DNA from: Candidatus Multivoradales bacterium
GTDB taxonomy: Bacteria > Acidobacteriota > Thermoanaerobaculia > Multivoradales > Multivoraceae
NCBI GenBank assembly: GCA_965223325.1
Contig: CBDCWI010000002.1
Span: forward strand, 3,936,001-4,000,000
Direction: 5' to 3'
Length of the DNA: 64,000 nt
Shown here: positions 1 to 64,000 of the stretch, piece by piece
Layout: every line of letters starts with the position of its first letter
How positions within the stretch are numbered: the stretch's first letter is position 1
Notes under the pieces: model-generated
Databases searched by the model: none
Told to the model about the DNA's origin: nothing
Seen by the model: the letters and a program-made list of their open reading frames with translations, nothing else
Made by a program: the position numbers and the translations under genes

Positions 1-1311
1 GTCGGCCTTCCAGTAGGTGATCGGGTCACTCTCGAGCCGCAAGCGAAAAACCCCGCCGACCACGACCGCGACGAGGAGCAGGGTGACCAGGACCGCTCGC
101 CAGGGTCGCTCGGCTCGTTCCACGCCGTACTGGGCGATCTGCGAGAGCAGTTGGATCCGGCGCGGGGGTGGAGGCTCGAAGCCGAAAACCTGAGCCAGTG
201 CGGGCAGCAGGAGGAGGCTGGCAGCCAGAGCTCCGAGAATCCCGACGGCGAGGCCGGCGCCGAGGTGCTTGAGCACCTCGATAGGCATCAAGGTCAGGGA
301 CAGGAACCCAGCGCTGGTCGACAGAGCCGAGATCGTGCAAGGTCTTGCCAACCGCGCGACCAGACGTGCACCGGGTGACAGGTCGAAAAACGGATCCTCT
401 GCTCCTGCGCTTCGGAGGAGGGCGAAAGCGTAGAGACCGTAGGCGCCGGCGGTGGCGACCAGGATGGTCGGCAGAGTCGCAGACACAGCGGTAAACGGTG
501 CGCCAACCAGAGACAGCCAGGCCGTTGCCAGAACATTGGACCAGGCTGCCAACACGCCCACAAAAAGCACGACGCCCCAGTGCCTGAGGATCGTGACCGC
601 GAGGATGAGGACCAACACCAGGGCAGCCGATGTCAGGACTCCGAGGTCGCGCAGGCCGATGCGGGTACTGTCGACCTCGGCCGCCGGGTAGCCACCAACC
701 CAGGTCGCCCAGGGCGCGCGCTCGAGAATGCGCGCGGTATCCGTGACCACTTCCTGGTTGATCGCACCGCTCGCCCGATCACCCTCCAGGGTGGGAACGA
801 TGAACATCGAGACGGCGCGGCGATCGTCCGCAATGAGGTTGCCGTCGACGAGACGATGGCCGTCGATTCGCGCCAGCAGTCGCTCGAAGGAGGCCGCGAG
901 TTCTTCCGGGGTGGCCGTGCCGGCAAGGAGCTCCTCTCCCACCAGACCCGAGGTGTCGAGAAAGCCCTGCTCGTCGGCGCGCACGTCCTCGACGGAAGTC
1001 AGATCGATGACATCAGAAACGCTGGGTAGAGATTCGATCTCGCGACGGAGGGAGGCCAGGAGCGCCAGGTCGCTGGCGGTCAAAGGTCGCCCGAGGTCGA
1101 TGCCGACCATCAGCATCTCGTCGTTCTTGAACTCGGCCTTGATCTCCTGGTTGCGGGCGCGGTCGGGATCGTTCTGGAGCAGAAAGTAGTCCAGTCCGGG
1201 ATGGATCTGGATCTTCGTTGCCGGCACGAGACCGATTACGAACGCCAGCCCGAAGAGCAAGATGATCAGGCGAGGGTACGTCTGAACCAACTTCTGCAGA
1301 ACACTGATCAT
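1..1311 (-). CDS. MMPL/RND-family lipid exporter (5' part only; runs off the left edge; absent from the ORF track)
   Basis: Partial manual translation from ATG at 1311: MISVLQKLVQTYPRLIILLFGLAFVIGLVPATKIQIHPGLDYFLLQNDPDRARNQEIKAEFKNDE..., later TM segments ...LPTILVATAGAYGLY...PCTISALSTSAGFLSLTLMPIEVLKHLGAGLAVG...LLLLPAL, still in frame at base 1 (RLESDPITYWKAD). This is the typical MMPL first-half layout. Confidence 0.85.
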   Translation of the reverse strand, partial: MISVLQKLVQTYPRLIILLFGLAFVIGLVPATKIQIHPGLDYFLLQNDPDRARNQEIKAEFKNDEMLMVGIDLGRPLTASDLALLASLRREIESLPSVSDVIDLTSVEDVRADEQGFLDTSGLVGEELLAGTATPEELAASFERLLARIDGHRLVDGNLIADDRRAVSMFIVPTLEGDRASGAINQEVVTDTARILERAPWATWVGGYPAAEVDSTRIGLRDLGVLTSAALVLVLILAVTILRHWGVVLFVGVLAAWSNVLATAWLSLVGAPFTAVSATLPTILVATAGAYGLYAFALLRSAGAEDPFFDLSPGARLVARLARPCTISALSTSAGFLSLTLMPIEVLKHLGAGLAVGILGALAASLLLLPALAQVFGFEPPPPRRIQLLSQIAQYGVERAERPWRAVLVTLLLVAVVVGGVFRLRLESDPITYWKAD

Positions 1312-1336
1312 GGGTGCGGTTACTCGGATGGATGGG

Positions 1337-4102
1337 TCAAGAAGCGGTGTCGTGCCGGAGGTTGTTTTGCAGCGCGGCCTCAACCGCCGCTTGGTCCATC
1401 TCGTGGTCGAGCGGAATCGTGATGCGAAAAGTCGCACCGCCCAGGCGGCCGTTGGCGATGGCCTCGATCGTACCGCCGTGGGCGCGGACGAGGTTGCGTA
1501 CGGTAGCGAGGCCGAGGCCGGTGCTTCGTTTCCCTGAGTGGAAGGGCTCGAAGATGCTCGGTAGCCGCGCGACGGGAATGCCGGGGCCGTTGTCTTGAAT
1601 CTCGACGAGCAGAGTGCGCCCCTCGTCAGCTCCGGCCTGGTCGATCTGCGCCTCGAGTCTGACGGTGCGGGGTTCGTCCTCACCGGCCAGGGCGTCGCGG
1701 GCGTTGTGGATCAGGTTCTCGATGACTCGCGCCAGCGCCACCGTGTCGAGGCTTCCCCTGGCGCTCGCATCGATGGCGATCTCGAGCTCGAGGTCAATGG
1801 AGCGACGCTCCAACTCACCGCGCAGACCCTCTGCGACGTCTCGTAGAAGCTCGGCTACGGTGGTCTGTTCACGCGCCAGCTGGGGCGTGCCTCCGCGGGC
1901 GAAGTTGAGCATCTCTTCGGTCATCCGACCGAGTCGATCGACGGCGGTGCCGATTTGTTTGAGTGGCTCTGCGACCGCGTTGCCGTCTCCGTTCTCGGCC
2001 GAGCGCTCGGCGAAGTGGCCGGCCAACTCAGCGTAGCCCTTGACCACGGTGAGCGCGTTGCGCAGGTCGTGGGCGATGGCGCTCGACATCTGGCCAATCG
2101 CCGCAAGGCGCGTGTCGCGTTCAGAGAGCTGCTCCTCAGCGGCCTTGCGGCGCAACAACGCACCAACGCGAGCGACGAGTTCGCGGGGAACGAAAGGCTT
2201 CACGAGGTAGTCGTCGGCGCCGTACTCCAAGCCCTCGACAATGGCACCGGCGCCGGCGCGCGCGGTCACCATGATGATCGGGATGGAGGCCAGGGCGGAA
2301 TCGGCGCGGATCTCCTTGCACAGCTGTTCGCCGTCCATGCGCGGCATCATGACGTCCGAAACCACCAGGTCGATTCGCGCGCTTTGCAGTGCCTCGAGGG
2401 CCTCGACGCCGTCGGCTGCTCGCACGACGCGATACTTCTCGAGCAGCGCTCGTGCCATGAAGTGCCGAAGGTCCTGGTTGTCGTCGACCACCAGCACGAT
2501 CGGCGCGTCCTCGGGTGGTTGGTAGTCGGGTTGGTCCTCACCGGGCGGGCGCAGGGTGGTCGGCGCAACATCCGCGAGAGCAGTGTCGCGCAGTGCGCGG
2601 CGATACTCCTGGGCGGCGAGCGCCGAGCGTCGGGCCTCAGCCATGCGATCCTGGCGACGGCGAGGCTGGCTGCGCCGATCTTCGACATGCTGCTGACGGG
2701 CCGGCAGGGTGGCGCGAAACGTCGAGCCCACTCCCACTTCGGAGTGCACCACGAGGTCGCCGCCATGCAGGCGTGCCAGTTCGCGCGCGAGCGCCAGACC
2801 AACGCCCGTTCCTTCGTGGGTGCGCGCGCTCGAACTGTCGACCTGATAGAAGCGATCGAAGACCTTTTCGAGTTCGCTCTCTGGGATTCCTGAGCCGGTG
2901 TCTTCGACCTCGAAAACGACCTTCTCGGGTTCTTCATTGCGCACGCGGACGGTGATGTGGCCCTTCTTTGTGAACTTGAGGGCGTTCGAAACCAGGTTCG
3001 CCGCAATGACCCAGATCTTGTCGACGTCGAGTTCGGCAGGTCGGAGCTTCTCTTGCTCGAAGCGCAGCTCGAGCCCCCGGGACTCCGCCAGGGGCCGCGC
3101 CGACTGAACCACCTCTCCAATCAGCTCGCCGACATCGACTCTCTCTGTGGCCAGGTCAAGCGATCCAGATTCGAGCTTCGCGATGTCGAGCAGGGCATTG
3201 ACCTGTCGTAGCAGGCGGGTGGCGTTGGTGCGCATCGAGGCCAACAGCTCGCTGTGCCCTGGGTCGCTGATCTGGCCGCGCAGGGTGTCGATAGGGCCGA
3301 GAAGAAGCGTAAGCGGTGTTCGCAGCTCGTGACTGACGTTGGCGAAGAAGCGTGTCTTGGCTTCGTCGAGCGCGAGCAGGTCCTGGTTGGCCTTCTCGAG
3401 TTGCAGGCGCAAGGAGAGGTCGCGCCACAAGGTCCTCCTGGCAGCGAATGTTCCGAGGGCGGTGAATGCCGCTGCGCAGACGAGAAAGAAGAAGTGCGCC
3501 ACCATCTCGCGCGAGGTCCCGGCGCTGGGAATGGTGAGCGCCAGGTGGAGAACCGCGGTGGCGGTTCCGAAGGCGAGCATCAAGAGCGGGTGAATGGGCA
3601 TGGAGAGCCCCAGCCCACCGATGACCAGCATGATGCCGACGAAGTAGGTGCTCTGCCAGCCGGCCATCAGTGCGCCGAGGAGTGAGATCACCGCTGCGCA
3701 GAGTAGGCCGTTGCCAATGACCAGCTTCTCGGCCCAGCGCGCGGCACCAGGGCGTCGCACGATCAACCAGGCCACCAGGCACGAAGCGGCGACCCCCAGT
3801 CTCAGGCCCAGGGCGAGATAGGCGAGACGGGGTTCGATGACCACATCCAGAAACCAGAACGCGGCGAAGAGAAAGGCCGTCGCGCCCAGCAGGCGTCGAC
3901 CCCGGTCGCGCAGCAACGCTTCGAGCTCGCGATCGAACTCGCGTGCCAGGGAAGGCTGGCTATCGCCCACGGGATGGGTTCCCGTCCAAGAAGTATCCAA
4001 AACCGGCGGTCGCCCCGTCTCGGTATGTGTTGGGCAATGGCAAGAGAAGAGCGAGTTGTTGAAAATACTAGAGTTGTGCCGTTCTCCCAAGCCCGACGAC
4101 AT
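1337..4102 (-). CDS. Membrane hybrid sensor histidine kinase: ~6 TM-HisKA-HATPase-REC-HisKA-HATPase (true start may be near 4000 or 3970)
   Basis: H-box 1 FFANVSHELRTPL; N/G boxes NLVSNALKFT, DTGSGIP, GTGVGLAL; REC VVDDN...SDVMMPRMDG...KPF; H-box 2 IAHDLRNAL, DNGPGIP, TGLGLA. Confidence 0.95.
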   Translation of the reverse strand: MSSGLGERHNSSIFNNSLFSCHCPTHTETGRPPVLDTSWTGTHPVGDSQPSLAREFDRELEALLRDRGRRLLGATAFLFAAFWFLDVVIEPRLAYLALGLRLGVAASCLVAWLIVRRPGAARWAEKLVIGNGLLCAAVISLLGALMAGWQSTYFVGIMLVIGGLGLSMPIHPLLMLAFGTATAVLHLALTIPSAGTSREMVAHFFFLVCAAAFTALGTFAARRTLWRDLSLRLQLEKANQDLLALDEAKTRFFANVSHELRTPLTLLLGPIDTLRGQISDPGHSELLASMRTNATRLLRQVNALLDIAKLESGSLDLATERVDVGELIGEVVQSARPLAESRGLELRFEQEKLRPAELDVDKIWVIAANLVSNALKFTKKGHITVRVRNEEPEKVVFEVEDTGSGIPESELEKVFDRFYQVDSSSARTHEGTGVGLALARELARLHGGDLVVHSEVGVGSTFRATLPARQQHVEDRRSQPRRRQDRMAEARRSALAAQEYRRALRDTALADVAPTTLRPPGEDQPDYQPPEDAPIVLVVDDNQDLRHFMARALLEKYRVVRAADGVEALEALQSARIDLVVSDVMMPRMDGEQLCKEIRADSALASIPIIMVTARAGAGAIVEGLEYGADDYLVKPFVPRELVARVGALLRRKAAEEQLSERDTRLAAIGQMSSAIAHDLRNALTVVKGYAELAGHFAERSAENGDGNAVAEPLKQIGTAVDRLGRMTEEMLNFARGGTPQLAREQTTVAELLRDVAEGLRGELERRSIDLELEIAIDASARGSLDTVALARVIENLIHNARDALAGEDEPRTVRLEAQIDQAGADEGRTLLVEIQDNGPGIPVARLPSIFEPFHSGKRSTGLGLATVRNLVRAHGGTIEAIANGRLGGATFRITIPLDHEMDQAAVEAALQNNLRHDTAS

Positions 4103-4128
4103 GATTTCTTGCGAAACAGCGAGGGAGC

Positions 4129-7100
4129 CTACGAAGGGGCGTCCCAGCTGCCTCCCCAGCTGCCGAGCTTGACCGCGCGCCCGATCACGGCTGTAGCGGG
4201 GCTTCCCAGTCCCTCGAACAGGTTGACCCGTGCAAAACCTGCTTCATGCAGGAGGTCACGAAGCTCCTCGCGCCCAAAGAAGCGGAATCGGCCGTCTTCT
4301 TCGAGCTCGATGAGCCTGCTCATCATGTTGGCAAAGCCCCGCAGCGCTTCGAGTTGGTGGGCTGCCTCAGGGTCGCCCTTCTCGACTCGCGCGCGCAGCA
4401 GCTCACTTTCCTCGCGGTACTGCTTTGACGGATCCCAGTTGGGCTGTAGGGATGACACCACCAAAACGCCGCCCGGCCGCAGGATGCGATGCATCTCGCG
4501 GATGGCAACCAGGGGGTCGGCGAGGTAGGAAACCACGAGCGAGCAGCCGATCCGGTCGAGGCTTTCGTCCGGGAAGTCGAGTGTCGCGCCAGGGCGAGCA
4601 TCGGCGAAGCTGAGATGCTCGAACTCGAGGTCGAGCGCGGTGGTCGCCTTCTCGCGACCGGGCCGAAGGTCCGTTGGGAGCACTTTACCGTGGCAGAACC
4701 TGGCCGCTCGGCCGATCTCCTCGATGACGTCCAGCTCGGTGCGCTCGAGATCGGGGCAGATCGTGCTGAGGCGCGCGCGGGTGAGGGGAGCGCCGCGCAG
4801 TGCTTTGTGCAGCGCCTTGCCGTAACACTCCTGAATCCGTGCTGCGGTCAGTGCTTCGAGCCCCCCGATGCGACCGGCGAGCTCTTCGACACCGTACGCT
4901 CTTCCCTCGAGGAAATCCTCGATCGGTCGCAGGCGACTGACCTCGAGGTCGGCGTTTACCTGGAGGCAGGGAAACTCACCGAGCTTGCGGGCGATCCTGG
5001 TCTCTTCGACCTTCGTTGCGGTGCGCTCGAGCGCTTCGGGCACCAGGTCCAGAATCGTGTACGAAGCCGGAGCCTGATCCTCAGTGAGAGTGCTCAAGAT
5101 GGCTCGCGACAGGTTGCCCGTTCCGCACCCGAAATCGGCGAGGTCTTCATCAGGTTGTGGATCCAGGAGTCCGACCTGGTGTTCCAGGAACTGTGGATAG
5201 TCGGGGTGCTCGAGCAACACGTCGTAGGCCAGGTCGTCGCCCCCGGAGCCGAACAGGTGCTGGTGCCAGAAGGTTCGGGCATCTCCGAGTCTGTACCGCT
5301 TGACGCGCGCCCATTCGGCGCGTGATTGCTCGCCGAACTTGCGCAGGTCCGGGTCGGTCGCCGGTCGATCTTCGCCGAAGATGTGTTTTGCCACCGACTC
5401 ACTGACCAGCTTGAAGACCTCGATCGCCTCGGGCCCCTCTTTCAAAACATGACCGGTGGCGCACTCGAAGACCTCGCGGATGCCGCTTCCCGGTGCCTCG
5501 AGCATCTGCTGGACGCGGCTGCGGGTGACCCAGTGGTCGTAGGTGCCGACGATCCAGGTGATCGGCGTGGTGATGGCTGCGATGTCCCGGCGCGCCTCGG
5601 CCAGGTAGGCCAGGTCGAGTTCCGCGGCCTTCGCGAACCAGTTGTCGACCAACACCGGGCGCCCATGGACGTGCATGCGTTCGGGTGCCTCCCCCTTTTC
5701 CCACAGCGGAAAGAGGTCGAGGCCCGCGAAGTAGTTGCGCATCATGTCCTGGGCATCGGGACAGCCGAAGGGTGCAACCCAGGCGTCGATTCGTGGCCCA
5801 GCGTCGTCCACCACCCGGCGCGCTGCGATCGCCGAGAAGGATACCGAGACCAGGGCACACTTCTGGGGGTTGAATCGCTGTTCGACGTAGCGCAGCGAAG
5901 CGTTGATGTCGTCGACCAGGTTTGACAGGTCCCACTCCAGGTAGGGCTGGTTCTGTTCAACCAACTTCGGGTTCATGGTGCTTTCACCGACGAGGTGACA
6001 GAGATCGAAACGAAGGACAACGACACGCCGACCTCCGCGTCCGAGGTCGTCGACCAGCGTTCGGGCCTGCAAGCCGAAGACCTCCTTGCGTTTCAACAGC
6101 GCGGGCGCAACGAGAACGGCGACATCGGGTCTGAGACTGGGGTCACTTGTATCGAAGTTGGCATCGATGAGACCGACGACGGACTCGCCGCGCCGATTGC
6201 GGTACTGCACGACTTCGACGCCGCTTTCGATCCGCGACCGTTGGCGCCCGAGAACTTGCGACACGCGGCTGCGCAGGAGGGCAAAGGTGCGCCGTAGGCG
6301 ATTACCCCGGGTGGACTCGAGCGAACGGCTGCTGCGGTCTTCGAAGACCGAAGGTTGACCGGGTTCATCGTCGAAGTGCAGTCCAACGCGCAGTGTCTGG
6401 TCGTCGTAGCGCGTCAAGTAGCGGATGGTCGCTCCGGAGACCGGTCGCTCGTAGCCGTTCTGGCTGACCATGAAGTGCGGCAGCCGCGTCCCGACCAGGA
6501 ACGGCGTGTTCAGAGGAACGCACATCGAGGCGCCGCCTTCGGCAAGGTCGAGGAGCTCGAAGCGCGTGAAGCCGCCGGTGAGGTGGGGAGCGCGGAACTC
6601 ACAGTAGCCCGCCGCCTCGCTCCGACGGTTGGTCCGGCGTTCGGTGACGTAGAGCCGTTGCGGTGCGAGCAACACGGGGCGTTGCCCAGGTACGAGCAGA
6701 ACGCCCTCGAAGGCGTAGAACAGGCTACCGTCTGAGAACACGATGTAGACGACACGGCTGGTCGTGTCCTCGACCAGCTCGACGCCGTCGAGGGTGAGGG
6801 TCGAGCGCGTCGGGTCGTCGTTGAGTGTCAAGCCAGCGAGTGTCGCCTCGTCGATCTGGAACCCGCGTTGAGCCAGGACGCTGATCGGGTAGCGGCCGGC
6901 AATGGCGGTCCGGAGGATCGCTTCGACTCCCTCTGGATCGGCAACCGGCAACAGGTTGCTGGGTAACAGGTCGCCTAGTCGTTGCTGCACGCGCACGATG
7001 GCGTCGTCCATCTCGAGAAAGCCGGCGTGACTTCGCAGGCGTGCACGGTCGCGCGCCGCGAGCTCTTCGAAGCGCACGCCGAAACCAGCCGGGCTGGTCC

Positions 7101-7389
7101 GCACCACACGTGCCGCGACCTCGATAGGTCGCGAGTCGGTGGGCAGGGTCAACCGCAAGGCGAGCCTTTCGCCCGGCTCGAGTTTCGTCGTTGTACGAAC
7201 GAAGGCTCCATCGGCACTCAGGTCGGAGGCGATTGCTGGTCCAGCCAGCTGCTCGCCCGAGTCGATGCGCACTGCGATATAGGTCGCCCGCCGAGGTGCA
7301 AGGCGGGCTTCCGACTCGCTGCTGCGAGCAGTCGGTGAAGGCATGGCGGTTTGTGGCCCGGGCTGCGAAGGCAGCCAGCTGGTCGTCAC
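4129..7389 (-). CDS. Multidomain protein: PilZ + YcgR-like/PilZ + LuxD-like alpha/beta-hydrolase (acyl-ACP thioesterase-like) + class I SAM methyltransferase
   Basis: PilZ motifs RLAPR/DLSADG and ERRTNRR/DLAEGG; LuxD-like RFDLCHLVGES, LVSVSFSAIAA, TYDHWV, TGHVL; methyltransferase DFGCGTG and REMHRILRPGG. GGAG lies upstream of the GTG start. Confidence 0.85.
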   Translation of the reverse strand: MTTSWLPSQPGPQTAMPSPTARSSESEARLAPRRATYIAVRIDSGEQLAGPAIASDLSADGAFVRTTTKLEPGERLALRLTLPTDSRPIEVAARVVRTSPAGFGVRFEELAARDRARLRSHAGFLEMDDAIVRVQQRLGDLLPSNLLPVADPEGVEAILRTAIAGRYPISVLAQRGFQIDEATLAGLTLNDDPTRSTLTLDGVELVEDTTSRVVYIVFSDGSLFYAFEGVLLVPGQRPVLLAPQRLYVTERRTNRRSEAAGYCEFRAPHLTGGFTRFELLDLAEGGASMCVPLNTPFLVGTRLPHFMVSQNGYERPVSGATIRYLTRYDDQTLRVGLHFDDEPGQPSVFEDRSSRSLESTRGNRLRRTFALLRSRVSQVLGRQRSRIESGVEVVQYRNRRGESVVGLIDANFDTSDPSLRPDVAVLVAPALLKRKEVFGLQARTLVDDLGRGGRRVVVLRFDLCHLVGESTMNPKLVEQNQPYLEWDLSNLVDDINASLRYVEQRFNPQKCALVSVSFSAIAARRVVDDAGPRIDAWVAPFGCPDAQDMMRNYFAGLDLFPLWEKGEAPERMHVHGRPVLVDNWFAKAAELDLAYLAEARRDIAAITTPITWIVGTYDHWVTRSRVQQMLEAPGSGIREVFECATGHVLKEGPEAIEVFKLVSESVAKHIFGEDRPATDPDLRKFGEQSRAEWARVKRYRLGDARTFWHQHLFGSGGDDLAYDVLLEHPDYPQFLEHQVGLLDPQPDEDLADFGCGTGNLSRAILSTLTEDQAPASYTILDLVPEALERTATKVEETRIARKLGEFPCLQVNADLEVSRLRPIEDFLEGRAYGVEELAGRIGGLEALTAARIQECYGKALHKALRGAPLTRARLSTICPDLERTELDVIEEIGRAARFCHGKVLPTDLRPGREKATTALDLEFEHLSFADARPGATLDFPDESLDRIGCSLVVSYLADPLVAIREMHRILRPGGVLVVSSLQPNWDPSKQYREESELLRARVEKGDPEAAHQLEALRGFANMMSRLIELEEDGRFRFFGREELRDLLHEAGFARVNLFEGLGSPATAVIGRAVKLGSWGGSWDAPS

Positions 7390-7714
7390 GGCGGTGCTCC
7401 GGAGAAGTACCTCGTTTGCGAACTAGAACTTGCGACCAGGGGTGTGTACCTGGCGGGCCTGAGAAGGAGTGAACGTTGAGGAAAACGCGAATTATATGGG
7501 AGGCAGTCGCTCGTTGCTCTATGTCACGTTGTCTGTCGCTCTATGCTGAGCTGCGACTTCTCGTCCAGGCCTGGAATCGACCTTCGGGCGAGGAATCGAA
7601 GATGCGGGTTGTGCTATATTGGACCCTAGTTTTCCGAGTTTCTAGTACTCCTGAGAGTGCGCTGAACGAGCTGGAAAGCAACACCAAACCGCCGTGTTCG
7701 TAGCGGAGACCTGA

Positions 7715-8032
7715 ATGACGACCGAACCGCAAGAAGTGCTCGAGTCCAACATGCCCGAGAGTCTCGAAGTCGAGATCTACGGCGGGACGTACCGAGTACG
7801 TGGCGGTGACGCCGAGGAGCTCCGGGAGCTGGCGGGCTACGTAGACAAGAAAATGAAGGAGGTCGCGACACATCTCGCGACAGTCGATACGACGAAGATT
7901 GCGATCCTCGCCGCGCTGAATATTGCCGATGAACTGCGCAGCGGGAGTCGAGAGAGCCAGCCCGGGGTCGAGCGTCAGCTCGACCTGATGGCCGGTGCTT
8001 TAGAAGAGGCGCTCGGAGAATCGGTGGGCTAG
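7715..8032 (+). CDS. zapA: Cell division protein ZapA
   Basis: VEIYGGTYRV...LAGYVDKKM...KIAILAALNIADEL signature; lies upstream of 6S RNA and rny. Confidence 0.93.
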   Translation: MTTEPQEVLESNMPESLEVEIYGGTYRVRGGDAEELRELAGYVDKKMKEVATHLATVDTTKIAILAALNIADELRSGSRESQPGVERQLDLMAGALEEALGESVG

Positions 8033-8109
8033 AGGGAACCGGGAGAATCGAGATCCCCTCAGGCTCCGAATGATGAGTGCGAGCGCCCAATACGAAGATC
8101 GAAGAATGT

Positions 8110-8299
8110 TGCACCCCCTGCGCGGTACGTGATGGCCCAACCACTGTTAGAACCTACGCTTCTTTTCCGGGAGTCCTATATCCACGTGGCCTGTGCCAGC
8201 CTCGCTCGTACGAGGACGCTGATGGCTCGAGGCGCGGACACCCACCTGGTCATGCCAGGTTCTAAGCCGGACGGGTCACACGGTCGGGCGGGGGGTGCC
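8110..8299 (+). ncRNA. ssrS: 6S RNA
   Basis: About 190 nt between zapA and rny (conserved synteny). Terminal stem GCACCCCCTGC/GCGGGGGGTGC, inner stem TTAGAACCT/AGGTTCTAA, and GGGAG...CACCCACC flanking a central bubble. Confidence 0.85.
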
Positions 8300-8421
8300 A
8301 CCCTTCGTTTCGCTGGCAGCGGTCGCCAACTTGCCGCGACCGCCGGGGGTGTGAACCCCTAAGGGAAGTCGGTTCTCTCGCCGAAGGTGTCGTGCCTCTT
8401 GCCATATAGGCGGAGGTACCA

Positions 8422-9987
8422 ATGGACACGAATGTTGTACTAGCTGCGCTGGCGCTAGTGGCCGCTGCGTCCATGCCTGTGGTTTGGCTCCTGTTCGTGC
8501 GACGTGCTGCACGGCAGATCACCATCCAGGCGCGCCGCAAGGCGACGCGGCTTCTCGAAGAGGCCGACCGCGAGCGCGACGCCAAGCGTCGCGAGGACGA
8601 GCTCGCGGCACGGGAAAGAACGCTGCAGCGCCGCGCTGAGTTCGAAGCGGAGGCTTCGAAACACCGCGCCGAACTCGATGAGCGGGCTCGCGAACTGGCC
8701 GACGAGCGCCGCGAGTACACGGAGCAGGCGGCGCAACTCGAGCGTCGACTCCTCGAACAGGAAGAAAGAGAACAGGCACTCGCTGCGACAGAGGCGAATG
8801 TCGAGGCCAGAGGGCAGCGTTACGCGAGGCTGTTGGAGGACGAACGCCACCGGCTCGAGCGCGTCGCCGGGCTGACCGCTCAGCAAGCGCGCGAAGAGCT
8901 CGTTCGCAGCCTCGAGGCCGAGGCACGCATCGAAGCCGCTCACCTGATCAAGAAGATCGAAGACGAAGCGCGTGAGCGCGCTCTTCCCGAAGCGCAACGG
9001 ATCATCTCGATGGCGATCGAGCGCTCGGCAGCGGACTACATCAATGAAACCACGGTTTCGGTGGTGATGTTGCCCAGCGACGACATGAAGGGTCGCATCA
9101 TCGGCCGTGAGGGACGCAACATCCGCGCGCTCGAAATGGCGACGGGCGTCGACTTGATCGTCGACGATACCCCCGAGGCCGTGATTGTTTCGGGCTTCGA
9201 TCCCTACCGGCGGGAGATCGCTCGCGTCAGCCTCGAGCGCTTGATCGCCGATGGGCGCATTCACCCTGCCCGGATCGAAGAGGTGACCGAGAAGACGCGC
9301 GCCGAATTCGAGCAACGAATTCAGAGTGACGGCCAGGAGGCGCTGCTCGAGCTCAACCTTTCGAATGTGCACGCTGAGTTGGTGAAGCTGCTGGGGCGGT
9401 TGCGCTATCGCACCAGCTACGGTCAGAACGTCTTGCAACACAGCAAGGAGGTCGCCTTTCTGGCGGCCAACATGGCGGGCGAGCTGCGTGCTGACGTGCA
9501 CGTTGCCAAACGTGCGGGCCTCTTCCATGACATTGGCAAGGCGGTTGATCGCGAGATGGAAGGCACCCACCTCGAGGTGGGGATCGACCTCTTGCGCAAG
9601 TACGGCGAAACGGAAGAAGTTGTGCACGCCATGGCGTGTCACCACGGTGACTACGATCCTGAGACCGTGGAGGCTGTCCTGGTGACTTCTGCCGATGCGC
9701 TGTCGGCCGCGCGCCCAGGCGCGCGGCGCGAGATTCTCGAGACCTATATGCGACGACTCGAGAAGCTCGAGGAGCTCGCCTCGAGTTTCGACGGTGTCAA
9801 CAAGAGCTACGCGATTCAGGCCGGTCGCGAGGTCCGCATCATCGTCGACTGCGACAAGCTGAGCGACGAGGAGGCCATTTGGCTGTCGAAGGATGTCGCC
9901 AAGAAGATCGAGAAGGAACTGACCTATCCCGGGCATATCAAGGTCACCGTGATTCGGGAGTCGCGAGCGGTTGACTATGCCCGCTGA
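8422..9987 (+). CDS. rny: Ribonuclease Y
   Basis: N-terminal TM and coiled coil; KH domain [14 protein letters not shown]; HD domain [12 protein letters not shown]...GLFHDIGK; [12 protein letters not shown]; strong GGAGG RBS. Confidence 0.98.
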
Positions 9988-10062
9988 TCGCGCGCGTCAG
10001 CTCTATACGGTGACTGCTCGCTGACTGACGTAGAGTCCGGTCAACAAACGCGGAGATCAACC

Positions 10063-10860
10063 TTGAAACTTCTGTTCGTCGGCGACGTCATCGGCCGCCC
10101 CGGTCGGCGTGTTCTGCGCCTCTTGCTCGAGCGGCTGATCGAGAAGCACGCCATCGACTACACGATTGTCAACATCGAGAATGCAGCCGGCGGCTTTGGC
10201 GTCAACGCGAGTGTGATTGCCGAGCTCGCTCCGCTTCCGATCGATTGCATGACGAGCGGCAACCACATCTGGGACAAGAAGGAGGGCGTTGCCTTTCTCG
10301 ACCAGCGCCCCAGCCTACTTCGCCCTGCGAACTATCCCGCTGGAACGCCAGGCAAAGGACTGTTCATCGGAGAAACAGCGGCCGGAGTCAAGGTCGCGAC
10401 GATCAACCTAGAAGGTCAGGTCTTCATGAAGGCCCTGCCCTCCCCCTTCCAGGAGGTCGATCGCCTACTCGCTGGTCTGCCCTCGGACGTCCGCGTCGTC
10501 GTCGTCGACTTCCACGCCGAAGCCACCAGCGAAAAACAGGCGATGGGCTTCCACCTCGACGGCCGCGCGAGTGCCGTTCTCGGTACTCACACCCACGTGC
10601 CAACGGCCGACGGGCGGGTGCTCCCGGGGGGCACCGCTCTGCAGACCGACGTCGGCATGACCGGCCCCTATGAATCCATCATCGGCTTCCGCGCGGACAA
10701 GGTGCTGCAGCGGTTCTACACCCACCAGCGGGCGCCTTTCGAGGTTGCCAAGCGGGATGTCCGCCTTTCGGCGGCGGTTGTCGACATCGATGAAGCGACC
10801 GGCCGGGCGCGTTCTATCGACCACCTGTGGGAGCCCGAGGAGCGACCCGCCGGGATCTGA
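10063..10860 (+). CDS. ymdB: YmdB-family metallophosphoesterase
   Basis: GDVIGRPG, NIENAAGG, TSGNHIWD, DFHAEATSEK, GTHTHVPT, TDVGMTGP; follows rny. Confidence 0.95.
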   Translation: MKLLFVGDVIGRPGRRVLRLLLERLIEKHAIDYTIVNIENAAGGFGVNASVIAELAPLPIDCMTSGNHIWDKKEGVAFLDQRPSLLRPANYPAGTPGKGLFIGETAAGVKVATINLEGQVFMKALPSPFQEVDRLLAGLPSDVRVVVVDFHAEATSEKQAMGFHLDGRASAVLGTHTHVPTADGRVLPGGTALQTDVGMTGPYESIIGFRADKVLQRFYTHQRAPFEVAKRDVRLSAAVVDIDEATGRARSIDHLWEPEERPAGI

Positions 10861-10901
10861 ACGTCTCCCTGAGCTCCCGACGCGAGGGGCACTCGGATAG
10901 C

Positions 10902-11828
10902 ATGGAAGCTCACATGAAAGACGACGAGAAGGTGGCTCGAGAGGCCGCAGGCGCGAGCTCCGTTGTAGAGCGGATTCCGGTCTCGGCGATCGTGACAACG
11001 TTCAACGAAGAACGCCACATCGCTGAGTGTCTGGAGTCTCTCTTGTGGTGCGACGAGGTCTTGGTCGTCGACTCATTCTCGACCGATCGTACCCCCGAGA
11101 TCGCACGCTCCTATCCGGAAGTGCGTTTCCTCCAGCGCACGTACTACGGCTCTGCTTCGCAGAAGAACTGGGCGATGGATCAGGCGAAGCACGACTGGAT
11201 TCTCATTCTTGACGCCGACGAGCGCATCACCCCAGCTCTCAGAGCGGAGCTCGAAGAGGTGCTTGCCAGCGACCCCCAGTACAGCGCCTACACAATCCAG
11301 CGTACGGTCTACTTCCTGGGCAAGGTCATTCGTTTCTCGGGCTGGCAAAGAGATCGTGTAGTGCGCTTGCTCGACCGGTCGTTTGGCCGCTACCCGAACC
11401 GGCGGGTGCATGCCGACATGGTGACCCGGGGGCCGGCTCCCGTACTGCGCAACCCGATGCTGCACTACATGGTCGAGGACTTTCCCTCATACGCCAAGCG
11501 CATCCACAAGTACTCGTGGTGGGGCGGTGCACAAGCCTGGATGGAGGGTAAGCGAGCCGGTGTTGCCGAGGTCCTCGGGCGCTCGGTGTGGCGGTTCATT
11601 CGCACCTACTTCGTCCAGCTCGGGTTTCTCGATGGCATGCGGGGCCTGGTCTTCTGCCTCCTTCAGGCTGCTGGTACCTTCATGAAATGGTCGTTCGTCT
11701 GGTCGTGGCGCGAAGGTGAGCGCCATGGCCTGAAGCCGAACCTTCCCGACTTCGATGAGAGTGAGTCGACCTGGGAGGGCCTGAGCGACCTGGCCGAGCC
11801 CGCGCAGCCGGCGCGCGCGGAACTCTAG
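10902..11828 (+). CDS. GT2 glycosyltransferase (KdtX/WaaE-like, LPS-related)
   Basis: SAIVTTFNEERHI, VVDSFSTDRT, QKNWAM, ILILDADER, RRVH, GFLDGMRG. Start is 10902 or 10914. Confidence 0.9.
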   Translation: MEAHMKDDEKVAREAAGASSVVERIPVSAIVTTFNEERHIAECLESLLWCDEVLVVDSFSTDRTPEIARSYPEVRFLQRTYYGSASQKNWAMDQAKHDWILILDADERITPALRAELEEVLASDPQYSAYTIQRTVYFLGKVIRFSGWQRDRVVRLLDRSFGRYPNRRVHADMVTRGPAPVLRNPMLHYMVEDFPSYAKRIHKYSWWGGAQAWMEGKRAGVAEVLGRSVWRFIRTYFVQLGFLDGMRGLVFCLLQAAGTFMKWSFVWSWREGERHGLKPNLPDFDESESTWEGLSDLAEPAQPARAEL

Positions 11829-11990
11829 TACCCCGTACCATTGAAAGGGATAGTGGCTGAGCGGATGATCGTGCTCGAGATCAAGGCGTCACGACAGAGG
11901 CATATTGGTGATCTGTCGAGGAGTGACAACACAGAGATCGAGCGCGAGGACCGCGCAGACGCTGTGCGTTTCAATGGTACGGGGTACTAG
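11825..11990. mobile_element. 166-bp MITE-like element with perfect 22-bp terminal inverted repeats bounded by CTAG
   Basis: CTAGTACCCCGTACCATTGAAA (11825-11846) and TTTCAATGGTACGGGGTACTAG (11969-11990); nested internal stems; no transposase; the left CTAG contains the GT2 stop codon. Confidence 0.8.
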
Positions 11991-11999
11991 GAAGCCTCC

Positions 12000-12554
12000 A
12001 TGTTGGTTGCTTTTCCTGTTCATGGGAGGCGGAGGCGAGTCTCGTGTCGCGCCGTTTCGAGCGGACTGCTGCTGGTCGCCTTGGCACCTCCTGCGCTCGG
12101 CCAGTCGGCTGACCAGAGTGTCGGCCGCAGTCTCGGGATAAGCCTGGGGGTCTGGGACCTTGGCGACGAAGAGGCGACTCTTCTCGGTCTCGACTACGGT
12201 TTTCGCCCACGCCGCTGGGGCCTCGAGCCTCACATTGGCGTGGCGGCGACCGAAGACTCTACTTTCTACGGCTATGCGGGAGTTCGTCGTCATTACCGTC
12301 TCGGGGGGAGGTTTGTGGCCACGCCGAGCTTTGCGATCTCGCTCTGGGAACAGGGCGACGGGAAAGACCTGGGGCACGTCGTGGAATTCAGGAGCGGCCT
12401 GGCGATCTCCCGTCAGTTGGCCAGTGGTGCACGAATCGGCGTGGGCATCTATCATTTATCCAACTCCAGTCTCGCGAGCCGCAACCCGGGTTCGAACGAG
12501 CTGTTGTTTCGCCTGGTCCTACCCACCGCACGCAACCGAAGAGGTGCGCCATGA
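12000..12554 (+). CDS. Acyloxyacyl hydrolase / PagL-like lipid A deacylase outer-membrane barrel
   Basis: Signal peptide, alternating beta strands, GKDLGHVVEFRSG, catalytic-type YHLSN...NPGSN. Confidence 0.8.
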   Translation: MLVAFPVHGRRRRVSCRAVSSGLLLVALAPPALGQSADQSVGRSLGISLGVWDLGDEEATLLGLDYGFRPRRWGLEPHIGVAATEDSTFYGYAGVRRHYRLGGRFVATPSFAISLWEQGDGKDLGHVVEFRSGLAISRQLASGARIGVGIYHLSNSSLASRNPGSNELLFRLVLPTARNRRGAP

Positions 12555-12835
12555 GCGTTCCCGCTGACCTTCTCGAGATCCTCGTTTGCCCCAAGAGTCA
12601 CGGGTCGCTCGAGCTCGTCGACCTTCCGGACGACACCCGCAAGCAGCTCGCAGACAAGTATCGCGAGCACTTTCGCGACGAAGAGCCCGTCATCGAGCAG
12701 GGTCTGTGGTGCGCCGAGTCGGGGCTCTTGTACCCCGTGGTCTCGGACGTTCCGGTGATGCTCATCGAAGATGCCCTTCCCGGGTCTGCGATTGGGCGGG
12801 CAGCCGACGATCCGGACGACAGTGGCTCAGCTTGA
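12551..12835 (+). CDS. Trm112/YcaR family protein
   Basis: LLEILVCPKSHGSL...LWC...YPVVSDVPVMLIEDA, with an internal insertion of roughly 20 aa. Confidence 0.85.
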   Translation: MSVPADLLEILVCPKSHGSLELVDLPDDTRKQLADKYREHFRDEEPVIEQGLWCAESGLLYPVVSDVPVMLIEDALPGSAIGRAADDPDDSGSA

Positions 12836-12880
12836 GCCTCATCCTCGATCTTTCGCCTGAGCCCACCCGCAGTGATCTGA

Positions 12881-13786
12881 GTGTGTAGCTCCGAGTCGTC
12901 GCGCGGCTTTAGATCCTGGTTCGACGCGGTCATTCCCGATGTCGAGTCGGCTCTCGATCGTTTTCTGCCGTCAGCAGACGCGGCGCCAACGAGACTGCAC
13001 GAAGCCATGCGCTATGCGGTCTTCGCGGGAGGCAAGCGGGTGCGCCCGGCTCTCGTTCTTCTCGGCGGCGAGCTCTGGGGTGGTGCACGCGCTGATCTCC
13101 TGCCGGCCGCCGCGGCCCTCGAAATGGTTCACTGCTTCAGCCTGATCCACGACGATCTTCCGGCGCTCGACGACGACGAACTGCGGCGCGGGCGCCCGAC
13201 GGTCCATCGCCAGTTCGACGAAGCGACCGCTGTTCTCGCTGGCGACGCCCTGCTCAACCTGGCCTACGAAGTGCTGGCTCGGGAACCCGAAGGAGCGCAG
13301 GCGAAACGGCGGGAGCGTGCTCAGGCGATTCTTGCTGCTGGGGTGGCAGAGATGATTCGTGGGCAGGCGGGCGACCTGGCCGCCGAGGGGGTCTGGCCCG
13401 ACGACCCGGTTGCGGAGCTCGAGTGGATCCATCGCCGCAAGACCGGTGCTTTGCTGGCCGCGTCGCTGCGTCTTGGGGCGATCTACGCTGGTGCAAGCGA
13501 GGCCGAGGATGCGCAGCTGCTGGCGTTGGGCCATTCGATCGGCCTCTTGTTTCAGATCGCCGATGATATTTTGGACCTGGAGGGGTCGACAGCAACGCTC
13601 GGCAAGACGGCCGGCAAAGATCAGGAGGCCGACAAGTTGACCTACCCACGCGTCCACGGGCTCTCTGGAGCCAAGACCCGCCTCATCGAAACCCGTGATC
13701 TTGCCCTCCTGCAGGCTGCCGAGTTGCCTCGGGGCGGCGGTGTTCTCCCCGACATGCTGCACTACCTGACAGAACGCGACCGGTGA
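12881..13786 (+). CDS. ispA: Polyprenyl (farnesyl/geranylgeranyl) diphosphate synthase
   Basis: GGKRVRP, FARM SLIHDDLPALDDDELRRGRPT, KTGAL, SARM FQIADDILD, GKTAGKD. Confidence 0.95.
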   Translation: MCSSESSRGFRSWFDAVIPDVESALDRFLPSADAAPTRLHEAMRYAVFAGGKRVRPALVLLGGELWGGARADLLPAAAALEMVHCFSLIHDDLPALDDDELRRGRPTVHRQFDEATAVLAGDALLNLAYEVLAREPEGAQAKRRERAQAILAAGVAEMIRGQAGDLAAEGVWPDDPVAELEWIHRRKTGALLAASLRLGAIYAGASEAEDAQLLALGHSIGLLFQIADDILDLEGSTATLGKTAGKDQEADKLTYPRVHGLSGAKTRLIETRDLALLQAAELPRGGGVLPDMLHYLTERDR

Positions 13787-14574
13787 GTATCGTGTCGGCT
13801 TCCCGTTCGACTCGCTCTCGCCTCGACCTCCTCCTGGTTGAACGTGGCCTGTTCGAGAGTCGCGAGAAGGCACGTCGTGCCGTGATGGCCGGCCTGGTTC
13901 ACGTCGACGGGCAGCGGGTCGACAAGGCTGGTACCCAGATTGCTGCAACTGCGGCGCTCCACGTTAAAGAGCGCGAGCCTTACGTCTCTCGAGCGGGTCG
14001 CAAGCTGGCCGCGGCGCTCGACCATTTCGAGGTCGATCCCCAGAACCTGATCTGCCTGGACATCGGTGCCTCGACGGGTGGCTTTACCGACTGTCTGCTC
14101 CAGCGCGGAGCCCGGCGGGTCTACGCGGTCGACGTTGGCTACGGCCAACTCGATGCGCGCTTGCGCTCTGACCCTCGGGTCATCGTGATGGAGAGAGTCA
14201 ACGCGCGACGGCTTGACCCCGCTGATTTCCCCGAACAGGCCGAACTCGCGGTTCTCGACGTCTCCTTCATCTCGTTGGTCAAGATACTGCCCGCGGTGAC
14301 CCCACTTCTCATTCCCGGGTCACGGTTGCTGCCGATGATCAAGCCGCAGTTCGAGGGCGAGCGTCATCAGGTCGGCAAAGGGGGCATCGTGCGAGACGAA
14401 GAAGTGAGACGCTCCATCATCGACCGTCGACTGGCTGACTTCGAGTCCTTGGGGCTGGAGGTCAAAGCGGTAGTCGACAACCAGCTCACGGGCGCTGGCG
14501 GAAATCGCGAAGCGTTTGCGCTCCTTGAACACCCAGCTTCGCCCATCACAGTCCCACCAGAGGCGTCGTCGTGA
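13783..14574 (+). CDS. tlyA: TlyA-family rRNA 2'-O-methyltransferase
   Basis: S4 domain RLDLLLVERGL, YVSRAGRKL, LDIGASTGGFTD, DVSFISL, IKPQFE, GNRE. Confidence 0.96.
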   Translation: MSIVSASRSTRSRLDLLLVERGLFESREKARRAVMAGLVHVDGQRVDKAGTQIAATAALHVKEREPYVSRAGRKLAAALDHFEVDPQNLICLDIGASTGGFTDCLLQRGARRVYAVDVGYGQLDARLRSDPRVIVMERVNARRLDPADFPEQAELAVLDVSFISLVKILPAVTPLLIPGSRLLPMIKPQFEGERHQVGKGGIVRDEEVRRSIIDRRLADFESLGLEVKAVVDNQLTGAGGNREAFALLEHPASPITVPPEASS

Positions 14575-15494
14575 CCTCCGTACCTTCCGATTCGATGCGG
14601 GCTGGCCGCCTGGTGCGCGACGGCCGCAAGATCAAGACGGTTGGCATTGCCGCTAAAGGTCGGAGCCGCGAGTCGGTCCACCTTGCCGACGAGTTGAGCG
14701 AGTGGCTCAAACGGCGAGGTCTCGAAGTTCTGGTCGAAGAGTCAGTGATTCGCGCCCGATCGCTCGAGGGCGTCAGGCCGTTGCTGACCAACGGCGAAGC
14801 GGGCGCGGCGACCCGCTGTGATCTGGTGATCGTTCTCGGAGGTGACGGCACGCTGCTCTCGGTTGCCCGTGACCTTCCGCCGGCAACGCCGATCCTGGGC
14901 GTCAACCTAGGGCATCTCGGTTTCATGACCGAGGTCAACCGCGGCGAGCTCTACCCATCTCTCGTACAGTTGCTCGGGGGTACCTTCGAAACCGAAGAGC
15001 GGTCGTTACTCGACGTCGAGATGGTGCGTGCCACCGGTGGCCGGCAGTCCTTTCGAGCTCTCAACGATGTGGTGATTACCAAGAGCGCTCTGGCGCGCAT
15101 GATTCGCCTGGGTGTCGAGATCAGTGGCCACCGCATCGCCGACTACCGTTCCGATGGGCTGATCGTTTCGACCCCGACCGGGTCGACGGCTTACAACCTG
15201 TCGGCTGGCGGCCCGATCATCTACCCGGCGCTGCCCGTTGTCGTTTTGACTCCGATCTGTCCCCATACCCTGACCATGCGACCGCTGGTCGTTTCTGAGT
15301 CGAGCGATATCGAGATCGTGCTCGACAGTGCGCAAGAAGAGGTCTACCTGACGCTCGATGGCCAGGAGGGCACGACCCTTTCTCACCACGATCGGGTGTG
15401 TGTGACGTCGAACGGTGACCCGGTACAGCTGGTCAAGGTCAGCGGGCGTACCTTCTTCGATGCCCTGCGCGGCAAACTGCGCTGGGGGGAGTGA
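14571..15494 (+). CDS. nadK: NAD(+) kinase
   Basis: GGDGTLL, GVNLGHLGF, ALNDVV, DGLIVSTPTGSTAYNLSAGGP, PICPH. Confidence 0.97.
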   Translation: MTSVPSDSMRAGRLVRDGRKIKTVGIAAKGRSRESVHLADELSEWLKRRGLEVLVEESVIRARSLEGVRPLLTNGEAGAATRCDLVIVLGGDGTLLSVARDLPPATPILGVNLGHLGFMTEVNRGELYPSLVQLLGGTFETEERSLLDVEMVRATGGRQSFRALNDVVITKSALARMIRLGVEISGHRIADYRSDGLIVSTPTGSTAYNLSAGGPIIYPALPVVVLTPICPHTLTMRPLVVSESSDIEIVLDSAQEEVYLTLDGQEGTTLSHHDRVCVTSNGDPVQLVKVSGRTFFDALRGKLRWGE

Positions 15495-15497
15495 AGC

Positions 15498-18400
15498 ATG
15501 GCCGGGGCCGCCGCCCCGACGGGGCGCCACCGCCGGTGGCGACGGATGCTTCGGACGTTCGTGTGGTCGGCGACGCTGCTGCTCATTTTCGTAGCGATCA
15601 CCGTCCTCTACCTGCGGTCGATCAGCTTCGAAAACCGCCTCACCGACCGGCTGATTCGCGAGGCCGAGGTTCGCCTCGAGCGCGACGTCGAGATCGACCG
15701 CGCGCGGGTCGAGTTCTTTCCACCCGGAGTGACCTTCGAGAATCTGCGGGTTGCCGGTCCTGATCGCGACGCGCAGCCGCTCTTTTCCGCCCGTCGGTTG
15801 GAGGTTGGAGTCGTTGGACTCGTTGACGCAGGCACTCTCTACCGGAGGTCGGTGGGAATCGGTCGCATCGTCGCCGAAGAACCGCGGATTCGCCTGGTCA
15901 TCGATGAGAACGGCGAGCTGCTTCTGCCACGGATCTTGCGTGGCGGTGGGGGAGAGGGTGCGATCCGGCAGGAGATACCCGTTGCCGGTGTTCTGATCAC
16001 CGACGGCTTGATCGAGCTCGACGGCAACTCGATACCTCTGAACATCCAGACCGGAGGCTTGCGGGTTCTGCTCGAACGCACTCCGCGCGGGCATCTGGTT
16101 GGCGAGGCGGCCGCGGAGCGCGTGCGGCTCATCGTTCCGAACGGACGCTCGGAAGGTGGCGAACTCCAGGGCACGGTACCGATCATTGGCAGTCTTCGCA
16201 CCCGTCTCGATCTCTCGACCGAGGCGGTCGCGATTGAGCGATTACGCTTGACTCGCCCTGATTTCGACCTGCGTGCTGACGGCCTCGTCTCCTGGGGATC
16301 GGAGGCGGCGCGAGTCGAGATGACCCTCTTGGCCGATGGAGACTTCGCGCAGTGGACCGAGTGGACTTTCCTCGAGCCGCTGGCGTCTGGTGCACCACTG
16401 CTCTCGGGGCCGTATGCCTGGAACGGAACGCTCGCCTGGGTCGGAGCGGAGAGTTCCGAGAGCGGCGCTCAGACCGCGGAGCCGAGTACCTGGAGCGTGG
16501 CGGGAAAACTGACAACGCCGCGCATGGCCGTCGAAAGGCTGGCCGTCCGTGCTGTCCTGGCCGACGTGGAGGTCGATCCTCAGCGCGTTGGCGTACGCCT
16601 CGTCGAGGCCTCCCTCCTGGGTGGCCGGGTCGTCGGTCAGGCCGAGATCGATCTGCGTGAGGTCTCCGAGACCGCCCGCACCGGTCGTGTCGACCTCCAG
16701 GCTTCGTCGGTCGATGCACGGCAGGTTATCCAGACGATCGTGTCCGACGTCGACCTGGCGGTCGGCGGCAGTCTCGAGGGACCTCTCCAGTACCGCTTCA
16801 GTCTCGACGATCCGTTGGCTGGCAATGGTCGTGCCGATCTGGTGGTAGACGCCGGAGTCGAACAAGGGAGCGGCCTTCGCCCGATGCGCGGCGAGTTGCC
16901 GCTCTTGATCGAGGCCGGAGTTCTCTCGAGTGAGGCACTGAAGGTCAACTTGCCTGGTCAGCGTGTAACCAGCCGCTTGCACGTCGATCTGCGCAACCTC
17001 GAGACGAGGTTGCAGGCGAACGTTCAAAGCTACGACCTTGCGGCGCTTGTTGCGCTGGCTCTCCCGCTTGCCAATGACGCTTCGGGTGAGGATCTGGCGG
17101 CCGCCGCGCCAGATGATCCACTGATCGGCTTTCGGCCCGTTGCGGGCCGCGGTGGGTTTGACGTCGATCTCCAGGTCTCCGAAAGAGCGACCCGAGTTGA
17201 CGTAGCGTTCGAACTCGACCAGCCGATGGCAGACCGCCTGGTTCTGGACCAGGCCAGCGGCACGGTGGCCCTCGCCAGTGCCGCCGACGGCAGGTTGGAA
17301 ATGCAGGGGCTCGAGGCAAGACTCGAACGCGGCGCCGGCGCGGCGCTCTTCATTGCCCGGCCAAGGCCTGCCGAAGCCCTCTCGCCAAGCCTTGACGAGG
17401 TATCGAGAGTCCATGACTTCGGCCTCGATCTCGAGGCCTGGCCGCTGCAGTCGCTGGTGCGCGCCATCACCGGGCGGCCGGCGGCGGGCAGCCTTGCGCA
17501 GCTCGACGGACAGGTTGGTGGTCACCTCAGGTGGCTGTTGCCGGCAAGCGGTCTCGCCGATTCTGCGGGCGAGATGAACGCCCGCGTCGAAGAGCTCAGC
17601 TATGGCGATCGCATTCAACTCGGAGCGGCCGAAGTGGTGGGAACCTTCGGTCAAAGCGACAGAGTTCCAGAGGGAACCCTCGGACTCAACATCCAGAGGG
17701 CGGTGCTCGACAGCGCGGCCGGTGCCGTCGAAGTTGCGGGGAGCATGGCCCTTTCGATCGGCGATGGCGGAGATCCGTCGGTCGGGCAAACCCCGGGGCA
17801 GGTCGATCTCTCCCTGGTGGGGAAGAACCTCGATCTCCAGGCTTCCCCGTTCGCGGAACTCCTTGGGCTCGATAGTGAACCACGCTGGCTGTCGATCACG
17901 GGCGTCGTTGACGGTTCGTTGACCGCGCCTGATGCCAACCTCGAGTTGTCGGTCACTCCAGACCTCGACTCAGTTGCCCTGGCCTCCGAGGAGTCGGCCT
18001 TGCGCGTGGACTGGCAGGGTAGCGACGGAGCCCTCCATGTCGAGGGGGCGCTACTCGACCTGGTGCGTCTCGAGGGTGGGGGGATCGCCAATCGGAACGG
18101 AGTGCACCTACGTGCGGAGGTTGGGGGTGCCACGCTAGGAGCGGTGGTGCGTGCCGCCCTTCTGCGCGCCGACTGGAACTCCGAAGACGACCTGGGAGTG
18201 CCAGGAGAGGATCCGCTCGACCGCATCGCGAGGGGTGAGCTCGAGGGTGAGTACCGCGCGACGCTCGAGCTGCGCGGCGGTCCGAGCGCGCCGACGGAAG
18301 CCTCTCTGCGCTTCGATGCACTGCGCGCTCGTCTTCCCGCGCCTGTCGACAGCAGCTCGGAAGAGGGCGCCCTGCAGCTGTCGGCCGAAGAGCCGTTTAC

Positions 18401-19877
18401 GGTTCGTTGGCGTGCGGCCGAAGCCGATGCTGGGGATCGACTTTCACTCGAGGGCTTGTGGCTGCGCGATGAGGCGAGTGGTGCCGAGGTCATTGTCGTC
18501 GGGTCAGCCGAGAGTAGTGCCTCGCCCGGCTCCTCTGGCGCCGGCCTGCCCGCAGTGTGGGCGCTCGACTTCGGCGTGCAGGGCACGATACCGGCCCGGT
18601 GGATTGAAGGGTTCGCTCCAGCGGTCGATCTTGACGGTCGCATCGAACTGCTGGCCGTTCTCGAAGGCACTTCGGTGGTGCCTGAGTTCGACGGTCAGAT
18701 GCGCATGGCCGATGGCGAAGCGCGTATCGATGGCTTTCCACATGCATTCGAGGACCTCGACTGGACGGCGCTGCTCTATCCCGATCGGGTGGTTCTCGAC
18801 CGCCTCAGTGGGCGTCTCGGTGACGGCCCCCTGCGCGCTTCGGGCGACGTCCAGTTCGTTCGCGACCCGCCGACACCGCCGGCGGTTGCCATGCCGCGGG
18901 TCCGCCTGGACGCACGCGTCGAGAACGCTTCACTGCGCTGGCCGGAAGGGTGGAGCATGCGCGGCGGCGCGGAGATCGCCTTCCGGCAGAGTGAAGCCGG
19001 AGATCGGGTCGTCGTCGGTGAAGCAAAGCTCGATCGCGCGCGCTCACTTTCGCAGCTTGACTTGAGCCTTCCGCAGCTTCTGCGTGGCATGTTCGAGCGT
19101 CGGCGACTCCAGGTACAGGATACCGACCCACTGCTCGACACTGTGCGTCTCAACGTCGAGATCGAGGGCAGTGAGGCACTGCGCATCGAGAACGACGTAG
19201 CGAGGCTCTCGGGATCGATCGATCTCATCGCTCAGGGCACGCTCGGACGCCCGGTTGTTTTCGGTGAGGTTGGACTCGACGCCGGCGGCACAGTCAGCTG
19301 GGGCGGCGAGGACTATGAACTGACCCGTGGCGTTCTCACGTTCTCGAACCCCTATGAAATCGACCCCTTGATCGACATCGTGGCGGTCACCAAGCGGCGC
19401 GACTACGACGTCGTGTTGGCGCTGTCGGGTGACCGCGAGCGACTCGAGGCTAATCTCACTTCCGACCCGCCGCTGCCAGAGCTCGAGGTCCTCAGTCTGT
19501 TGGCGGCTGGTGGCACCACCCCGGGCAGCGATACCGGTCTCGGACCGCAAAGGGCGGGCTCTCGGAGCGTCGACGCGGCCGATCTTCTCTACTCTCAGGC
19601 CTCGACGTTGGTTGGCGATCGCTTCACCCGCCTCTTTGGGCTCGACCGCTTCCGCCTCGACCCCCTGACGACCGGTGACACCTTGTCGAGCGCTCGCGTG
19701 ACGCTTGGGAAACGGCTTTCTTCAGATGTGTTTGTGACCTACTCGGCGGATCCTTCGTCGAGTGAGAACTCGATTCTCGAGGTCGAGTGGGAGGTCGACG
19801 ACAACGTGGTCCTCGTTCTGCGGCAGAACGCCGATGGAACCTATTCGGCTGATCTACGGGTGGAGCACGTCTTCTGA
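15498..19877 (+). CDS. TamB/AsmA-like translocation and assembly module protein (DUF490 C-terminus)
   Basis: 1459 aa; N-terminal anchor; long beta-rich body; C-terminus ...DPLIDIVA...LTSDPPLPELEVLSLL...TLGKRLSSDVFVTYS; coupled to an Omp85 gene. Confidence 0.88.
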   Translation: MAGAAAPTGRHRRWRRMLRTFVWSATLLLIFVAITVLYLRSISFENRLTDRLIREAEVRLERDVEIDRARVEFFPPGVTFENLRVAGPDRDAQPLFSARRLEVGVVGLVDAGTLYRRSVGIGRIVAEEPRIRLVIDENGELLLPRILRGGGGEGAIRQEIPVAGVLITDGLIELDGNSIPLNIQTGGLRVLLERTPRGHLVGEAAAERVRLIVPNGRSEGGELQGTVPIIGSLRTRLDLSTEAVAIERLRLTRPDFDLRADGLVSWGSEAARVEMTLLADGDFAQWTEWTFLEPLASGAPLLSGPYAWNGTLAWVGAESSESGAQTAEPSTWSVAGKLTTPRMAVERLAVRAVLADVEVDPQRVGVRLVEASLLGGRVVGQAEIDLREVSETARTGRVDLQASSVDARQVIQTIVSDVDLAVGGSLEGPLQYRFSLDDPLAGNGRADLVVDAGVEQGSGLRPMRGELPLLIEAGVLSSEALKVNLPGQRVTSRLHVDLRNLETRLQANVQSYDLAALVALALPLANDASGEDLAAAAPDDPLIGFRPVAGRGGFDVDLQVSERATRVDVAFELDQPMADRLVLDQASGTVALASAADGRLEMQGLEARLERGAGAALFIARPRPAEALSPSLDEVSRVHDFGLDLEAWPLQSLVRAITGRPAAGSLAQLDGQVGGHLRWLLPASGLADSAGEMNARVEELSYGDRIQLGAAEVVGTFGQSDRVPEGTLGLNIQRAVLDSAAGAVEVAGSMALSIGDGGDPSVGQTPGQVDLSLVGKNLDLQASPFAELLGLDSEPRWLSITGVVDGSLTAPDANLELSVTPDLDSVALASEESALRVDWQGSDGALHVEGALLDLVRLEGGGIANRNGVHLRAEVGGATLGAVVRAALLRADWNSEDDLGVPGEDPLDRIARGELEGEYRATLELRGGPSAPTEASLRFDALRARLPAPVDSSSEEGALQLSAEEPFTVRWRAAEADAGDRLSLEGLWLRDEASGAEVIVVGSAESSASPGSSGAGLPAVWALDFGVQGTIPARWIEGFAPAVDLDGRIELLAVLEGTSVVPEFDGQMRMADGEARIDGFPHAFEDLDWTALLYPDRVVLDRLSGRLGDGPLRASGDVQFVRDPPTPPAVAMPRVRLDARVENASLRWPEGWSMRGGAEIAFRQSEAGDRVVVGEAKLDRARSLSQLDLSLPQLLRGMFERRRLQVQDTDPLLDTVRLNVEIEGSEALRIENDVARLSGSIDLIAQGTLGRPVVFGEVGLDAGGTVSWGGEDYELTRGVLTFSNPYEIDPLIDIVAVTKRRDYDVVLALSGDRERLEANLTSDPPLPELEVLSLLAAGGTTPGSDTGLGPQRAGSRSVDAADLLYSQASTLVGDRFTRLFGLDRFRLDPLTTGDTLSSARVTLGKRLSSDVFVTYSADPSSSENSILEVEWEVDDNVVLVLRQNADGTYSADLRVEHVF

Positions 19878-22756
19878 TGTTGCTCACCTGTCGGGGTTTC
19901 GTGGTCGCTGCCCTTCTTGCCCTCCTGGTGGTTCCGGTTGCCGCACAGGACGAGGACGGTTTGGTGACCGCGATCGAAGTGCGCACGGATTCACGCTCGG
20001 CGGACCGGCGGGCGCTTTCCGACGCGATCGAAATCAACCTCGGCCAAGCGCTCGACCGAACCCTCGCGGCACGGACGATCGAGAACCTCTACGGGCTTGG
20101 CCTGGGCTCCGACATTCGCCTTTCACTGGTCCCTGCCCCAGAGGGCGACGGGCTGGTTGCCGTGTTCGAGATTCACTCCGACGTACGGCTCGAGTCCGTC
20201 GAGATCGCCGGTGTTCGGAGTCTTTCGCGTGGCGAGCTGTTCTCGGTCATCGAGGCACGCGCCGGCGAGCGCTTGCTGGAAGACAGGCTCTTGCGCTCAG
20301 TTTTTTCGCTGCGCGATCTATACGACGATGCGGGCTACCGCGACGCCCGAGTACGTCTTGCGGTGGATATAGACGAGACCTCGCGACTCGCAGCGGTGAC
20401 CTTTCATCTCGATTCAAGAGAGCGTGCCCAGGTCGCCGAGGTCATCTTCGACGGCGCCGTGACCGGCCTGCCCTACAGCACGCTCTTAGAACCGCTCGAG
20501 CTGGTTCCAGGGAGCGACTTCAGTCGCCGAGCGCTGCGCGAGGACGCCGATCGCCTCCGACGTCACCTGCAGGGGCTAGGCTACCGGCGGGTGCGCGTCG
20601 AAGCTTCGCGGGTCGTCGAGGGCGACGGTGGGTCCGCCCGGGGCGTCGAGATCCACCATCGGGTTTTCCTGGGGCCGCTGGTCGAGGTGGTCTTCGATCT
20701 ACCGGACGCCGATGACCGCAAACGTCTGGAGCAGAAAGGCATGTTGCCGTTTCTCGGCGAAGCCGGGCTCGATCAGGGCCTGCTCCAGGAGTCTGTCCAG
20801 CGCGTGCGAGCCGAGTATCAGCGGCGTGGCTACTACGATGTTTCAGTGACCGCCGAAACCGCGGTGCAGGAGGCTCTCCCCCATACCCCTCCGAGCGAGC
20901 GGGTGGGCGAGGTGGAGCAGGTGACCTTCACGGTCAGAGCGGGAGAACGCTACCGACTGGTTGGACTCGAGCTCGAAGGCAATACGAGCTATGCGGACTC
21001 CGTCCTGTTACCACTCTTTGAAACCGCGCCTGGGCGCGGTTTGGGGGGAAGCGGTCGCCTGGTGAGCGATGCCTTCGACGCCGATCTCGACAACCTGCGC
21101 GCCTGGTACGCCCTGCAGGGTTTCAGTGAGGCGCAGATCGGTCCTGCTGAGATCGAGCGCCGGCCACCCCAGCGCCAAGGGGAGCGCGGCGAGCTCGCGG
21201 TCGTTGTGCCGATTCTCGAGGGGCCCAGACAGCTGGTCTCTGGCCTGAGCCTGCAAATCGGCGCCGAAGGACCGGGCGCTCTCCAGGGCCGGCAGCTGCC
21301 GACCGCCGCCGAACTCGAAGCGGAGCTGCCGCTCGAAGTGGGCGGGCCCTTTCATACGCAGCGTCTCGAGCAGGCAGAACAGCGCATCCGCGCGGTTTTC
21401 GAGGCGGCCGGTTTCGATCGCGCGCTGGTTTCTTCGGACGTTGATTGGGGCACCGATGGCCAGCTTGCAGACGTTCATCTCGAGATCGAGCCCGGCGTTC
21501 GACGAGTGGTGGGTGGCGTCATCGTAAGAGGCAATCTGCTGACCCGCGAGTCACTGATTCGGCGCTCGATGGGTCTCGAGCGTGGCCAACCGTTCCACCG
21601 GGCACGGCTGCTCGAAGCGCAGCGGGCGCTCTACCGGCTCGGGGTTTTCTCGCGCGTCACCGTCGAACCGGGACCGCGTCGACTCAAAGGCGACGCTCTA
21701 GGCCTGGCCGCGGGAGAGGTCTCCCAGGAGGTCATCGTGCGCCTTGTCGAAGCGCGACGTTGGCGCCTTTCGTATGGCGCGAGCTGGAACTCGGAGGATG
21801 GCTTCGGCGGCCTGTTCGCCGCGTCGCGCTCAAACCTCTTCGGGCGGGGAGGCGCCCTGCAACTTGATACGCGTGTGAATCAACGCGAGGAGCGCTTCCG
21901 CCTGTTGTACGTCGACCGCCGCCCTGGGCGTGGAGCGACGACTCTGAACTATGCGCTCTATCGGATCTCAGAGGAGCTGTCGGAGTTTCAGTCCGAGCGC
22001 TTCGGCCTGCAGCTCGAAGCACAGCGCATTCTCGGAGGCGTGCGAGCGAGCGCCTTCTTCGACTACCGCAACGTTGATCTCGAGCTCGGCAGTGGCATCG
22101 ACCCCGATACCTCGGTCATTGGCCTGGTCGATCGCGAGCTAGCCGAAGTGGAGATCGCCAGTGTGACCGCGACGCTCTCGATCGACCGTCGCGATGATCC
22201 GTTCGAACCGCGGCGCGGCTACTCCGGGACCGTGCAACTCGAACAGGCCTTCAGCCTCTTTTCGGCCAAGGAAGAGTTCACCAAGCTCTTCGTTCAGGGT
22301 ACCGGGGCTTTCGACCTCGCGCCCGTCGGCGTTGTAGCGGCTAGCGTTCGTGTAGGTGGCATCGAGCGCGGTGGTGACGAGGCGGTGCCGATTTCGGAGC
22401 GCTTTTTCGCCGGTGGACGCACCACACATCGTGCGTTCGCGCGCGACGAACTCGGTTTCGTGGGAGAAACGATTCGCGAGGGGATTTCGGTGGGTGGCGA
22501 AGGACTGTTGCTCGGCAATCTGGACTTTCGCTTCCCGATCGCTGGGGCGTTTGGAGGCACCATCTTCTTCGACACAGGTGGCGTGTGGTCGGAATGGACG
22601 GACGTCGATCCTTCCGAGCTCCGCCATGGTGCCGGAGTCGGGGTTCGCTACCTGTCGCCAGTTGGACCGATCCGGTTGGAGGTAGGCTGGAAGCTCGACC
22701 CGGATGTAGACGAAAGCCGCAGCGTCGTTTTCTTGAGCTTTGGTAACGCGTTCTAG
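19877..22756 (+). CDS. Omp85-family (BamA/TamA) protein with POTRA repeats
   Basis: POTRA repeats (YQRRGYY, GNLLTRESLIRR, LYRLGVFSRV), ERFFAGG, RYLSPVGPIRLEVG, C-terminal SFGNAF. Confidence 0.92.
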   Translation: MLLTCRGFVVAALLALLVVPVAAQDEDGLVTAIEVRTDSRSADRRALSDAIEINLGQALDRTLAARTIENLYGLGLGSDIRLSLVPAPEGDGLVAVFEIHSDVRLESVEIAGVRSLSRGELFSVIEARAGERLLEDRLLRSVFSLRDLYDDAGYRDARVRLAVDIDETSRLAAVTFHLDSRERAQVAEVIFDGAVTGLPYSTLLEPLELVPGSDFSRRALREDADRLRRHLQGLGYRRVRVEASRVVEGDGGSARGVEIHHRVFLGPLVEVVFDLPDADDRKRLEQKGMLPFLGEAGLDQGLLQESVQRVRAEYQRRGYYDVSVTAETAVQEALPHTPPSERVGEVEQVTFTVRAGERYRLVGLELEGNTSYADSVLLPLFETAPGRGLGGSGRLVSDAFDADLDNLRAWYALQGFSEAQIGPAEIERRPPQRQGERGELAVVVPILEGPRQLVSGLSLQIGAEGPGALQGRQLPTAAELEAELPLEVGGPFHTQRLEQAEQRIRAVFEAAGFDRALVSSDVDWGTDGQLADVHLEIEPGVRRVVGGVIVRGNLLTRESLIRRSMGLERGQPFHRARLLEAQRALYRLGVFSRVTVEPGPRRLKGDALGLAAGEVSQEVIVRLVEARRWRLSYGASWNSEDGFGGLFAASRSNLFGRGGALQLDTRVNQREERFRLLYVDRRPGRGATTLNYALYRISEELSEFQSERFGLQLEAQRILGGVRASAFFDYRNVDLELGSGIDPDTSVIGLVDRELAEVEIASVTATLSIDRRDDPFEPRRGYSGTVQLEQAFSLFSAKEEFTKLFVQGTGAFDLAPVGVVAASVRVGGIERGGDEAVPISERFFAGGRTTHRAFARDELGFVGETIREGISVGGEGLLLGNLDFRFPIAGAFGGTIFFDTGGVWSEWTDVDPSELRHGAGVGVRYLSPVGPIRLEVGWKLDPDVDESRSVVFLSFGNAF

Positions 22757-22820
22757 TGAGAGGCACGACGCGCTGCCGTTCCCGTGGATGGGCGTACGCT
22801 CCAGGCTCGCTGCCGCGCGC

Positions 22821-23390
22821 CTACTCGAGTCGTTGGTGGCGCCCGCGGCTGTAGAGGGTCCAGGTCTTGCCCTCGTCACGAGAGATCTCCATCAACACGA
22901 CGTGTGAGTCAGGGCGGATCTCCTGGTATGTCCGTCGATACATCATCGTGCCGCCGTCTGGCCATGGGTGGGGTTCGATCTCCGTGAGTACCAGGTGACC
23001 GTCCTCGAAGCCACCGCGCAGGTGGTCGAAGTGCCCCATTTGGTCGACGGCGACCCATACGAACTGTTTCTCGAGCGGGCGGTAGGTGTACCAGATGCGG
23101 CCGACGTCACTGCCGGCTCCCGCTTCGAGCACCAACCCGCCGAGAATCGGTTCGGTCAGGAATGGCTCGAACCCCGCCTCTTTCGTGGAGGTGCGGCGGG
23201 TGACATTGCCCTCCGGGTCGAGAATCTCCCCCTCACTGGTCCAGCGGCCGAGCAGGAAGTTCAGCTGGTCCATCTCGGGCGGCCGCGGTGCGGATTGGAG
23301 CGGGGATTGTGCCGCCAGCGGCGTTGTGGCAGCGAGCGTCAGAAGGGCGGCGAGGACTCTCTGGCGAACACGGATAGGGACGGGCTTCAT
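22821..23390 (-). CDS. Secreted DUF1579-like beta-barrel protein
   Basis: GGAGG RBS before ATG at 23390; signal peptide ...TPLAAQ; EMDQLNFLLGRW...MEISRDEGKTW pattern. Confidence 0.65.
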   Translation of the reverse strand: MKPVPIRVRQRVLAALLTLAATTPLAAQSPLQSAPRPPEMDQLNFLLGRWTSEGEILDPEGNVTRRTSTKEAGFEPFLTEPILGGLVLEAGAGSDVGRIWYTYRPLEKQFVWVAVDQMGHFDHLRGGFEDGHLVLTEIEPHPWPDGGTMMYRRTYQEIRPDSHVVLMEISRDEGKTWTLYSRGRHQRLE

Positions 23391-23470
23391 TTGCGATCCT
23401 CCAAGGAAGGGTGTCTCCTGATCGAGCGACCTGGAGTCCCGCATACCTACGATGGATCGCGACCTTCTTC

Positions 23471-23502
23471 CATCACATTAGACTAAGAGGTTCATACATT
23501 AG
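23471..23502. promoter_or_regulatory. Tandem direct repeat ACATTAG with 21-bp period in a divergent intergenic region; candidate wHTH operator
   Basis: ACATTAG at 23475-23481 and 23496-23502, in an AT-rich patch between the divergent genes. Confidence 0.4.
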
Positions 23503-23518
23503 CTCCAGGAACCTCACG

Positions 23519-24970
23519 GTGGACCCACGCCAAACACGCCGGGCAGAAGGCTCGGCTGCACACAGCCAGCGCTTCGGGAAGGACGGAGAGTTCGTTCTCG
23601 ATCTCGACTCGCATGAGCTCACGTGGAGGGGGAGGCGGCTCGCGCTCCGGCAGCAGCCGGCACGGCTTCTCTCCCTCCTCCTGGAGCGAGCCGGCACCGT
23701 GGTCACGCGTGAGGACATCCGTCGACATCTGTGGGGTGCTGGTCACCACGTCGACGCGAATCAGGGCATCAACAACGCCATCCGAGAGCTGCGAATGGTC
23801 CTGGGAGACAATGCCCAGGAGCCGCTCTTCGTGCAAACGGTCGCCCGGGTCGGCTACCGCTTCATCTCGCCGATCACACCGTCGCGGACGCACGACGCGG
23901 CACCCTCTCGCAGGTGGCTGCCGAACCAGCCAGTGGCAGCGCTGATCGCGACTCTCGGGCTCGCGACGTTGGTTCTCCTGGCCATCAATCTTCGGCAGCA
24001 GGGATCCGCGGCCACCCTTCCGACCGATGGGTCGGTGCGTGAAGCCTTCCTCAAGGGGCGCTACCTTCTCCAGCGCGGAACGCGCGAGGATGCCATCAGG
24101 AGTCTCGAGCACTTCGAGCTCGTCGTCGACCAGGAGCCCTCTTTCGCACCGGCCCATGCAGCTCTTGCCGAAGCGTACATTGCGACCCGAAATGGGGTTC
24201 CTAACGCTCGTCGCCTCGCTCGCCGAGCAGTTCGCGAGGCACTGGCTCGAGATGACTCTCTCTCGATCGCGCACGCTCTGGACGCAGAACTGATGCTCTT
24301 CGGTGACTGGGATCTCGACGGTGCCCGTACGGCCTTCGAGCACGCTATAGACCTCGACCCCTCGCTGGTGAGAGCGTGGCTCGGTCTGGCCCTGATCTCT
24401 TCGCTCGAGGCGCGTCATGACGATGCACTGGCCGAGCTGGCGCAGGCGCGCCAAATCGACCCGGTCTCCCCTCTCCTGCGCGGGGAACTGGGATGGTTCC
24501 TGTTTCGCGCTCGGCAGTTTGAGAGGGCCGCGAGTCGCAGTCGAGAAACGCTCGAGCTCGACCCCACCAACCTTCACGCGTCGTTGTGTCTGCTCGAGTC
24601 GTCGTTGCGGCTCGGTCATCTCGAGCAGGCCGCAGCCGAAGCATTGCGCTCGATGCGACTCGAGGGAGCAGCCTCCCCGTTCCTCGAGCGCCTGGCCGAT
24701 GCCGAAGCTGCGACCATCGTCGACGAGTTTCGTCGATGGCGGCTGAAACGCTTCAGTCAAGACGGCGAGCCACCGAGTTCCCAGCTCGCGATTGCCAATG
24801 CCGCACTCGGAGACGCCGAAGCCGTCCATGCGGCTCTCGAGAGTGCATATCGGGAGCGCTCTGCCTTCCTTCTCTACGTGCGGGTCGACCCACGTTTCGA
24901 TGCTTTCGCGAGCGACGCCCGATTCCAGAACCTGATGCGGCAGGTGGGAGAGCGCGTGTCGCACTCCTGA
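23519..24970 (+). CDS. CadC/OmpR-type winged-helix, TM, TPR-repeat regulator (start uncertain)
   Basis: LRQQPARLLSLLLERAGTVVTREDIRRHLW...INNAIRELRMVLGDNAQEPLFVQTVARVGYRFI; one TM; TPRs; C-terminal VDPRFD. Confidence 0.9.
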   Translation: MDPRQTRRAEGSAAHSQRFGKDGEFVLDLDSHELTWRGRRLALRQQPARLLSLLLERAGTVVTREDIRRHLWGAGHHVDANQGINNAIRELRMVLGDNAQEPLFVQTVARVGYRFISPITPSRTHDAAPSRRWLPNQPVAALIATLGLATLVLLAINLRQQGSAATLPTDGSVREAFLKGRYLLQRGTREDAIRSLEHFELVVDQEPSFAPAHAALAEAYIATRNGVPNARRLARRAVREALARDDSLSIAHALDAELMLFGDWDLDGARTAFEHAIDLDPSLVRAWLGLALISSLEARHDDALAELAQARQIDPVSPLLRGELGWFLFRARQFERAASRSRETLELDPTNLHASLCLLESSLRLGHLEQAAAEALRSMRLEGAASPFLERLADAEAATIVDEFRRWRLKRFSQDGEPPSSQLAIANAALGDAEAVHAALESAYRERSAFLLYVRVDPRFDAFASDARFQNLMRQVGERVSHS

Positions 24971-25069
24971 ATGCCGGGCGCTCCAGACCCTTCAGGGGAA
25001 AGGTGACCATGGAGAGATATGCAGAGTTGTCGGATCTTGGGTGACTGGAAGCTTGTATAGTCAGTTGAT

Positions 25070-26290
25070 ATGCCCGATTCGAAGAACAATGCTTTCGCCA
25101 GCGTGCCCGATGCGGTCGAGGCGATTCGCTGCGGGGAGATGGTCATCGTCGTTGACGACGAGGATCGTGAGAACGAAGGGGATCTGGTGCTGGCGGCTGA
25201 GAAGGTTTCCGCCGAAGCGATCAACTTCATGGCCCGACATGCGCGCGGGTTGATTTGCCTGGCGTTGACAGAGGAGCGTTGCGATGCGCTCGAGCTGCCA
25301 TTGATGGTCGAGGACAACACCGCTCCGCTTGGCACGGCGTTCACAGTCTCGATCGAGGCACGTGGCAAAGTCACGACGGGAATCTCGGCGGCCGATCGGG
25401 CGGCGACTGTGGCAGCCGCGATCGACCCGGCGACTGGGCCGAAGGATCTGCAGCGGCCGGGACATGTCTTTCCGCTGCGGTCGATGCCTGGCGGTGTGCT
25501 GAAGCGAACCGGGCATACCGAAGCCTCGGTTGATCTGGCACGTATGGCCGGCCTCCATCCCTCGGGCGTGGTTTGCGAGATCATGAACGAAGACGGTTCG
25601 ATGGCGCGCGTACCTGACCTGATTCCCTACGCGCGTGAGCACGGTCTCTTGATGATCACCGTTGCTGACCTGATTCAGTACCGGTTACGAACCGAGACCC
25701 TGGTCGAACGCTTCGCTGCGCCGCGCATTCCTACCCACTACGGCGAGTTCGTCGTCCACGCCTATCGCTCCCAGATCACCGGCGAGGAAAACATCGCCCT
25801 CGTCCGTGGAGAGATCGACTCCACGAAGCCGGTCCTCGTGCGGGTGCACTCACAAGACCTGATTGGCGATGTGTTCGGTTCATCGCGGGCGGATTCGGGA
25901 GGCCAGCTGCATACCGCCCTCGAGCGCATTGACTCCGAGGGCGCGGGCGTTCTGCTCTACCTCCTGCAGGAGGGTCGTGGGATTGGCCTTCTGAACAAAC
26001 TCAAAGCACTTGAGTTGCAAGAGGCCGGGCATGACACGGTGGAGGCGAACGAGCAGCTCGGTTTTGCTGCCGACCAACGCGACTACGGCATCGGCGCGCA
26101 GATTCTTCGCGATCTGGGTGTGAGGCGTATGCGTTTGATGACCAACAACCCGAGCAAGTACGTAGCACTCGATGGCTACGGTCTCGAAATCGTCGAACGC
26201 CTGCCGCTCGAACTTCCGCCCTCGGATGATAGTCGGGCGTACTTGAAGACCAAGCGCGAGAAGATGGGGCACCTGCTCAAGTTGATCTAG
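25070..26290 (+). CDS. ribBA: DHBP synthase fused to a degenerate GTP cyclohydrolase II domain (RibBA/RibBX-like)
   Basis: DDEDRENEGD, FTVSIEA, TTGISAADR, RPGHVFPL, GHTEASVDL, CEI are intact. The GCH II half reads RVHSQDLIGDVFGSSRADSG, lacking the three Cys. Confidence 0.93.
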   Translation: MPDSKNNAFASVPDAVEAIRCGEMVIVVDDEDRENEGDLVLAAEKVSAEAINFMARHARGLICLALTEERCDALELPLMVEDNTAPLGTAFTVSIEARGKVTTGISAADRAATVAAAIDPATGPKDLQRPGHVFPLRSMPGGVLKRTGHTEASVDLARMAGLHPSGVVCEIMNEDGSMARVPDLIPYAREHGLLMITVADLIQYRLRTETLVERFAAPRIPTHYGEFVVHAYRSQITGEENIALVRGEIDSTKPVLVRVHSQDLIGDVFGSSRADSGGQLHTALERIDSEGAGVLLYLLQEGRGIGLLNKLKALELQEAGHDTVEANEQLGFAADQRDYGIGAQILRDLGVRRMRLMTNNPSKYVALDGYGLEIVERLPLELPPSDDSRAYLKTKREKMGHLLKLI

Positions 26291-27499
26291 TGAGAGGCGT
26301 GATTTTTCGGCCCTGGTAGCGCTTTCCGCGTTGGTGTTGAGCGGTACGGTTGGGTCGTGGTCCTCGCGCTTCTGGTAGGTCGTTATCACGCCTCTCACTA
26401 GACGTCTTCCCACCCCCTGGCCCCTCAAGGGGCCGGCGCAAGCGGTCCGTCGTGCGTGCCTTGTGCGGTTGGCGTTCGCCCTGTAGTTGTGGCGGTGGCC
26501 TTCGGTTCGCTTGTCGCGCGCCTTACACCTCAGTTCGCTGGTGGTAGGCGCGTCGTCGTCGAGCCGCGTGTTTCGGGGTGAGAGGCGTGATTCGTGCTAG
26601 TGAGAGGCGTGATTGTTCGGCGTCTGGTAGCGCTTCCCGCGTTGGTGTTGAGCGGTGGGGTTGGATTGTGGTCGTCGCGCTTCTGGTAGGTCGTTATCAC
26701 GCCTCTCACTAGACGTCTTCCCACCCCCTGGCCCCTCAAGGGGCCGGCGCAAGCGGTCCGTCGTGCTTGCCTTGTGCGGTTGGCGTTCGCCCTGTAGTTG
26801 TGGCGGTGGCCTTCGGTTCGCTTGTCGCGCGCCTTACACCTCAGTTCGCTGGTGGTAGGCGCGTCGTCGTCGAGCCGCGTGTTTCGGGGTGAGAGGCGTG
26901 ATTCTTCAGTGAGAGGCGTGATTGTTCGGCCCTGGTAGCGTTTTCCGCGTTGGTGTTGAGCGGTACGGTTGGGTCGTGGTCCTCGCGCTTCTGGTAGGTC
27001 GTTATCACGCCTCTCACTAGACGTCTTCCCACCCCCTGGCCCCTCAAGGGGCCGGCGCAAGCGGTCCGTCGTGCTTGCCTTGTGCGGTTGGCGTTCGCCC
27101 TGTAGTTGTGGCGGTGGCCTTCGGTTCGCTTGTCGCGCGCCTTACACCTCAGTTCGCTGGTGGTAGGCGCGTCGTCGTCGAGCCGCGTGTTTCGGGGTGA
27201 GAGGCGTGATTCGTGCTAGTGAGAGGCGTGATTGTTCGGCGCCTGGGAGCGCTTCCCGCACTGGTGCTGAGCGGTGGGGTTGGATTGTGGTCGTCGCGCT
27301 TCTGGTAGGTCGTTATCACGCCTCCCACTAGACGTCTTCCCACCCCCTGGCCCCTCAAGGGGCCGGCGCAAGCGGTCCGTCGTGCGTGCCTTTGCGTTTG
27401 GCGTTCGCCCTGTAGTTGTGGCGGTGGCCTTCGGTTCGCTTGTCGCGCGCCTTACACCTCAGTTCGCGGTTGGTGCGCGAGTCGTCTTCGAGCCGCGTG
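26287..27499. repeat. Tandem array of four ~310-bp units (A-B-A-B), each starting with a ~115-bp inverted-repeat-bounded element
   Basis: Units start at 26287, 26597, 26906, 27216. 17-bp inverted repeat CTAGTGAGAGGCGTGAT/ATCACGCCTCTCACTAG; internal hairpin GGCCCC-TCAA-GGGGCC in every unit. Confidence 0.95.
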
Positions 27500-27739
27500 G
27501 TTCGGTTCGCGAGTGACGTCCTCGTTGTTCGATTCGGGTGACGTGGCGTTTCGTCCTCTTGTGCGCGTCATCGGCTACGACTCGCTTTGCAGTGGGGATC
27601 GCCAGGAGGGATCCGGCGCGGGGCTCGTTCGTTACACTGGTAGGCGGCAGTCGTTCTCGGAACCCACGCCTCATCCTCGTCATCTCTCCTCCAGCGCAAC
27701 TCGTGGGGTAGTAGAGAGATCAGCCGTCCGGAGGTGTTG

Positions 27740-30700
27740 ATGCGACGAACAGACCATAAGAATGACGGTGCGCGAACCCTGGTAGGGCTCGCCTTGGTGG
27801 CGGCAGTTTGCGTGCTTTGGAGGGTGCCCCTGATCGCCCAGGAGGTGCGACTCTCCGGTTCGGTGGTCGACGTCGATGGCCAACCGCTCGAGCAGGTGCA
27901 GGTCGTTCTCGCGCCGATGCCACTTCGTCACGCCGCGGGGACGGCACTTCTCGAGGGACGCGATCCTCGCTTCCCCGATGGCCCGGGCGCGGGAGCTGTG
28001 TCAACCGATGCCGAGGGCCGTTTCGAGATCACAGTCAGGCCGGGCAACCATCGCCTGCATCTGAGCCAGGGCGGCTATGTCGATGCGGCCCTCGATCTCC
28101 TGGCCCTGTTCGACGATCGAGGGCTTCAACCCATCGCCCTTGATGCCGCGGAAACCCTGCTAGTCGATGTCCAGGATGGCGATGGCCAGGCAGTCCCGGG
28201 TGCGGTGGTCGAGGTTTTCGGTCAACGCCCCAGCGCTTGGCGGCGGGGACGTGAGTTTGCTGGCGCCGTTCCGGGGACCGCTACGACCAACGCCCAGGGG
28301 CGAGCGACCTTCGACATCGTCGCGGGTGCCGAGTACAGCCTGGCGGTGCGTAGCGAGGGGCATTCATTGTCGGTGCTCCGGGGCGCTACCGGCGATCGAC
28401 AGATGGTGAGGCTCGAGGTGGGGTCGCCCGTCGTTTTCCGAGCGCTGGTCGGGACCGACCGGGTGGCGGCGGGCGCTCTGGTTCGGCTGGGTGGAGTGGC
28501 CGTGGGGGTCACCGACGACCAGGGCCTCGCCGTTGTCCACATCGCCAGCGAGACGTCACGGGCCTGGACAGTCGAGACCGCCGAGCTCGCGATGGCTTCT
28601 GGCGAGCTCGAAGCTGGACCTCTCGGGCCGGACACCGTCATCAAAGCGAAGGTCGAGGTGCACCACGCGCGCGGTCAGGTGATCGATCAGGCAGGTCGCC
28701 TGCCGATCGCCAACGCCTGGGTCTGGCATTCGCGCGACCCGGGGCGCGTTGTCACCAGCGGTCCGCGCGGCGCGTTCGACCTTCCTCTTCCCTCGAAAGG
28801 AGGGGGGCGGGTCTTTGCGGCTCTGCCGGGATACCGGATGGCCGAGCGGCGGCTCCAGGGCCAGAACACCGATGACCTGATCCTCGAGGTCGAACAAAGC
28901 CAGGCGCTCACCGGCAGGACAATCGACGCCGAAGGGCGACCGATTGCCGCTGCACGGCTCACCGTGACGCCCCACATGTCTGCCCGTGGTTCGCACCGTG
29001 CCCAGGTCGCAACCTCGGACGCCGATGGCGGCTTCGAAATCGGCGAGCTCGACGACCAGATCCCCTACACGCTTTCGGTCTACGCCCCGACCTGGAAGCG
29101 CAAGACGCTGCAGCTTCCTCCGGGCATCGTCGAGCCTCTCGAAATCGTTCTCGAGCCCGGGGTCGCAGCGCGCGGCTTTGTCGTGGATGCGTCGGGAGCG
29201 CCAGTTGCCAACGCCGAGGTCACTGCGACGATCGAGCCGCCGGAGTCGGCGACCTTCGAAGAGGTCGCCCAGTTCTCGATCCTCAACCGTTCTGGAATCA
29301 CGGCTGAAACTGACGGCGAGGGCGCCTTCACCTTCGCCGATCTCGAACCCGCAACCTATGAACTCGAGGCTCGTGCTCCGGGCTTCGCACCCTTGACCGT
29401 GCCGCGCGTGGAAATGGGCGCCGAGGAGGGGCAAGACATCGGAACCCTCGAGTTGGTTCCGGGGGCCACTCTCCAAGGACGTGTCGTCGACAGCGAAGGA
29501 GAGGGCGTCTCAGGTGCTCGCCTGATACTCAAGCGCACTGCCCAGCGACAGTTCAACTTTGCGGGGCGGAACGAAAAGGAAGCCGAGGCCACGAGCGACA
29601 GCGAGGGACGGTTCGACATCGTTGACCTCGCACCCGAGGGGACCTACACCCTCGTGGCGATGGCGACTGGCTTCGCCCCTCGGACTCTGGCGAACGCCAA
29701 AGCCGGGCGGGCCGAGGTGCGCCTCCTGCTCCGTCGCGAGGCGGCGATCGAAGGTCGAGTCACCGGCCGCGATGGTAAGCCGGTGCCGCAAGGGTGGGTC
29801 ATGGTCGAGAACGAGAACCTGCGCGCCGCTGGGACCTTCACTTTTCCTGGGCGGGAGAACGTCGGCGAAGACGGCACCTTTCGGGTCGGGGCCCTCGAGC
29901 CCGCTACCTACACCCTCCTCGCCAGCGCTGAAGGCCTGGCTGCTCAAACCCGCGCAGGGCTCACTCTCGAGGAGGGGCAGGTCCTCAGTGGAGTCGAGAT
30001 GGTTCTGGGAGAAGGCGCCGTACTTTTTGGTGTCGTCCTCGCTGGCGACCGCGTCCCGGTGCCCAACGCAAGAGTCCGAATCGAGCCCGACTTCCAGTCC
30101 ACGCGTGGCTCGCTCGCGATCCAGGCGGCCAGCAAGATCGCGATTTCCTCAGGCGACGGAAGCTACCGCCTCGCGGGCCTCCGTCCCGGACCGCAGACCG
30201 TGGTCGTACAAAGCGAAGACCATCCCGATCTCACGCTGTCGGTGAACCTCGAAGAGGGTGAGACCCGCCGCGATCTCGAGCTTCCAAGTGGCTATCGCAT
30301 CTCGGGTGTGGTCCTCGACCCCGAAGAGTCGCCGGCTCCGGGTGTCGACATTCGCGTTGTTCGCGGCAGCGGCAACCAGATGATGCGCGGCATGATGAGT
30401 AAGAACCAGAGCCGCGCCGACGGAACTTTCGAGACGGAGCCCCTGGCAGAGGGGAGCTGGGCGGTCATCGCCGAAGGTCGCGGCTTCGCTCCAGCCCGGA
30501 CCGACCCTCCGATTGAACTTCGAAGTGACGTTTCAGGCATCGAGCTTCGGCTCGAGCGGGGCGGTCGCCTCGAAGGCCTCGTCCTTGGGCTCGCTCTCGA
30601 CGATCTCCAGCGTCTCTCAGTGACCCTCATCCAGCAGAGCACGATGACCTTCCGGCAGGCTCAACCAGATCACGAGGGTCGCTTCGCGGTCGACGGGCTT

Positions 30701-31837
30701 CTCGCCGGAAGCTGGCAGGTCAATGCGCAAGTCGGACAGGGAGAGCGCTCGCTGCGGGAAACGGTCGACGTCGAGGTCGGATCTCCAACCGAGCTCACCC
30801 TCCGTTTCGAGGCCGGGTTTACAGTCGCCGGGACTGCAACGCGCGGCGGCCAGCCGGCTGCGAATGAGAGACTCCTGTTGACCGGGGGTCGTGAGGGGCA
30901 GAGGCAGGTGGTCACCGACCAGGCCGGGCGATTCTCCCTTGCGGGCGTCGCGGCGGGAGAGTACATCCTCCAGTCGGCGAGTGGAGTTGGGCGGCGCGAG
31001 ACGGTGCTGGTCGAGGCCGATCTCGATCTCGAGTGGCCCCTCGACGGGTCCATCGTGGAAGGCCGAGTCCTCACGAATGACGATCATCCTCTGTCCGGAG
31101 CGACCGTCTCGCTTTCGCTCGTCGGTTCCAGCCAGCTACGTCGCTTCGGTGGTGTCACCTCGCGCGCTGATGGCGGTTTCGTCTTCCAGGACGTCGCTCC
31201 CGGCGACTACCGCCTCCAAGCGACGGCCCCTGGTCGCGCGGCAGCAACCGTCGTCGTGACGGTCGACGAGACGGGCGTGATCGCTCCTGTCTTTGGCCCG
31301 GTTGACCTTGTGATGTCGCCGGCCGGTGCCCTGACGCTGGCGATCACCCGGGTCGACGGGACAGTCGTCGATCAGGTCACGCTGATCGCCCGGGACCTGG
31401 ATGGGCATCTCGTCTCGACTGCTTTCTTACAGGCTGGCAGCAATGGCCTGACGAAAGTCGACGGTCTAGGACAGGGGCGCTTTGACCTGACGCTCCTTAC
31501 CTTCGCGGATGCAGAGCGAGTCCGTGTCGACATTCCTAGTAGCGAACCCGTTCCGGTAGTGCTTGCTCCCACTGCCCGAGTCACGGTTCGGGTCCCGGAA
31601 CTCGAAGAGACGCCAACTCCTGCGAGTGCGGTCCTCTACGACCAGAACGGGGACTTGTCTCGGTTCACCTACGCCACCGACCTCGTACAGGGGTGGCCGG
31701 TGCTAGCGGGCGGCCTGTCCTTTACCCTTCCTGCCGGCTCGTACTCCGTTCTAGTGCGTGCGGCGAACGGCGACCGAGTGTGGAGGAAGGCCTTCACCGT
31801 TGCTACCGGAACTCCGCTCGAGGTGGTTCTCGAGTGA
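27740..31837 (+). CDS. Large exported protein with many carboxypeptidase-regulatory-like (Ig/transthyretin-like) repeats
   Basis: N-terminal hydrophobic segment; about ten repeats of G-x-V-x-D-x-x-G-x-P...T-D-x-x-G-x-F...L-x-P-G-x-Y; no catalytic domain seen. Confidence 0.85.
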   Translation: MRRTDHKNDGARTLVGLALVAAVCVLWRVPLIAQEVRLSGSVVDVDGQPLEQVQVVLAPMPLRHAAGTALLEGRDPRFPDGPGAGAVSTDAEGRFEITVRPGNHRLHLSQGGYVDAALDLLALFDDRGLQPIALDAAETLLVDVQDGDGQAVPGAVVEVFGQRPSAWRRGREFAGAVPGTATTNAQGRATFDIVAGAEYSLAVRSEGHSLSVLRGATGDRQMVRLEVGSPVVFRALVGTDRVAAGALVRLGGVAVGVTDDQGLAVVHIASETSRAWTVETAELAMASGELEAGPLGPDTVIKAKVEVHHARGQVIDQAGRLPIANAWVWHSRDPGRVVTSGPRGAFDLPLPSKGGGRVFAALPGYRMAERRLQGQNTDDLILEVEQSQALTGRTIDAEGRPIAAARLTVTPHMSARGSHRAQVATSDADGGFEIGELDDQIPYTLSVYAPTWKRKTLQLPPGIVEPLEIVLEPGVAARGFVVDASGAPVANAEVTATIEPPESATFEEVAQFSILNRSGITAETDGEGAFTFADLEPATYELEARAPGFAPLTVPRVEMGAEEGQDIGTLELVPGATLQGRVVDSEGEGVSGARLILKRTAQRQFNFAGRNEKEAEATSDSEGRFDIVDLAPEGTYTLVAMATGFAPRTLANAKAGRAEVRLLLRREAAIEGRVTGRDGKPVPQGWVMVENENLRAAGTFTFPGRENVGEDGTFRVGALEPATYTLLASAEGLAAQTRAGLTLEEGQVLSGVEMVLGEGAVLFGVVLAGDRVPVPNARVRIEPDFQSTRGSLAIQAASKIAISSGDGSYRLAGLRPGPQTVVVQSEDHPDLTLSVNLEEGETRRDLELPSGYRISGVVLDPEESPAPGVDIRVVRGSGNQMMRGMMSKNQSRADGTFETEPLAEGSWAVIAEGRGFAPARTDPPIELRSDVSGIELRLERGGRLEGLVLGLALDDLQRLSVTLIQQSTMTFRQAQPDHEGRFAVDGLLAGSWQVNAQVGQGERSLRETVDVEVGSPTELTLRFEAGFTVAGTATRGGQPAANERLLLTGGREGQRQVVTDQAGRFSLAGVAAGEYILQSASGVGRRETVLVEADLDLEWPLDGSIVEGRVLTNDDHPLSGATVSLSLVGSSQLRRFGGVTSRADGGFVFQDVAPGDYRLQATAPGRAAATVVVTVDETGVIAPVFGPVDLVMSPAGALTLAITRVDGTVVDQVTLIARDLDGHLVSTAFLQAGSNGLTKVDGLGQGRFDLTLLTFADAERVRVDIPSSEPVPVVLAPTARVTVRVPELEETPTPASAVLYDQNGDLSRFTYATDLVQGWPVLAGGLSFTLPAGSYSVLVRAANGDRVWRKAFTVATGTPLEVVLE

Positions 31838-31976
31838 AGGTTTTTCGTGACGGTCCTCGACCAGGCCGTAGTTCACGCGGCCTGTCGAGACCGGCTGAGG
31901 TGTAGAGCCAGGTGTGAGCTGGCCCCTTCTCTGGCTGGTAGGCATTCTTCGGGTGATCGCGCTATCCTCGGCGACT

Positions 31977-33008
31977 ATGCCTGAAACCAAACGAGCGTTC
32001 ATGACTGGTGCTACTGGTCAGGACGGTTCCTACCTCGCCGAGCTGTTGCTCGAGAAGGACTATGAAGTCTGGGGTATGGCGCGGCGCCTTTCGACTCCGA
32101 ACGAGTGGCGGCTTCGCGACGTGCTCGACGGTCCCAACCGCGATCGCTTTCATCTGGTTGAAGGGGACCTGGGCGATTCTTCATCGATCTATCGTCTCCT
32201 GGCTGAGATCCGCCCGCACGAGGTCTACAACCTGGCAGCGCAATCGCACGTTCAGGTTTCGTTCGAGGTGCCGGACTACACGGGTGATGTCACCGCCCTG
32301 GGGTGCACGCGGCTGCTCGAGGCAATTCGTGTGCTGGGGCTCGACGCTCGCTTCTACCAGGCCTCGTCGTCGGAGATGTACGGCAAGGTTGTCGAAACGC
32401 CGCAGACCGAGGCGACGCCCTTTCACCCACGAAGCCCCTACGCGGTGGCCAAGGTCTATGCGTTTCACATCACCCGGAACTATCGGGAGGCTTTCGGTCA
32501 GTTCGCGGTCAATGGCATTCTTTTCAATCACGAGTCGCCGCGCCGTGGCGACACCTTCGTGACCCGCAAGATCACCCTTGGCGCAGCGGCGATTCGGGCG
32601 GGCAGCCAGGAGACCCTACGGCTCGGCAATCTAGACGCGAGTCGAGACTGGGGGTTTGCTGGAGATTACGTCGAGGCGATGTGGCTGATGCTCCAGGCTG
32701 AAGAGCCAGAGGACTACGTCGTTGCAATGGGCGAGACCCACACGGTGCGCGAGTTTTGCGAGCTGGCGTTTGGACGGGTGGGTCTACCGCTCGAGTGGCG
32801 TGGCAAGGGCGTCGACGAGAAAGGCTATGGGCCCGGCGGCAAGCTGCTCGTCGAAGTCGATCCCCAGTTCTTTCGCCCGGCCGAGGTCGACTTCCTGCTT
32901 GGAGACGCGACCAAAGCACGCGACGAAATCGGCTGGACGCCGAGGACGAGCTTCAAGGAGCTTGTCGAGATGATGGTCGACGCCGATATGGCCGACGCCC
33001 AGGCCTAG
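31977..33008 (+). CDS. gmd: GDP-mannose 4,6-dehydratase
   Basis: [63 protein letters not shown]. Confidence 0.97.
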
Positions 33009-34933
33009 CCGGCGGCGGTTGCACGCGGCCGAAAGAGCAGGATCGCCGCCTCTTCCTGAGCACCTTCGAGACGGGCGTCGTTGATGATCTCGGAGAGGAC
33101 CGTGATGATCTCAGCCTCGCGGCCGTCGCGCACCAGGTCGCCGAGTCGGTTCATGACGCGGTGCAGGTGAGCGGACTCGACCGGTTCGGCCATCAGGGTC
33201 GCGAAAATCTTGCTGTGGCGGGTGAGTCGGAAGTGCTCCCCCGACTGCTCGAGCTCCTCGCGCAGCTTCTCGCCAGGGCGAATACCGGTAATGAAGATGT
33301 CGATGTCTTCGCCCGGCCGTAGGCCCGACAACCGAATCATGTCGCGGGCGAGGTCGATGATCTTGACCGGTTCGCCCATGTCTAGCATGAGCACCTCGCC
33401 GGCGCGTCCCAGAGCGCCGGCCTGCAGGACCAGCCGCGACGCTTCGGGAATCGTCATGAAGTAGCGCACCATGTCTTCGTGGGTCACCGTGACCGGGCCA
33501 CCCCTCTCGATCTGCTCGCGGAAGATCGGTACCACCGATCCGGCCGAACCGAGAACGTTGCCGAAGCGCACGGCAACGAAGCGGGTTTCGGAACGTTTGT
33601 CGAGGTCCTGGATCACCAGTTCGGCGAGCCGCTTACTAGCACCCATGACCGACGAGGGGCGTACCGCCTTGTCGGTGGAGACCAAGACGAAGGAGCGTGT
33701 TCGATACTCGCTGGCCAGCTGGGCAACCATGCGTGTGCCGAAGACGTTGTTCTTGATCGCAACGGCAACGTTACGTTCGAGCAGGGGAACATGCTTGTGG
33801 GCGGCGGCGTGGAAGACGACCTCGGGTAGGTAGGTCTCGAAGGCGCCGCGCATGGCGGTCTCGTCGCCGACATCGATCACCAACGGGATGCACTCGAAGT
33901 CGTGGTCTTCCTGGATCATCTCGCGGTGAATCGCGAACAATGAGGGCTCCGAGCGCTCGATGAGGAGCAATCGATCGGGCTTGTAGGTCGCGATCTGGCG
34001 CACCAGCTCGGCGCCGATTGATCCGCCGGCGCCGGTCACCATGATGGTGCGTCCGGTGAGGAAGCGTTCGAGTCCCTTCTGGTCGATCTCGACCGGCGGT
34101 CTGCCAAGCAGGTCTTCGATCCGTACTTCACGTAGTCGTTGCACATTGACCGCCCCATCGAGCAGATCGGTCAGGTCCGGGATCACTTTGAGCTCGACGT
34201 CGAGGTGCTCGCAGAGGTCGACGAGCCGACGGATGACCCGTCGACTGGCGCGAGCACCGGTATAGACAACGAGTTCGATTTCGTTCTGGCGCACGACGGC
34301 CTCGAGGTCCGCGGTCGTGCCGAGGACCGGCGCACCACCAACACGTGTGCCAACGAGGTTCGCATCGTCATCGACGAAACCGACGACGTCGAGGCCCGAC
34401 TCAGGACGGTTTCGGCAGTCATCGGCCACCCGTGCCCCAGAGCGACCCGTTCCAACCAGAAGGGTGCGGCGGAGGCGACGGTGCGGTTCGGTCGACGCGG
34501 CTTCGAAACGCTCCCAGACGATGCGTCGCATCATGCGCAGCCCGAGAACACCGCCGAAGGCCAACGCGGTGTCGATCAGGATAATGGAAAGCGGGACACG
34601 CCATTCCTGCCAGGCTTCAGGTAGCCCAAGGCGGAGTGCGATGGCGGGGATCGCCGAGATCAGGCCAGCGCGCGCGAAGGCCTGGACCTCGCCTAGCGCT
34701 ACGTAGCGCCAGATGAATCGGTAGACCCCCAGCACGTAGAGGGTGACGAACTGCACAAGAACCACGAAGGGTGCCTGCACAAGGGCGTGGTTGAGGGCAT
34801 CGGCAGGAATGTTGAAGTCGAAGCGCAGCAGGTAGGCGGCTGCGAAGGCGGCGGCGAGAACGAGCAGATCGAGGAGGAACTGCATCTCGCGAGTGAGGTT
34901 CTTTTGCCAGATGTTGAGAAGCGAATTGGGCAT
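33005..34933 (-). CDS. Membrane UDP-GlcNAc 4,6-dehydratase (CapD/PglF/WbpM family)
   Basis: Four N-terminal TMs; [64 protein letters not shown]. Confidence 0.95.
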
Positions 34934-35064
34934 TTCGAGGGAGTAGGGCTCGGCGGAGTTGGAGGAAAAGAGGTCGAGAGATGAACCCAACGGGCAAGGT
35001 CGAGTCTAGCATAGAAATACTAGAAAACAAGCTTAAAAGAGTCTTGGGCCAGGGGGGGTCCCTC

Positions 35065-35712
35065 TCATGAGCTGAGTTCGAGGTCGCGGCGCGGGCGAAG
35101 CACTGCGACCAGGGTGGCCAAGAGCGTGCCGAGGTCGGTCAAACCGCTGCGTCGACGGCCGTACGCGAGGTAGCCCTCGAGCTTCTTCGGCAGGAGCTGC
35201 TGGCGATAGAAGTCCTCGGGGTTCTCTCCGTTCCGTCGGGCGGCTCGAAGCACGCCCTCCTCGTCGCGAAGCGTGATCGCGACGGGGTCGGTAATGCCCG
35301 GGCGCATCGCCAGGACCTCCTGCCAGCGCGGGTCGTCGAGGTCGACGTAGCGCTCGACCTCCGGCCTTGGTCCCACCAGGTCCATCTCGCCGCGCAGCAC
35401 ATTGATCAGCTGTGGGAGCTCGTCGCATTTGGTGGCGCGCAGCCACCGACCGACGGTGGTGATGCGCCGGTCTCCGGCTTCGGTGACCATCGGACCCCTG
35501 GTGGGTGCGCCGCCAACTTCGCTTCGCATGGTGCGAAACTTGAGAATCTCGAAGGGCTGTCCGCCGAGCCCGACTCGCCGCTGGCGAAACAGCACAGGGC
35601 CCGGTGAAGTCACCCGCACGGCGACTGCGGCGAGCAGCATGAGTGGAGAAAACAGCACCAGGGCGCCGGCTGCCCCCAGGAGCTGCACGCTGCGCGGCAG
35701 TCCACCGGTCAT
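35065..35712 (-). CDS. Initiating phosphoglycosyl transferase (bacterial sugar transferase, PglC-like)
   Basis: SPGPVLFRQRRVG, KFRTM, RITTVGRWLR, DELPQLINVLRGEMDLVGPRPE, RPGIT. Confidence 0.95.
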   Translation of the reverse strand: MTGGLPRSVQLLGAAGALVLFSPLMLLAAVAVRVTSPGPVLFRQRRVGLGGQPFEILKFRTMRSEVGGAPTRGPMVTEAGDRRITTVGRWLRATKCDELPQLINVLRGEMDLVGPRPEVERYVDLDDPRWQEVLAMRPGITDPVAITLRDEEGVLRAARRNGENPEDFYRQQLLPKKLEGYLAYGRRRSGLTDLGTLLATLVAVLRPRRDLELSS

Positions 35713-36944
35713 CGTGCCGCATCCTCGAGGAGCGACTGCAGAGTTCGGGTGACATGGGACACTTCTTCGTCACGCATCCCTGGGAAGACTGGCAGTGAGA
35801 TGAGACGCGGAAAGAGCGCCGTCGCCTGAGGAAGTTCGTCGGCCTGCCACCCCTGGTTCTCCGACCAGTAGGGGTGAAGATGGAGTGGGCGCCAGTGAAC
35901 GGAGAAGCCCACGCCGCGGCTGCGCAAGTCCTGGACGATCTCGTCGCGACTTCTGGTGAGCGTCTCGAGCCGCAGACGAATGGGAAACAGATGCCAGGAG
36001 TGAACGCGGTCATCGGGGTCAGGCGGACACTCGAACATCTCGTTGTCACTGAATTCATGCAGGTAGCGGCGTGCGATGGCCTCGCGCTCGCGGCGCATGG
36101 GCTCAGCGCGAGCTAGCTGGTGGAGGCCGATGGCGGCAGCAATGTCGGTGAGGTTGTACTTGTAGCCGGGAGCCAGGATTCGATAGTCCCACTGACCCGA
36201 GCCGGAGTAGCGCTTCCAGGCGTCCTTGGAAAGCCCATGCAGGGACATGAGACGCATCTCTTCGAGCAAGGTGGCATCGCTGGTGACGGCCATGCCACCT
36301 TCACCGGTGGTGATGGTCTTGTTGGCGTAGAAGGAAAAGCAGGAGACGCGCGCCGTGTTCTCGCCACAACGCTGGGTCAGAACGTTGCCGTTGTCGTCGG
36401 TTCGGGTGACCGCAGCTGGAAAGCTGTGGGCAGCATCTTCGACCATCCAGAGTTGGTGCTCGCGAGCGAAGTCTTCGAGCTCGGTCGGATCGATCAAGAG
36501 GCCCGCCACGTGTACCGGCAGCAAGCCAACCAGGGGGCCGGGCGCGGTGACTCCCAGGCGGCGTGGGAGGTCACCACTCCGCCACGCGGCGACCTTGCGA
36601 GCCGCGTCGGCCAGGCAGATGTTGCCGGTCGTTGGATCGCAGTCGACCAGCACGACGGTCGCGTGGCTGTAGCGCACGACCTCGGCGGTCGCCGCAAAGG
36701 TCATGGTGGGTACCAGGACCGCATCGTTGGGCTTCAGGCCGAGCGCGACAAGAGCCAGGTGGAGCGCCGCCGTACACGAGTTGACCGCCAGGGCATGCTC
36801 TGCGCCTACCGCCTCGGCAAACTGCTCCTCGAAGCGCCGGACACGTGGGCCGGTGGTCAACCACCCGGAGCGTAGGGCATCGCTGACTTCGCGGATCGCC
36901 TCTTCGGAGATCTGCGGTCTGAAGAAGGGCACTTCGATGGTCAT
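35709..36944 (-). CDS. DegT/DnrJ/EryC1/StrS PLP-dependent sugar aminotransferase
   Basis: SGWLTTGP, VNSCTAALHL, EDAAH, FSFYANKTITTGEGG, GYKYN. ATG at 36944 overlaps the upstream stop. Confidence 0.96.
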   Translation of the reverse strand: MTIEVPFFRPQISEEAIREVSDALRSGWLTTGPRVRRFEEQFAEAVGAEHALAVNSCTAALHLALVALGLKPNDAVLVPTMTFAATAEVVRYSHATVVLVDCDPTTGNICLADAARKVAAWRSGDLPRRLGVTAPGPLVGLLPVHVAGLLIDPTELEDFAREHQLWMVEDAAHSFPAAVTRTDDNGNVLTQRCGENTARVSCFSFYANKTITTGEGGMAVTSDATLLEEMRLMSLHGLSKDAWKRYSGSGQWDYRILAPGYKYNLTDIAAAIGLHQLARAEPMRREREAIARRYLHEFSDNEMFECPPDPDDRVHSWHLFPIRLRLETLTRSRDEIVQDLRSRGVGFSVHWRPLHLHPYWSENQGWQADELPQATALFPRLISLPVFPGMRDEEVSHVTRTLQSLLEDAAR

Positions 36945-38161
36945 GACGTGCCGCCCTCGGTAGCAGGCTCGGTGCCAGCGCGCGGCTTCGGCTGGCCTTT
37001 CGATGACACCCGGTGTGAAGCAGCTGACGGCCGCGTCGGCGACAGCGGTGTCGAGGAGAGTGCCCGCCGCCCGAGGTGCCTCAAGCGGCGCCACCAGAAA
37101 GGACCGCCTTCGACCTGACGTTCGACGACTCCCGGGTGTGCCCAGACGCGGCGCAACGCGGTGCGTGCGCCGGCGCGGGTTTCGCGACCTGCAAGCAGGC
37201 GTCGGCCGACGATCGAGCTCAGACGCACCGCGCTCGGGCCACGCTGCTCGAGAGTTCGAAGAAGTGCGGCTTCTCGGCCACGGAGAGTTGTCATGAGCCG
37301 GTCGCGGAGTCGCTTCTGTACTTCGTCTCCGGGCCAACAACGAGCTACGACGTGTGTCGAGAGCAAAACGGGGAGGCCGATGCCGAGGTCCTTGGCCCGT
37401 GTGGTCACCAGAGCGATGAACTGCTCGTCGTCCAGGTGGTCGGGTTTGGCCCGCGCGAGAAGGTGTACGTCCCACCAGTCGAGTAGGGACCGCGGTCGGT
37501 GCCCGAGCCAGGCATGGACGGCCGCGAGGATGAAGGCCCAGGCACGGTCGATAGTCCAGCCACCGTCCTCGCTCTCGATCCGGTCGGCCAGGATCAGCTC
37601 GACGGTGCGCTCAGGCAGCAGCGACCAGAGGCGGAAGTGGACCTCGAGAAGGTCGCCCTGCGGACTCTCTGCCGACCATGCGTACCCCTCTTCCTGGAGA
37701 TAGCGTTCGGAACGAACGCCGTTCCAGAGACTCTTCCAGGAAAGCCCTCCGAGTCTTGCCCGGACCACGGGGAGGTTCTGAGGGGAGACCAGAATGTCGA
37801 GATCTGACATGGGGCGGTCTTCGCGGCAGCGATGCGCCGCCGTAGCGGTATAGAGCCCCTTGATCGGGAGCCACACCACCTCAGACAACGCCTCCCTGAG
37901 AGCAGCGTGGGTTGCCTCCTGCCGCATCCATGCCGCGGTCGACGAGCGCAGAGCCTCTCGCCAAGCCTCGGGAACTTCGAAACCGTGGTCGGCGAGCCGG
38001 CGCGCCAGGGCCGGCCACAGGTCCGCCTGGTCACAGAGAGAGTCCGGCGAGCGGACGCACTCTTCGAGCGCATCCGGGTTCTGCGCCAGGGCCGAAGCGG
38101 CAAGTTCGAGGCTCTCCCACTCGCTATGCCCTGTTGCTTTCGCGTGACGGTGACGCGTCAT
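36941..38161 (-). CDS. Nucleotidyltransferase family protein (NTP_transf_5 type)
   Basis: LPIKG...RPMSDLDILV...LEVHFRL...AAVH...WWDV motif series. Confidence 0.85.
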   Translation of the reverse strand: MTRHRHAKATGHSEWESLELAASALAQNPDALEECVRSPDSLCDQADLWPALARRLADHGFEVPEAWREALRSSTAAWMRQEATHAALREALSEVVWLPIKGLYTATAAHRCREDRPMSDLDILVSPQNLPVVRARLGGLSWKSLWNGVRSERYLQEEGYAWSAESPQGDLLEVHFRLWSLLPERTVELILADRIESEDGGWTIDRAWAFILAAVHAWLGHRPRSLLDWWDVHLLARAKPDHLDDEQFIALVTTRAKDLGIGLPVLLSTHVVARCWPGDEVQKRLRDRLMTTLRGREAALLRTLEQRGPSAVRLSSIVGRRLLAGRETRAGARTALRRVWAHPGVVERQVEGGPFWWRRLRHLGRRALSSTPLSPTRPSAASHRVSSKGQPKPRAGTEPATEGGTS

Positions 38162-38973
38162 GGCGAGCCACCCTCGTCAATGGGGTCCTCGGAGGGTTCG
38201 ATGATGGCCACCCAGTGCGTACGCAGGACAGGGAGCGTTTCGCTTGCGGCGACCAACAGCCGTCGCCACGATCCAGGCTCTCGGCCCAATATGCGACGCA
38301 GAATTGGTGGCGCCAGGGTCACGGCCCGCAAGTGAATGCGACAACCTGGAAAGAGCTCTTCCAGTTCCGCAGCGGAGACCCTTCGGACCGCAGGGTTCTT
38401 CGGGTTGTCTCTTCGCAGGTCGTACCAGACCAGGGCACCACGGTGATGTAGGACGCGGCGCGCCTCGCGGCAAACCAGGCTGCGCACGCGTGGATCGAGA
38501 ATCGACGAGACGACGGTGGAGAGAATCACCAGGTCGAAGGAAGCCTCGTTCCACGGCAGTGAAGTGGCGTCACCTTCCAGGATCTCGGCACCTTCGAACG
38601 CCCGCCGCGCCTGACTGGCACGTTCAGCGTCGAGGTCGATGCCTGAGATGTTGTGCGTCGGAATCCCCCAGGATGTGAGTTCGCCGAGCCAGCCGAGCCG
38701 CCCGCATCCCACCTCGAGGCAGCGACTGTGAGGCATCGGGAAGCGGCCCGCCTGATGCAACAGGCGTACGGCTTCGCGCGACCGTTCCTGTCGCATGTGC
38801 ATCTCAGCGGGCGAAGTGGCGGCGTAGCGCCCCACCGGCACCTCATTCGTGCGCCGGCGGTATTCGGCGAGGATCCTCTCTCGTTCAGTCCTCACGTGTG
38901 AAGGATCATCGGGAGCGGGCGCAGCGCGGCGGTGTGGTTGCGCCAGGGGAGAAGTATTGGATGCCGACGTCAT
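38158..38973 (-). CDS. Class I SAM-dependent methyltransferase
   Basis: LEVGCGRLG, GDATSLPW, FDLV, RRVL...WYD. ATG at 38973 overlaps the GT2 stop. Confidence 0.88.
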   Translation of the reverse strand: MTSASNTSPLAQPHRRAAPAPDDPSHVRTERERILAEYRRRTNEVPVGRYAATSPAEMHMRQERSREAVRLLHQAGRFPMPHSRCLEVGCGRLGWLGELTSWGIPTHNISGIDLDAERASQARRAFEGAEILEGDATSLPWNEASFDLVILSTVVSSILDPRVRSLVCREARRVLHHRGALVWYDLRRDNPKNPAVRRVSAAELEELFPGCRIHLRAVTLAPPILRRILGREPGSWRRLLVAASETLPVLRTHWVAIIEPSEDPIDEGGSP

Positions 38974-40169
38974 GTCAGTCCTCCGGTGACGTCTCGAGGT
39001 TTCGACTCGCTGGCTGCGGCGCTCCGGGCCGGTGGGCGACCCAACAGCGCTCTCGAGATGCTCCGTATGAGTTGTGGCGCAAAGCGCAGCAGGCCTGCGG
39101 TGAAGCCAAGGCCATACCCCACGTGCATGGCGGCGAACGCGCAGCAGAGCAGCGCGACGAGAGCGGGGGTTGAAGAGCCCTCCGTAGCGACAACCTCTGA
39201 CTCCTGATCGGTGACATCGGTGGTCCTTCTTCGGCGTCTCCACGCAACGTGAATGGCAGCCAACAGGCTGGCGCCAAGGTAGGACAGGACGATGGCCAGA
39301 AGAACACGCGGCTCGATGGGAAGCAGGCAAAGCCCGACGAGCAACGACATGACGAATGCGGCCGGCACGAATTGGCGCGCGCTCATCTGGCGGGGGTGCT
39401 TCTTCAGAACGCGGACCTTGAACCATCCGTACTGAAGGTACTGACGGAAGAGACGACCCATCGAAGGCCGCGACCAGTACCGTGACTTCAGGTCGGGGTG
39501 CAAGACGATGCGCTCGCCCAGCTTGCGCAAGCGGTAGTTGTACTCGTCGTCTTGATTGCGTACCAGCGTTTCGTCGAAAGGACCGGCGCGTTCGAGGGCG
39601 CGGCGGCGATAGGCTGGAAAGGCGACGGTGTCGACCTCTCGAGGTCCCAGCGCCCGGTCGCCAGGCTCTGCAACGCGAAACGCCGAGCCGCCAACGCCGA
39701 AGTGCGAGGCCATGGCGAGAGAGATCGCAGTTGGGGTCAGCCCGGGCTGACCACTGGCATCATGTGCGATCGTCTCCATCGCTCCGCCGACGCCGGCGGC
39801 GTTCGAGTGCTCGAGAAAGTCGACCGCCTTCGCGATGTAGTCCGGTGCGATGACACAATGGCCATCGACGCGCACGACGTAGGCGCCGCGTGCTCTGTCG
39901 ATGGCGGTGTTCCAGCCGGTCGGGACGATTCCCGGCGGGTTGTCGAGAATGTGCACGCGGTCGCTCGCCTCCGCCTTGCGAGCGGCGGCGAGAATGCGCG
40001 GGCGCGTGGCATCTGTCGACATCCCGTCGGCAATCAGGATCTCGACCCGATCGCGGGGATAGGTCTGTTCGAGAACCGCACCAAGGCTTCGCTCGATGAA
40101 GTCCGCCTCGTTGCGAATCGGCATGATGACGCTGACGAAGGGCACGTCGGTGCCGGTTGCTTCGCTCAT
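38970..40169 (-). CDS. GT2 glycosyltransferase (ExoA-like)
   Basis: VSVIMPIRNE, ADGMSTD, VRVDGH, VDTV, RNQDDEYNYRLR, QYLQYG; C-terminal TMs. Confidence 0.92.
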   Translation of the reverse strand: MSEATGTDVPFVSVIMPIRNEADFIERSLGAVLEQTYPRDRVEILIADGMSTDATRPRILAAARKAEASDRVHILDNPPGIVPTGWNTAIDRARGAYVVRVDGHCVIAPDYIAKAVDFLEHSNAAGVGGAMETIAHDASGQPGLTPTAISLAMASHFGVGGSAFRVAEPGDRALGPREVDTVAFPAYRRRALERAGPFDETLVRNQDDEYNYRLRKLGERIVLHPDLKSRYWSRPSMGRLFRQYLQYGWFKVRVLKKHPRQMSARQFVPAAFVMSLLVGLCLLPIEPRVLLAIVLSYLGASLLAAIHVAWRRRRRTTDVTDQESEVVATEGSSTPALVALLCCAFAAMHVGYGLGFTAGLLRFAPQLIRSISRALLGRPPARSAAASESKPRDVTGGLT

Positions 40170-41581
40170 CGTGAGGCGGCCTTCCGCTGGAGCGGTCTGG
40201 GGAGTTGACGCCACTCAATGGCGCACAGAGCGAAGAGAATGCTGATGGCGGCGATGCGCATGCCGGCGTGCATCATCGTTGCCAGAGACCAGGCGCAGAA
40301 CGTGAGGATGAAGGAACGCGTCATGATCGAAGGCGCCACGAGCCAGCGCGTTGCAATCGTGCCGAGGAGAATCAGAAGAGCCAGGACTCCGAAGGCGCCA
40401 TGTTCTGCGAGCAGACGGGTGTACTCGGTGTGGGGAGCGACGAACCAACCGGTCTTGAGGAAGCGTTCGTAGGATGCGAGCCCGGCGCCGGTTCCGAGGA
40501 CAGGGTTCTCGAGGAAGAGCTCGACGTCCTGCGACGCGATCTCGGCTCGTCCTGTGCTGTTGAGCGATGTGAAGCGTTCCTCGAACGCGCCTCCGGTGAA
40601 CGAATCAAGAGCTGGAATGGCGACGAAGTAGGCGAGGGCGAACGCGAACGAGAAGAACGCCAGGAACAAGGCGCGCTGGCGCGGCCTCCTGAGGTAGTGG
40701 GCGGTGAGGACGGCCAGGCAGATGGCCAGGTTGAAGACCCCTCCTCGAGAAAAGGTCAGGACCGCTTGCAAGAGCAGGCCAAGGGCGATTCCCGAATAGA
40801 TGAGTCGTGCAGAAAGCACGCGGGTGCGCATGAAGAGAAGCAGGAAGACAAGGGTTCCCGCGCATAGAAGAGCCGACACCTGGTTGGGGCCGTAGCCGCC
40901 GCTGGCGGTGAAGTTGGCGGCGTTGCCGAACGAGAAGGAGCTGGCCGTCAACGTGCCCCGTGCTGCCACGGCGCCGGTTGTCGTCGCCGCGAGGCCGATG
41001 GCGAGTAGGAGCTTGTCGAAGTCGATCTCGTACGATGCGACGCCCGAGAAAAAGCACAGCCCGATCCCGAGCGTCAGCGGCCCCGACAGGTTGAAGCTCA
41101 AGGCGTCTTTCGCGTTGGCGAGGCTCAGTAGAGAGATCGTCACGATGGCTCCAGGCAGGAGCGCGAGTAGATAGGCGGTAGCCCAGGGTGCTGCGCTGCC
41201 CAGACGGGAGCGACGAAGGCCGGCGATCAGCATGATCGCGATGGAGGCGTACTTCCCGAACTCCCACAGAAGGCTGGCCTCGGTCATGCGCCAGAAGACG
41301 TCGAAGCAGCCGATGTAGACGACCATGGCGGTCAAGCGATCCGCTCGCCGGCTGGTGATCGCAAGGTAGAGGCCGTAGCTCAAGGCAACCAGCCCGTGGA
41401 CGGTAGAAACAACGCTCGCCAGATCGGCAGCCGCCCCGAGGATCACATGGAGTCCGATGAGGGCCATGATCTGGAAACGCGAGAGCCTCGCCGTCGGCAG
41501 ACCGTGGGCCGTCATGGGTAGCGGTCTGGTGTTTGGCTGCCTGCGCCAGGTTGTTGGCAGGGTTGTAGTGGTGACCGTCAT
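40166..41581 (-). CDS. O-antigen ligase/Wzy-family polymerase
   Basis: About 11 TMs; LTFSRGG, STGR, GTGAG, PHTEYTRLLAEHG; located inside the GT operon. Confidence 0.85.
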   Translation of the reverse strand: MTVTTTTLPTTWRRQPNTRPLPMTAHGLPTARLSRFQIMALIGLHVILGAAADLASVVSTVHGLVALSYGLYLAITSRRADRLTAMVVYIGCFDVFWRMTEASLLWEFGKYASIAIMLIAGLRRSRLGSAAPWATAYLLALLPGAIVTISLLSLANAKDALSFNLSGPLTLGIGLCFFSGVASYEIDFDKLLLAIGLAATTTGAVAARGTLTASSFSFGNAANFTASGGYGPNQVSALLCAGTLVFLLLFMRTRVLSARLIYSGIALGLLLQAVLTFSRGGVFNLAICLAVLTAHYLRRPRQRALFLAFFSFAFALAYFVAIPALDSFTGGAFEERFTSLNSTGRAEIASQDVELFLENPVLGTGAGLASYERFLKTGWFVAPHTEYTRLLAEHGAFGVLALLILLGTIATRWLVAPSIMTRSFILTFCAWSLATMMHAGMRIAAISILFALCAIEWRQLPRPLQRKAASR

Positions 41582-42885
41582 GCGGCGCGCTCCCGATCCT
41601 GCCGGTGTTCCTCGAGGGCCTGGCGGTAGAAGCGGTCGAAGCGTTCGGTCTGCTGATCGATCCTGAAGTGGTCGAGCACTCGCTGGCGGCCGGCCCGGCC
41701 GAACCGCACGCGGAGGTCACGCGCGTTGGCCAGTTTGTGCAGCTGGTTGGCGAGGGCCCGGGGATCTCGGCGCGGCACTACGAAACCGGTGACCCCGTCT
41801 TCGACGTTCTCTGCCAGGCCGGTGGCGTCGGTTGTCACCACCGGCAAACACATCGCCTGAGCCTCCAGAACCGCGTTGCAGAAGCCCTCGGAGACGGCGG
41901 TGTGGAGGAACACGTCGGCTCGGTCGAGGTGGTCCCTGGTCGACTCCGGTGATTGCCAGCCCAGCAGTCGCACCTGATCGCTCAGGCCGTATCGGTGCGC
42001 CTCGAAGGCGATCGCCTGGCGCTCGGGGCCATCACCAACGATTGACCACTGCACGTTCTGGCCTTTTCGCGCCAGTTCGGCGAGAGCCCGCACGCCATAG
42101 TGGTAGCCCTTCTTCCACACCAGTCGGCCAACCGAGACCAGGCGGAGACTCTGGTCGTCTGTCGTTTCCGACGGTCCAGAGGAGGGGGTGCGGGTGCCGG
42201 GCTTGAAGAACTCGGGGTCGATGGCCGGCGGGATCCTGTCTTTGACGAGGTCTGGAGGGCAGCCGCGTTGGCGCGCACGATGTGACAGCCCTTCGCCGAG
42301 TACATGAACGCGCGACAGGTGCGGCCAGACCTCGCGGTAGTGCTCGCGAAGGTCGGTCTCACCCTCGCGCAGGTCGAGACCGGCGTACTCGAGATCGAAG
42401 CCTCGGAAGCTGGCAGTGACGCAGATCCCCAGGAGGGCCCTCAAGTCGGCTCGGCCGCGGGCCTGTGCGCCAAACTCGAAGTGCACGATGTCCGGGCGCA
42501 AGGACATGACGGGCGCCTCGATCAGGAACGAACGCAGGGCCCCGCGTCGGTCCTCTTCAGAGCGGAGCCCGGCCCAGAACCGGTGCACTTGGCGAGGCTC
42601 TCGGAGCAAGGGGCCGAGCGCGGTGAAGATCGCTTTGAAACGGCCGATGCCGTGCCAGCTGGTGGCACTATGAATTCGACCCGCTACCCTGCGGTCGCGT
42701 AGAGCTGGTAGCGCATCGATGAGGTCGAAGTTGGCCTGGCGGCAGCAGACGTGTACGTCCCAGCCCAGATCGAGTAGGCCGGCGAAGCGACTGGCAATGA
42801 AGGTTTCCGAGCGCGAGGGAAACTCCTGGGTCAGCAGCAGGAGACGCCCTCTCTCGTCGGAGGATCGCTGTGGTCGAGCTTCCAT
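41578..42885 (-). CDS. GT4 glycosyltransferase (WcaL-like)
   Basis: FPSRSETFI, SVGRLVWKKG, VGDGP, EGFCNAVLEAQA. Confidence 0.92.
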   Translation of the reverse strand: MEARPQRSSDERGRLLLLTQEFPSRSETFIASRFAGLLDLGWDVHVCCRQANFDLIDALPALRDRRVAGRIHSATSWHGIGRFKAIFTALGPLLREPRQVHRFWAGLRSEEDRRGALRSFLIEAPVMSLRPDIVHFEFGAQARGRADLRALLGICVTASFRGFDLEYAGLDLREGETDLREHYREVWPHLSRVHVLGEGLSHRARQRGCPPDLVKDRIPPAIDPEFFKPGTRTPSSGPSETTDDQSLRLVSVGRLVWKKGYHYGVRALAELARKGQNVQWSIVGDGPERQAIAFEAHRYGLSDQVRLLGWQSPESTRDHLDRADVFLHTAVSEGFCNAVLEAQAMCLPVVTTDATGLAENVEDGVTGFVVPRRDPRALANQLHKLANARDLRVRFGRAGRQRVLDHFRIDQQTERFDRFYRQALEEHRQDRERAA

Positions 42886-42887
42886 GG

Positions 42888-44177
42888 TCAGCGGGCGCTC
42901 GCTCGAATCGGTTCGGCGACCGCTGCGTTTCGCGGAAGGTCCGGCGCGGGGCAGGTCGAGGCGGCGGAGAGCAGGAGGCCCTCGAAGTCGTCGAGCTGCT
43001 GGTCGAGCGAGAAACGCCGACAGATTGTCTGACGTGCCCTCGTGCCCAACGCCTGACGCAGTTGCGACGCGTCGGCGGCGCTGGTCAGCCGCAAGATCGC
43101 CTGGCCCATGGCGTCTGGATCGGCAGCCGGAACGAGCAGGCCATTGCTTTCGTGGTCGATCGCCTCAGCCGTGCCGTCGACATCGGTCGCAATGACGGGA
43201 AGTGCGCAGGCCATTGCCTCGAGCACGGCGTTCGAGATGCCTTCCGAAAGGCTCGCGTGCAAGAAGAGGTCAGCCGTCTGGAGGCGCGCCCGGATCTCCT
43301 CGACCGCGAGCTGTCCGGTGAGCCGGACGCGATCGGCGATCCCGAGATCGTGGGCGGCAAAGGCGATGCGTTGGCGATCCGGGCCCGCGCCGACAATCTC
43401 GAGCTCGACGTTGGCGCCCTGGTCGACGGCCTGGCTGAGGGCAACCAGAGCGTCCTCCCAGCCCTTTCGCCAGATCAGTGAACCCACGCCGACCAGCTTG
43501 TGTCGCTCAGACACCGGGTTCTCGCCGGCGGAAGGATCCCGAGGCTCGAAGAAGTGCGGATCGACTGCCGGAACGATGACCTGCGCCTTTTGAGGATCGA
43601 GGCCCAGCGTCTCCGCCGTCGTGAGCATGGCTTCTGAAACGCAGTGGACCCGCGAGGCGGCCCGGAAGGTGCGTTCCAGGGCTGCGGGAAGATGCGCCCG
43701 CTGGGGATCGTGGGGTGCGATCTGGACCTGTGAACCGCGGCAGCTGAGGACGACCGGGGTGGGCAGGAAGAAGACCGGTTCTCGTTGAATGGCACCTTCG
43801 TTCCAGGGGAAGTAGATGACGTCCCAACGTCTCGCCAGGAGTGGCAGAAGGCGACGAACTGCGGCCCGCCGATGGTCTGACGCCCAAGCCTGGCGGAGGA
43901 CCTGCCGGCCATGGTGCCCCCCTTTGATGAGCGCGCCGAAGAGCTGAGCTGCTGCGTGAACGGAGCGCCAATCGGTTGGCTGGGGAGCTAGCCTGAGGCT
44001 CGCGGGGAGTCGAGTACCAGGCGGTGCCGTCACCCACACTTCGTGTCCGCGGCCGGAAAGGCCCACCGCCAGCCTTTCCAGGAAGGTCGGCAGTGGAGGC
44101 GTGATCCCCGCAAAGACGACCCGCAGTTTCTTCGCGGGTGTTTCCTTTGGCGCAGCGGGGAGCGTTGTGCTGCTCAT
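42888..44177 (-). CDS. GT4 glycosyltransferase
   Basis: VGSLIWRKG, VGAGP, SLSEGISNAVLEAMA, TDVDG. Confidence 0.92.
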   Translation of the reverse strand: MSSTTLPAAPKETPAKKLRVVFAGITPPLPTFLERLAVGLSGRGHEVWVTAPPGTRLPASLRLAPQPTDWRSVHAAAQLFGALIKGGHHGRQVLRQAWASDHRRAAVRRLLPLLARRWDVIYFPWNEGAIQREPVFFLPTPVVLSCRGSQVQIAPHDPQRAHLPAALERTFRAASRVHCVSEAMLTTAETLGLDPQKAQVIVPAVDPHFFEPRDPSAGENPVSERHKLVGVGSLIWRKGWEDALVALSQAVDQGANVELEIVGAGPDRQRIAFAAHDLGIADRVRLTGQLAVEEIRARLQTADLFLHASLSEGISNAVLEAMACALPVIATDVDGTAEAIDHESNGLLVPAADPDAMGQAILRLTSAADASQLRQALGTRARQTICRRFSLDQQLDDFEGLLLSAASTCPAPDLPRNAAVAEPIRASAR

Positions 44178-45991
44178 GAGACACTCGCCTTCGAATCGAG
44201 ATGCCGTAGCGCGACGGCCGTCGTGAGAAGTATTGAGACGGTCCTGCCGTTGGCGCCGGAGGGGTTGCTATAGAAGTCGTCGAGCAGTTGGCTGATTGCC
44301 CGGGCCGATGTCATCTCGGGAAGCGGTGAGTCGGGCCCCAGGAGCGTGTCCTCGAGCTCGGGACGATGGCCCAGGAGCTGGACCTCCCAGTTGCGGATGG
44401 GCGCAGTCGCTCCGATGTTGAGCCGACGTTTCAGCCAGCCGAGAGCGCGGCGTGGGACTTGCAGGTCGTTGAAGCGCCGGTAGCGATAGAGATCAGCGTC
44501 GTAGGCCTGCCAGCGGACCGCGGCCAGGTCGGGTGCATGCCGCTTGAGGTATTCGATCTGGAGCTTGCGTTGGGCGAGCAGGGCAGGCGGCATGACCATC
44601 AGTTGGTCGGTCACCCGACGGTCGTAGAACGGGGTGCGTGGCCATGCCGCGTTCTCGTAGGCGCGCAGGCCAGAGAGTGTCCAACGGAATGACCATTGCT
44701 CGGTCTTCCAGGCCTTCCGTCGTAGGTCGGTGTTACGGATGTACGCCAGGCGCGCGACTTCGTTCTCGAGCATTGCGCGGGTGCTGCCGGCGGGATCGAA
44801 GCCTGCCTCTTGCGGCAGCATGTGTTCGAGGAGCCAGTGGTGACCGGCCTTGGTGGTCTTCTTCAAGATCTCCGGTACGTCGGTTGAGAGGTCGCCGGTT
44901 GCGACCTGTCCCGAGCTTCCGGAAGAGTCGAGCCAGACGTCTCCCCAGTGTGCAGCGATCACGCGATCGCCGAGCTCGGAGAGCTCGCGAATCAGCAATG
45001 CCTGACGAACCTGCGTGATGTCGCTAAAGCCTTGGGTGCGCTCGTGAACCGCGTCGAGAGCGGGGCGCGAGGCAAGTAACCCAGCTGGCACCTGGAATAT
45101 GGAAAGGGGGTAGCCGCGCCTTGCAGCTAGCTGGCCGGCGATTCTCGTCTCGACCGAATGCGGACCCCAGCCGTAGCTGTAGCACCGAAGCCGATCGCCG
45201 GCGAAGTGCTCTCTTGGAATCGCGGCGAGGGTGGAGCGTGAGTCGAGGCCGCCTGAGATGGGAACCAGAGTGCGGCGGTCACGGGTCTCTTCCGTGAGGA
45301 CCTCACGGAAGGTCGCTGCGAAGATCTCGATAGCCGAGTCGAGGTCGAGCGTGCGATCAACGTCTTCGGGCCATTCGAAGTGGCGCCTGCTACTTTGGCC
45401 GTCGAGGCCGAAGCACTCCTCGCTACCCGGGCGAACGAGACGGACCTCCCGCGCCCAGGTCTTCGAGCCGCAGAAGAAGCCGAACTGGTAGAAGGAGGCG
45501 ATCGCTGGCCAGTCGAGTCTTATTGAACCCAATTCGGACACCGCGTCGTCGAAGCGTGTACTCAGGATGACCTTTCCGGCACATCGGCTGGCGTACGCGT
45601 GGATGGTGCCGAACGGATCGGTTGCGACTCGCACCGTGTTGGACTCATGATCGATGGCGACCGCCAGGAAGCGCCCCGTCCAGGTTCGTGGCACGCCATC
45701 GCCGATCGCAAACGCCGCCAGCTGTGTGGAGGCACAGTTGTGGTTCAAGGTGTCGGCGGCGTCGCCAAGTAGCCAACCTGAGACCCGCGCGGTCGCGAGT
45801 GCGATCGTCGGCGTGCCGGGGCGTTGCGCTTCCGCGTTCGCCACCTGGACCACGGGGGCTGCGCCGGATCTTTGGTCCCAGACAACGGTGAGCCTTTCGA
45901 GGCCGAATCGTTGGATGCTTGCGGCCCTCGGATCGCGAACCGCATCGCGAGTCTCTAGAGCCGGGGCGTCTGGGATCGATAGGTTGGTCAT
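44174..45991 (-). CDS. Asparagine synthetase-related ATP-dependent amide ligase without N-terminal catalytic Cys (lasso cyclase-like)
   Basis: ATDPFG remnant of the Ntn fold, PP-loop ISGGLDSR, HWGD, RTPFYD; no Cys at the N-terminus with either candidate start (45991 or 46105). Confidence 0.82.
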   Translation of the reverse strand: MTNLSIPDAPALETRDAVRDPRAASIQRFGLERLTVVWDQRSGAAPVVQVANAEAQRPGTPTIALATARVSGWLLGDAADTLNHNCASTQLAAFAIGDGVPRTWTGRFLAVAIDHESNTVRVATDPFGTIHAYASRCAGKVILSTRFDDAVSELGSIRLDWPAIASFYQFGFFCGSKTWAREVRLVRPGSEECFGLDGQSSRRHFEWPEDVDRTLDLDSAIEIFAATFREVLTEETRDRRTLVPISGGLDSRSTLAAIPREHFAGDRLRCYSYGWGPHSVETRIAGQLAARRGYPLSIFQVPAGLLASRPALDAVHERTQGFSDITQVRQALLIRELSELGDRVIAAHWGDVWLDSSGSSGQVATGDLSTDVPEILKKTTKAGHHWLLEHMLPQEAGFDPAGSTRAMLENEVARLAYIRNTDLRRKAWKTEQWSFRWTLSGLRAYENAAWPRTPFYDRRVTDQLMVMPPALLAQRKLQIEYLKRHAPDLAAVRWQAYDADLYRYRRFNDLQVPRRALGWLKRRLNIGATAPIRNWEVQLLGHRPELEDTLLGPDSPLPEMTSARAISQLLDDFYSNPSGANGRTVSILLTTAVALRHLDSKASVS

Positions 45992-46062
45992 GTGCTGCAC
46001 GCCGGAGACCGCTGGTCGAGGTGTCCTACAACCCGGCTCCGCCACATCGAGAGCCGCGCCCG

Positions 46063-47430
46063 TCAGCCGGTGCCGAGGATCTTCGCCACCCATCCGTCGA
46101 CCCACTCGTTGCGCTCGAGAGCGGGGAGGGCTCGTTTGAGGGTGCTCGCGGCACGAACTTCGTTGCCGGTTTCGAACAGCGCGATGGCGTAGTAGAAGAG
46201 GAGCTCCGGGTCGCGCTCGGGATCGCCGCCGCGCTCGACGTACGTCACCGTGTCTGCCCAGTGTGATCCGCGGTAGGCGAGTCGCGCCGTGAGGTGCTGG
46301 ACGGCTGATTCGCCTGGCTGTTGATCAGCTACCTGGCGTAGTTCCGTGAGGGTCGTGGCGATCTCTTCACGCGTCTTGGCCTGGACGAGGACTCGTCGGG
46401 CGTTGGCAACCACCGCTCGCTGCTCGGCCGTCAAACCCGCCGGGGGGATCTGACCCGTCTGAAGGTCGGCGACCGATGGCGTCGCGACATCGGCGCCGCC
46501 GGCCTCGACTGCGCTGACATCGGTGGTGGTTCGGGCGCCGCTCTCGGGAGAACTCTCTGGGTCCGCTCTGTTCTCGAGCTGGGCTGGAGCGGTTGACTGT
46601 GATGCGGCAACCTGGGGCGCCCGTGCCTCGTCCGCGGCCTGCTGTCGGGCAGCGCGCTCGGCAGCCTTCCTCTCTGCGCGTTCGCGGCGCTGGCGCTGGC
46701 GACGTTCCTTTCTCGTCTCAGGCGCTGGCTGCGGCACGTCCGCTAGGGCGCCTTCCGAAGGAGTCGTGCCCGTATGGGTCAGCTCAACGCCGCCTTCGGT
46801 CGCACTGGACTCCGACCCGGCGGTTTGGGGCGAAGCAACCTCGACGTCTTGCCCTCCCGCCGAGGATTCCTCTGCGACCTCGATCAAAGTCGCATCCTCA
46901 GGCTGCGACGCCTCGCTGGGCTTCTTCTTGCGGTCGCGCCTCTTCTTCTTCTTTCCGCCGGGTGCTTCTGGCGGCTCCTCTGCCAGATGAGCGAAGCCCT
47001 GGGTCGACGCCAGAAAACTCAAGGGCACGCGTTGTTTGATCGCGGTTTCGAATGCGCTTCGCGTTTCTTCCGGGATGTTTGCGGCGGTGTACGCGCCGAA
47101 CCGTTCCTCGGCGTCGAGCAGGCGGTCGAAGGCTCTCGAGAAGCCCGCTTCGTTACCTGCCCTCTTGTTGGCGACTGCCAGAAAGGTCAGACACTCGGCC
47201 AGCATTGGTGGCTCTTCCAGAAGTCCGAAACAGGCGATCTGGAACTCGGTGGCTGCCTCTTCGGGCTGTCCGCGCTCGAGGGCAAGCCGGCCGTCTCGCA
47301 GCCGTGCCATGTAGAAGGCATCGGCGGCAAAGGCCGGCAGCGCGGTCGACAACGCAACCACGACGGCGAGGAGACCCGCGTACTTCGGGGTGTGCCTGGC
47401 GAAAGGAGAACTGGGGCGCGGCGTCAGCAT
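46063..47430 (-). CDS. Exported TPR-like protein with long low-complexity, basic/acidic linker
   Basis: Signal peptide ...PAFA; helical N- and C-terminal domains (FQIACFGLLE, LFYYAIALFETG); linker containing GGKKKKRRDRKKKP. Confidence 0.7.
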   Translation of the reverse strand: MLTPRPSSPFARHTPKYAGLLAVVVALSTALPAFAADAFYMARLRDGRLALERGQPEEAATEFQIACFGLLEEPPMLAECLTFLAVANKRAGNEAGFSRAFDRLLDAEERFGAYTAANIPEETRSAFETAIKQRVPLSFLASTQGFAHLAEEPPEAPGGKKKKRRDRKKKPSEASQPEDATLIEVAEESSAGGQDVEVASPQTAGSESSATEGGVELTHTGTTPSEGALADVPQPAPETRKERRQRQRRERAERKAAERAARQQAADEARAPQVAASQSTAPAQLENRADPESSPESGARTTTDVSAVEAGGADVATPSVADLQTGQIPPAGLTAEQRAVVANARRVLVQAKTREEIATTLTELRQVADQQPGESAVQHLTARLAYRGSHWADTVTYVERGGDPERDPELLFYYAIALFETGNEVRAASTLKRALPALERNEWVDGWVAKILGTG

Positions 47431-47501
47431 GGTGGGATTCCCGGTGGCTCGGTCAGTTGGGTCAGTGAGGAGAAAGAAGTCGAGGACGAAAGCGTTGGTC
47501 T

Positions 47502-48227
47502 TCAGGCCGCAACGAGCGCCCGGTTCTCGAGGACCGCGGCAGGGTTGTGGAGCGTCAGGAGATCAGCCAGGTCGCGGTCACAGCGGGTTGTGATCTCGTC
47601 GTACGCCTGGGCGAGAAGTGGTGGCCGGTGTTCGATGTCGTGGCAGTCGCTGGCGACGAAGTGGACCAGGCCGGCGCGCAGCATGCGGTGAACAGACTCT
47701 GAAGGGCCTAGCCCGAAGTCGCCTACGACGCTCGTTGCCGTGACCTGCATCAGAGCGCCGAGGTCGATCAGGTCGGCCACGCGTCCGAGGTCGTGGGCGA
47801 GCCAGAGAAGGCACTCAGGATGGGCGATGATCGGTTGAATCCCAGCGAGCCTGAGTTCGTAGACTGCGTCTTCTGGCGTTGGGTGCTCAGCCGTTCGACC
47901 CCATTCGAGGAGCAAGTAGCGGGTGTCGGCTAGCCGGTTGACGCCCAGGTCGTCGAGCGAGGAGGCCAGGAGCAGTTCGTTGTCGATGCGTACCTCGCCC
48001 CCGAGCTCGAGCCGCAGCAGTTCACCAATCTCCTGCCTGAGCTCGGTGAGCTTTTCTTCGAGTTCGCCGCGGTCGGTGTTGTCGAAGTGCGGGTGGCGCT
48101 GGTGGGGGGTAGCCACCATCGCGGTGATCCCCTGCGCGGCCGCGTGTTGGCACAGCGCTACCGCCTCCTCGAGGGTTGCGGGGCCGTCGTCGACGTTCGG
48201 CAGGATGTGACAGTGCAGGTCGATCAT
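47502..48227 (-). CDS. CpsB/CapC PHP-family tyrosine phosphatase
   Basis: MIDLHCHILPNVDDG, ATPH, IAHPE, ASDCH; coupled to wzc. Confidence 0.93.
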   Translation of the reverse strand: MIDLHCHILPNVDDGPATLEEAVALCQHAAAQGITAMVATPHQRHPHFDNTDRGELEEKLTELRQEIGELLRLELGGEVRIDNELLLASSLDDLGVNRLADTRYLLLEWGRTAEHPTPEDAVYELRLAGIQPIIAHPECLLWLAHDLGRVADLIDLGALMQVTATSVVGDFGLGPSESVHRMLRAGLVHFVASDCHDIEHRPPLLAQAYDEITTRCDRDLADLLTLHNPAAVLENRALVAA

Positions 48228-50479
48228 CAGGCCGCGCCCTTCTTGCGCTTCTTCTTGTCGCGCTCGCCCTGGTACTCGCCGTAGGCTTCGTAGTGGTAGT
48301 TGTAGGTCTTGCCGTAGGTGCCGGGGAGGGGGCGGAAACCGTTCAAGACGCCGCCCAGGATCTTGACGCTCGCCAGGCGCAGCCTCACGAGCGCGGCCTT
48401 CGCGTCTTCGCGCGACACCATTCCTGCTCGGACGCAGATCACCAGCCCGTCGGCCATCTGGCCAACCAGTGTCGAGTCGGTGACTGCCAGTGTTGGCGGT
48501 GTGTCGATGATGACCACGTCGAACATTTCGCGAACTCGCCGGACGTAGTAGCGCATGCGTTCTGACGAGATGAGCTCAGAGGGGTTTGGCGGTGTCGGGC
48601 CCGCGGTGCAGACTTTGAGGTTGGGGATCTCGCAGTCCTGGATCGACTCCTCGAGCTCACAACGGCCGACGAGGAAGTTGACGAGGCCGGCTCGATTCGA
48701 CATCCCGAAGACCTGATGGATGCGCGGCTTGCGCATGTCCGCGTCGATGACCAGGACGCGCTTACCGAGTTGCGCCATGACGACCGCCAGGTTGCAGGTG
48801 GTCGTGCTTTTGCCTTCGCCGGCAGTCGATGAGGTGACGCCGATGACCGAGAGGCCGTCCGCACTGGCATACAAGAGGGCCGTGCGAAGCGCGCGGTAGG
48901 CCTCAGAGATTGCCAGTCGTGGTCGTTTGAGCGGTACCAGCTCAGCGTCGATGTTCTTGTTCCTGGAGGACTTCGAGCCCCCGCCGTAGCCGCCATTGCG
49001 GGCATAGATGTTGCCGTAGCCGTAGCCGGCTCGGCCTGTTGAAAGATCGGGAATGACCGCCAGGGTGGCGATCGCCAGACGTTTCTCGAGCTCGTCGGGG
49101 GTCTTGATCGTGCGATCGAGGAACTCGATCAGGCAGATCATGATGAGAGCCAACCCGCCGCCGGCGGCGGTACCGAGAGCCAGGTGCCTGTTGAGGTCGG
49201 GGCCCGAGGGCGAGCCGGGGAGCAGGGCACGATCGATCTGCCGCACGGTCGACTGGTCGCTGCCACGAACGGCAACGTCGGTTGCCGACTGCTGTTGCTG
49301 AAGCTGGCGCAAGAGGGTCGTGCGGTTCTCGATCTCACTCTTGAGACTCTGGTACTCAACGGCTTGGGAACTGACGTCGAGTGATTCGCCCTTGAGCTGA
49401 GCGAGCTCCTGCTCGAGCGCAGCCTCCTGGCGGCGCGCGGTCTGGAACTCTCCGCGAGCGCTCTGCCGGACCTGGCCGGCCATCTCGTCGACGGTCGAGT
49501 TGTACTCGGCGCGCAGCTGTTGGATCTCGGTGTCGAGCTGCACCATGGTCGGAAAGTTCGGCTGGTAGGTGTCGAGCTTGGTGCTGTACTCGCGCTCTTT
49601 GGCCTGGAGCTGGGTTCGCAGGTCGGAAACTACGCCACCGCCGAGTGTGTCCGCGAGGGCTTCTTTGGGTGCCATCATCGCCTCGTTGTAGGCGGCTTCC
49701 GTTTCGATACGGCGCTTGCGGGCGGCGGCGTAGTCGCGGTTGGCGGTCTCGAGCCGCTGCAAGGTGACGTTGGCCTGCGGGTCGACGTTGATCAGGTCGA
49801 CATCGCGGCTGTACTGCTGCAAGCTCATCTGCTTCTCGGCGATCTCGCGCCGCAGGCCTTCGATTTCTTCCTTCAGAAATCCCGAGGCGTTGGTCGCCGA
49901 CTGGCGACGTTTGGTCTTGCCGTACTCGACGAATGCATCCGCGTAGCCGTTGGCGATACGGGTCACGAGTTCAGGGTCGCGACCGCGGTAGTCGAGGTCG
50001 ATCAGCTGCGTACCTTTGACCGGGCGTACCGTGAGGCCGCTGCGGACGCTGTCGGCGATGCGACCGAGATGAGCTTCGTCGGCGGCAGGCGTAGCCGCGC
50101 CTGCAGAGGCCTCGATACCCCCATAGGCTGGTTCCTCCCAGAGTCGCAGCAACTCCACAACGACCATTGCGAGGCCGCGGCTCTTCAGGATCTCCTGCTG
50201 CGTCGGATAGAACTCCGGGTTCCATCGTGGCTGCATCCAGTAGGCGTCAGTGGGTAGAGGTGATGCCGCCCGGCGCTCGATCTGGATGCGAGTGCGCGTC
50301 GTCCACGTTTCGGGAGTGTTGATGTAGCGGACGATGCCGGCAATCAGGCCGAGCACTGACAGCAGAACGATGAGCTTCCAGTGCCTCCGCAGTAGGTCGA
50401 AGACCTCGGAGATATGGAGCGCCTGTTCAGTCTCGTGACTGTCGTGGCTCGAGATGGGCTCTAGGTAGGAGTCGCGCAT
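48227..50479 (-). CDS. wzc: Polysaccharide co-polymerase / BY-kinase
   Basis: Two TMs with a periplasmic coiled coil; SEAYRALRT, Walker A AGEGKST, IDADMRKP, IIDTPP; Tyr-rich tail YGKTYNYHYEAYGEY. Confidence 0.95.
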   Translation of the reverse strand: MRDSYLEPISSHDSHETEQALHISEVFDLLRRHWKLIVLLSVLGLIAGIVRYINTPETWTTRTRIQIERRAASPLPTDAYWMQPRWNPEFYPTQQEILKSRGLAMVVVELLRLWEEPAYGGIEASAGAATPAADEAHLGRIADSVRSGLTVRPVKGTQLIDLDYRGRDPELVTRIANGYADAFVEYGKTKRRQSATNASGFLKEEIEGLRREIAEKQMSLQQYSRDVDLINVDPQANVTLQRLETANRDYAAARKRRIETEAAYNEAMMAPKEALADTLGGGVVSDLRTQLQAKEREYSTKLDTYQPNFPTMVQLDTEIQQLRAEYNSTVDEMAGQVRQSARGEFQTARRQEAALEQELAQLKGESLDVSSQAVEYQSLKSEIENRTTLLRQLQQQQSATDVAVRGSDQSTVRQIDRALLPGSPSGPDLNRHLALGTAAGGGLALIMICLIEFLDRTIKTPDELEKRLAIATLAVIPDLSTGRAGYGYGNIYARNGGYGGGSKSSRNKNIDAELVPLKRPRLAISEAYRALRTALLYASADGLSVIGVTSSTAGEGKSTTTCNLAVVMAQLGKRVLVIDADMRKPRIHQVFGMSNRAGLVNFLVGRCELEESIQDCEIPNLKVCTAGPTPPNPSELISSERMRYYVRRVREMFDVVIIDTPPTLAVTDSTLVGQMADGLVICVRAGMVSREDAKAALVRLRLASVKILGGVLNGFRPLPGTYGKTYNYHYEAYGEYQGERDKKKRKKGAA

Positions 50480-50511
50480 TCGTTTGTGTAGTAGCTCAGA
50501 GGAAGAAAAAA

Positions 50512-51348
50512 CTAGAAGAAGGACTGCTTGACGAACACCACGTCTCCGGGGTGAAGTTCTGGGTCGGGTCGCCGTCCCGAGATCACCTGCTTGTAGTCGA
50601 CCTCGAACTCCTGTGTCTCGCCGTTTGGCCCCGCCCGTCGAACCGAGATCCTGCGGGCGGCGCGCTCGGTGAGTCCGCCAGCCTGTGCGATCACCGCAAG
50701 CAAGGTGATGCGCTGGCTACTGCTCCATCTGTAGAGACCTGGGCTCTCGACTTCGCCGAGACAGGAGACGGAAACCTCAACCGCCTCGGGCACGTTGACC
50801 AGATCGCCGGCGAAGATCGGGAGGTTGGCGCGCGGCTCACCGCGTAGGAAGAGATCGTCGATGCCGACTTCAATCTGGTCGGTGAGTCCGTTGCTGGCAG
50901 TTCGAATGACAAAGACCTTGCCGCCGTGGGATGGCGCGAGGCCGCCCGCGGCGGTAATGGCTTCGAGTAGGGTCCATCGACTTCCGAGGTCGAGTGCCCC
51001 GGGGTCTTTGACGGCGCCGATGACGTTGATCGGGCGCGAGCGATACTCGAGGATCTCGACGGTCACGGTCGCGCGACCCTCCTGGAGATAGCGTGACTCG
51101 AGTAGCCCGCGCAGTTCGGCTTCGACTTCCGAGCGTGTCCGGCCACCGACTTCGAAGTCGCCGAGGATGGGGAGCGACACACGCCCCATGTCGTCGACAC
51201 GGCCCTGTCCGTTCAGTTCGGGAGCTTCGAACACCTTGACCTGCAACATGTCTTTGGGGCCAATGGTGTAGGCGGAACTCTGGGCATGCGCTGCCACAGC
51301 GGCAGTGCTGAGTGTGATCACAACGATAAATCTAAGAATTCTTCGCAT
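50512..51348 (-). CDS. wza: Polysaccharide export protein (Wza/OPX, SLBB repeats)
   Basis: YTIGPKDML...VDDMGRVSLPILG; SLBB motifs GAVKDPG...LLEAITAAGG and GEVESPG...AQAGGLT. Confidence 0.92.
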   Translation of the reverse strand: MRRILRFIVVITLSTAAVAAHAQSSAYTIGPKDMLQVKVFEAPELNGQGRVDDMGRVSLPILGDFEVGGRTRSEVEAELRGLLESRYLQEGRATVTVEILEYRSRPINVIGAVKDPGALDLGSRWTLLEAITAAGGLAPSHGGKVFVIRTASNGLTDQIEVGIDDLFLRGEPRANLPIFAGDLVNVPEAVEVSVSCLGEVESPGLYRWSSSQRITLLAVIAQAGGLTERAARRISVRRAGPNGETQEFEVDYKQVISGRRPDPELHPGDVVFVKQSFF

Positions 51349-51355
51349 CTGTATG

Positions 51356-51385
51356 ATTCTAGAGACAATGAATGCAAGTTTTCAA
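51356..51385 (-). promoter_or_regulatory. Candidate sigma70 promoter giving a leaderless wza transcript
   Basis: Minus strand TTGAAA-N18-TAGAAT-N7-ATG; no Shine-Dalgarno before the ATG. Confidence 0.45.
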
Positions 51386-51486
51386 ACGGTTTTCGGGCGG
51401 GGACAGGTGGAATCGGAGCACGAAAACAGCGTTAAACTTGTTTTATGTGTCGCGATGCCTGCGAATCGGCCGTCGAACACTAGATT

Positions 51487-51522
51487 TGCGAGAATCATGC
51501 CGTTTTGCAGTTCCCGCAAAAC
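51487..51522 (-). promoter_or_regulatory. Candidate sigma54 (-24/-12) promoter with adjacent palindrome upstream of wza
   Basis: Minus strand CGGCATGATTCTCGCA (GG-N10-GC) at 51487-51502; palindrome GTTTTGC-N7-GCAAAAC at 51502-51522. Confidence 0.45.
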
Positions 51523-51604
51523 AGTGCTCTCGGGGCCGAGCGGGCCGTACAATGGCCAAACTGACACGACTCCGCTCAACCCCAATGGAGCGAGGAATCG
51601 CCCG

Positions 51605-52405
51605 ATGGAAACTCGTCATCACGCCCGCCTCTGCCCCCTGTTCCTCGGTGCCCTGGTGGTCGCAGCCCTCCCTGCGACCGCCCAGACCGTGAACATCAAT
51701 GGCAACGGGCACCACGAGACCAAGGAAGCAAGCGACAACTACGGTCACGCTTCACGACGCCACACGGAAGGCAACCCCTGGGGTTATGGCTGGTCGCATG
51801 TCGGAGGTCCAGTGCTTGACGACTACACCCCGGGCACTGGCTTGCCAGCTGATTGGTGGCGCTCCCCGCGGCATGCGACCGAGGCCTGGCAGCTGTTTGT
51901 GATCACCGATGACGATGGTCGACCTCTCCCCGGTCTCGTGCGCATCAAACAGGCGGCGAATCAACGGGCGAGTCGGCTGTTGCAAGCCAACGACACCGGA
52001 AGCGTTCTCGTGCGACTCAAGAAGCCGATGCGCACCCACGTCGTCGAGGTCGAACGTCTGGGCTACGAGACCGTGCGACTCATCTTGACCGGCGGTCGTC
52101 TCGAACGGCAGGAGCATGCGGTGGTCGTTCGTCGCGGCGACCGCGTGCGCACCGAAGTCCGTGCGCCCGACCAGCGCGGTGGCCCGGTTGGGAAACCCGC
52201 TCGCCTGTACGCACGCGCTCACAAAGCGCTCGCGGCGGGGAATCGCGAGGCAGCCCGCACGCGCCTGGAAGCGGCCATTGAGCTCTGGCCTCTAGCCGGC
52301 GGTCAGGTAGCAGTTGGGAGTACGCTTCTCGAATACCAGCCCTATCGAGATCTCGAGCACCTGGGCTTTCCTGTAAAGCCAGTCGAGCTACCGCGCAGCG
52401 ACTGA
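51605..52405 (+). CDS. Hypothetical exported protein with C-terminal TPR-like helices
   Basis: GAGG before ATG at 51605; signal peptide ...LPATAQ; LYARAHKALAAGNREAARTRLEAAIEL...YQPY. Confidence 0.6.
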   Translation: METRHHARLCPLFLGALVVAALPATAQTVNINGNGHHETKEASDNYGHASRRHTEGNPWGYGWSHVGGPVLDDYTPGTGLPADWWRSPRHATEAWQLFVITDDDGRPLPGLVRIKQAANQRASRLLQANDTGSVLVRLKKPMRTHVVEVERLGYETVRLILTGGRLERQEHAVVVRRGDRVRTEVRAPDQRGGPVGKPARLYARAHKALAAGNREAARTRLEAAIELWPLAGGQVAVGSTLLEYQPYRDLEHLGFPVKPVELPRSD

Positions 52406-52420
52406 ACGGTCGCAGGGCTC

Positions 52421-53734
52421 TCAGGGCCAGCCGAGCTCACCGAAGGTCAGGGTGAGCCCCAGGAAGGTAATCGTGCGGTCGAACCCTTCCAAGTTGGAAT
52501 CGTATTCACTGCGGTAGCCAACGATTCCGAACCTACGCCCTGGTGCGACGTTGAAGGTGATCGATCCGCCGAGAGTCGTTGTGTCGTCACTGCGCGCGCG
52601 TCCTGACGGCAGCGGTTCGTACTCCTGGTCGCCGGTCTCGCCATACGCCGAGAAAACCAACCGGGCGCCGAAGGGCACCTGAATCGAAAGACCGTTCTTC
52701 TGGTTGAGAAACCATGACCATTCCGGGTTGACCGCATAGCCCAGTTGACGCGAACCATAGGCGAAGAGTCCGAACCCGCGTTCGTTGGAGAGTCCGAAGC
52801 GAGCGCTGCCAGTGAGATCGTTGAAGGGCAAGAAGAGTGAGAGCGGGCCGTCGGGCTCGAGGTCGCGGTATGCCAAGGCAATGTCGGCATCGAAGGCGCG
52901 CCCCTCCCACACCAGGTCCAACACCGGCGCTTCACCGGAGTTCGAACGGTCGCTCGACGACCGCGGAAACTCGACCTTCGAGTGCTCGACACCTGCGGCG
53001 ACGTAGAGTCGCTCGGCGAGGATCACCGACATGCCGGTGCGGGCCAGGGTCTCGTCCCGGTCGAGTCGCGCCAGGTCCGGCAGCCGGGGATCGCTCTGAT
53101 CCTCGTCGAGCAGGTGCCGGTCTTCCTCGAAGGAAGCCCGTACGAACCAGTTGAGCGAGCGCGCGACCTGCACCTGAACCAAACCGTCGATGCGGTCTGC
53201 GCGATTGTTCACGTACTGCTGGAACTCGGGAGTCACAGCGGTTTGAAGATCGGTGCGCGTTGCGGTCCACTCGGTGGTGAAGCGGTTGAAGTAGCCGAAG
53301 AAGCCAGCGCCATACCTGCCGTTGACCCGTCGGCGCTCCGACAGGTCCTGCCACCAGACATATTCGGGTAGGACGTGTGCGGCCAGATAGGAACTCGGCC
53401 CCATGGGCAGGTAGAGCCGCAGGCCAGCACCCAGCGTTACGGTGAAGTCGGAGACCTCGTTGCCTTCCCTGTCGGAGTAGAGGTTGTCTACGTAGGCCGC
53501 GTCCTTGATTCCAATCCAGGGTTCGACGCGCACGCGCCCGACGTGCCAGCGTGCTTCCTCGACTGCGAGCTCGAGTTCTTCGCGTCGATCTGCGGTATCG
53601 AGGCGCCCGGCGCCAGGAACAGTCCAGGCGTCGAACTGCGCGCCGACCGGCCAGGCGAGAAGAAAGAGGAGGGCCGCCGGGGCGGCGCGCAAGGTAGTGG
53701 CAAACTCGGGTAGAGGACGGGCACTCGACCGCAT
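52421..53734 (-). CDS. Outer-membrane beta-barrel protein of EPS export loci (EpsL/BBP2-like)
   Basis: Signal peptide; YVDNLY...VSDFTVTLGAG; alternating aromatic strands to the C-terminus; upstream of wza-wzc. Confidence 0.8.
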   Translation of the reverse strand: MRSSARPLPEFATTLRAAPAALLFLLAWPVGAQFDAWTVPGAGRLDTADRREELELAVEEARWHVGRVRVEPWIGIKDAAYVDNLYSDREGNEVSDFTVTLGAGLRLYLPMGPSSYLAAHVLPEYVWWQDLSERRRVNGRYGAGFFGYFNRFTTEWTATRTDLQTAVTPEFQQYVNNRADRIDGLVQVQVARSLNWFVRASFEEDRHLLDEDQSDPRLPDLARLDRDETLARTGMSVILAERLYVAAGVEHSKVEFPRSSSDRSNSGEAPVLDLVWEGRAFDADIALAYRDLEPDGPLSLFLPFNDLTGSARFGLSNERGFGLFAYGSRQLGYAVNPEWSWFLNQKNGLSIQVPFGARLVFSAYGETGDQEYEPLPSGRARSDDTTTLGGSITFNVAPGRRFGIVGYRSEYDSNLEGFDRTITFLGLTLTFGELGWP

Positions 53735-53912
53735 GGCACTTTCTCCGAAAGAATTCTTCGAATGGATCTCTCCGAGAGATCCCCGAAGAAGAAGGGGGGG
53801 GTGGCGGGTTCCGCAGTGGGAAGGCAGCTCCTGGTGGTGAGGGATCGAAGGGCCCAGGAGGGGGGGTGGCTAGTGCGAACCCCGTCATGGGGTACCCTCG
53901 GATCATAAGAGA

Positions 53913-55352
53913 ATGACTAGAAATAATGCCAATCAGAGTTTGGGTGCCCCTCGTCGCGCCGTATCAACCACGGCTGGCCGCCGGCGGCCGCGCCTCGCGG
54001 CCTCCCCGCGGTTCCTGGCGATTCTCACTGCGGCGCTGCTGCTGTGGGCGCCGCTTCCTTTTGCAAGCGTTGCCGTCGGAGCGCGGCTTGGTTTGACCGC
54101 GGGGGTCTGGCTGCTCTTCCTGCTGGCGTTGTGGACAGTGCAGAGAAGGCGACCGAAGCCCCCTCAGACAGCCATCCTCCTGATGCTCGGTCTGGTGGCG
54201 GTCGGTGTCGTTCAGTTCGTTCCCCTTCCGGCTGGACTCGTTCGACTCCTCTCACCTCTACGTTTCCGGCTGAGCGACTCCGCAGCCGAGGTGCTGGGGC
54301 CGGTCGAGAGCTTCCTCAGTCTCAGCCTGACGCCCGGCGTGACTGTGACGGTGACGTTCTGGCTCGCGACCCTCACAGCGGCGATCTACGTGGGCGCGGT
54401 GGCTGGTCGCGAGCGAACCTATCGACGGGTGGTAGCAGCCTCCGTTGTTCTGGCTGCGGTGCTGCAAGGCCTCTACGGCGCTTCGCGGTTGTACACCGAT
54501 CCGGAGCGCATTTGGGGTCTCGAGGTGGCGGGGGCCGGCGGACGGTTGCGCGGAACCTTCGTCAATCCCGATCACCTGGCCTTCTATGTCGGCTTGAGCC
54601 TGCCGATCGTCTTTGCGTGGTGCTGGTGGGCCTTCAACCGCGCCCGCCGCTTCGGCCGACTGCCGGCATTGATCATCGGTGTCGCACCTCCGGCTCTCTT
54701 GTGGTGCGTGCTGTTCGTGTTTCTGGCACTTTCCGGTTCGCGGGGCGGTCTGGCGGCGGCCGCCCTGGCGGTCACTGTCCAGGGTGGCCTGGTTGCCCTG
54801 TCCGTTCGCCGGTGGTGGTTGGTACCCATCGGGTTGGTTGCGGCGATCGTCGGTCTGGCGGCGGTCGCGATGACCAACAGTGAAGTAGGCCTTGGGCGGG
54901 TGGCGTCGACTTCGAGCTACGAGATGCGCTGGAACAAACGCTTCGAGGTGTATGACGCCAGCCTGGGGCTCGTTCCCGAAGCACCGCTTCTCGGAACCGG
55001 TTTCGGGTCTTTTCGCGACGCCTTCCCGGTCGTCCAGCCCCAGGGTCTCGGTGGCACCTGGTGGCACGCCCACTCGGATTGGCTGGAGGTGTTGGTGACC
55101 GGTGGCCTCGTCGGCCTGGTTCTGGTGGGCCTTCTGTTTGTGACCGGGGTCAGACGGCTGCTGCGGGTATTCCAGTATGGGCGGCGCAGTGAGGATCGGG
55201 CGGCGGGTCTGGCCGGGTTGGGCTTCTCAGTCGCGGCCGGAGCGCACTCGCTCGTCGACTTCGGGTCGACGATGCCCGCAAACGCGCTGACGCTGGCCAT
55301 TCTCTTCGGACTCGCCACGTCGTGTTCGTTGTCGTTGGTGGCGGACGAATGA
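53913..55352 (+). CDS. O-antigen ligase family protein
   Basis: RLRGTFVNPDH, LSGSRGG, GTGFGSF, HAHSDWLE, HSLVDF. Confidence 0.9.
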   Translation: MTRNNANQSLGAPRRAVSTTAGRRRPRLAASPRFLAILTAALLLWAPLPFASVAVGARLGLTAGVWLLFLLALWTVQRRRPKPPQTAILLMLGLVAVGVVQFVPLPAGLVRLLSPLRFRLSDSAAEVLGPVESFLSLSLTPGVTVTVTFWLATLTAAIYVGAVAGRERTYRRVVAASVVLAAVLQGLYGASRLYTDPERIWGLEVAGAGGRLRGTFVNPDHLAFYVGLSLPIVFAWCWWAFNRARRFGRLPALIIGVAPPALLWCVLFVFLALSGSRGGLAAAALAVTVQGGLVALSVRRWWLVPIGLVAAIVGLAAVAMTNSEVGLGRVASTSSYEMRWNKRFEVYDASLGLVPEAPLLGTGFGSFRDAFPVVQPQGLGGTWWHAHSDWLEVLVTGGLVGLVLVGLLFVTGVRRLLRVFQYGRRSEDRAAGLAGLGFSVAAGAHSLVDFGSTMPANALTLAILFGLATSCSLSLVADE

Positions 55353-55375
55353 GAACGCCGATCGGCCGGGGGGAC

Positions 55376-57022
55376 CTATTCGACTTCGATCAGACCAGGG
55401 CTGATGGTGCTGCCGGCAAGCTGGCGGATCTCAACCAGGTGCATACCCGGCTCGATGGGCTCGTCGGTTGCCATCGTGAAGCGCTTGGATTTGCGTCGCG
55501 CCGACACACCCCAGGGGCCCAGGAACCGTCCGTCGAGGAAGACCTCGACAGCACCACCCTCAGCCGACGCAGCGACTTCGAGTCGTAGGTTCGAGGCTTC
55601 GCGGGCGACGCGAATCTCATGCCGAAACAGCCTGTCGGGGAGGAGGGTCCAGCCGACAGCATCGAAGGTCATGCCGGCAGCTTTGTCGAGGGCTTCGGTG
55701 AGAGTCTCGAGAGCGCGCGTTTCGTTGCGCCTGGTGGCAACGCTCAAGCGGGCTTCGATCCATACCGGGTCGCGCCGAAACTCGCGCTCGGTCTCAGCGA
55801 GGGCGCTCGCCGCGAGGTCTGGCTCGTCACGTTCGAGATGGGCCCTGGCCTTGGCGACCCAATAGGTGTTCCAGTCGCGCTGCCAGCGGGTCTCGTGCCG
55901 GCGTTCGATTCCCTCGGCGGCAGAGAGATCGCCTGCGACCACCAGCGCCCGCGCCTCGGTCGCTGGGTCGACGCCGGTCGCCAGGCTGGCGAGTCGCTTC
56001 GTCGCCGGCCCATCGAAGACGCAGTCTCCAAACAGGCAGCGATCGAGTTGCCACTGCAGCCAGGTGAGAGCTGTACTGTGACCCGGTCCGGCCGGAATGG
56101 CCTCGACCGCGCGTGCTACGAGGCCGGCGAATCGGACGTCGGTCGGCGCTTGGAGAACGCGGACCAGACGCTCGCGACCGCGCATCGTGTCGCCACCTCG
56201 AACCCGCTGCAGCCCATCCTCGAGGCGTGATTGCGCCTCTTCGTAGTGTGCCTCGCGCCAGGCCTCGCGATTGCTCGAGAAGCGTCGCCAGTCGCCAGCG
56301 GTTGCTAGCAGGCGGCCGACCCGGTCGTGCGCGTAGACCGAGCGGGGGAGCAGCTCGAGTGCCTCGTCCATGTCGTCGTTGACCTGCAACCAGGGTCCGA
56401 TCATGCGGTCGAAGGTCGCCTGATCGAGGAGCGCGTCGTGCAGCATGGTTCGCGTCTGCTCACGCTTGTCTTCCGAAAGGACTGGCCAAACCTCGAGGTA
56501 GGCCATGGTGAGGAAGCGTTCAACTTCTCCGCCTGATGGAGCCAGCTCGAGGGCACGCTCGAGCGGAGCCTCCCACTCGCGGAAGTGGGTGATGAGTCGT
56601 TGGTCCCGTTCGATCGAGCGCTCGAGGTAGCGGGATCCTCCGAGCACCAGGGCGGCCTCCCAGGAGCTAGGGATTCCCTCGAGGGCATGGAACGCGAACT
56701 CTTGTGCTTGGCGGAGTCCGCCGACTCGACTCTCCATGAGAGCGACACGAGCATCAATGGACTCGAGCTCGGCGTACGCTCCGAGATCCAGGGCGTCGGC
56801 CAACAGCAAACGGCCAGCGGCAATCTTTGCGTGCGGGTGGTCAGCCTCGCCGGTGACGGTTCGGCGCGCCTCCGGCTGGCGGGCGAGAAGACCGAAGCCG
56901 TCGAGGGCAGCGACGACTTCGCCGCGGCCTAGACGGTTGTCGATGGAAAGCAGCAGAGTTCCAGCGAGTGCCAGGAGCGCGACCATGCCCAAGGCCAGGC
57001 GGTGCGTGAGGAGGGAGACCAT
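55376..57022 (-). CDS. Hypothetical membrane-anchored helical-repeat (TPR-like) protein with a small C-terminal beta domain
   Basis: Long ORF with codon bias; N-terminal TM after ATG at 57022; ERALELAP repeat-like segments. Start uncertain. Confidence 0.65.
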   Translation of the reverse strand: MVSLLTHRLALGMVALLALAGTLLLSIDNRLGRGEVVAALDGFGLLARQPEARRTVTGEADHPHAKIAAGRLLLADALDLGAYAELESIDARVALMESRVGGLRQAQEFAFHALEGIPSSWEAALVLGGSRYLERSIERDQRLITHFREWEAPLERALELAPSGGEVERFLTMAYLEVWPVLSEDKREQTRTMLHDALLDQATFDRMIGPWLQVNDDMDEALELLPRSVYAHDRVGRLLATAGDWRRFSSNREAWREAHYEEAQSRLEDGLQRVRGGDTMRGRERLVRVLQAPTDVRFAGLVARAVEAIPAGPGHSTALTWLQWQLDRCLFGDCVFDGPATKRLASLATGVDPATEARALVVAGDLSAAEGIERRHETRWQRDWNTYWVAKARAHLERDEPDLAASALAETEREFRRDPVWIEARLSVATRRNETRALETLTEALDKAAGMTFDAVGWTLLPDRLFRHEIRVAREASNLRLEVAASAEGGAVEVFLDGRFLGPWGVSARRKSKRFTMATDEPIEPGMHLVEIRQLAGSTISPGLIEVE

Positions 57023-57424
57023 AGAGAGGAGTTGTAAAGTGCGCCCCAATGGGCTCTGAAGATCGGGGGCGGGGTTTGTGGCCTGGGGGCGATCAGGATG
57101 AATCGCCGCCGCGGTGGCTGCCAAGGATATCGAACCGGCCGCAGATCCGGACCCGGTTGCGGTTCTTCCCAGCATGAACCCTTTCCAAGAGGAGGCGCTG
57201 GCCGGATGGCGGCCCTCTTTGTATAGTCGCGTCGCCCCTCTCACCGAACTGGCCTCCGGGGCGGCCGCGTCTGGATTCGCGCTCACACAGCCAGACGCTC
57301 CTAGACATCAATCGACCACGTCCCCTCCCGGCCACTCTCACGCGGCACTGCTCGCCGCCCTAAGCAAGCGGACCGGAGACCTAGCGAGTTCTCCACAGGT
57401 CCCGCTCCATTGGAGACAACTCTC

Positions 57425-59149
57425 ATGACCGATTCCCTCATCGCGCCTCACGGCGGCGATCTCAAAGAACTCATCGCGCTACCTGAACGCCAGGCGGAGC
57501 TCAAGGAGGCGTCTCGCGAGTGGCCGTCCTGGGACCTGACGGCGCGTCAGGCGTGTGACCTGGAACTGTTGTTGTGTGGTGGCTTCTCGCCGCTCGATGG
57601 GTTCATGAACCAGGCCGACTTCAACGCGGTCTGTGACTCGATGCGCCTGGCCGACGGCACCCTGTGGCCGATGCCAATCACCCTGGATGTCACCGAAGAC
57701 GTCGCCGAGCAGCTTTCTTCTGGCTCGCAACTCGCGTTGCGCGACGACGAAGGCGTGATGGTGGCCTGTCTGAACGTCGACGACATCTGGGAGCACGACC
57801 GCGAGAAAGATGCCGAGAGCGTCTACGGTTCACTCGATCGTGCACACCCTGGTGTGGCCCACCTGTTCGAGCGCACCAACAACATTTCGGTGGGGGGCAT
57901 GCTCGAAGGTCTGCAGCTGCCGTCGCACTACGACTTTCCCAAGCTCCGCATGACGCCGGCCCGCCTGCGGCGTGAGTTCGAGCGTCTGGGCTGGCGCAAT
58001 GCGGTTGCCTTTCAGACTCGCAATCCGATGCATCGCGCGCACTACGAGCTCACCCTGCGGGCCGCACGGGACTTGGAGACCAACCTCTTGATCCATCCAG
58101 TCGTCGGCATGACAAAGCCCGGCGACCTCGACCACTACACGCGTGTTCGCTGCTACCAGCGGCTGATGGACAACTTCCCGGCCCACACCGCGATGCTCTC
58201 GCTCTTGCCCCTCGCCATGCGGATGGCAGGTCCCCGCGAGGCGGTCTGGCACGCGATCATCCGCAAGAACTACGGCGCAACGCACTTCATCGTCGGCCGT
58301 GACCATGCCGGCCCCGGCAACGATTCCAAGGGCAACCCCTTCTATGGTCCGTACGATGCCCAGGAACTCCTGAGCAAGCACGAAGAAGAGCTCGGAATCT
58401 CGATGGTGCCGTTCAAGATGATGGTCTATGTCGAACGGCGCGGCTCATATGAACCCCTCGATGAGGTCGAGGAGGGAACCCGGACCTTGTCGATCTCGGG
58501 TACCGACCTCCGACGCCGCCTGGCAGAGGGTCTCGAGATTCCCGAGTGGTTCACCTTTCCCGAAGTTGCCGAGGAGTTGCGTCGGACGCATCCGCCGCGC
58601 AGCGAACAGGGGTTCACGGTCTTCTTCACCGGATTGTCGGGTTCCGGAAAGTCAACGATCGCCAACGCCTTGATGGTCAAATTGCTCGAGGCGGGTGGGC
58701 GTCCGGTCACGCTTCTCGATGGCGATTTGGTGCGCAAGAACCTGTCCTCTGAACTGGGCTTTTCCAAAGAACACCGTGACATCAACATCCGTCGCATCGG
58801 TTGGGTGGCTTCGGAGATCACCAAGAACGGCGGCATTGCGATCTGTGCGCCGATCGCGCCTTACCGCAACGTACGGCTCGAGGTTCGCGAAGAGATTGAA
58901 CCGCTCGGTGGTTTCGCACTCGTGCACGTGGCGACTTCACTCGAAGTCTGTGAACAGCGAGATCGCAAGGGGCTCTACGCCAAGGCACGCGCCGGCATCA
59001 TCAAGGAGTTCACTGGCATCTCTGATCCCTACGAAGAGCCGGAGAACGCTGAGTTGGTCATCGACACCGCGGACTGCACTCCTGAGCAAGCCGCCCAGCA
59101 GATCATCCTGCACCTCGAGAGTGAGGGGTACATCGGAGCGCGCGCCTGA
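57425..59149 (+). CDS. sat: Bifunctional sulfate adenylyltransferase / adenylylsulfate kinase (Sat-CysC)
   Basis: PHGG, GGFSPLDGFM, AFQTRNPMHRAH, HFIVGRDHAGPG; kinase FTGLSGSGKST, LLDGD, RDRKGLY, FTGISDPYE. Confidence 0.97.
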   Translation: MTDSLIAPHGGDLKELIALPERQAELKEASREWPSWDLTARQACDLELLLCGGFSPLDGFMNQADFNAVCDSMRLADGTLWPMPITLDVTEDVAEQLSSGSQLALRDDEGVMVACLNVDDIWEHDREKDAESVYGSLDRAHPGVAHLFERTNNISVGGMLEGLQLPSHYDFPKLRMTPARLRREFERLGWRNAVAFQTRNPMHRAHYELTLRAARDLETNLLIHPVVGMTKPGDLDHYTRVRCYQRLMDNFPAHTAMLSLLPLAMRMAGPREAVWHAIIRKNYGATHFIVGRDHAGPGNDSKGNPFYGPYDAQELLSKHEEELGISMVPFKMMVYVERRGSYEPLDEVEEGTRTLSISGTDLRRRLAEGLEIPEWFTFPEVAEELRRTHPPRSEQGFTVFFTGLSGSGKSTIANALMVKLLEAGGRPVTLLDGDLVRKNLSSELGFSKEHRDINIRRIGWVASEITKNGGIAICAPIAPYRNVRLEVREEIEPLGGFALVHVATSLEVCEQRDRKGLYAKARAGIIKEFTGISDPYEEPENAELVIDTADCTPEQAAQQIILHLESEGYIGARA

Positions 59150-59193
59150 ATCGATCGACGAATCCCCTCCGCATCGCTGCCGTCGTAGGTGCG

Positions 59194-59547
59194 GTGCTGA
59201 TCGGAATCGCGTGTCTGGTGCCACTCGATGGGCTTGCCGGTAGCGGGCGCCTTGCTTCGGTGCTCGGGCGCCTGCCGGCCTGGCATTGGGACAAGGTCGC
59301 TCATGCCTTGGCCTTCGGCCTGCTTTCGGTGCTCGTCTTCCTCGCCTGGCGCGAGGGACCGATCGCCCATCGGGTGCGCGCGACGGTCGTGCTGGTCATC
59401 TCCTACTCACTGGTTCTAGAACTGCTTCAGTTCCCGTTGCCCTGGAGGTCTCTCGATTGGCGTGACGGCGTGGCGAACACCGTCGGTGTGCTGTTTTCAG
59501 TAGGATTGATGCGGGCATGGGAGCGACGACGCCGCGGTCATGGTTGA
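59194..59547 (+). CDS. VanZ-family membrane protein
   Basis: WDKVAHALAF...ELLQFPLPWR...DGVANTVG. Confidence 0.85.
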   Translation: MLIGIACLVPLDGLAGSGRLASVLGRLPAWHWDKVAHALAFGLLSVLVFLAWREGPIAHRVRATVVLVISYSLVLELLQFPLPWRSLDWRDGVANTVGVLFSVGLMRAWERRRRGHG

Positions 59548-59709
59548 GGGCTCGCTCACCAACCTCCAGAGCCTTTTCGGGGACGGGGACCGCGGCGTTC
59601 CGCTCCGCCGATCCGGCAGGGCAACGCTCGCGGCCCGTTTGCTCCGCCTGCACTCGTGATGCGCTCGTGTTCTCGATGGAAGTCGCCCGCACGGAGAGGA
59701 CGTTTTTAG

Positions 59710-61143
59710 ATGGCGAGGAAGAAGAGGGGCCGCAAGCCGGCGCGCACCGGAAAGTCCAGCCGGTCCGGTCGGCGCCGGCACCAGATGCCCGATTCGCACC
59801 GTGAAGGAGGCGGCTCCGCGATGGTGGGGCACACCGCGACCGCCGCATTGATTGCCACCGTCGTCATCCCGCCCCTGGTTCTCCTTCCGAGCCTGCACGA
59901 ACCGTTTCATTTGCCCAAGCTGCTCGCGAGCGAAGCGCTGGCGCTGGTTTCGATTGCTTTGGTTCTGTGGTCTCACCGTCGCGGGACGCTACCGGTTCCC
60001 AAGCACTGGTTCTCGGTACCCGCTGTACGCGTTGTTCTTCCGCTGTTCGTCGCTGCTCTCGTTTCTCTCCTGTTCACTGACCATCCGGCGCACACCCAGG
60101 AGGGAACCTGGTCCTTGGCTGTTGGGTGTGCTGCTCTGGTTGCCTGGGCAGTGGGGGTGCCGCGGCTGTCGCGCGTCTTCTACTTCTTGCTTCCGGTCGC
60201 GGCGCTGCTCGCGGTCGTTGGCATCCTGCAGACCTACGGGCGCGTGCCGACCTGGGGCGCGAGCGGTGGTGCGGATCGTCTCGGTGTGACCTCGCTCGCC
60301 GGAAGCGTCGGAGACTTCGCCGCCTACCTCGTTCTGCCGACTGTCCTGGCGCAATACTTCATCTGGCGAGGCTTTCTGCGCGCCGAACGTACGGCCAAAG
60401 AGCGTTGGTTGGGCGGCTTCGCTGTGATCGCTCTCGGGTGTGTCTTGTGGGCGGCCGTCGTCAGCCAGACTCTCGCTGCACTGGCCGCGCTGGCCATCGC
60501 GAGCCTCGCGCTCTGGGCCTTCCTTCTGCCGCCGCGGCGAGCCCTCTTGGTAACGGCGGTTGCCGTAACGGTCCTCGCTTCGGCCGTTCTCCTTGCCGAG
60601 CCCACCCGCGACCGCCTGATCGCCAAGACCGGTTCGGTTGCCGCCGGGCGCGTCGATCGGGTGCTTTCCGGACGTCTAGATGGCTGGAAGGCGGGCGCCT
60701 TCATGTTTTCGCAGCGGCCGGCAACGGGCGTCGGCCACGGTGCCTACGGTGCCTCGTTCGGAGGGGCCAAGCTCGGCCTGCATGAACGCGGCATCGAGCT
60801 GTACGACGGGCATCGCTTTCCCATCTTCGGCAATGCCCACAACGAGGTCATCGAAGTGGGCGCCGAGCTAGGCGTCCTTGGCCTCGGGGCTCTCGCCTGG
60901 GCGTTGTGGATCTTGCTGAAACGGGTACGCCGTCGCGTGAGGCTCGATCGGAGTGATCCGTCGAACGACGGGTATGGAGCCCTGGCCCTCGCCGGGCTTC
61001 TCGCCCTGGTCGTCTTGGGGAGCGCCTACTTTCCGTTTCGCATTGCACTGACCGCCTATCCGGCGATCCTGTTTCTGGGTTGGGTGTTGAGTCGGGATTT
61101 CCTGGACGAGGACGGCGCGACACAGGCGGAAGGTGCCCTCTGA
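59710..61143 (+). CDS. O-antigen ligase family protein (start 59710 or 59821)
   Basis: FHLPK, GILQ, SGRLDGW, GVGHGAY, NAHNEVIEVGAELGVLG, YFPF. Confidence 0.87.
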   Translation: MARKKRGRKPARTGKSSRSGRRRHQMPDSHREGGGSAMVGHTATAALIATVVIPPLVLLPSLHEPFHLPKLLASEALALVSIALVLWSHRRGTLPVPKHWFSVPAVRVVLPLFVAALVSLLFTDHPAHTQEGTWSLAVGCAALVAWAVGVPRLSRVFYFLLPVAALLAVVGILQTYGRVPTWGASGGADRLGVTSLAGSVGDFAAYLVLPTVLAQYFIWRGFLRAERTAKERWLGGFAVIALGCVLWAAVVSQTLAALAALAIASLALWAFLLPPRRALLVTAVAVTVLASAVLLAEPTRDRLIAKTGSVAAGRVDRVLSGRLDGWKAGAFMFSQRPATGVGHGAYGASFGGAKLGLHERGIELYDGHRFPIFGNAHNEVIEVGAELGVLGLGALAWALWILLKRVRRRVRLDRSDPSNDGYGALALAGLLALVVLGSAYFPFRIALTAYPAILFLGWVLSRDFLDEDGATQAEGAL

Positions 61144-61676
61144 TGGCGAGCTCATCGAAGCCAGTGGCTGAGGGCGCCCGGGAGAGCATTCCGGCACGTT
61201 GGGTGGTGCTGCCGCTTTTGGTCGTGGTGTTGCTGGCCATCGCCCACGAGTGGCAGCGTGGTCGGGCACGCCTTACGGCGAGCCGTGCTTTGTCTGGTCT
61301 CGAATCTTCGGTTGCCCGTTCGCTCGCCACCGGCGGCGCCGCCGAGGCACAGTTGCAAGCCGGGGTTCAACTGCTGCGCAAGCTCGACGAGGAGAAGCTC
61401 GACCCGTCTGAGGTCGGTATTCCGATGGCTCTGGGAAGTCACTACCTGTTGCTCGAGTCACCTGACGCCGCGATTCGCTGGTACGAGACGGCATTGGCTC
61501 TCGAGACTCGACCCGAGATCCTGATCAACCTGGCGCGTGCCCATCGAATGGCGGGCAACGAGGAGCAGGCGCTGCTCTATCTCGAGCAGGCGCAGGTGCT
61601 CGACCCGTTGCGCTATTCGGCGAGTGCTACTGACGATGGTAGAACGCGGCGACGCAAGAAGAGGTCGGGCCGTTGA
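61143..61676 (+). CDS. Small membrane-anchored TPR protein
   Basis: TGATG overlap with the ligase; TM followed by ALGSHYLL...AIRWYETAL...NLARAH...AQVLDP. Confidence 0.8.
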   Translation: MASSSKPVAEGARESIPARWVVLPLLVVVLLAIAHEWQRGRARLTASRALSGLESSVARSLATGGAAEAQLQAGVQLLRKLDEEKLDPSEVGIPMALGSHYLLLESPDAAIRWYETALALETRPEILINLARAHRMAGNEEQALLYLEQAQVLDPLRYSASATDDGRTRRRKKRSGR

Positions 61677-62203
61677 GTCTGGAAGGCAACGGCGACAACT
61701 CCGCCACTGCGACATGGTTGCAAGCCGGCGCGGTTGAAGATTGCGGCCGCCGGCTCGCTCTGCTCGAGATGGCGCAGGATCTCGGTCAGCTCGAGTTGCT
61801 GGTTCGCGGTGACTGCATGGTGCCCCTGATCGTTGAGGGTGACAGGTTGGTGGTGGAACAAGAGAAGCGGTACTGGCCGGGAGACGTCGTTGCCTTCTTT
61901 GCGCACGACGGTCGTTTTCTGGTGCATCGGGTGATCGGCTATCGGCCGGTTGGCGGTCGACTGGGAGTCGTGACCGCTGCCGACCGCGCGCCCGGATGGG
62001 ACGATCCAGTGCCGGTGGGTGGGGTGCTCGGTCGTGTCGCGTCGATCAGCCGAGACGGTGAGCCCGCTGCGCTCGAGGTGTCACTGTCGAGGCGTGTCCT
62101 GGCCGCTTCGACTTTCGTTTCGGTCGCTGTGAGCCGTACTCTGAGGCGGCTCTTTCCATCGTCGGATGCAAAGGTGGGCTCTGACATTGAGGGTCAGCGA
62201 TGA
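61673..62203 (+). CDS. S24/S26-family (signal peptidase-like) peptidase
   Basis: LVRGDCMVPLIVEGD, GDVVAF, FLVHRV, ADRAPGWD, VLGRV. Confidence 0.82.
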   Translation: MSLEGNGDNSATATWLQAGAVEDCGRRLALLEMAQDLGQLELLVRGDCMVPLIVEGDRLVVEQEKRYWPGDVVAFFAHDGRFLVHRVIGYRPVGGRLGVVTAADRAPGWDDPVPVGGVLGRVASISRDGEPAALEVSLSRRVLAASTFVSVAVSRTLRRLFPSSDAKVGSDIEGQR

Positions 62204-63147
62204 CGTTTGGTGAGCGCTTGCTGGTCAGTCCAGAGCTCTTTCCGGCCCGTGCGGCCGGGGAGCGCTGGGGAACTGAAGCGCTCTGGATCGACTTTGCGGG
62301 TGGCCCCTACTGCTTTCTGGGCCTGGCAGCGGATCAGTGCTCGGTGTTGCGCGAGCACTTCGGGGAGTTGGTCATTGGCGGCGCGCCTCCCGGGCAGGTC
62401 GATCATCTGCACGTCGATGTCTTTCGTGTCGAAGCAACAGACTGGCGCTCTTTCGACCTGGCGGGCTGGGAGTATGAAATGGATTTCGACTACTCCGAAC
62501 ACAGCGTTCGGCTGGTCGGCCTCGGTTTCATGGGGCGTCTCGAGTGGCGAAGGCCCGATACCCTTCGAGGCGCACTCTTCGTCGCCAGCAGGACCGCCGA
62601 GCCGCTGACCGGGGCCTTCGAGAACTTCTTTCGGGTCCTGGTGGCCTATCGCCTCCTGGCGCTCGGAGGGTTGCTCATCCACTCCGCCGGTGTAGTTCTA
62701 GGCGATGCGGTCCATCTGTTTCTGGGGCGCTCGGGAACTGGCAAGACGACCCTGTCCCGGCTGGCGCTCGACGCTGGGTTGTGCGTTCTCTCTGACGATG
62801 TCAATGCCGTCGTGCCTGACGAGCGGGGTCGTTTCGTGGCCGAGAAGCTCCCCTTCGCCGGCGAGCTCGGCCCCTCGGTCACCAGCAGCGATGCCTATCC
62901 GTTGGCGGGGGTCTGGCAGTTGGCGCAGGGAGAAGCACACGCCGTGCGCTCCGTCTCACCGTCACGAGCAGTGGCCAGCCTGCTGGTCTCGGCGCCGTTC
63001 ATCAACGCTGATCCTCATCGACAAGACCGACTGTTCGAGGTGGCGACCGCGATCGCTCACCAGGTTCCCAACGGCCACCTCGACTTTGCGCGCCAACCAG
63101 GCGTGTTCGCCCTCCTCAACAGTAAGAACCCGGAGCCTTCCGTATGA
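62200..63147 (+). CDS. HprK-related P-loop kinase (ScmC/PadeK-like)
   Basis: LLIHSAGV, LFLGRSGTGKTTL, VLSDD, LPFAG. Confidence 0.82.
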   Translation: MTFGERLLVSPELFPARAAGERWGTEALWIDFAGGPYCFLGLAADQCSVLREHFGELVIGGAPPGQVDHLHVDVFRVEATDWRSFDLAGWEYEMDFDYSEHSVRLVGLGFMGRLEWRRPDTLRGALFVASRTAEPLTGAFENFFRVLVAYRLLALGGLLIHSAGVVLGDAVHLFLGRSGTGKTTLSRLALDAGLCVLSDDVNAVVPDERGRFVAEKLPFAGELGPSVTSSDAYPLAGVWQLAQGEAHAVRSVSPSRAVASLLVSAPFINADPHRQDRLFEVATAIAHQVPNGHLDFARQPGVFALLNSKNPEPSV

Positions 63148-63425
63148 CCGAGATCAAGAAACTCCACCGCGCAGGCGACGTGCGCTTTCGCGCCGTCGGT
63201 GGCGAGACCGTGGTCTTGCGGCAGAACGACGCTTTGGTACTGGTCCTCAACGAAGTCGGCGGCCGCGTGCTCGAGCTTGCCGACGGTCGGACCGAAAGTG
63301 AGATCGTCGACGAATTGATTGACGAATTCGAAGTCGAGCGCGCCGAACTCGAGGCCGACGTGAGTGCGTTCGTGACCGAGTTGATTGGAGAGGGCGTTGT
63401 CGTCGCCCAGGAGTCGCTCAGCTAG
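63144..63425 (+). CDS. PqqD-family RiPP recognition element protein
   Basis: VRFRAVGGETVVL...LNEVGGRVLELADG...IVDELIDEFEV...EADVSAFVTELIGEGVV. Confidence 0.9.
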   Translation: MTEIKKLHRAGDVRFRAVGGETVVLRQNDALVLVLNEVGGRVLELADGRTESEIVDELIDEFEVERAELEADVSAFVTELIGEGVVVAQESLS

Positions 63426-64000
63426 CTAGGACTTTGAGTCGGCGGCGCGGGGTCGCGACTTTCTTCGGCCCGCTTCCGAGAGCGTGACCCTCCCTGTCGG
63501 TCGAGGGGGCGATCGGCTCGCCAGACTGAGCAGCCGCTTTGAGCTCGCCGCGCTTCTTCGCCGCGGCGTGAACTTCGAGCGGGTCGCCGGTACGACTTTC
63601 GGCTGCGCCCGGGCAGAACGACATCAGGTTCGCGTTGGGGCCAGACCTTTCGACTCTGACCAGAACTTCGCGGTTGAGATCGCGCAGGTCTCGAACCGGC
63701 TCGGCCTGCCAGATCTCGCGCAATGAGCTCTCCCTCAGGTTGCCTATGGAGCGTCGCCACTGTACACACGGGTAGACGTTGCCGAAGGGATCGATCGCCA
63801 GAGTCGAGGAGCCGGCGCCGCAGAAGCGAGTCCGCGGTGGTGGTTTCTGGGTGGACCTTGCGGGACTCTCCGTTGAGGGGCGTTGGGCCTGCTCTGCCCG
63901 CTCGCGGTCACGTGCAGCAGCGATGCGTTCGGCCTGGATCCGGAAGAGGCGTGCGACCGCCGCATCGGAGGCGCTGATGGCGAGCGGCTCGTCGTCACCA
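63418..64000 (-). CDS. Radical SAM/SPASM-domain protein, 3' part only (enters from the right edge)
   Basis: Manual translation from 63999: GDDEPLAI...RFCGAGSSTLAIDPFGNVYPCVQWRRSIGNLRESSLREIW...SFCPGAAESRTGDP...stop. The ORF track shows only the last 101 aa. Confidence 0.85.
   Translation of the reverse strand, partial: GDDEPLAISASDAAVARLFRIQAERIAAARDRERAEQAQRPSTESPARSTQKPPPRTRFCGAGSSTLAIDPFGNVYPCVQWRRSIGNLRESSLREIWQAEPVRDLRDLNREVLVRVERSGPNANLMSFCPGAAESRTGDPLEVHAAAKKRGELKAAAQSGEPIAPSTDREGHALGSGPKKVATPRRRLKVLAS

Follow-up and report, generated by a model that had tools for sequence, protein, structure and literature searches.

A conserved synthase-kinase gene pair of Thermoanaerobaculia as a candidate Phc-like lipid-signal module with a putative c-di-GMP-receptive enzyme

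The window analysed here, a stretch of 64,000 nucleotides from a Candidatus Multivoradales bacterium (contig CBDCWI010000002.1), carries at its left end three genes on the minus strand, located from the list of open reading frames (ORFs) and their translations: a gene for a multidomain fusion protein at 4129..7389 (1086 aa, delineated by ORF, translation, Pfam and an AF2 model), a gene for a hybrid sensor kinase of TM-HK-REC-HK architecture at 1337..4102 (921 aa, by translation, Pfam and hydropathy), and the 5' part of an MMPL/HAE3 RND transporter gene at 1..1311 that begins with the ATG at 1311 and runs past the window edge. The original prediction of three co-directional, closely spaced genes is borne out by intergenic gaps of 26 nt (fusion/kinase) and 25 nt (kinase/transporter), and GC3 is 0.77-0.78 for both complete genes (fusion and kinase), matching that of the other retained coding ORFs. 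The fusion gene may alternatively start at the ATG at 7344. Two ORFs upstream of it (7626..8144 and 8262..8720) have no Pfam match, failed the GC3 filter and were taken as non-coding. Scans for promoters and terminators across the operon and at either end of it yielded site numbers not above those of shuffled sequence.

The N-terminus of the fusion comprises two modules of the PilZ type, a class of domains in which the c-di-GMP motifs are defined as RxxxR and D/NxSxxG. In PilZ domain 1 (residues 29-120; 7030..7305, minus strand; Pfam E 4e-19) both motifs are canonical (R29xxxR33 and D56-L-S58-A-D-G61), with S58 invariant and R29, R33, R34 and G61 conserved at 90% or more among 96 homologues. 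The second module (residues 146-339; 6373..6954, minus strand) is YcgR-like, consisting of a PilZN-like barrel and PilZ domain 2, as judged from profile matches to YcgR and YpfA and from Foldseek matches to YcgR (5y6f), MrkH (5kgo) and PP4397 (3kyf). Its arginine motif, R251 R252 xxx R256, is invariant in the 96 homologues, and its second motif reads D281-L-A-E-G-G286, the Ser of D/NxSxxG being replaced in the window protein. The conserved binding motifs and the matched receptor folds thus uphold the earlier assignment of two c-di-GMP modules to this end of the protein.

Behind these modules lies an alpha/beta hydrolase domain (residues 386-671; 5377..6234, minus strand), for which likeness to LuxD had been proposed and for which profile, fold and catalytic triad alignment now agree. 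Its profile retrieved LuxD (1tht_A) as the best match in the PDB (E 5.6e-8; runner-up 0.013), and Foldseek with the whole AF2 model (pLDDT 83.9) placed 1tht at rank 1 (E 4e-14, TM 0.81, rmsd 3.5, 311 columns). Ser517, Asp618 and His647, all invariant in the 96 homologues, align with S114, D211 and H241 of 1tht (residues 211 and 241 being numbered by counting alignment residues), and LuxD is reported to unload acyl-ACP onto Ser114, a residue of its catalytic triad (PMC6279958). With Pfam, the hydrolase region of the window protein gave a weak Abhydrolase_6 match and no match to PF02273 (Acyl_transf_2) at E <= 1; PF02273 is matched by 4 of 14 members of the fusion family, and the scores of Spirochaete homologues, 35.5 and 32.7 bits, lie above its cutoff of 20.3. 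At E <= 1e-30, about 291 clusters have the LuxD-like domain. No lux genes occur among the neighbours scanned with Pfam.

The C-terminal part of the fusion is a class I SAM methyltransferase domain by Pfam and fold (residues 749-1073; 4171..5145, minus strand). Several class I methyltransferase Pfam models match residues 745-1053, motif I reads D752xGCGTG758, and a conserved, mostly helical insertion of ~130 residues is found at ~812-940. Since the fold search returned only generic class I enzymes (best Coq5, CmoA, LahSb and Rv2258c), the substrate of this domain is not readable from sequence or fold; comparison with the fatty-acid O-methyltransferase Mtf2 gave E 0.016 at best. Pfam, profile and fold together confirm the supposed order of PilZ, PilZ, LuxD-like hydrolase and methyltransferase, and from its sequence the fusion is predicted to be a c-di-GMP-receptive acyl-ACP thioesterase/acyltransferase-methyltransferase.

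The kinase gene encodes a polytopic membrane sensor domain (residues ~60-225, 5-6 TM, by hydropathy and profile; 3428..3925) followed by three Pfam-defined parts: a first kinase core with HisKA (H258) and HATPase_c (2696..3361), a Response_reg receiver domain (residues 536-646; 2165..2497) and a second kinase core with H678 and HATPase_c (1403..2101), all on the minus strand. Hydropathy analysis with a 19-residue window gave five strong peaks from residue 71 to 219 and, by eye, a sixth, weaker TM segment near 176-195; the loops are short and a periplasmic domain is absent, in keeping with the membrane-only input of about six TM segments ascribed to this kinase. The receiver and the second HisKA/HATPase core had gone unmentioned. 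A single-sequence search with the membrane region against shorter proteins gave no match at E <= 0.001, and hence no named PhcS.

Reading the flank left of base 1 from the genome, as originally suggested, gave the full transporter gene (L002:10069-13311, minus strand, 1080 aa), whose product carries an additional TM segment (802-820) and ends in a LolA_like domain (890-1079; PF17131, E 1e-43). The exporter set is further marked by Pfam matches to PF03176 (E 4e-24), PF07044 (E 2e-9) and PF06980 (E 5e-18), while TIGR00921 (HAE3) was matched far under its cutoff. Outside the window, a DUF1302 gene (L002:8704-10059, plus strand) converges on the transporter gene, 9 nt from its stop, and the gene next to the exporter set encodes a TPR/CarboxypepD_reg protein. 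The LolA-like and DUF1302 parts are additions to the original description, and the exporter parts correspond to those reported for AmeABCD-type hydrophobe efflux (PMC6394551).

Relatives of the fusion were collected from two scans, in which a match to the hydrolase-methyltransferase is carried by 5 of the 38 loci listed from genome contigs and by 6 of the 34 listed from metagenomes; the remaining listed loci of both were short methyltransferase-motif matches and were dropped. Three loci were left out of the synteny counts, two because they end within the fusion gene (L048 and L050) and one as a duplicate (L079, of L003). The related loci have 26-61% identity to the query segments and come from at least three lineages, Spirochaetota records included. 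In all 11 related loci listed with at least 1.3 kb of downstream sequence, the fusion is followed by a gene for a kinase whose membrane domain is homologous, so that fusion and kinase form a conserved pair. This count, like the others given here, exaggerates independence because these genomes are related by descent. An MMPL gene accompanies the pair in 2 of the 12 loci listed, window included, and no close MMPL orthologue was found in the three closest fusion-bearing genomes; the predicted synteny thus holds for fusion and kinase but not for the transporter, which is an MMPL protein by Pfam, as proposed, but not a conserved member of the system.

Another gene is frequent in the relatives: a REC-HD-GYP c-di-GMP phosphodiesterase, absent from the original prediction, adjoins the kinase or is fused with it in 8 of the 11 related loci listed. 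Its HD, HHE/HQE and GYP motifs and its receiver Asp are intact, and activity in the RpfG family is reported to require receiver phosphorylation (bioRxiv 10.1101/2021.11.05.467447). The window's own locus has no response regulator or HD-GYP gene, and the search of its genome found no REC+HD-GYP orthologue, one query matching only two HD-GYP-only stretches, so that output and feedback loop are not evident in this genome. In Spirochaete loci an AMP-binding ligase is added, and in both loci scanned a B12-radical SAM enzyme is encoded between the synthase and the kinase, additions that fit small-molecule biosynthesis.

The membrane domain of the kinase connects the pair to Phc signalling. Among 401 genomes of the host's class, its profile matched 58 sites distributed over 50 genomes, and thus does not match membrane kinases in general. 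A gene of the PhcB-like family, so named from JGI/NCBI labels on ~35 of the 120 homologues listed and from a Paraburkholderia plasmid cluster, lies 1.2-4.3 kb from such a kinase in 29 of the 37 class genomes with a strong PhcB-family match; 12 of the 50 membrane-domain genomes have neither the fusion nor a strong PhcB-like match, and these are mostly weak matches to shorter proteins. The Paraburkholderia cluster, our PhcS reference, is called Phc-like for its taxonomy and for the order and sizes of its genes and is not a characterised Ralstonia protein; its genes run methyltransferase-kinase-RR-RR, its methyltransferase matches the PhcB-like profile at E 1.8e-37, and the membrane profile aligns with its kinase over 191 columns (prob 98.4%, E 6.7e-15). 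A hand count in the alignment puts the His of this kinase at ~233, near the phospho-His reported at 230 of PhcS (PMC11960443). The 344-aa second regulator of the cluster was considered as an HD-GYP protein and rejected, as it aligns with REC-HD-GYP in the receiver part only, and tblastn with the PhcB-like protein and the Paraburkholderia kinase recovered no Ralstonia record from the plasmid collection. Between the fusion family and the PhcB-like family, hhalign aligned only PilZ domain 2 with the PhcB-like N-terminus (prob 88%) and found no match between the methyltransferase domains; the window's genome has no PhcB-like match at E <= 1e-10. The comparison with PhcB and PhcS made at the outset is therefore stronger than could then be known, the membrane domain being homologous to kinases that partner PhcB-family genes.

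The original interpretation as a whole is sustained for the LuxD likeness, the c-di-GMP motifs, the fusion-kinase synteny and the Phc comparison, but not for MMPL as a conserved member, and we give a slightly better than even chance to the reading that the locus encodes a Phc-like module for lipid signalling, conserved in relatives and equipped with an unusual, c-di-GMP-receptive synthase. Starting from the observed domain identities, motifs, fold, synteny and family associations, we infer a substrate, product and ligand along these lines: the methyltransferase would methylate the acid released by the hydrolase, or a derivative of it, yielding a more membrane-permeant product, in the simplest case a fatty acid methyl ester. 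The PilZ and YcgR-like modules would make synthase activity c-di-GMP-dependent, the direction of this gating being conjectural. As domains of this family are also found with PhcB-family signal methyltransferases, the polytopic membrane domain of the kinase is most likely where the lipid product is bound, inside the membrane, and the signal would then be relayed from kinase to receiver to second kinase, the content of PhcS plus PhcR in a single protein. An Ame-like exporter that spans the envelope (an HAE3 RND-LolA-like fusion plus DUF1302) would be added in this genome, and it probably moves the hydrophobic product in a presumed outward direction. In most of the related loci listed, the relay would end at REC-HD-GYP, and signal perception would feed back on the PilZ domains of the synthase. 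A closed circuit of this kind, with mutual control between a lipid (methyl ester) signal and c-di-GMP via PilZ-synthase, PhcS-type kinase and REC-HD-GYP, is a tentative extension that we consider possible if rather doubtful.

The fusion might instead make a structural or metabolic product, for example methylated envelope or matrix lipids exported by MMPL/LolA/DUF1302, and the kinase would do no more than regulate the operon in response to the state of the membrane or some other cue. This would suit the co-directional arrangement of enzyme and lipid exporter in this genome and the lack of an output regulator at the window's locus. The membrane domain of the kinase is, moreover, weakly MASE8-like, and to our knowledge most polytopic MASE-type sensor domains have no established ligand. 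However, the enzyme has the kinase beside it in all 11 loci listed but shows no such conserved link to the exporter, and the membrane-domain family also pairs with a second, non-homologous PilZ-methyltransferase family labelled PhcB, a pattern expected of synthase and receptor. Even though a role in exporting a cell-wall component or in handling fatty esters has been suggested for DUF1302/DUF1329/RND sets (bioRxiv 10.1101/2020.07.04.188060), we regard a structural lipid as unlikely. Lower still is the probability that hydrolase and methyltransferase oppose each other, as methylesterase and methyltransferase do in CheB/CheR or BioH/BioC, and set the methylation of a protein or acyl-carrier, possibly in the kinase pathway. 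BioC is indeed the best NCBIfam model of the methyltransferase, albeit far under cutoff (44 bits against 185), some fusion homologues are labelled 'pimeloyl-ACP methyl ester carboxylesterase' by JGI, and esterases come next behind LuxD among the structural neighbours of the hydrolase in Foldseek; yet by profile and fold the nearest relative of the hydrolase is the acyl-ACP thioesterase LuxD rather than BioH or CheB, the methyltransferase matches are generic small-molecule enzymes, and the neighbours scanned include no biotin or chemotaxis genes, making opposed activities quite improbable. That the three genes are unrelated neighbours whose signalling resemblance is coincidental is barely credible, for although MMPL is not syntenic elsewhere (2 of 12 loci listed, window included) and the promoter and terminator scans gave no information on transcription units, the window genes lie just 25-26 nt apart and the adjacency of fusion and kinase in all 11 listed loci, from distant lineages, already contradicts it for this pair.

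If the Phc-like reading is correct, the module would link lipid signals passed between cells with c-di-GMP, the messenger of the sessile/motile choice, in a single enzyme. Phc-type signalling, known from one lineage of plant pathogens, would then reach into environmental phyla that have been little studied. The fusion itself would be a compact one-protein path from acyl-ACP to a methylated fatty-acyl product, of relevance to fatty acid methyl ester production, and the membrane domain family of the kinase would acquire a candidate ligand class. Should the doubtful circuit hold as well, Phc-type lipid signalling would not be peculiar to Ralstonia but stand for a broadly distributed family of synthase-sensor pairs, in which the PilZ-bearing synthases are of at least two unrelated types and whose range covers Acidobacteriota, Spirochaetota and, by record labels, other phyla. 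The maker-sensor pair of fusion and kinase, found across several phyla, appears not to have been described previously.

Several known systems resemble parts of this locus. With AmeABCD-type HAE3 RND efflux it has in common an MMPL/HAE3 pump, a LolA_like (DUF1329) part and a DUF1302 protein, but here pump and LolA-like part form one protein, joined by the additional TM segment, the DUF1302 gene is convergent and not co-directional, and no AmeC-like (BNR/Ycf48-like) second periplasmic protein is encoded by the adjacent genes. The receptors YcgR, MrkH and PP4397 are like the fusion in fold and profile and in the RxxxR located in the linker ahead of the PilZ barrel; unlike them, the fusion has an additional canonical PilZ domain N-terminal to PilZN-PilZ, and its output is a fused two-domain enzyme as opposed to a flagellar brake or DNA binding. 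LuxD (PDB 1THT, PF02273; a myristoyl-ACP thioesterase/acyltransferase) is nearest to the hydrolase by profile and fold and shares its triad columns, whereas identity is ~15% and the window copy falls under Pfam detection; LuxD works with LuxE/LuxC, while the hydrolase here is fused to a methyltransferase.

The logic of the Rpf/DSF system of Xanthomonas (RpfF, RpfC and RpfG), in which a lipid signal acts through a membrane hybrid kinase and REC-HD-GYP on c-di-GMP, is shared in that an Rpf-like REC-HD-GYP occurs in the 8 of 11 related loci listed, with none at the window's locus. Neither Pfam nor NCBIfam detected a crotonase domain of the RpfF synthase type in the three proteins, and, unlike in Rpf, c-di-GMP would here act back on the synthase itself via PilZ. 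The phc operon is reported as phcB-phcS-phcR-phcQ, with PhcR composed of a receiver and a kinase domain (PMC8578825). That operon and the present locus both place the gene of a methyltransferase-containing synthase beside that of a kinase with polytopic membrane input, and the membrane domain found here is homologous to those of kinases partnered with PhcB-family genes; a receiver and second kinase core are present as reported for PhcR (PMC8578825), and the product class predicted here is likewise fatty acid methyl ester. The neighbours scanned with Pfam include no PhcQ-type receiver protein or PhcA LysR regulator. The catalytic domains of the fusion, however, are not PhcB-like, and a LuxD-type domain and two c-di-GMP receptor modules are added; PhcS-like and PhcR-like parts are joined in one protein, whose TM-HK-REC-HK arrangement is that of PhcS followed by PhcR; the present locus further has an RND exporter, and relatives have an HD-GYP output; and the host belongs to Thermoanaerobaculia, whereas Phc is hosted by Betaproteobacteria.

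The left end of the window carries three minus-strand genes, located by ORF scan: a 1086-aa fusion of PilZ, PilZN-PilZ, LuxD-like hydrolase and methyltransferase domains (4129..7389), a 921-aa TM-HK-REC-HK kinase (1337..4102) and an MMPL/HAE3 transporter that starts at 1311 and continues past the window edge, with intergenic gaps of 26 nt and 25 nt. The GC3 of the fusion and kinase genes (0.77-0.78) is like that of the remaining coding ORFs retained by our script, while two small ORFs 5' of the fusion gene fell below this GC3 filter and have no Pfam match. The ~1 kb 5' of the fusion gene (7390-8421) holds no convincing gene, has a G+C of 0.60-0.62 versus about 0.64-0.66, and is possibly an extended leader or regulatory stretch. 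The genes further around are housekeeping (PheT, RNase Y, YmdB, polyprenyl synthase, NAD kinase, TamB/Omp85); a pair for a TamB-like (1459 aa) and a POTRA/Omp85 protein (959 aa) and a gene for a 1367-aa repeated-CarboxypepD_reg protein occupy 15498-22756 and 27734-31837.

The original prediction treated the three genes as one system in one operon, of which only the fusion-kinase part held up in related loci. These were gathered from genome and metagenome collections and a class survey, with domains placed by tblastn and Pfam, and two loci that stop within the fusion gene (L048, L050) were left out of the counts. A same-strand kinase gene lies 3' of the fusion gene in 11/11 loci (L003, L045, L046, L047, L080, L081, L004, L005, L006, L007, L049), immediately so in seven. 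In four Spirochaete loci (among them L004:12240-15217, L006:12181-14864 and L049:12166-13560) an AMP-binding (acyl-activating) ligase gene is inserted between the two, accompanied in L004 and L006 by a B12-binding radical SAM gene, which suggests a more elaborate product there. An MMPL gene is present at only 2/12 loci, the window and L007, where it is divergent, and in the three remaining class genomes with a fusion the MMPLs are only 25-30% identical, or absent at E <= 1e-20. The exporter is a lineage-specific addition; what is conserved is the pair of a synthase-like fusion and a sensor of PhcS/PhcR type. The distribution of the fusion is patchy within the class: it occurs in 4/401 sampled genomes, namely the source genome and 3/10 genomes of one genus, and in 0/37 genomes of the source genome's own family in that sample. 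At L081, a gene with a CAP12/Pycsar-type TIR effector domain (6192-6947, minus strand) ~1 kb past the kinase end is probably an unrelated defence gene.

Reading the flank left of base 1 in the source genome, where the window is C2:3936001-4000000, as had been proposed, completed the transporter as an MMPL/HAE3 RND protein of 1080 aa, whose C-terminus, past an additional TM segment (802-820), is a LolA_like domain (PF17131, E 1e-43), and revealed a convergent DUF1302 gene 9 nt past its stop. Transporter and DUF1302 neighbour match the part list given for AmeABCD-type hydrophobe efflux (PMC6394551), but AmeC is absent at the window's locus and the LolA-like part is fused to the pump. Sets of DUF1302, DUF1329 and RND genes are also linked to growth on fatty esters, according to bioRxiv 10.1101/2020.07.04.188060. 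Further left, two genes share the strand of the DUF1302 gene: one encodes a 442-aa methyltransferase-domain protein (L002:2168-3496, plus strand), the other a 465-aa product without Pfam match (L002:3984-5381, plus strand).

Among 8000 candidates examined, 135 homologues of the fusion were found at E <= 0.001, the majority full length (about 1050-1100 aa; identity 39-56%); their labels are chiefly those of Thermoanaerobaculia MAGs, but also include Myxococcales, Planctomycetota and Thermodesulfobacteriota. Pfam assigns residues 29-120 to PilZ (E 4e-19) and 745-1053 to class I methyltransferase models interrupted by an insertion, with a weak alpha/beta-hydrolase match. The AF2 model (96-sequence alignment; mean pLDDT 83.9, pTM 0.76) places PilZ 1 at 37-108, followed by a helical linker, a PilZN-like barrel plus PilZ 2 at 146-339, a disordered linker at 342-382, the hydrolase at 386-671 and the methyltransferase at 749-1073, with its mostly helical insertion at ~812-940. 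In alignments of 16 and 96 homologues, R29xxxR33 and D56xS58xxG61 of PilZ 1 and methyltransferase motif I (D752xGCGTG758) are conserved, and R251 R252 xxx R256 of PilZ 2 and Ser517, Asp618 and His647 are invariant; the second motif of PilZ 2 reads D-L-A-E-G-G in the window's fusion, so that its Ser is replaced. The BioC model scores 44 bits on the methyltransferase domain, far under cutoff, Foldseek matches it to Coq5, CmoA, LahSb and Rv2258c, and both sequence and fold comparisons put it with generic small-molecule class I enzymes.

That the hydrolase is LuxD-like was borne out by both profile and fold. A profile of 14 family members ranked LuxD (1tht) first in the PDB (E 5.6e-8; runner-up 0.013) and aligned the invariant Ser517/Asp618/His647 triad onto LuxD S114, D211 and H241; Foldseek with the whole fusion model also ranked 1tht first (E 4e-14, TM 0.81), followed by c-di-GMP-bound YcgR, MrkH and PP4397, matched by the N-terminal part, and by esterases. 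The Pfam LuxD model PF02273 was reached by 4/14 family members, with two Spirochaete homologues passing its cutoff and no match for the window's domain. Searching 1.84 billion representatives with the hydrolase profile returned 291 matches at E <= 1e-30, 461 at <= 1e-10 and 682 at <= 0.001. The 150 matches listed fall into length groups of ~800-850, 1050-1090 and 1135-1200 aa and include no stand-alone LuxD-like protein of ~300 aa, thus this subfamily seems always to occur fused to other domains.

The kinase, predicted to sense through about six TM segments and no periplasmic domain, shows five strong hydropathy peaks (residues 71-219) and, judged by eye, a weaker sixth segment near 176-195, short loops and indeed no periplasmic domain. 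Beyond lie two HisKA/HATPase modules (H258 and H678) separated by a receiver (536-646). The membrane domain is alignable in the window and 10 related loci, with invariant polar residues in TM1 (Asp), in TM2 (Arg) and in a GGxxSxY motif. Its profile matched 58 sites in only 50/401 class genomes, and therefore does not pick up membrane kinases in general. A second, weaker match in the source genome (E 4e-15) lies outside the window (C1:1521809-1522360, plus strand) in a 465-aa open frame.

A REC-HD-GYP protein is encoded at 8/11 related loci (L005 was outside the scan and L046 too short): directly 5' of the fusion gene (L003, L045, L080, L081), 3' of the kinase gene (L047) or fused onto the kinase C-terminus (L004, L006, L049); none was seen on scanning L007. 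Its HD, HHE/HQE and GYP motifs and its receiver Asp and Lys are invariant, and c-di-GMP hydrolysis by the RpfG family depends on receiver phosphorylation, as stated in bioRxiv 10.1101/2021.11.05.467447. No protein of the source genome matched both the REC and HD-GYP halves of the query, thus the HD-GYP arm of a proposed c-di-GMP feedback is documented in relatives but is not evident in the source genome.

Of the seven strongest membrane-domain matches, four are from the genomes with a fusion and three from genomes of a different family, in which no LuxD-like domain was found and the same TM-HK-REC-HK kinase is divergent beside a ~505-aa protein. Among the 120 matches listed for the latter, ~35 carry the name [quoted passage not shown], which is the PhcB name, and a protein atlas places it with PilZ/methyltransferase clusters. 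This PhcB-like family (PilZ-like N-terminus plus methyltransferase) has a strong match (E <= 1e-50) in 37 of the same 401 genomes; in 29 of them (e.g. G015, G109, G121, G154, G266; loci L098, L099, L100, L101) this gene and a kinase with the membrane domain are 1.2-4.3 kb apart, in five the two are on separate contigs, and in three no such kinase was found. Pairs of Phc-like type thus appear to be frequent in the class; the overall tally (62/401) includes an unpublished genome (G179), of which the counts used here are independent. L098 has a gene for a fatty acid desaturase after the PhcB-like one. One sensor family pairs with two unrelated methyltransferase-bearing enzymes, each with a PilZ-like domain, a pattern expected for signal synthase-receptor pairs. 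In the most economical chemistry that we infer, the LuxD-like domain would unload acyl-ACP, the methyltransferase would turn the released acid into a methyl ester and c-di-GMP would set the reaction rate.

Within the library of papers searched, none combines PilZ, LuxD and methyltransferase, or PilZ and methyltransferase with quorum sensing, c-di-GMP and PhcB. In passages of a Ralstonia paper mentioning PhcB and PilZ, the latter figures only as the pilZ gene, and the many PilZ fusions given in passages of the review preprint 10.1101/814665 do not include the window's type.

On the sensor side, the proposed comparison with Phc signalling is supported by a Paraburkholderia graminis plasmid that encodes a methyltransferase (468 aa; E 1.8e-37 against the PhcB-like profile), a kinase (445 aa) and two response regulators in phcBSRQ order: the N-terminal 200 residues of this kinase match the window's membrane-domain profile over 191 columns (prob 98.4%, E 6.7e-15). 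As described in PMC8578825, the phc operon runs phcB, phcS, phcR, phcQ and PhcR consists of a receiver and a kinase domain; the phosphorylation site of PhcS is His230 (PMC11960443). The window's kinase therefore combines the domain content of PhcS and PhcR in one chain. The methyltransferase of the fusion, in contrast, is not PhcB-like, and in profile-profile comparison with the PhcB-like family only PilZ 2 of the fusion aligns, with the PhcB-like N-terminus (prob 88%).

Follow-up and report, generated by a model that had tools for sequence, protein, structure and literature searches.

An EPS operon that may combine two separately inherited modules and lend a nucleotidyltransferase to a neighbouring peptide cassette

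Several described systems resemble parts of the locus analyzed here. In Campylobacter, the PglF dehydratase, the PglE aminotransferase and the PglC transferase of the pgl block form an established pathway. AsnB-fold PP-loop enzymes occur among surface-polysaccharide glycosyltransferases, and WbpS, WbqG and PGN_1234 (TIGR03108, eps_aminotran_1) form uronamides, according to the available text of PMC7468200, which also describes T9SS cargo proteins whose C-termini are joined to amino sugars through amides. Furthermore, in the pseudomycoidin lasso cluster (PsmN) and in LPP clusters (LppN), an uncharacterised NTP transferase is encoded together with an HprK-like kinase and a PqqD-type RRE, a combination that recurs here. 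According to the accessible part of Zyubko 2019 (PMC6993621), no hexose is placed on phosphoserine without PsmN, which depends on its DxD. For LppN, the available portion of Popov 2026 (PMC13381572) reports inactivity in a heterologous host, the authors suspecting that a partner making a rare substrate lies outside the cluster; the same portion places LPP clusters also in capsule loci and restricts LPPs to Bacillota, whereas the host of our locus belongs to a different phylum and, to judge by how its nearest homologues are named, is probably an acidobacterium.

Gene order and coupling

The order and coupling of the genes, the families they belong to, their intact motifs and their synteny and distribution were established directly. 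The window, i.e., the whole 64,000-nucleotide stretch of DNA that was analyzed, carries the following genes on its minus strand, the first four of which (46063-51348) constitute the upstream part of the operon and are collinear in genome G451:

50512-51348, minus: Wza
48227-50479, minus: Wzc
47502-48227, minus: CpsB-type phosphatase
46063-47430, minus: 455-aa low-complexity protein
44174-45991, minus: AsnB-related PP-loop enzyme, 605 aa when read from its ATG; opens module A
42888-44177, minus: GT4 glycosyltransferase GT4a (Pfam), ATGA-coupled to the AsnB-like gene
41578-42885, minus: GT4 glycosyltransferase GT4b (Pfam)
40166-41581, minus: Wzy_C protein (Pfam, 51.4 bits); final gene of module A
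38970-40169, minus: GT2 glycosyltransferase (Pfam), ATGA start at 40169; opens module B
38158-38973, minus: class-I SAM methyltransferase (Pfam)
36941-38161, minus: NTP_transf_5 nucleotidyltransferase (Pfam, 68.2 bits against a cut-off of 31.2)
35709-36944, minus: DegT/PglE-like sugar aminotransferase (Pfam, 353.9 bits)
35065-35712, minus: small Bac_transf polyprenyl-phosphate sugar-phosphate transferase (family match), initiating, of PglC size
33005-34990, minus: PglF/CapD-like membrane UDP-HexNAc 4,6-dehydratase (Polysacc_synt_2, 371 bits; start codon uncertain)

An earlier note on this DNA described a mostly ATGA-linked chain that begins with the AsnB-like gene and ends with the initiating transferase. 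Indeed, along these 9 kb a script run over the junctions found the ATGA start/stop overlap at 7 of 8, the sole exception being the GT4a/GT4b junction, which reads TGAccATG. The Wzy_C protein at 40166-41581 is either a polymerase or a ligase/O-oligosaccharyltransferase-like enzyme, and the DegT protein scores 322 bits against TIGR03588, under the cut-off of that model. As in the pgl block, a membrane Polysacc_synt_2 dehydratase, a DegT aminotransferase and a small Bac_transf protein stand together; unlike there, a PglD-type acetyltransferase is absent from the block, and the methyltransferase and NTP_transf_5 stand in its place.

The AsnB-like gene and its neighbourhood

The same note correctly described the AsnB-like protein as keeping SGGLDS and lacking an N-terminal Cys: the PP-loop PISGGLDSRS occupies residues 244-253, and the protein starts with MTNL, so that position 2 is not Cys. 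Within the family alignment (79 sequences), the SGGLDS PP-loop and D351 are invariant, while Cys at position 2 is found in a single member (1/79). Matches to Pfam Asn_synthase (23.4 bits) and TIGR01536 (33.5 bits) are both low, and among PDB sequences TsnB9 (7ylz, 1.9e-13) matches best. The AF2 model (pLDDT 89.6) has the two-domain AsnB fold, with Foldseek matches to TsnB9, beta-lactam synthetase, CarA and AsnB. Over both domains, the structures that match best (Foldseek E 7e-17 to 1e-12) are those of beta-lactam synthetase, carbapenam synthetase and TsnB9; these enzymes share 13-16% identity with the protein and act in small-molecule pathways, whereas members of the AsnB-like family carry a long helical extension at the C-terminus and lie in glycan loci. 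Beta-lactam synthetase and CarA are likewise described as lacking the Cys nucleophile. Judged by sequence, the protein belongs to a large uncharacterised family spread over about 10 phyla, and lasso cyclases are no nearer to it than AsnB or WbpS.

The description of this ligase as lasso-cyclase-like is therefore not retained, as it has no marker beyond plain AsnB likeness. While it shares with lasso cyclases the two domains, the absence of a working glutaminase and the PP-loop, it matches neither NF033535 nor NF033561 at E<=0.001, its relatives reach only 26-38 bits against these models (cut-offs 300-525), and none of the 80 loci places PqqD, a B2 protease or a precursor next to the AsnB-like gene.

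These 80 loci were retained from a survey that yielded 206 relatives in a species-genome collection. Counting only loci with room for the respective gene, an ortholog of GT4a (threshold E<1e-40) is present in 61/72 and directly adjoins the AsnB-like gene in 48/72, and an ortholog of GT4b is present in 63/68. Moreover, among the 57 loci that offer 9 kb or more, 45 have a Wzy_C ortholog downstream, and a 545-aa GT2 was found in 52/57. Searches with phmmer and profile HMMs, by comparison, detected the kinase, PqqD, the peptidase and NTP_transf_5 in none of the 80 loci. Strong family members occur in 7 of 401 genomes of the phylum, without enrichment for the kinase family (4/7 genomes against a background of 177/401) or for NTP_transf_5 (4/7). 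Of five relatives with the cassette or this nucleotidyltransferase, four (G451, G424, G492 and G415) were searched for the protein without success; the AsnB-like/GT4a/GT4b block is absent from the otherwise collinear supercluster of G451, and in G492 the Asn_synthase gene beside the nucleotidyltransferase is another one, a true lasso cyclase. The earlier note had regarded the AsnB-like gene as a missing member of a PqqD cassette near the end of the window, a view to be given up if the two were distributed independently. Phylogenetic profiling found precisely this independence (0/80 loci), and the claim fails.

With regard to its reaction, the enzyme could simply use free ammonia to amidate a sugar acid, whether uronic or another, as a WbpS-like uronamide synthase whose glutaminase was lost or which is fed ammonia by a partner. 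We consider this a possible but rather unlikely reading, which is a special case of the module A reading given below and does not contradict it. It draws on the intact PP-loop, on the uronamides formed by WbpS, WbqG and PGN_1234, and on the neighbourhood of the family, in which a true eps_aminotran_1 member is often found: a canonical AsnB of the WbpS/eps_aminotran_1 type, with an MCGI start, lies at most 3.5 kb upstream in 26/63 loci. However, the window contains no canonical AsnB, the five of the genome being located elsewhere, and the locus showed no sugar dehydrogenase. A dehydrogenase that would form uronic acids was found neither in the window nor among the genes that recur near the family, which speaks against the module A chemistry as well. 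Furthermore, two different AsnB-type genes kept side by side suggest two different reactions. The protein itself, unlike the WbpS type, has no N-terminal Cys and no TIGR03108 match at E<=0.001, and its relatives score 30-49 bits on this model, whose cut-off is 816.9.

The nucleotidyltransferase and the peptide cassette

The cassette reported by the earlier note at 61.7-64 kb is real and comprises peptidase-like, kinase, PqqD and partial radical SAM genes:

59710-61143, plus: Wzy_C protein, ahead of the cassette's peptidase-like gene
61080-61676, plus: TPR protein, between the Wzy_C and S24/signal-peptidase-like genes
61673-62203, plus: S24/signal-peptidase-like protein, cassette
62200-63147, plus: P-loop kinase, cassette
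63144-63425, plus: PqqD (56.9 bits)
63418-64000, minus: radical SAM gene, C-terminal SPASM part only, extending past the window

Beyond the window, the radical SAM gene is followed by a 56-aa precursor frame ending in Ser-Ser and by a second initiating transferase. The region 59710-63425 has no nucleotidyltransferase of its own. It is collinear in G365 and in G451, a genome of the same family as ours in which the supercluster, cassette included, is collinear with the window. Unlike the LPP and PsmN clusters, the cassette includes a radical SAM enzyme, and an MsbA-type exporter was not seen; a Transglut_core3 match above cut-off was found nowhere in the genome.

The NTP_transf_5 gene at 36941-38161 has no second copy in the genome. 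Its active site is intact (G...DxD, E/H; invariant K101, G102, D120, D122, E173 and H175), and its AF2 model (pLDDT 90.7) gives weak matches to Pol-beta nucleotidyltransferase folds. It thus retains the metal-binding DxD of PsmN and LppN, a likeness that rests on family, motif and context rather than on direct sequence comparison. Its subfamily (HMM E<=1e-91) comprises 32 other loci, 6 of which, in relatives at class level, have PqqD within 5 kb (L140, L142, L144, L146, L135 and L136). L142 holds a complete peptidase-kinase-rSAM-PqqD cassette with the nucleotidyltransferase divergent and 53 nt away, L140 places the gene beside a lasso cluster, and L144 and L146 have only weak kinase-like frames. 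Another 10/32 lie in a PglF/DegT rare-sugar block, while 16/32, many on short contigs, have neither sugar genes nor PqqD nearby (in L118, the flanking genes are fabI-like and dnaE). Since subfamily members adjoin PqqD cassettes and a lasso cluster, NTP_transf_5 is most likely the tailoring enzyme of the cassette.

Distribution and phylogeny bear on the same point. NTP_transf_5 is present in 164/177 genomes with the kinase family and in 93/224 without it (401 genomes), although the odds ratio overstates the association because related genomes are not independent. In the tree, an EPS-embedded copy (G143) is sister to a cassette-adjacent copy (G424; support 100/100), and a 16-row clade holding 9 of 10 EPS-embedded copies, ours included, is nested among cassette-adjacent branches. 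Three genomes (G000, G451 and G176) each combine one EPS-embedded NTP_transf_5 with a cassette lacking its own copy; G176 also has an ortholog of the GT2 at 38970-40169.

Alternatively, NTP_transf_5 could be solely a sugar-pathway enzyme that nucleotidylylates or tailors, for example, 4-amino-4,6-dideoxy-HexNAc or a lipid-linked primer, with its nearness to the cassette being coincidental within a large EPS supercluster. Its ATGA coupling to both the methyltransferase and DegT favours this, as does the missing PglD-type acetyltransferase, and among the solved folds nearest to it is ANT(2'')-Ia, an enzyme that adenylylates a hydroxyl of an amino sugar. Moreover, the MT-NTP5-DegT-PGT-PglF block is kept in several genomes and metagenome contigs with cassette genes absent from the examined flanks. 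Whole or in part, the block recurs in L099, L100, L138, L139, L117, L119, L120, L123 and L124; the PglF-like dehydratase is the most persistent neighbour (L099, L100, L138, L117, L119, L120 and L124), and the methyltransferase ortholog adjoins the nucleotidyltransferase in L099, L117, L119, L120 and L124. We nevertheless regard this explanation as doubtful, considering that members of the same subfamily lie next to PqqD cassettes or a lasso cluster and have no sugar genes close by, that the G143 and G424 sisters occupy two different contexts, that the family co-occurs with the kinase, and that the sole experimental datum on the family, from PsmN, concerns peptide tailoring.

The earlier note's second claim, that NTP_transf_5 belongs to the cassette, is thus borne out in part. 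PqqD adjacency (6/32), kinase co-occurrence and its status as sole genomic copy speak for it; the 16/32 loci with neither kind of neighbour and its position, 24 kb from the cassette and, unlike PsmN and LppN, coupled by ATGA overlaps on both sides to rare-sugar genes, speak against a link in trans. So do G500, which has two NTP_transf_5 copies and zero kinase matches at E<=1e-5, G409, G415 and G452, whose kinase matches are all weak, and the cassette-adjacent copy of G365, which falls in a different, very divergent branch. G005 has a cassette and entirely lacks NTP_transf_5, so that a cassette can do without one.

The full model of the earlier note, in which both genes are missing cassette members and the ligase amide-links a peptide or amino acid to the glycan as a RiPP-EPS hybrid, is highly improbable: the genes do share one EPS supercluster, Cys-less AsnB-fold enzymes such as beta-lactam synthetase and CarA do form amides, and T9SS cargo offers a precedent (available text of PMC7468200), but the AsnB-like family is independent of the cassette by the counts given above, matches no lasso-cyclase model, and is distinct from the lasso cyclase of G492, while the PsmN precedent, should a peptide-sugar link exist, would suggest a phosphodiester on serine.

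A two-module reading of the operon

We therefore favour, with a probability of about 0.5, the reading that the 9-kb chain is one coupled EPS operon formed from two separately inherited modules and that NTP_transf_5 serves the cassette; the chemistries of both modules and the link in trans are what we infer here. Module A (AsnB-like, GT4a, GT4b and Wzy_C) is a glycan-building block represented in about ten phyla. Its PP-loop enzyme, which lacks the Cys, would most likely adenylate a carboxyl on a sugar or lipid-linked repeat unit and then make an amide with no need of glutamine. Module B (GT2, methyltransferase, NTP_transf_5, DegT, the small initiating transferase and the PglF-like dehydratase) would, by analogy with known pgl-type enzyme families, make and prime a first sugar of the 4-amino-4,6-dideoxy-HexNAc type.

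NTP_transf_5 itself is most likely a PsmN/LppN-type tailoring enzyme of the neighbouring cassette that is now lodged in the sugar operon. The cassette kinase would phosphorylate a serine, to which NTP_transf_5 would likely add a sugar or nucleotide-derived group, and the gene probably serves this cassette, which is itself without one. The AsnB-like gene, as far as sequence comparison indicates, is part of a widespread sugar-building block with no tie to the PqqD cassette, and amide chemistry is predicted for its family.

Organization of the EPS operon and the peptide cassette

Six-frame ORF lists and family scans place Wza, Wzc, a CpsB-type phosphatase, and a 455-aa low-complexity protein at the start of a minus-strand operon, followed by the gene for a 605-aa AsnB-related PP-loop enzyme (hereafter AsnB-like), two GT4 genes (GT4a and GT4b), and Wzy_C, together referred to as module A. 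The operon continues with module B, i.e., GT2, a class-I methyltransferase, an NTP_transf_5 nucleotidyltransferase, a DegT aminotransferase, a small initiating transferase (Bac_transf), and a PglF/CapD-like dehydratase. The analysis centers on two of these genes, both located by six-frame ORFs and family scans:

44174-45991, minus strand: AsnB-related protein
36941-38161, minus strand: NTP_transf_5 protein

A junction script found ATGA overlaps at 7 of the 8 junctions from the AsnB-like gene to the initiating transferase, confirming the coupled gene chain described in an earlier note. The operon qualifies as a Wzy-dependent EPS locus (Wza, Wzc, a Wzy_C protein, an initiating phosphoglycosyl transferase, and glycosyltransferases); no Wzx flippase was identified within it.

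The peptide cassette that had been placed at 61.7-64 kb is likewise real, comprising an S24/signal-peptidase-like protein, a P-loop kinase, PqqD, and a convergent radical SAM/SPASM gene, with the peptidase, RRE, and kinase genes overlapping one another. The radical SAM gene is completed just past the window end, where it is followed by a 56-aa frame with Ser-Ser at its C-terminus and by a second initiating transferase. The latter (L147, a locus reaching beyond the window, 1906-3330, minus strand) is a full-length (474-aa) polyprenyl glycosylphosphotransferase that adjoins the 56-aa precursor frame, an arrangement kept in G451, which represents another genus of the family to which the window belongs. 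Window 51-64 kb showed no exporter.

Several further observations concern this supercluster. An O-antigen-ligase/O-oligosaccharyltransferase-type Wzy_C comes first in the peptidase-kinase-PqqD operon of 3 genomes (window 59710-61143, plus strand; L106 from G365; L148 from G451), and this ligase-type protein, tied as it is to the peptide cassette, could itself join glycan and peptide. A bifunctional sulfate adenylyltransferase/APS kinase (57410-59149, plus strand; 923 bits) is encoded with a Wzy_C gene on one side and an unknown 636-aa gene on the other, a position also kept in G451; it suggests a sulfated polymer, although no sulfotransferase was recognized. The cassette kinase (62200-63147, plus strand) and its homologs carry Pfam PF27840 in precomputed annotation, and the Pfam version searched here, which does not include that family, gave only weak PEPCK_ATP and ScmC matches. 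Four conserved genes have no Pfam or NCBIfam family (46063-47430, minus strand; 51305-52405, plus strand; 52421-53734, minus strand; 55376-57286, minus strand), and 3 of them have orthologs in G365 and G451.

The AsnB-like protein and its glycan loci

As had been claimed, the AsnB-like protein retains the PP-loop (PISGGLDSRS) and has no Cys at position 2, its sequence starting with MTNL. It thereby differs from glutamine-dependent AsnB/WbpS enzymes, which have a Met-Cys start and a Cys nucleophile. Hundreds of full-length homologs with approximately 40% identity exist; in a 79-row family alignment, only 1 row has Cys at position 2, and no N-domain Cys is conserved across the rows. The PP-loop, D351, and approximately 45 other positions are invariant in these 79 sequences, and for this reason it is unlikely that the protein is a pseudoenzyme. 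Its AF2 model (pLDDT 89.6) shows the two-domain AsnB fold, with TsnB9, beta-lactam synthetase, carbapenam synthetase, and AsnB as the nearest solved matches; fold and SGGxDS PP-loop together are common to the whole AsnB superfamily. ESM Atlas returned only "hypothetical protein"/Asn_synthase clusters.

Family models show the protein to be a divergent member of the AsnB superfamily. It scores 23.4 bits against Pfam Asn_synthase and 33.5 bits against TIGR01536 (cut-off 267.1), the sole NCBIfam model listed for it, and it is missing from the list of a whole-genome PF00733 scan that gave 9 other places in its own genome. Neither the lasso-cyclase models (NF033535, NF033561) nor the WbpS-type model (TIGR03108) matched it at E<=0.001. 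Since its relatives match AsnB, WbpS-type, and lasso models about equally and far under the cut-offs (up to 38.5 and 26.3 bits for NF033535 and NF033561, with cut-offs of 525 and 300), the protein is, as judged by these profiles, AsnB-like, and nothing makes it specifically lasso-cyclase-like. Moreover, lasso peptide cyclases adjoin an RRE (PqqD), a B2 transglutaminase-like protease, and a precursor, whereas the AsnB-like gene lacks these neighbors; within the window, 17 kb separate it from the closest PqqD, and the B2 protease family (PF13471) has no match over the cut-off in the genome.

The species-genome collection yielded 206 relatives from, by record title, approximately 10 phyla (Acidobacteriota, Chloroflexota, Verrucomicrobiota, Bacteroidota, Actinomycetota, Desulfobacterota, Armatimonadota, Planctomycetota, Pseudomonadota, and Rhodothermales), and 80 loci were kept. 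All six-frame ORFs of these loci were searched with window proteins by phmmer or HMMs, with loci that had room as denominators; six-frame sets were used because greedy ORF calling in GC-rich loci gives spurious long antisense frames. Single-linkage clustering of ORFs fused the GT4s with AsnB-like genes and served only to spot upstream canonical AsnB and Wzt, all counts being taken from direct queries.

This revealed a closely kept neighborhood. A GT4a ortholog was found in 61 of 72 loci, directly adjoining the AsnB-like gene in 48 of the 72, a GT4b ortholog in 63 of 68, and a downstream Wzy_C ortholog in 45 of 57, and the upstream flank carries a Wzt ABC ATPase in 35 of 49. Scanning 4 whole loci with Pfam gave a concordant picture. 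The window operon is missing two features of its relatives. One is a protein of approximately 545 aa after GT4b (52/57 loci; e.g., L012 13936-15570, L043 14952-16604, L085 14061-15656), in which an unrecognized 240-aa N-terminal half is joined to a GT2 domain. The other is the pairing of the Cys-less enzyme with a canonical glutamine-type AsnB (MCGI start, best match WbpS-like TIGR03108), which is encoded <=3.5 kb upstream in 26 of 63 loci, one GT4 gene away (L028 6701-8584, L085 6877-8730, and 24 other loci). A complex prediction for AsnB-like residues 26-605 with GT4a residues 15-429, using custom alignments, scored 0.00 and counts neither way.

Cassette genes are not part of this neighborhood: phmmer and profile HMMs found no kinase, PqqD, peptidase, or nucleotidyltransferase in any of the 80 loci, and generic radical SAM genes in 2. 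Strong family members occur in 7 of 401 genomes of the phylum, 4 of which have the kinase family and 4 NTP_transf_5 (backgrounds 177/401 and 257/401). The family was not found in G451, G424, G492, or G415. Gene order in the G451 supercluster is collinear with that of the window, beginning at the second initiating transferase, continuing with the cassette, CysNC, Wza/Wzc, Wzy, and the nucleotidyltransferase, and ending at PglF; the AsnB-like/GT4a/GT4b block is nevertheless missing from it. Profiled in this way, the AsnB-like gene is distributed independently of the cassette, which the earlier note itself had regarded as refuting its proposal that the ligase is a missing cassette member; the proposal was not borne out. 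A literature search retrieved no publication that deals with the Cys-less family or with a comparable Acidobacteria locus.

Two genomic contexts of the nucleotidyltransferase

The window nucleotidyltransferase is the sole PF14907 gene of the genome (68.2 bits, gathering threshold 31.2). It has the Pol-beta-type G...DxD motif, with G102, D120, and D122 invariant in 40 subfamily sequences, and also keeps the invariant E173 and H175. Its AF2 model (pLDDT 90.7) weakly matches Pol-beta-type folds (MenT1, JHP933, ANT(2'')-Ia; E 2e-4 to 1e-2), and ESM Atlas gave only NTP_transf_5 clusters. A word-based search retrieved only 4 relatives; an exhaustive search (E<=1e-10) delimited a coherent subfamily with 119 representatives. 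Loci were searched with a 10-row alignment, a 40-row alignment having no stretch conserved enough.

Among 32 other subfamily loci (11 from genomes and 21 from metagenome contigs), 10 contain a whole or partial rare-sugar block of PglF, DegT, small transferase, and methyltransferase (L099, L100, L138, L139, L117, L119, L120, L123, L124, L130). In 6, PqqD lies <=5 kb from the nucleotidyltransferase (L140, L142, L144, L146, and the near-duplicates L135 and L136), and 16, many on contigs <6 kb, show neither. In L118, one of these 16, the gene is found between fabI-like and dnaE genes. According to Pfam, L142 (G424) encodes a C25 peptidase, an S24/S26-like peptidase, a kinase-like gene, a 76-aa frame, radical SAM, and PqqD, with the nucleotidyltransferase transcribed divergently 53 nt from the cassette genes. 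L140, from the class-level relative G492, holds at 7142-9451 (minus strand) a lasso cluster by Pfam (PqqD, a B2-like protease frame, a frameshifted Asn_synthase cyclase, an HprK-like kinase, and a methyltransferase), from which the nucleotidyltransferase again diverges; the cyclase is split over several frames by a frameshift or assembly error, and the methyltransferase is PRMT-like. In 4 loci, a protein of approximately 1150 aa with a C-terminal gingipain-type Peptidase_C25 domain adjoins the PqqD/nucleotidyltransferase genes:

L142 2973-6530
L144 929-4366
L141 1111-4656
L135 11382-14735

In a maximum-likelihood tree of 38 rows (leaving out L136, fragments of <280 aligned residues including L130, and a weak second frame in L100), the subfamily is recovered as a single group of 33 rows (support 96/94) whose early branches are cassette-adjacent copies. 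A 16-row clade (91/92) that is free of cassette-adjacent copies unites 9 of the 10 EPS-embedded copies, including that of the window. The G143 and G424 copies form a sister pair (100/100), of which the former is EPS-embedded and the latter cassette-adjacent. A direction of movement between the two contexts is only suggested, because the tree has a midpoint root.

Co-occurrence links the two families at the genome level. NTP_transf_5 is present in 164 of the 177 genomes with the kinase family; in the 401-genome sample, which includes the unpublished genomes G152 and G049 and in which related genomes are not independent, 13 have the kinase only, 93 the nucleotidyltransferase only, and 131 neither. 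Among the best 150 matches of each family, 7 pairs lie <=3.2 kb apart. More distant NTP_transf_5 genes adjoin cassettes in G179, G291, G282, and G365, in the last of these upstream of the Wzy_C heading the cassette operon, at the place of the window CysNC. In G000 (the window's genome), G451, and G176, the cassette has no nucleotidyltransferase of its own, and each genome has exactly one NTP_transf_5 gene, which is EPS-embedded. Counting against a link, G005 has a cassette and no NTP_transf_5, and G500 carries the subfamily in two copies with no match to the kinase.

These contexts recall known peptide clusters. Popov et al. (2026, PMC13381572) describe LPP clusters with a signal-peptidase-like LppS, the RRE LppB, the HprK-like LppK, the NTP transferase LppN, and an exporter, embedded in Bacillota capsule loci and often next to paeninodin-type lasso clusters; there, deletion of lppN in B. 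subtilis caused no change, and the authors suspect a partner from outside the cluster that provides a rare substrate. In the window, peptidase, RRE, and kinase are present, an NTP transferase would be available only in trans, no exporter was seen in 51-64 kb, and a radical SAM gene is added. Zyubko et al. (2019, PMC6993621) report that PsmN, with its DxD intact, is needed for the phosphoserine of pseudomycoidin to receive one or two hexoses. PsmN/LppN-type enzymes share a cluster with the RRE and HprK-like kinase, whereas the window copy lies 24 kb from both. Publications retrieved under NTP_transf_5/PF14907 included no functional study. The earlier note's view of the nucleotidyltransferase as a cassette member thus holds in part: PqqD-adjacent loci and co-occurrence favor it, and the distance of the window copy does not.

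A working model for the two modules

Module A most likely builds part of the EPS repeat unit, and its PP-loop enzyme would adenylate a putative sugar carboxylate and form an amide without glutamine; no sugar dehydrogenase was seen in the window. Veith et al. (2020, PMC7468200) describe uronamides as products of WbpS-type AsnB enzymes and T9SS cargo amide-linked to an amino sugar. Module B would provide and prime a 4-amino-4,6-dideoxy-HexNAc-type sugar, and the nucleotidyltransferase of this module, by analogy with PsmN, most likely takes the cassette peptide as its substrate once the kinase has acted, with the rare sugar from the adjoining genes as the obvious candidate donor. We give this composite reading, a glycan block plus a nucleotidyltransferase serving the cassette peptide, a probability of about one half.

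A purely sugar-directed nucleotidyltransferase, favored by the rare-sugar loci and disfavored by the co-occurrence with the kinase family, is less probable. Considerably less probable again is that the nucleotidyltransferase is a physical bridge between the two systems: it would take a rare UDP-4-keto/4-amino-6-deoxy-HexNAc, made by its operon neighbors, or a lipid-linked primer and attach it, by way of a phosphodiester, to the C-terminal serine that the kinase has phosphorylated on the 56-residue, radical-SAM-modified peptide. The exported product would in that case be a polysaccharide capped or primed with peptide, a RiPP-EPS hybrid in whose making the AsnB-like enzyme has no part. The full model of the earlier note, with the peptide amide-linked to EPS by the ligase, is very improbable given the cassette-free AsnB-like loci: its interpretation failed for the ligase and held in part for the nucleotidyltransferase.

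In this locus, an LPP/lasso-type tailoring enzyme may have been relocated, in another phylum, into the rare-sugar block that forms part of an EPS operon, and the locus also brings out a well-defined, unstudied AsnB-related family. For the NTP_transf_5 enzymes of phosphorylated lasso and LPP peptides, of which LppN was silent in the heterologous host, the comparison is instructive. One subfamily switches between two homes, beside the peptide cassette and inside the PglF/DegT rare-sugar block, which points to a specific candidate donor pathway and to a few genes for co-expression. LPP-like cassettes, in this case with an added radical SAM enzyme, are also extended from the Bacillota to another phylum. 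Finally, the large Cys-less AsnB-related family defined here is consistently linked to two GT4 enzymes in glycan loci across many phyla and makes a clear target for discovering a new sugar-amide modification.
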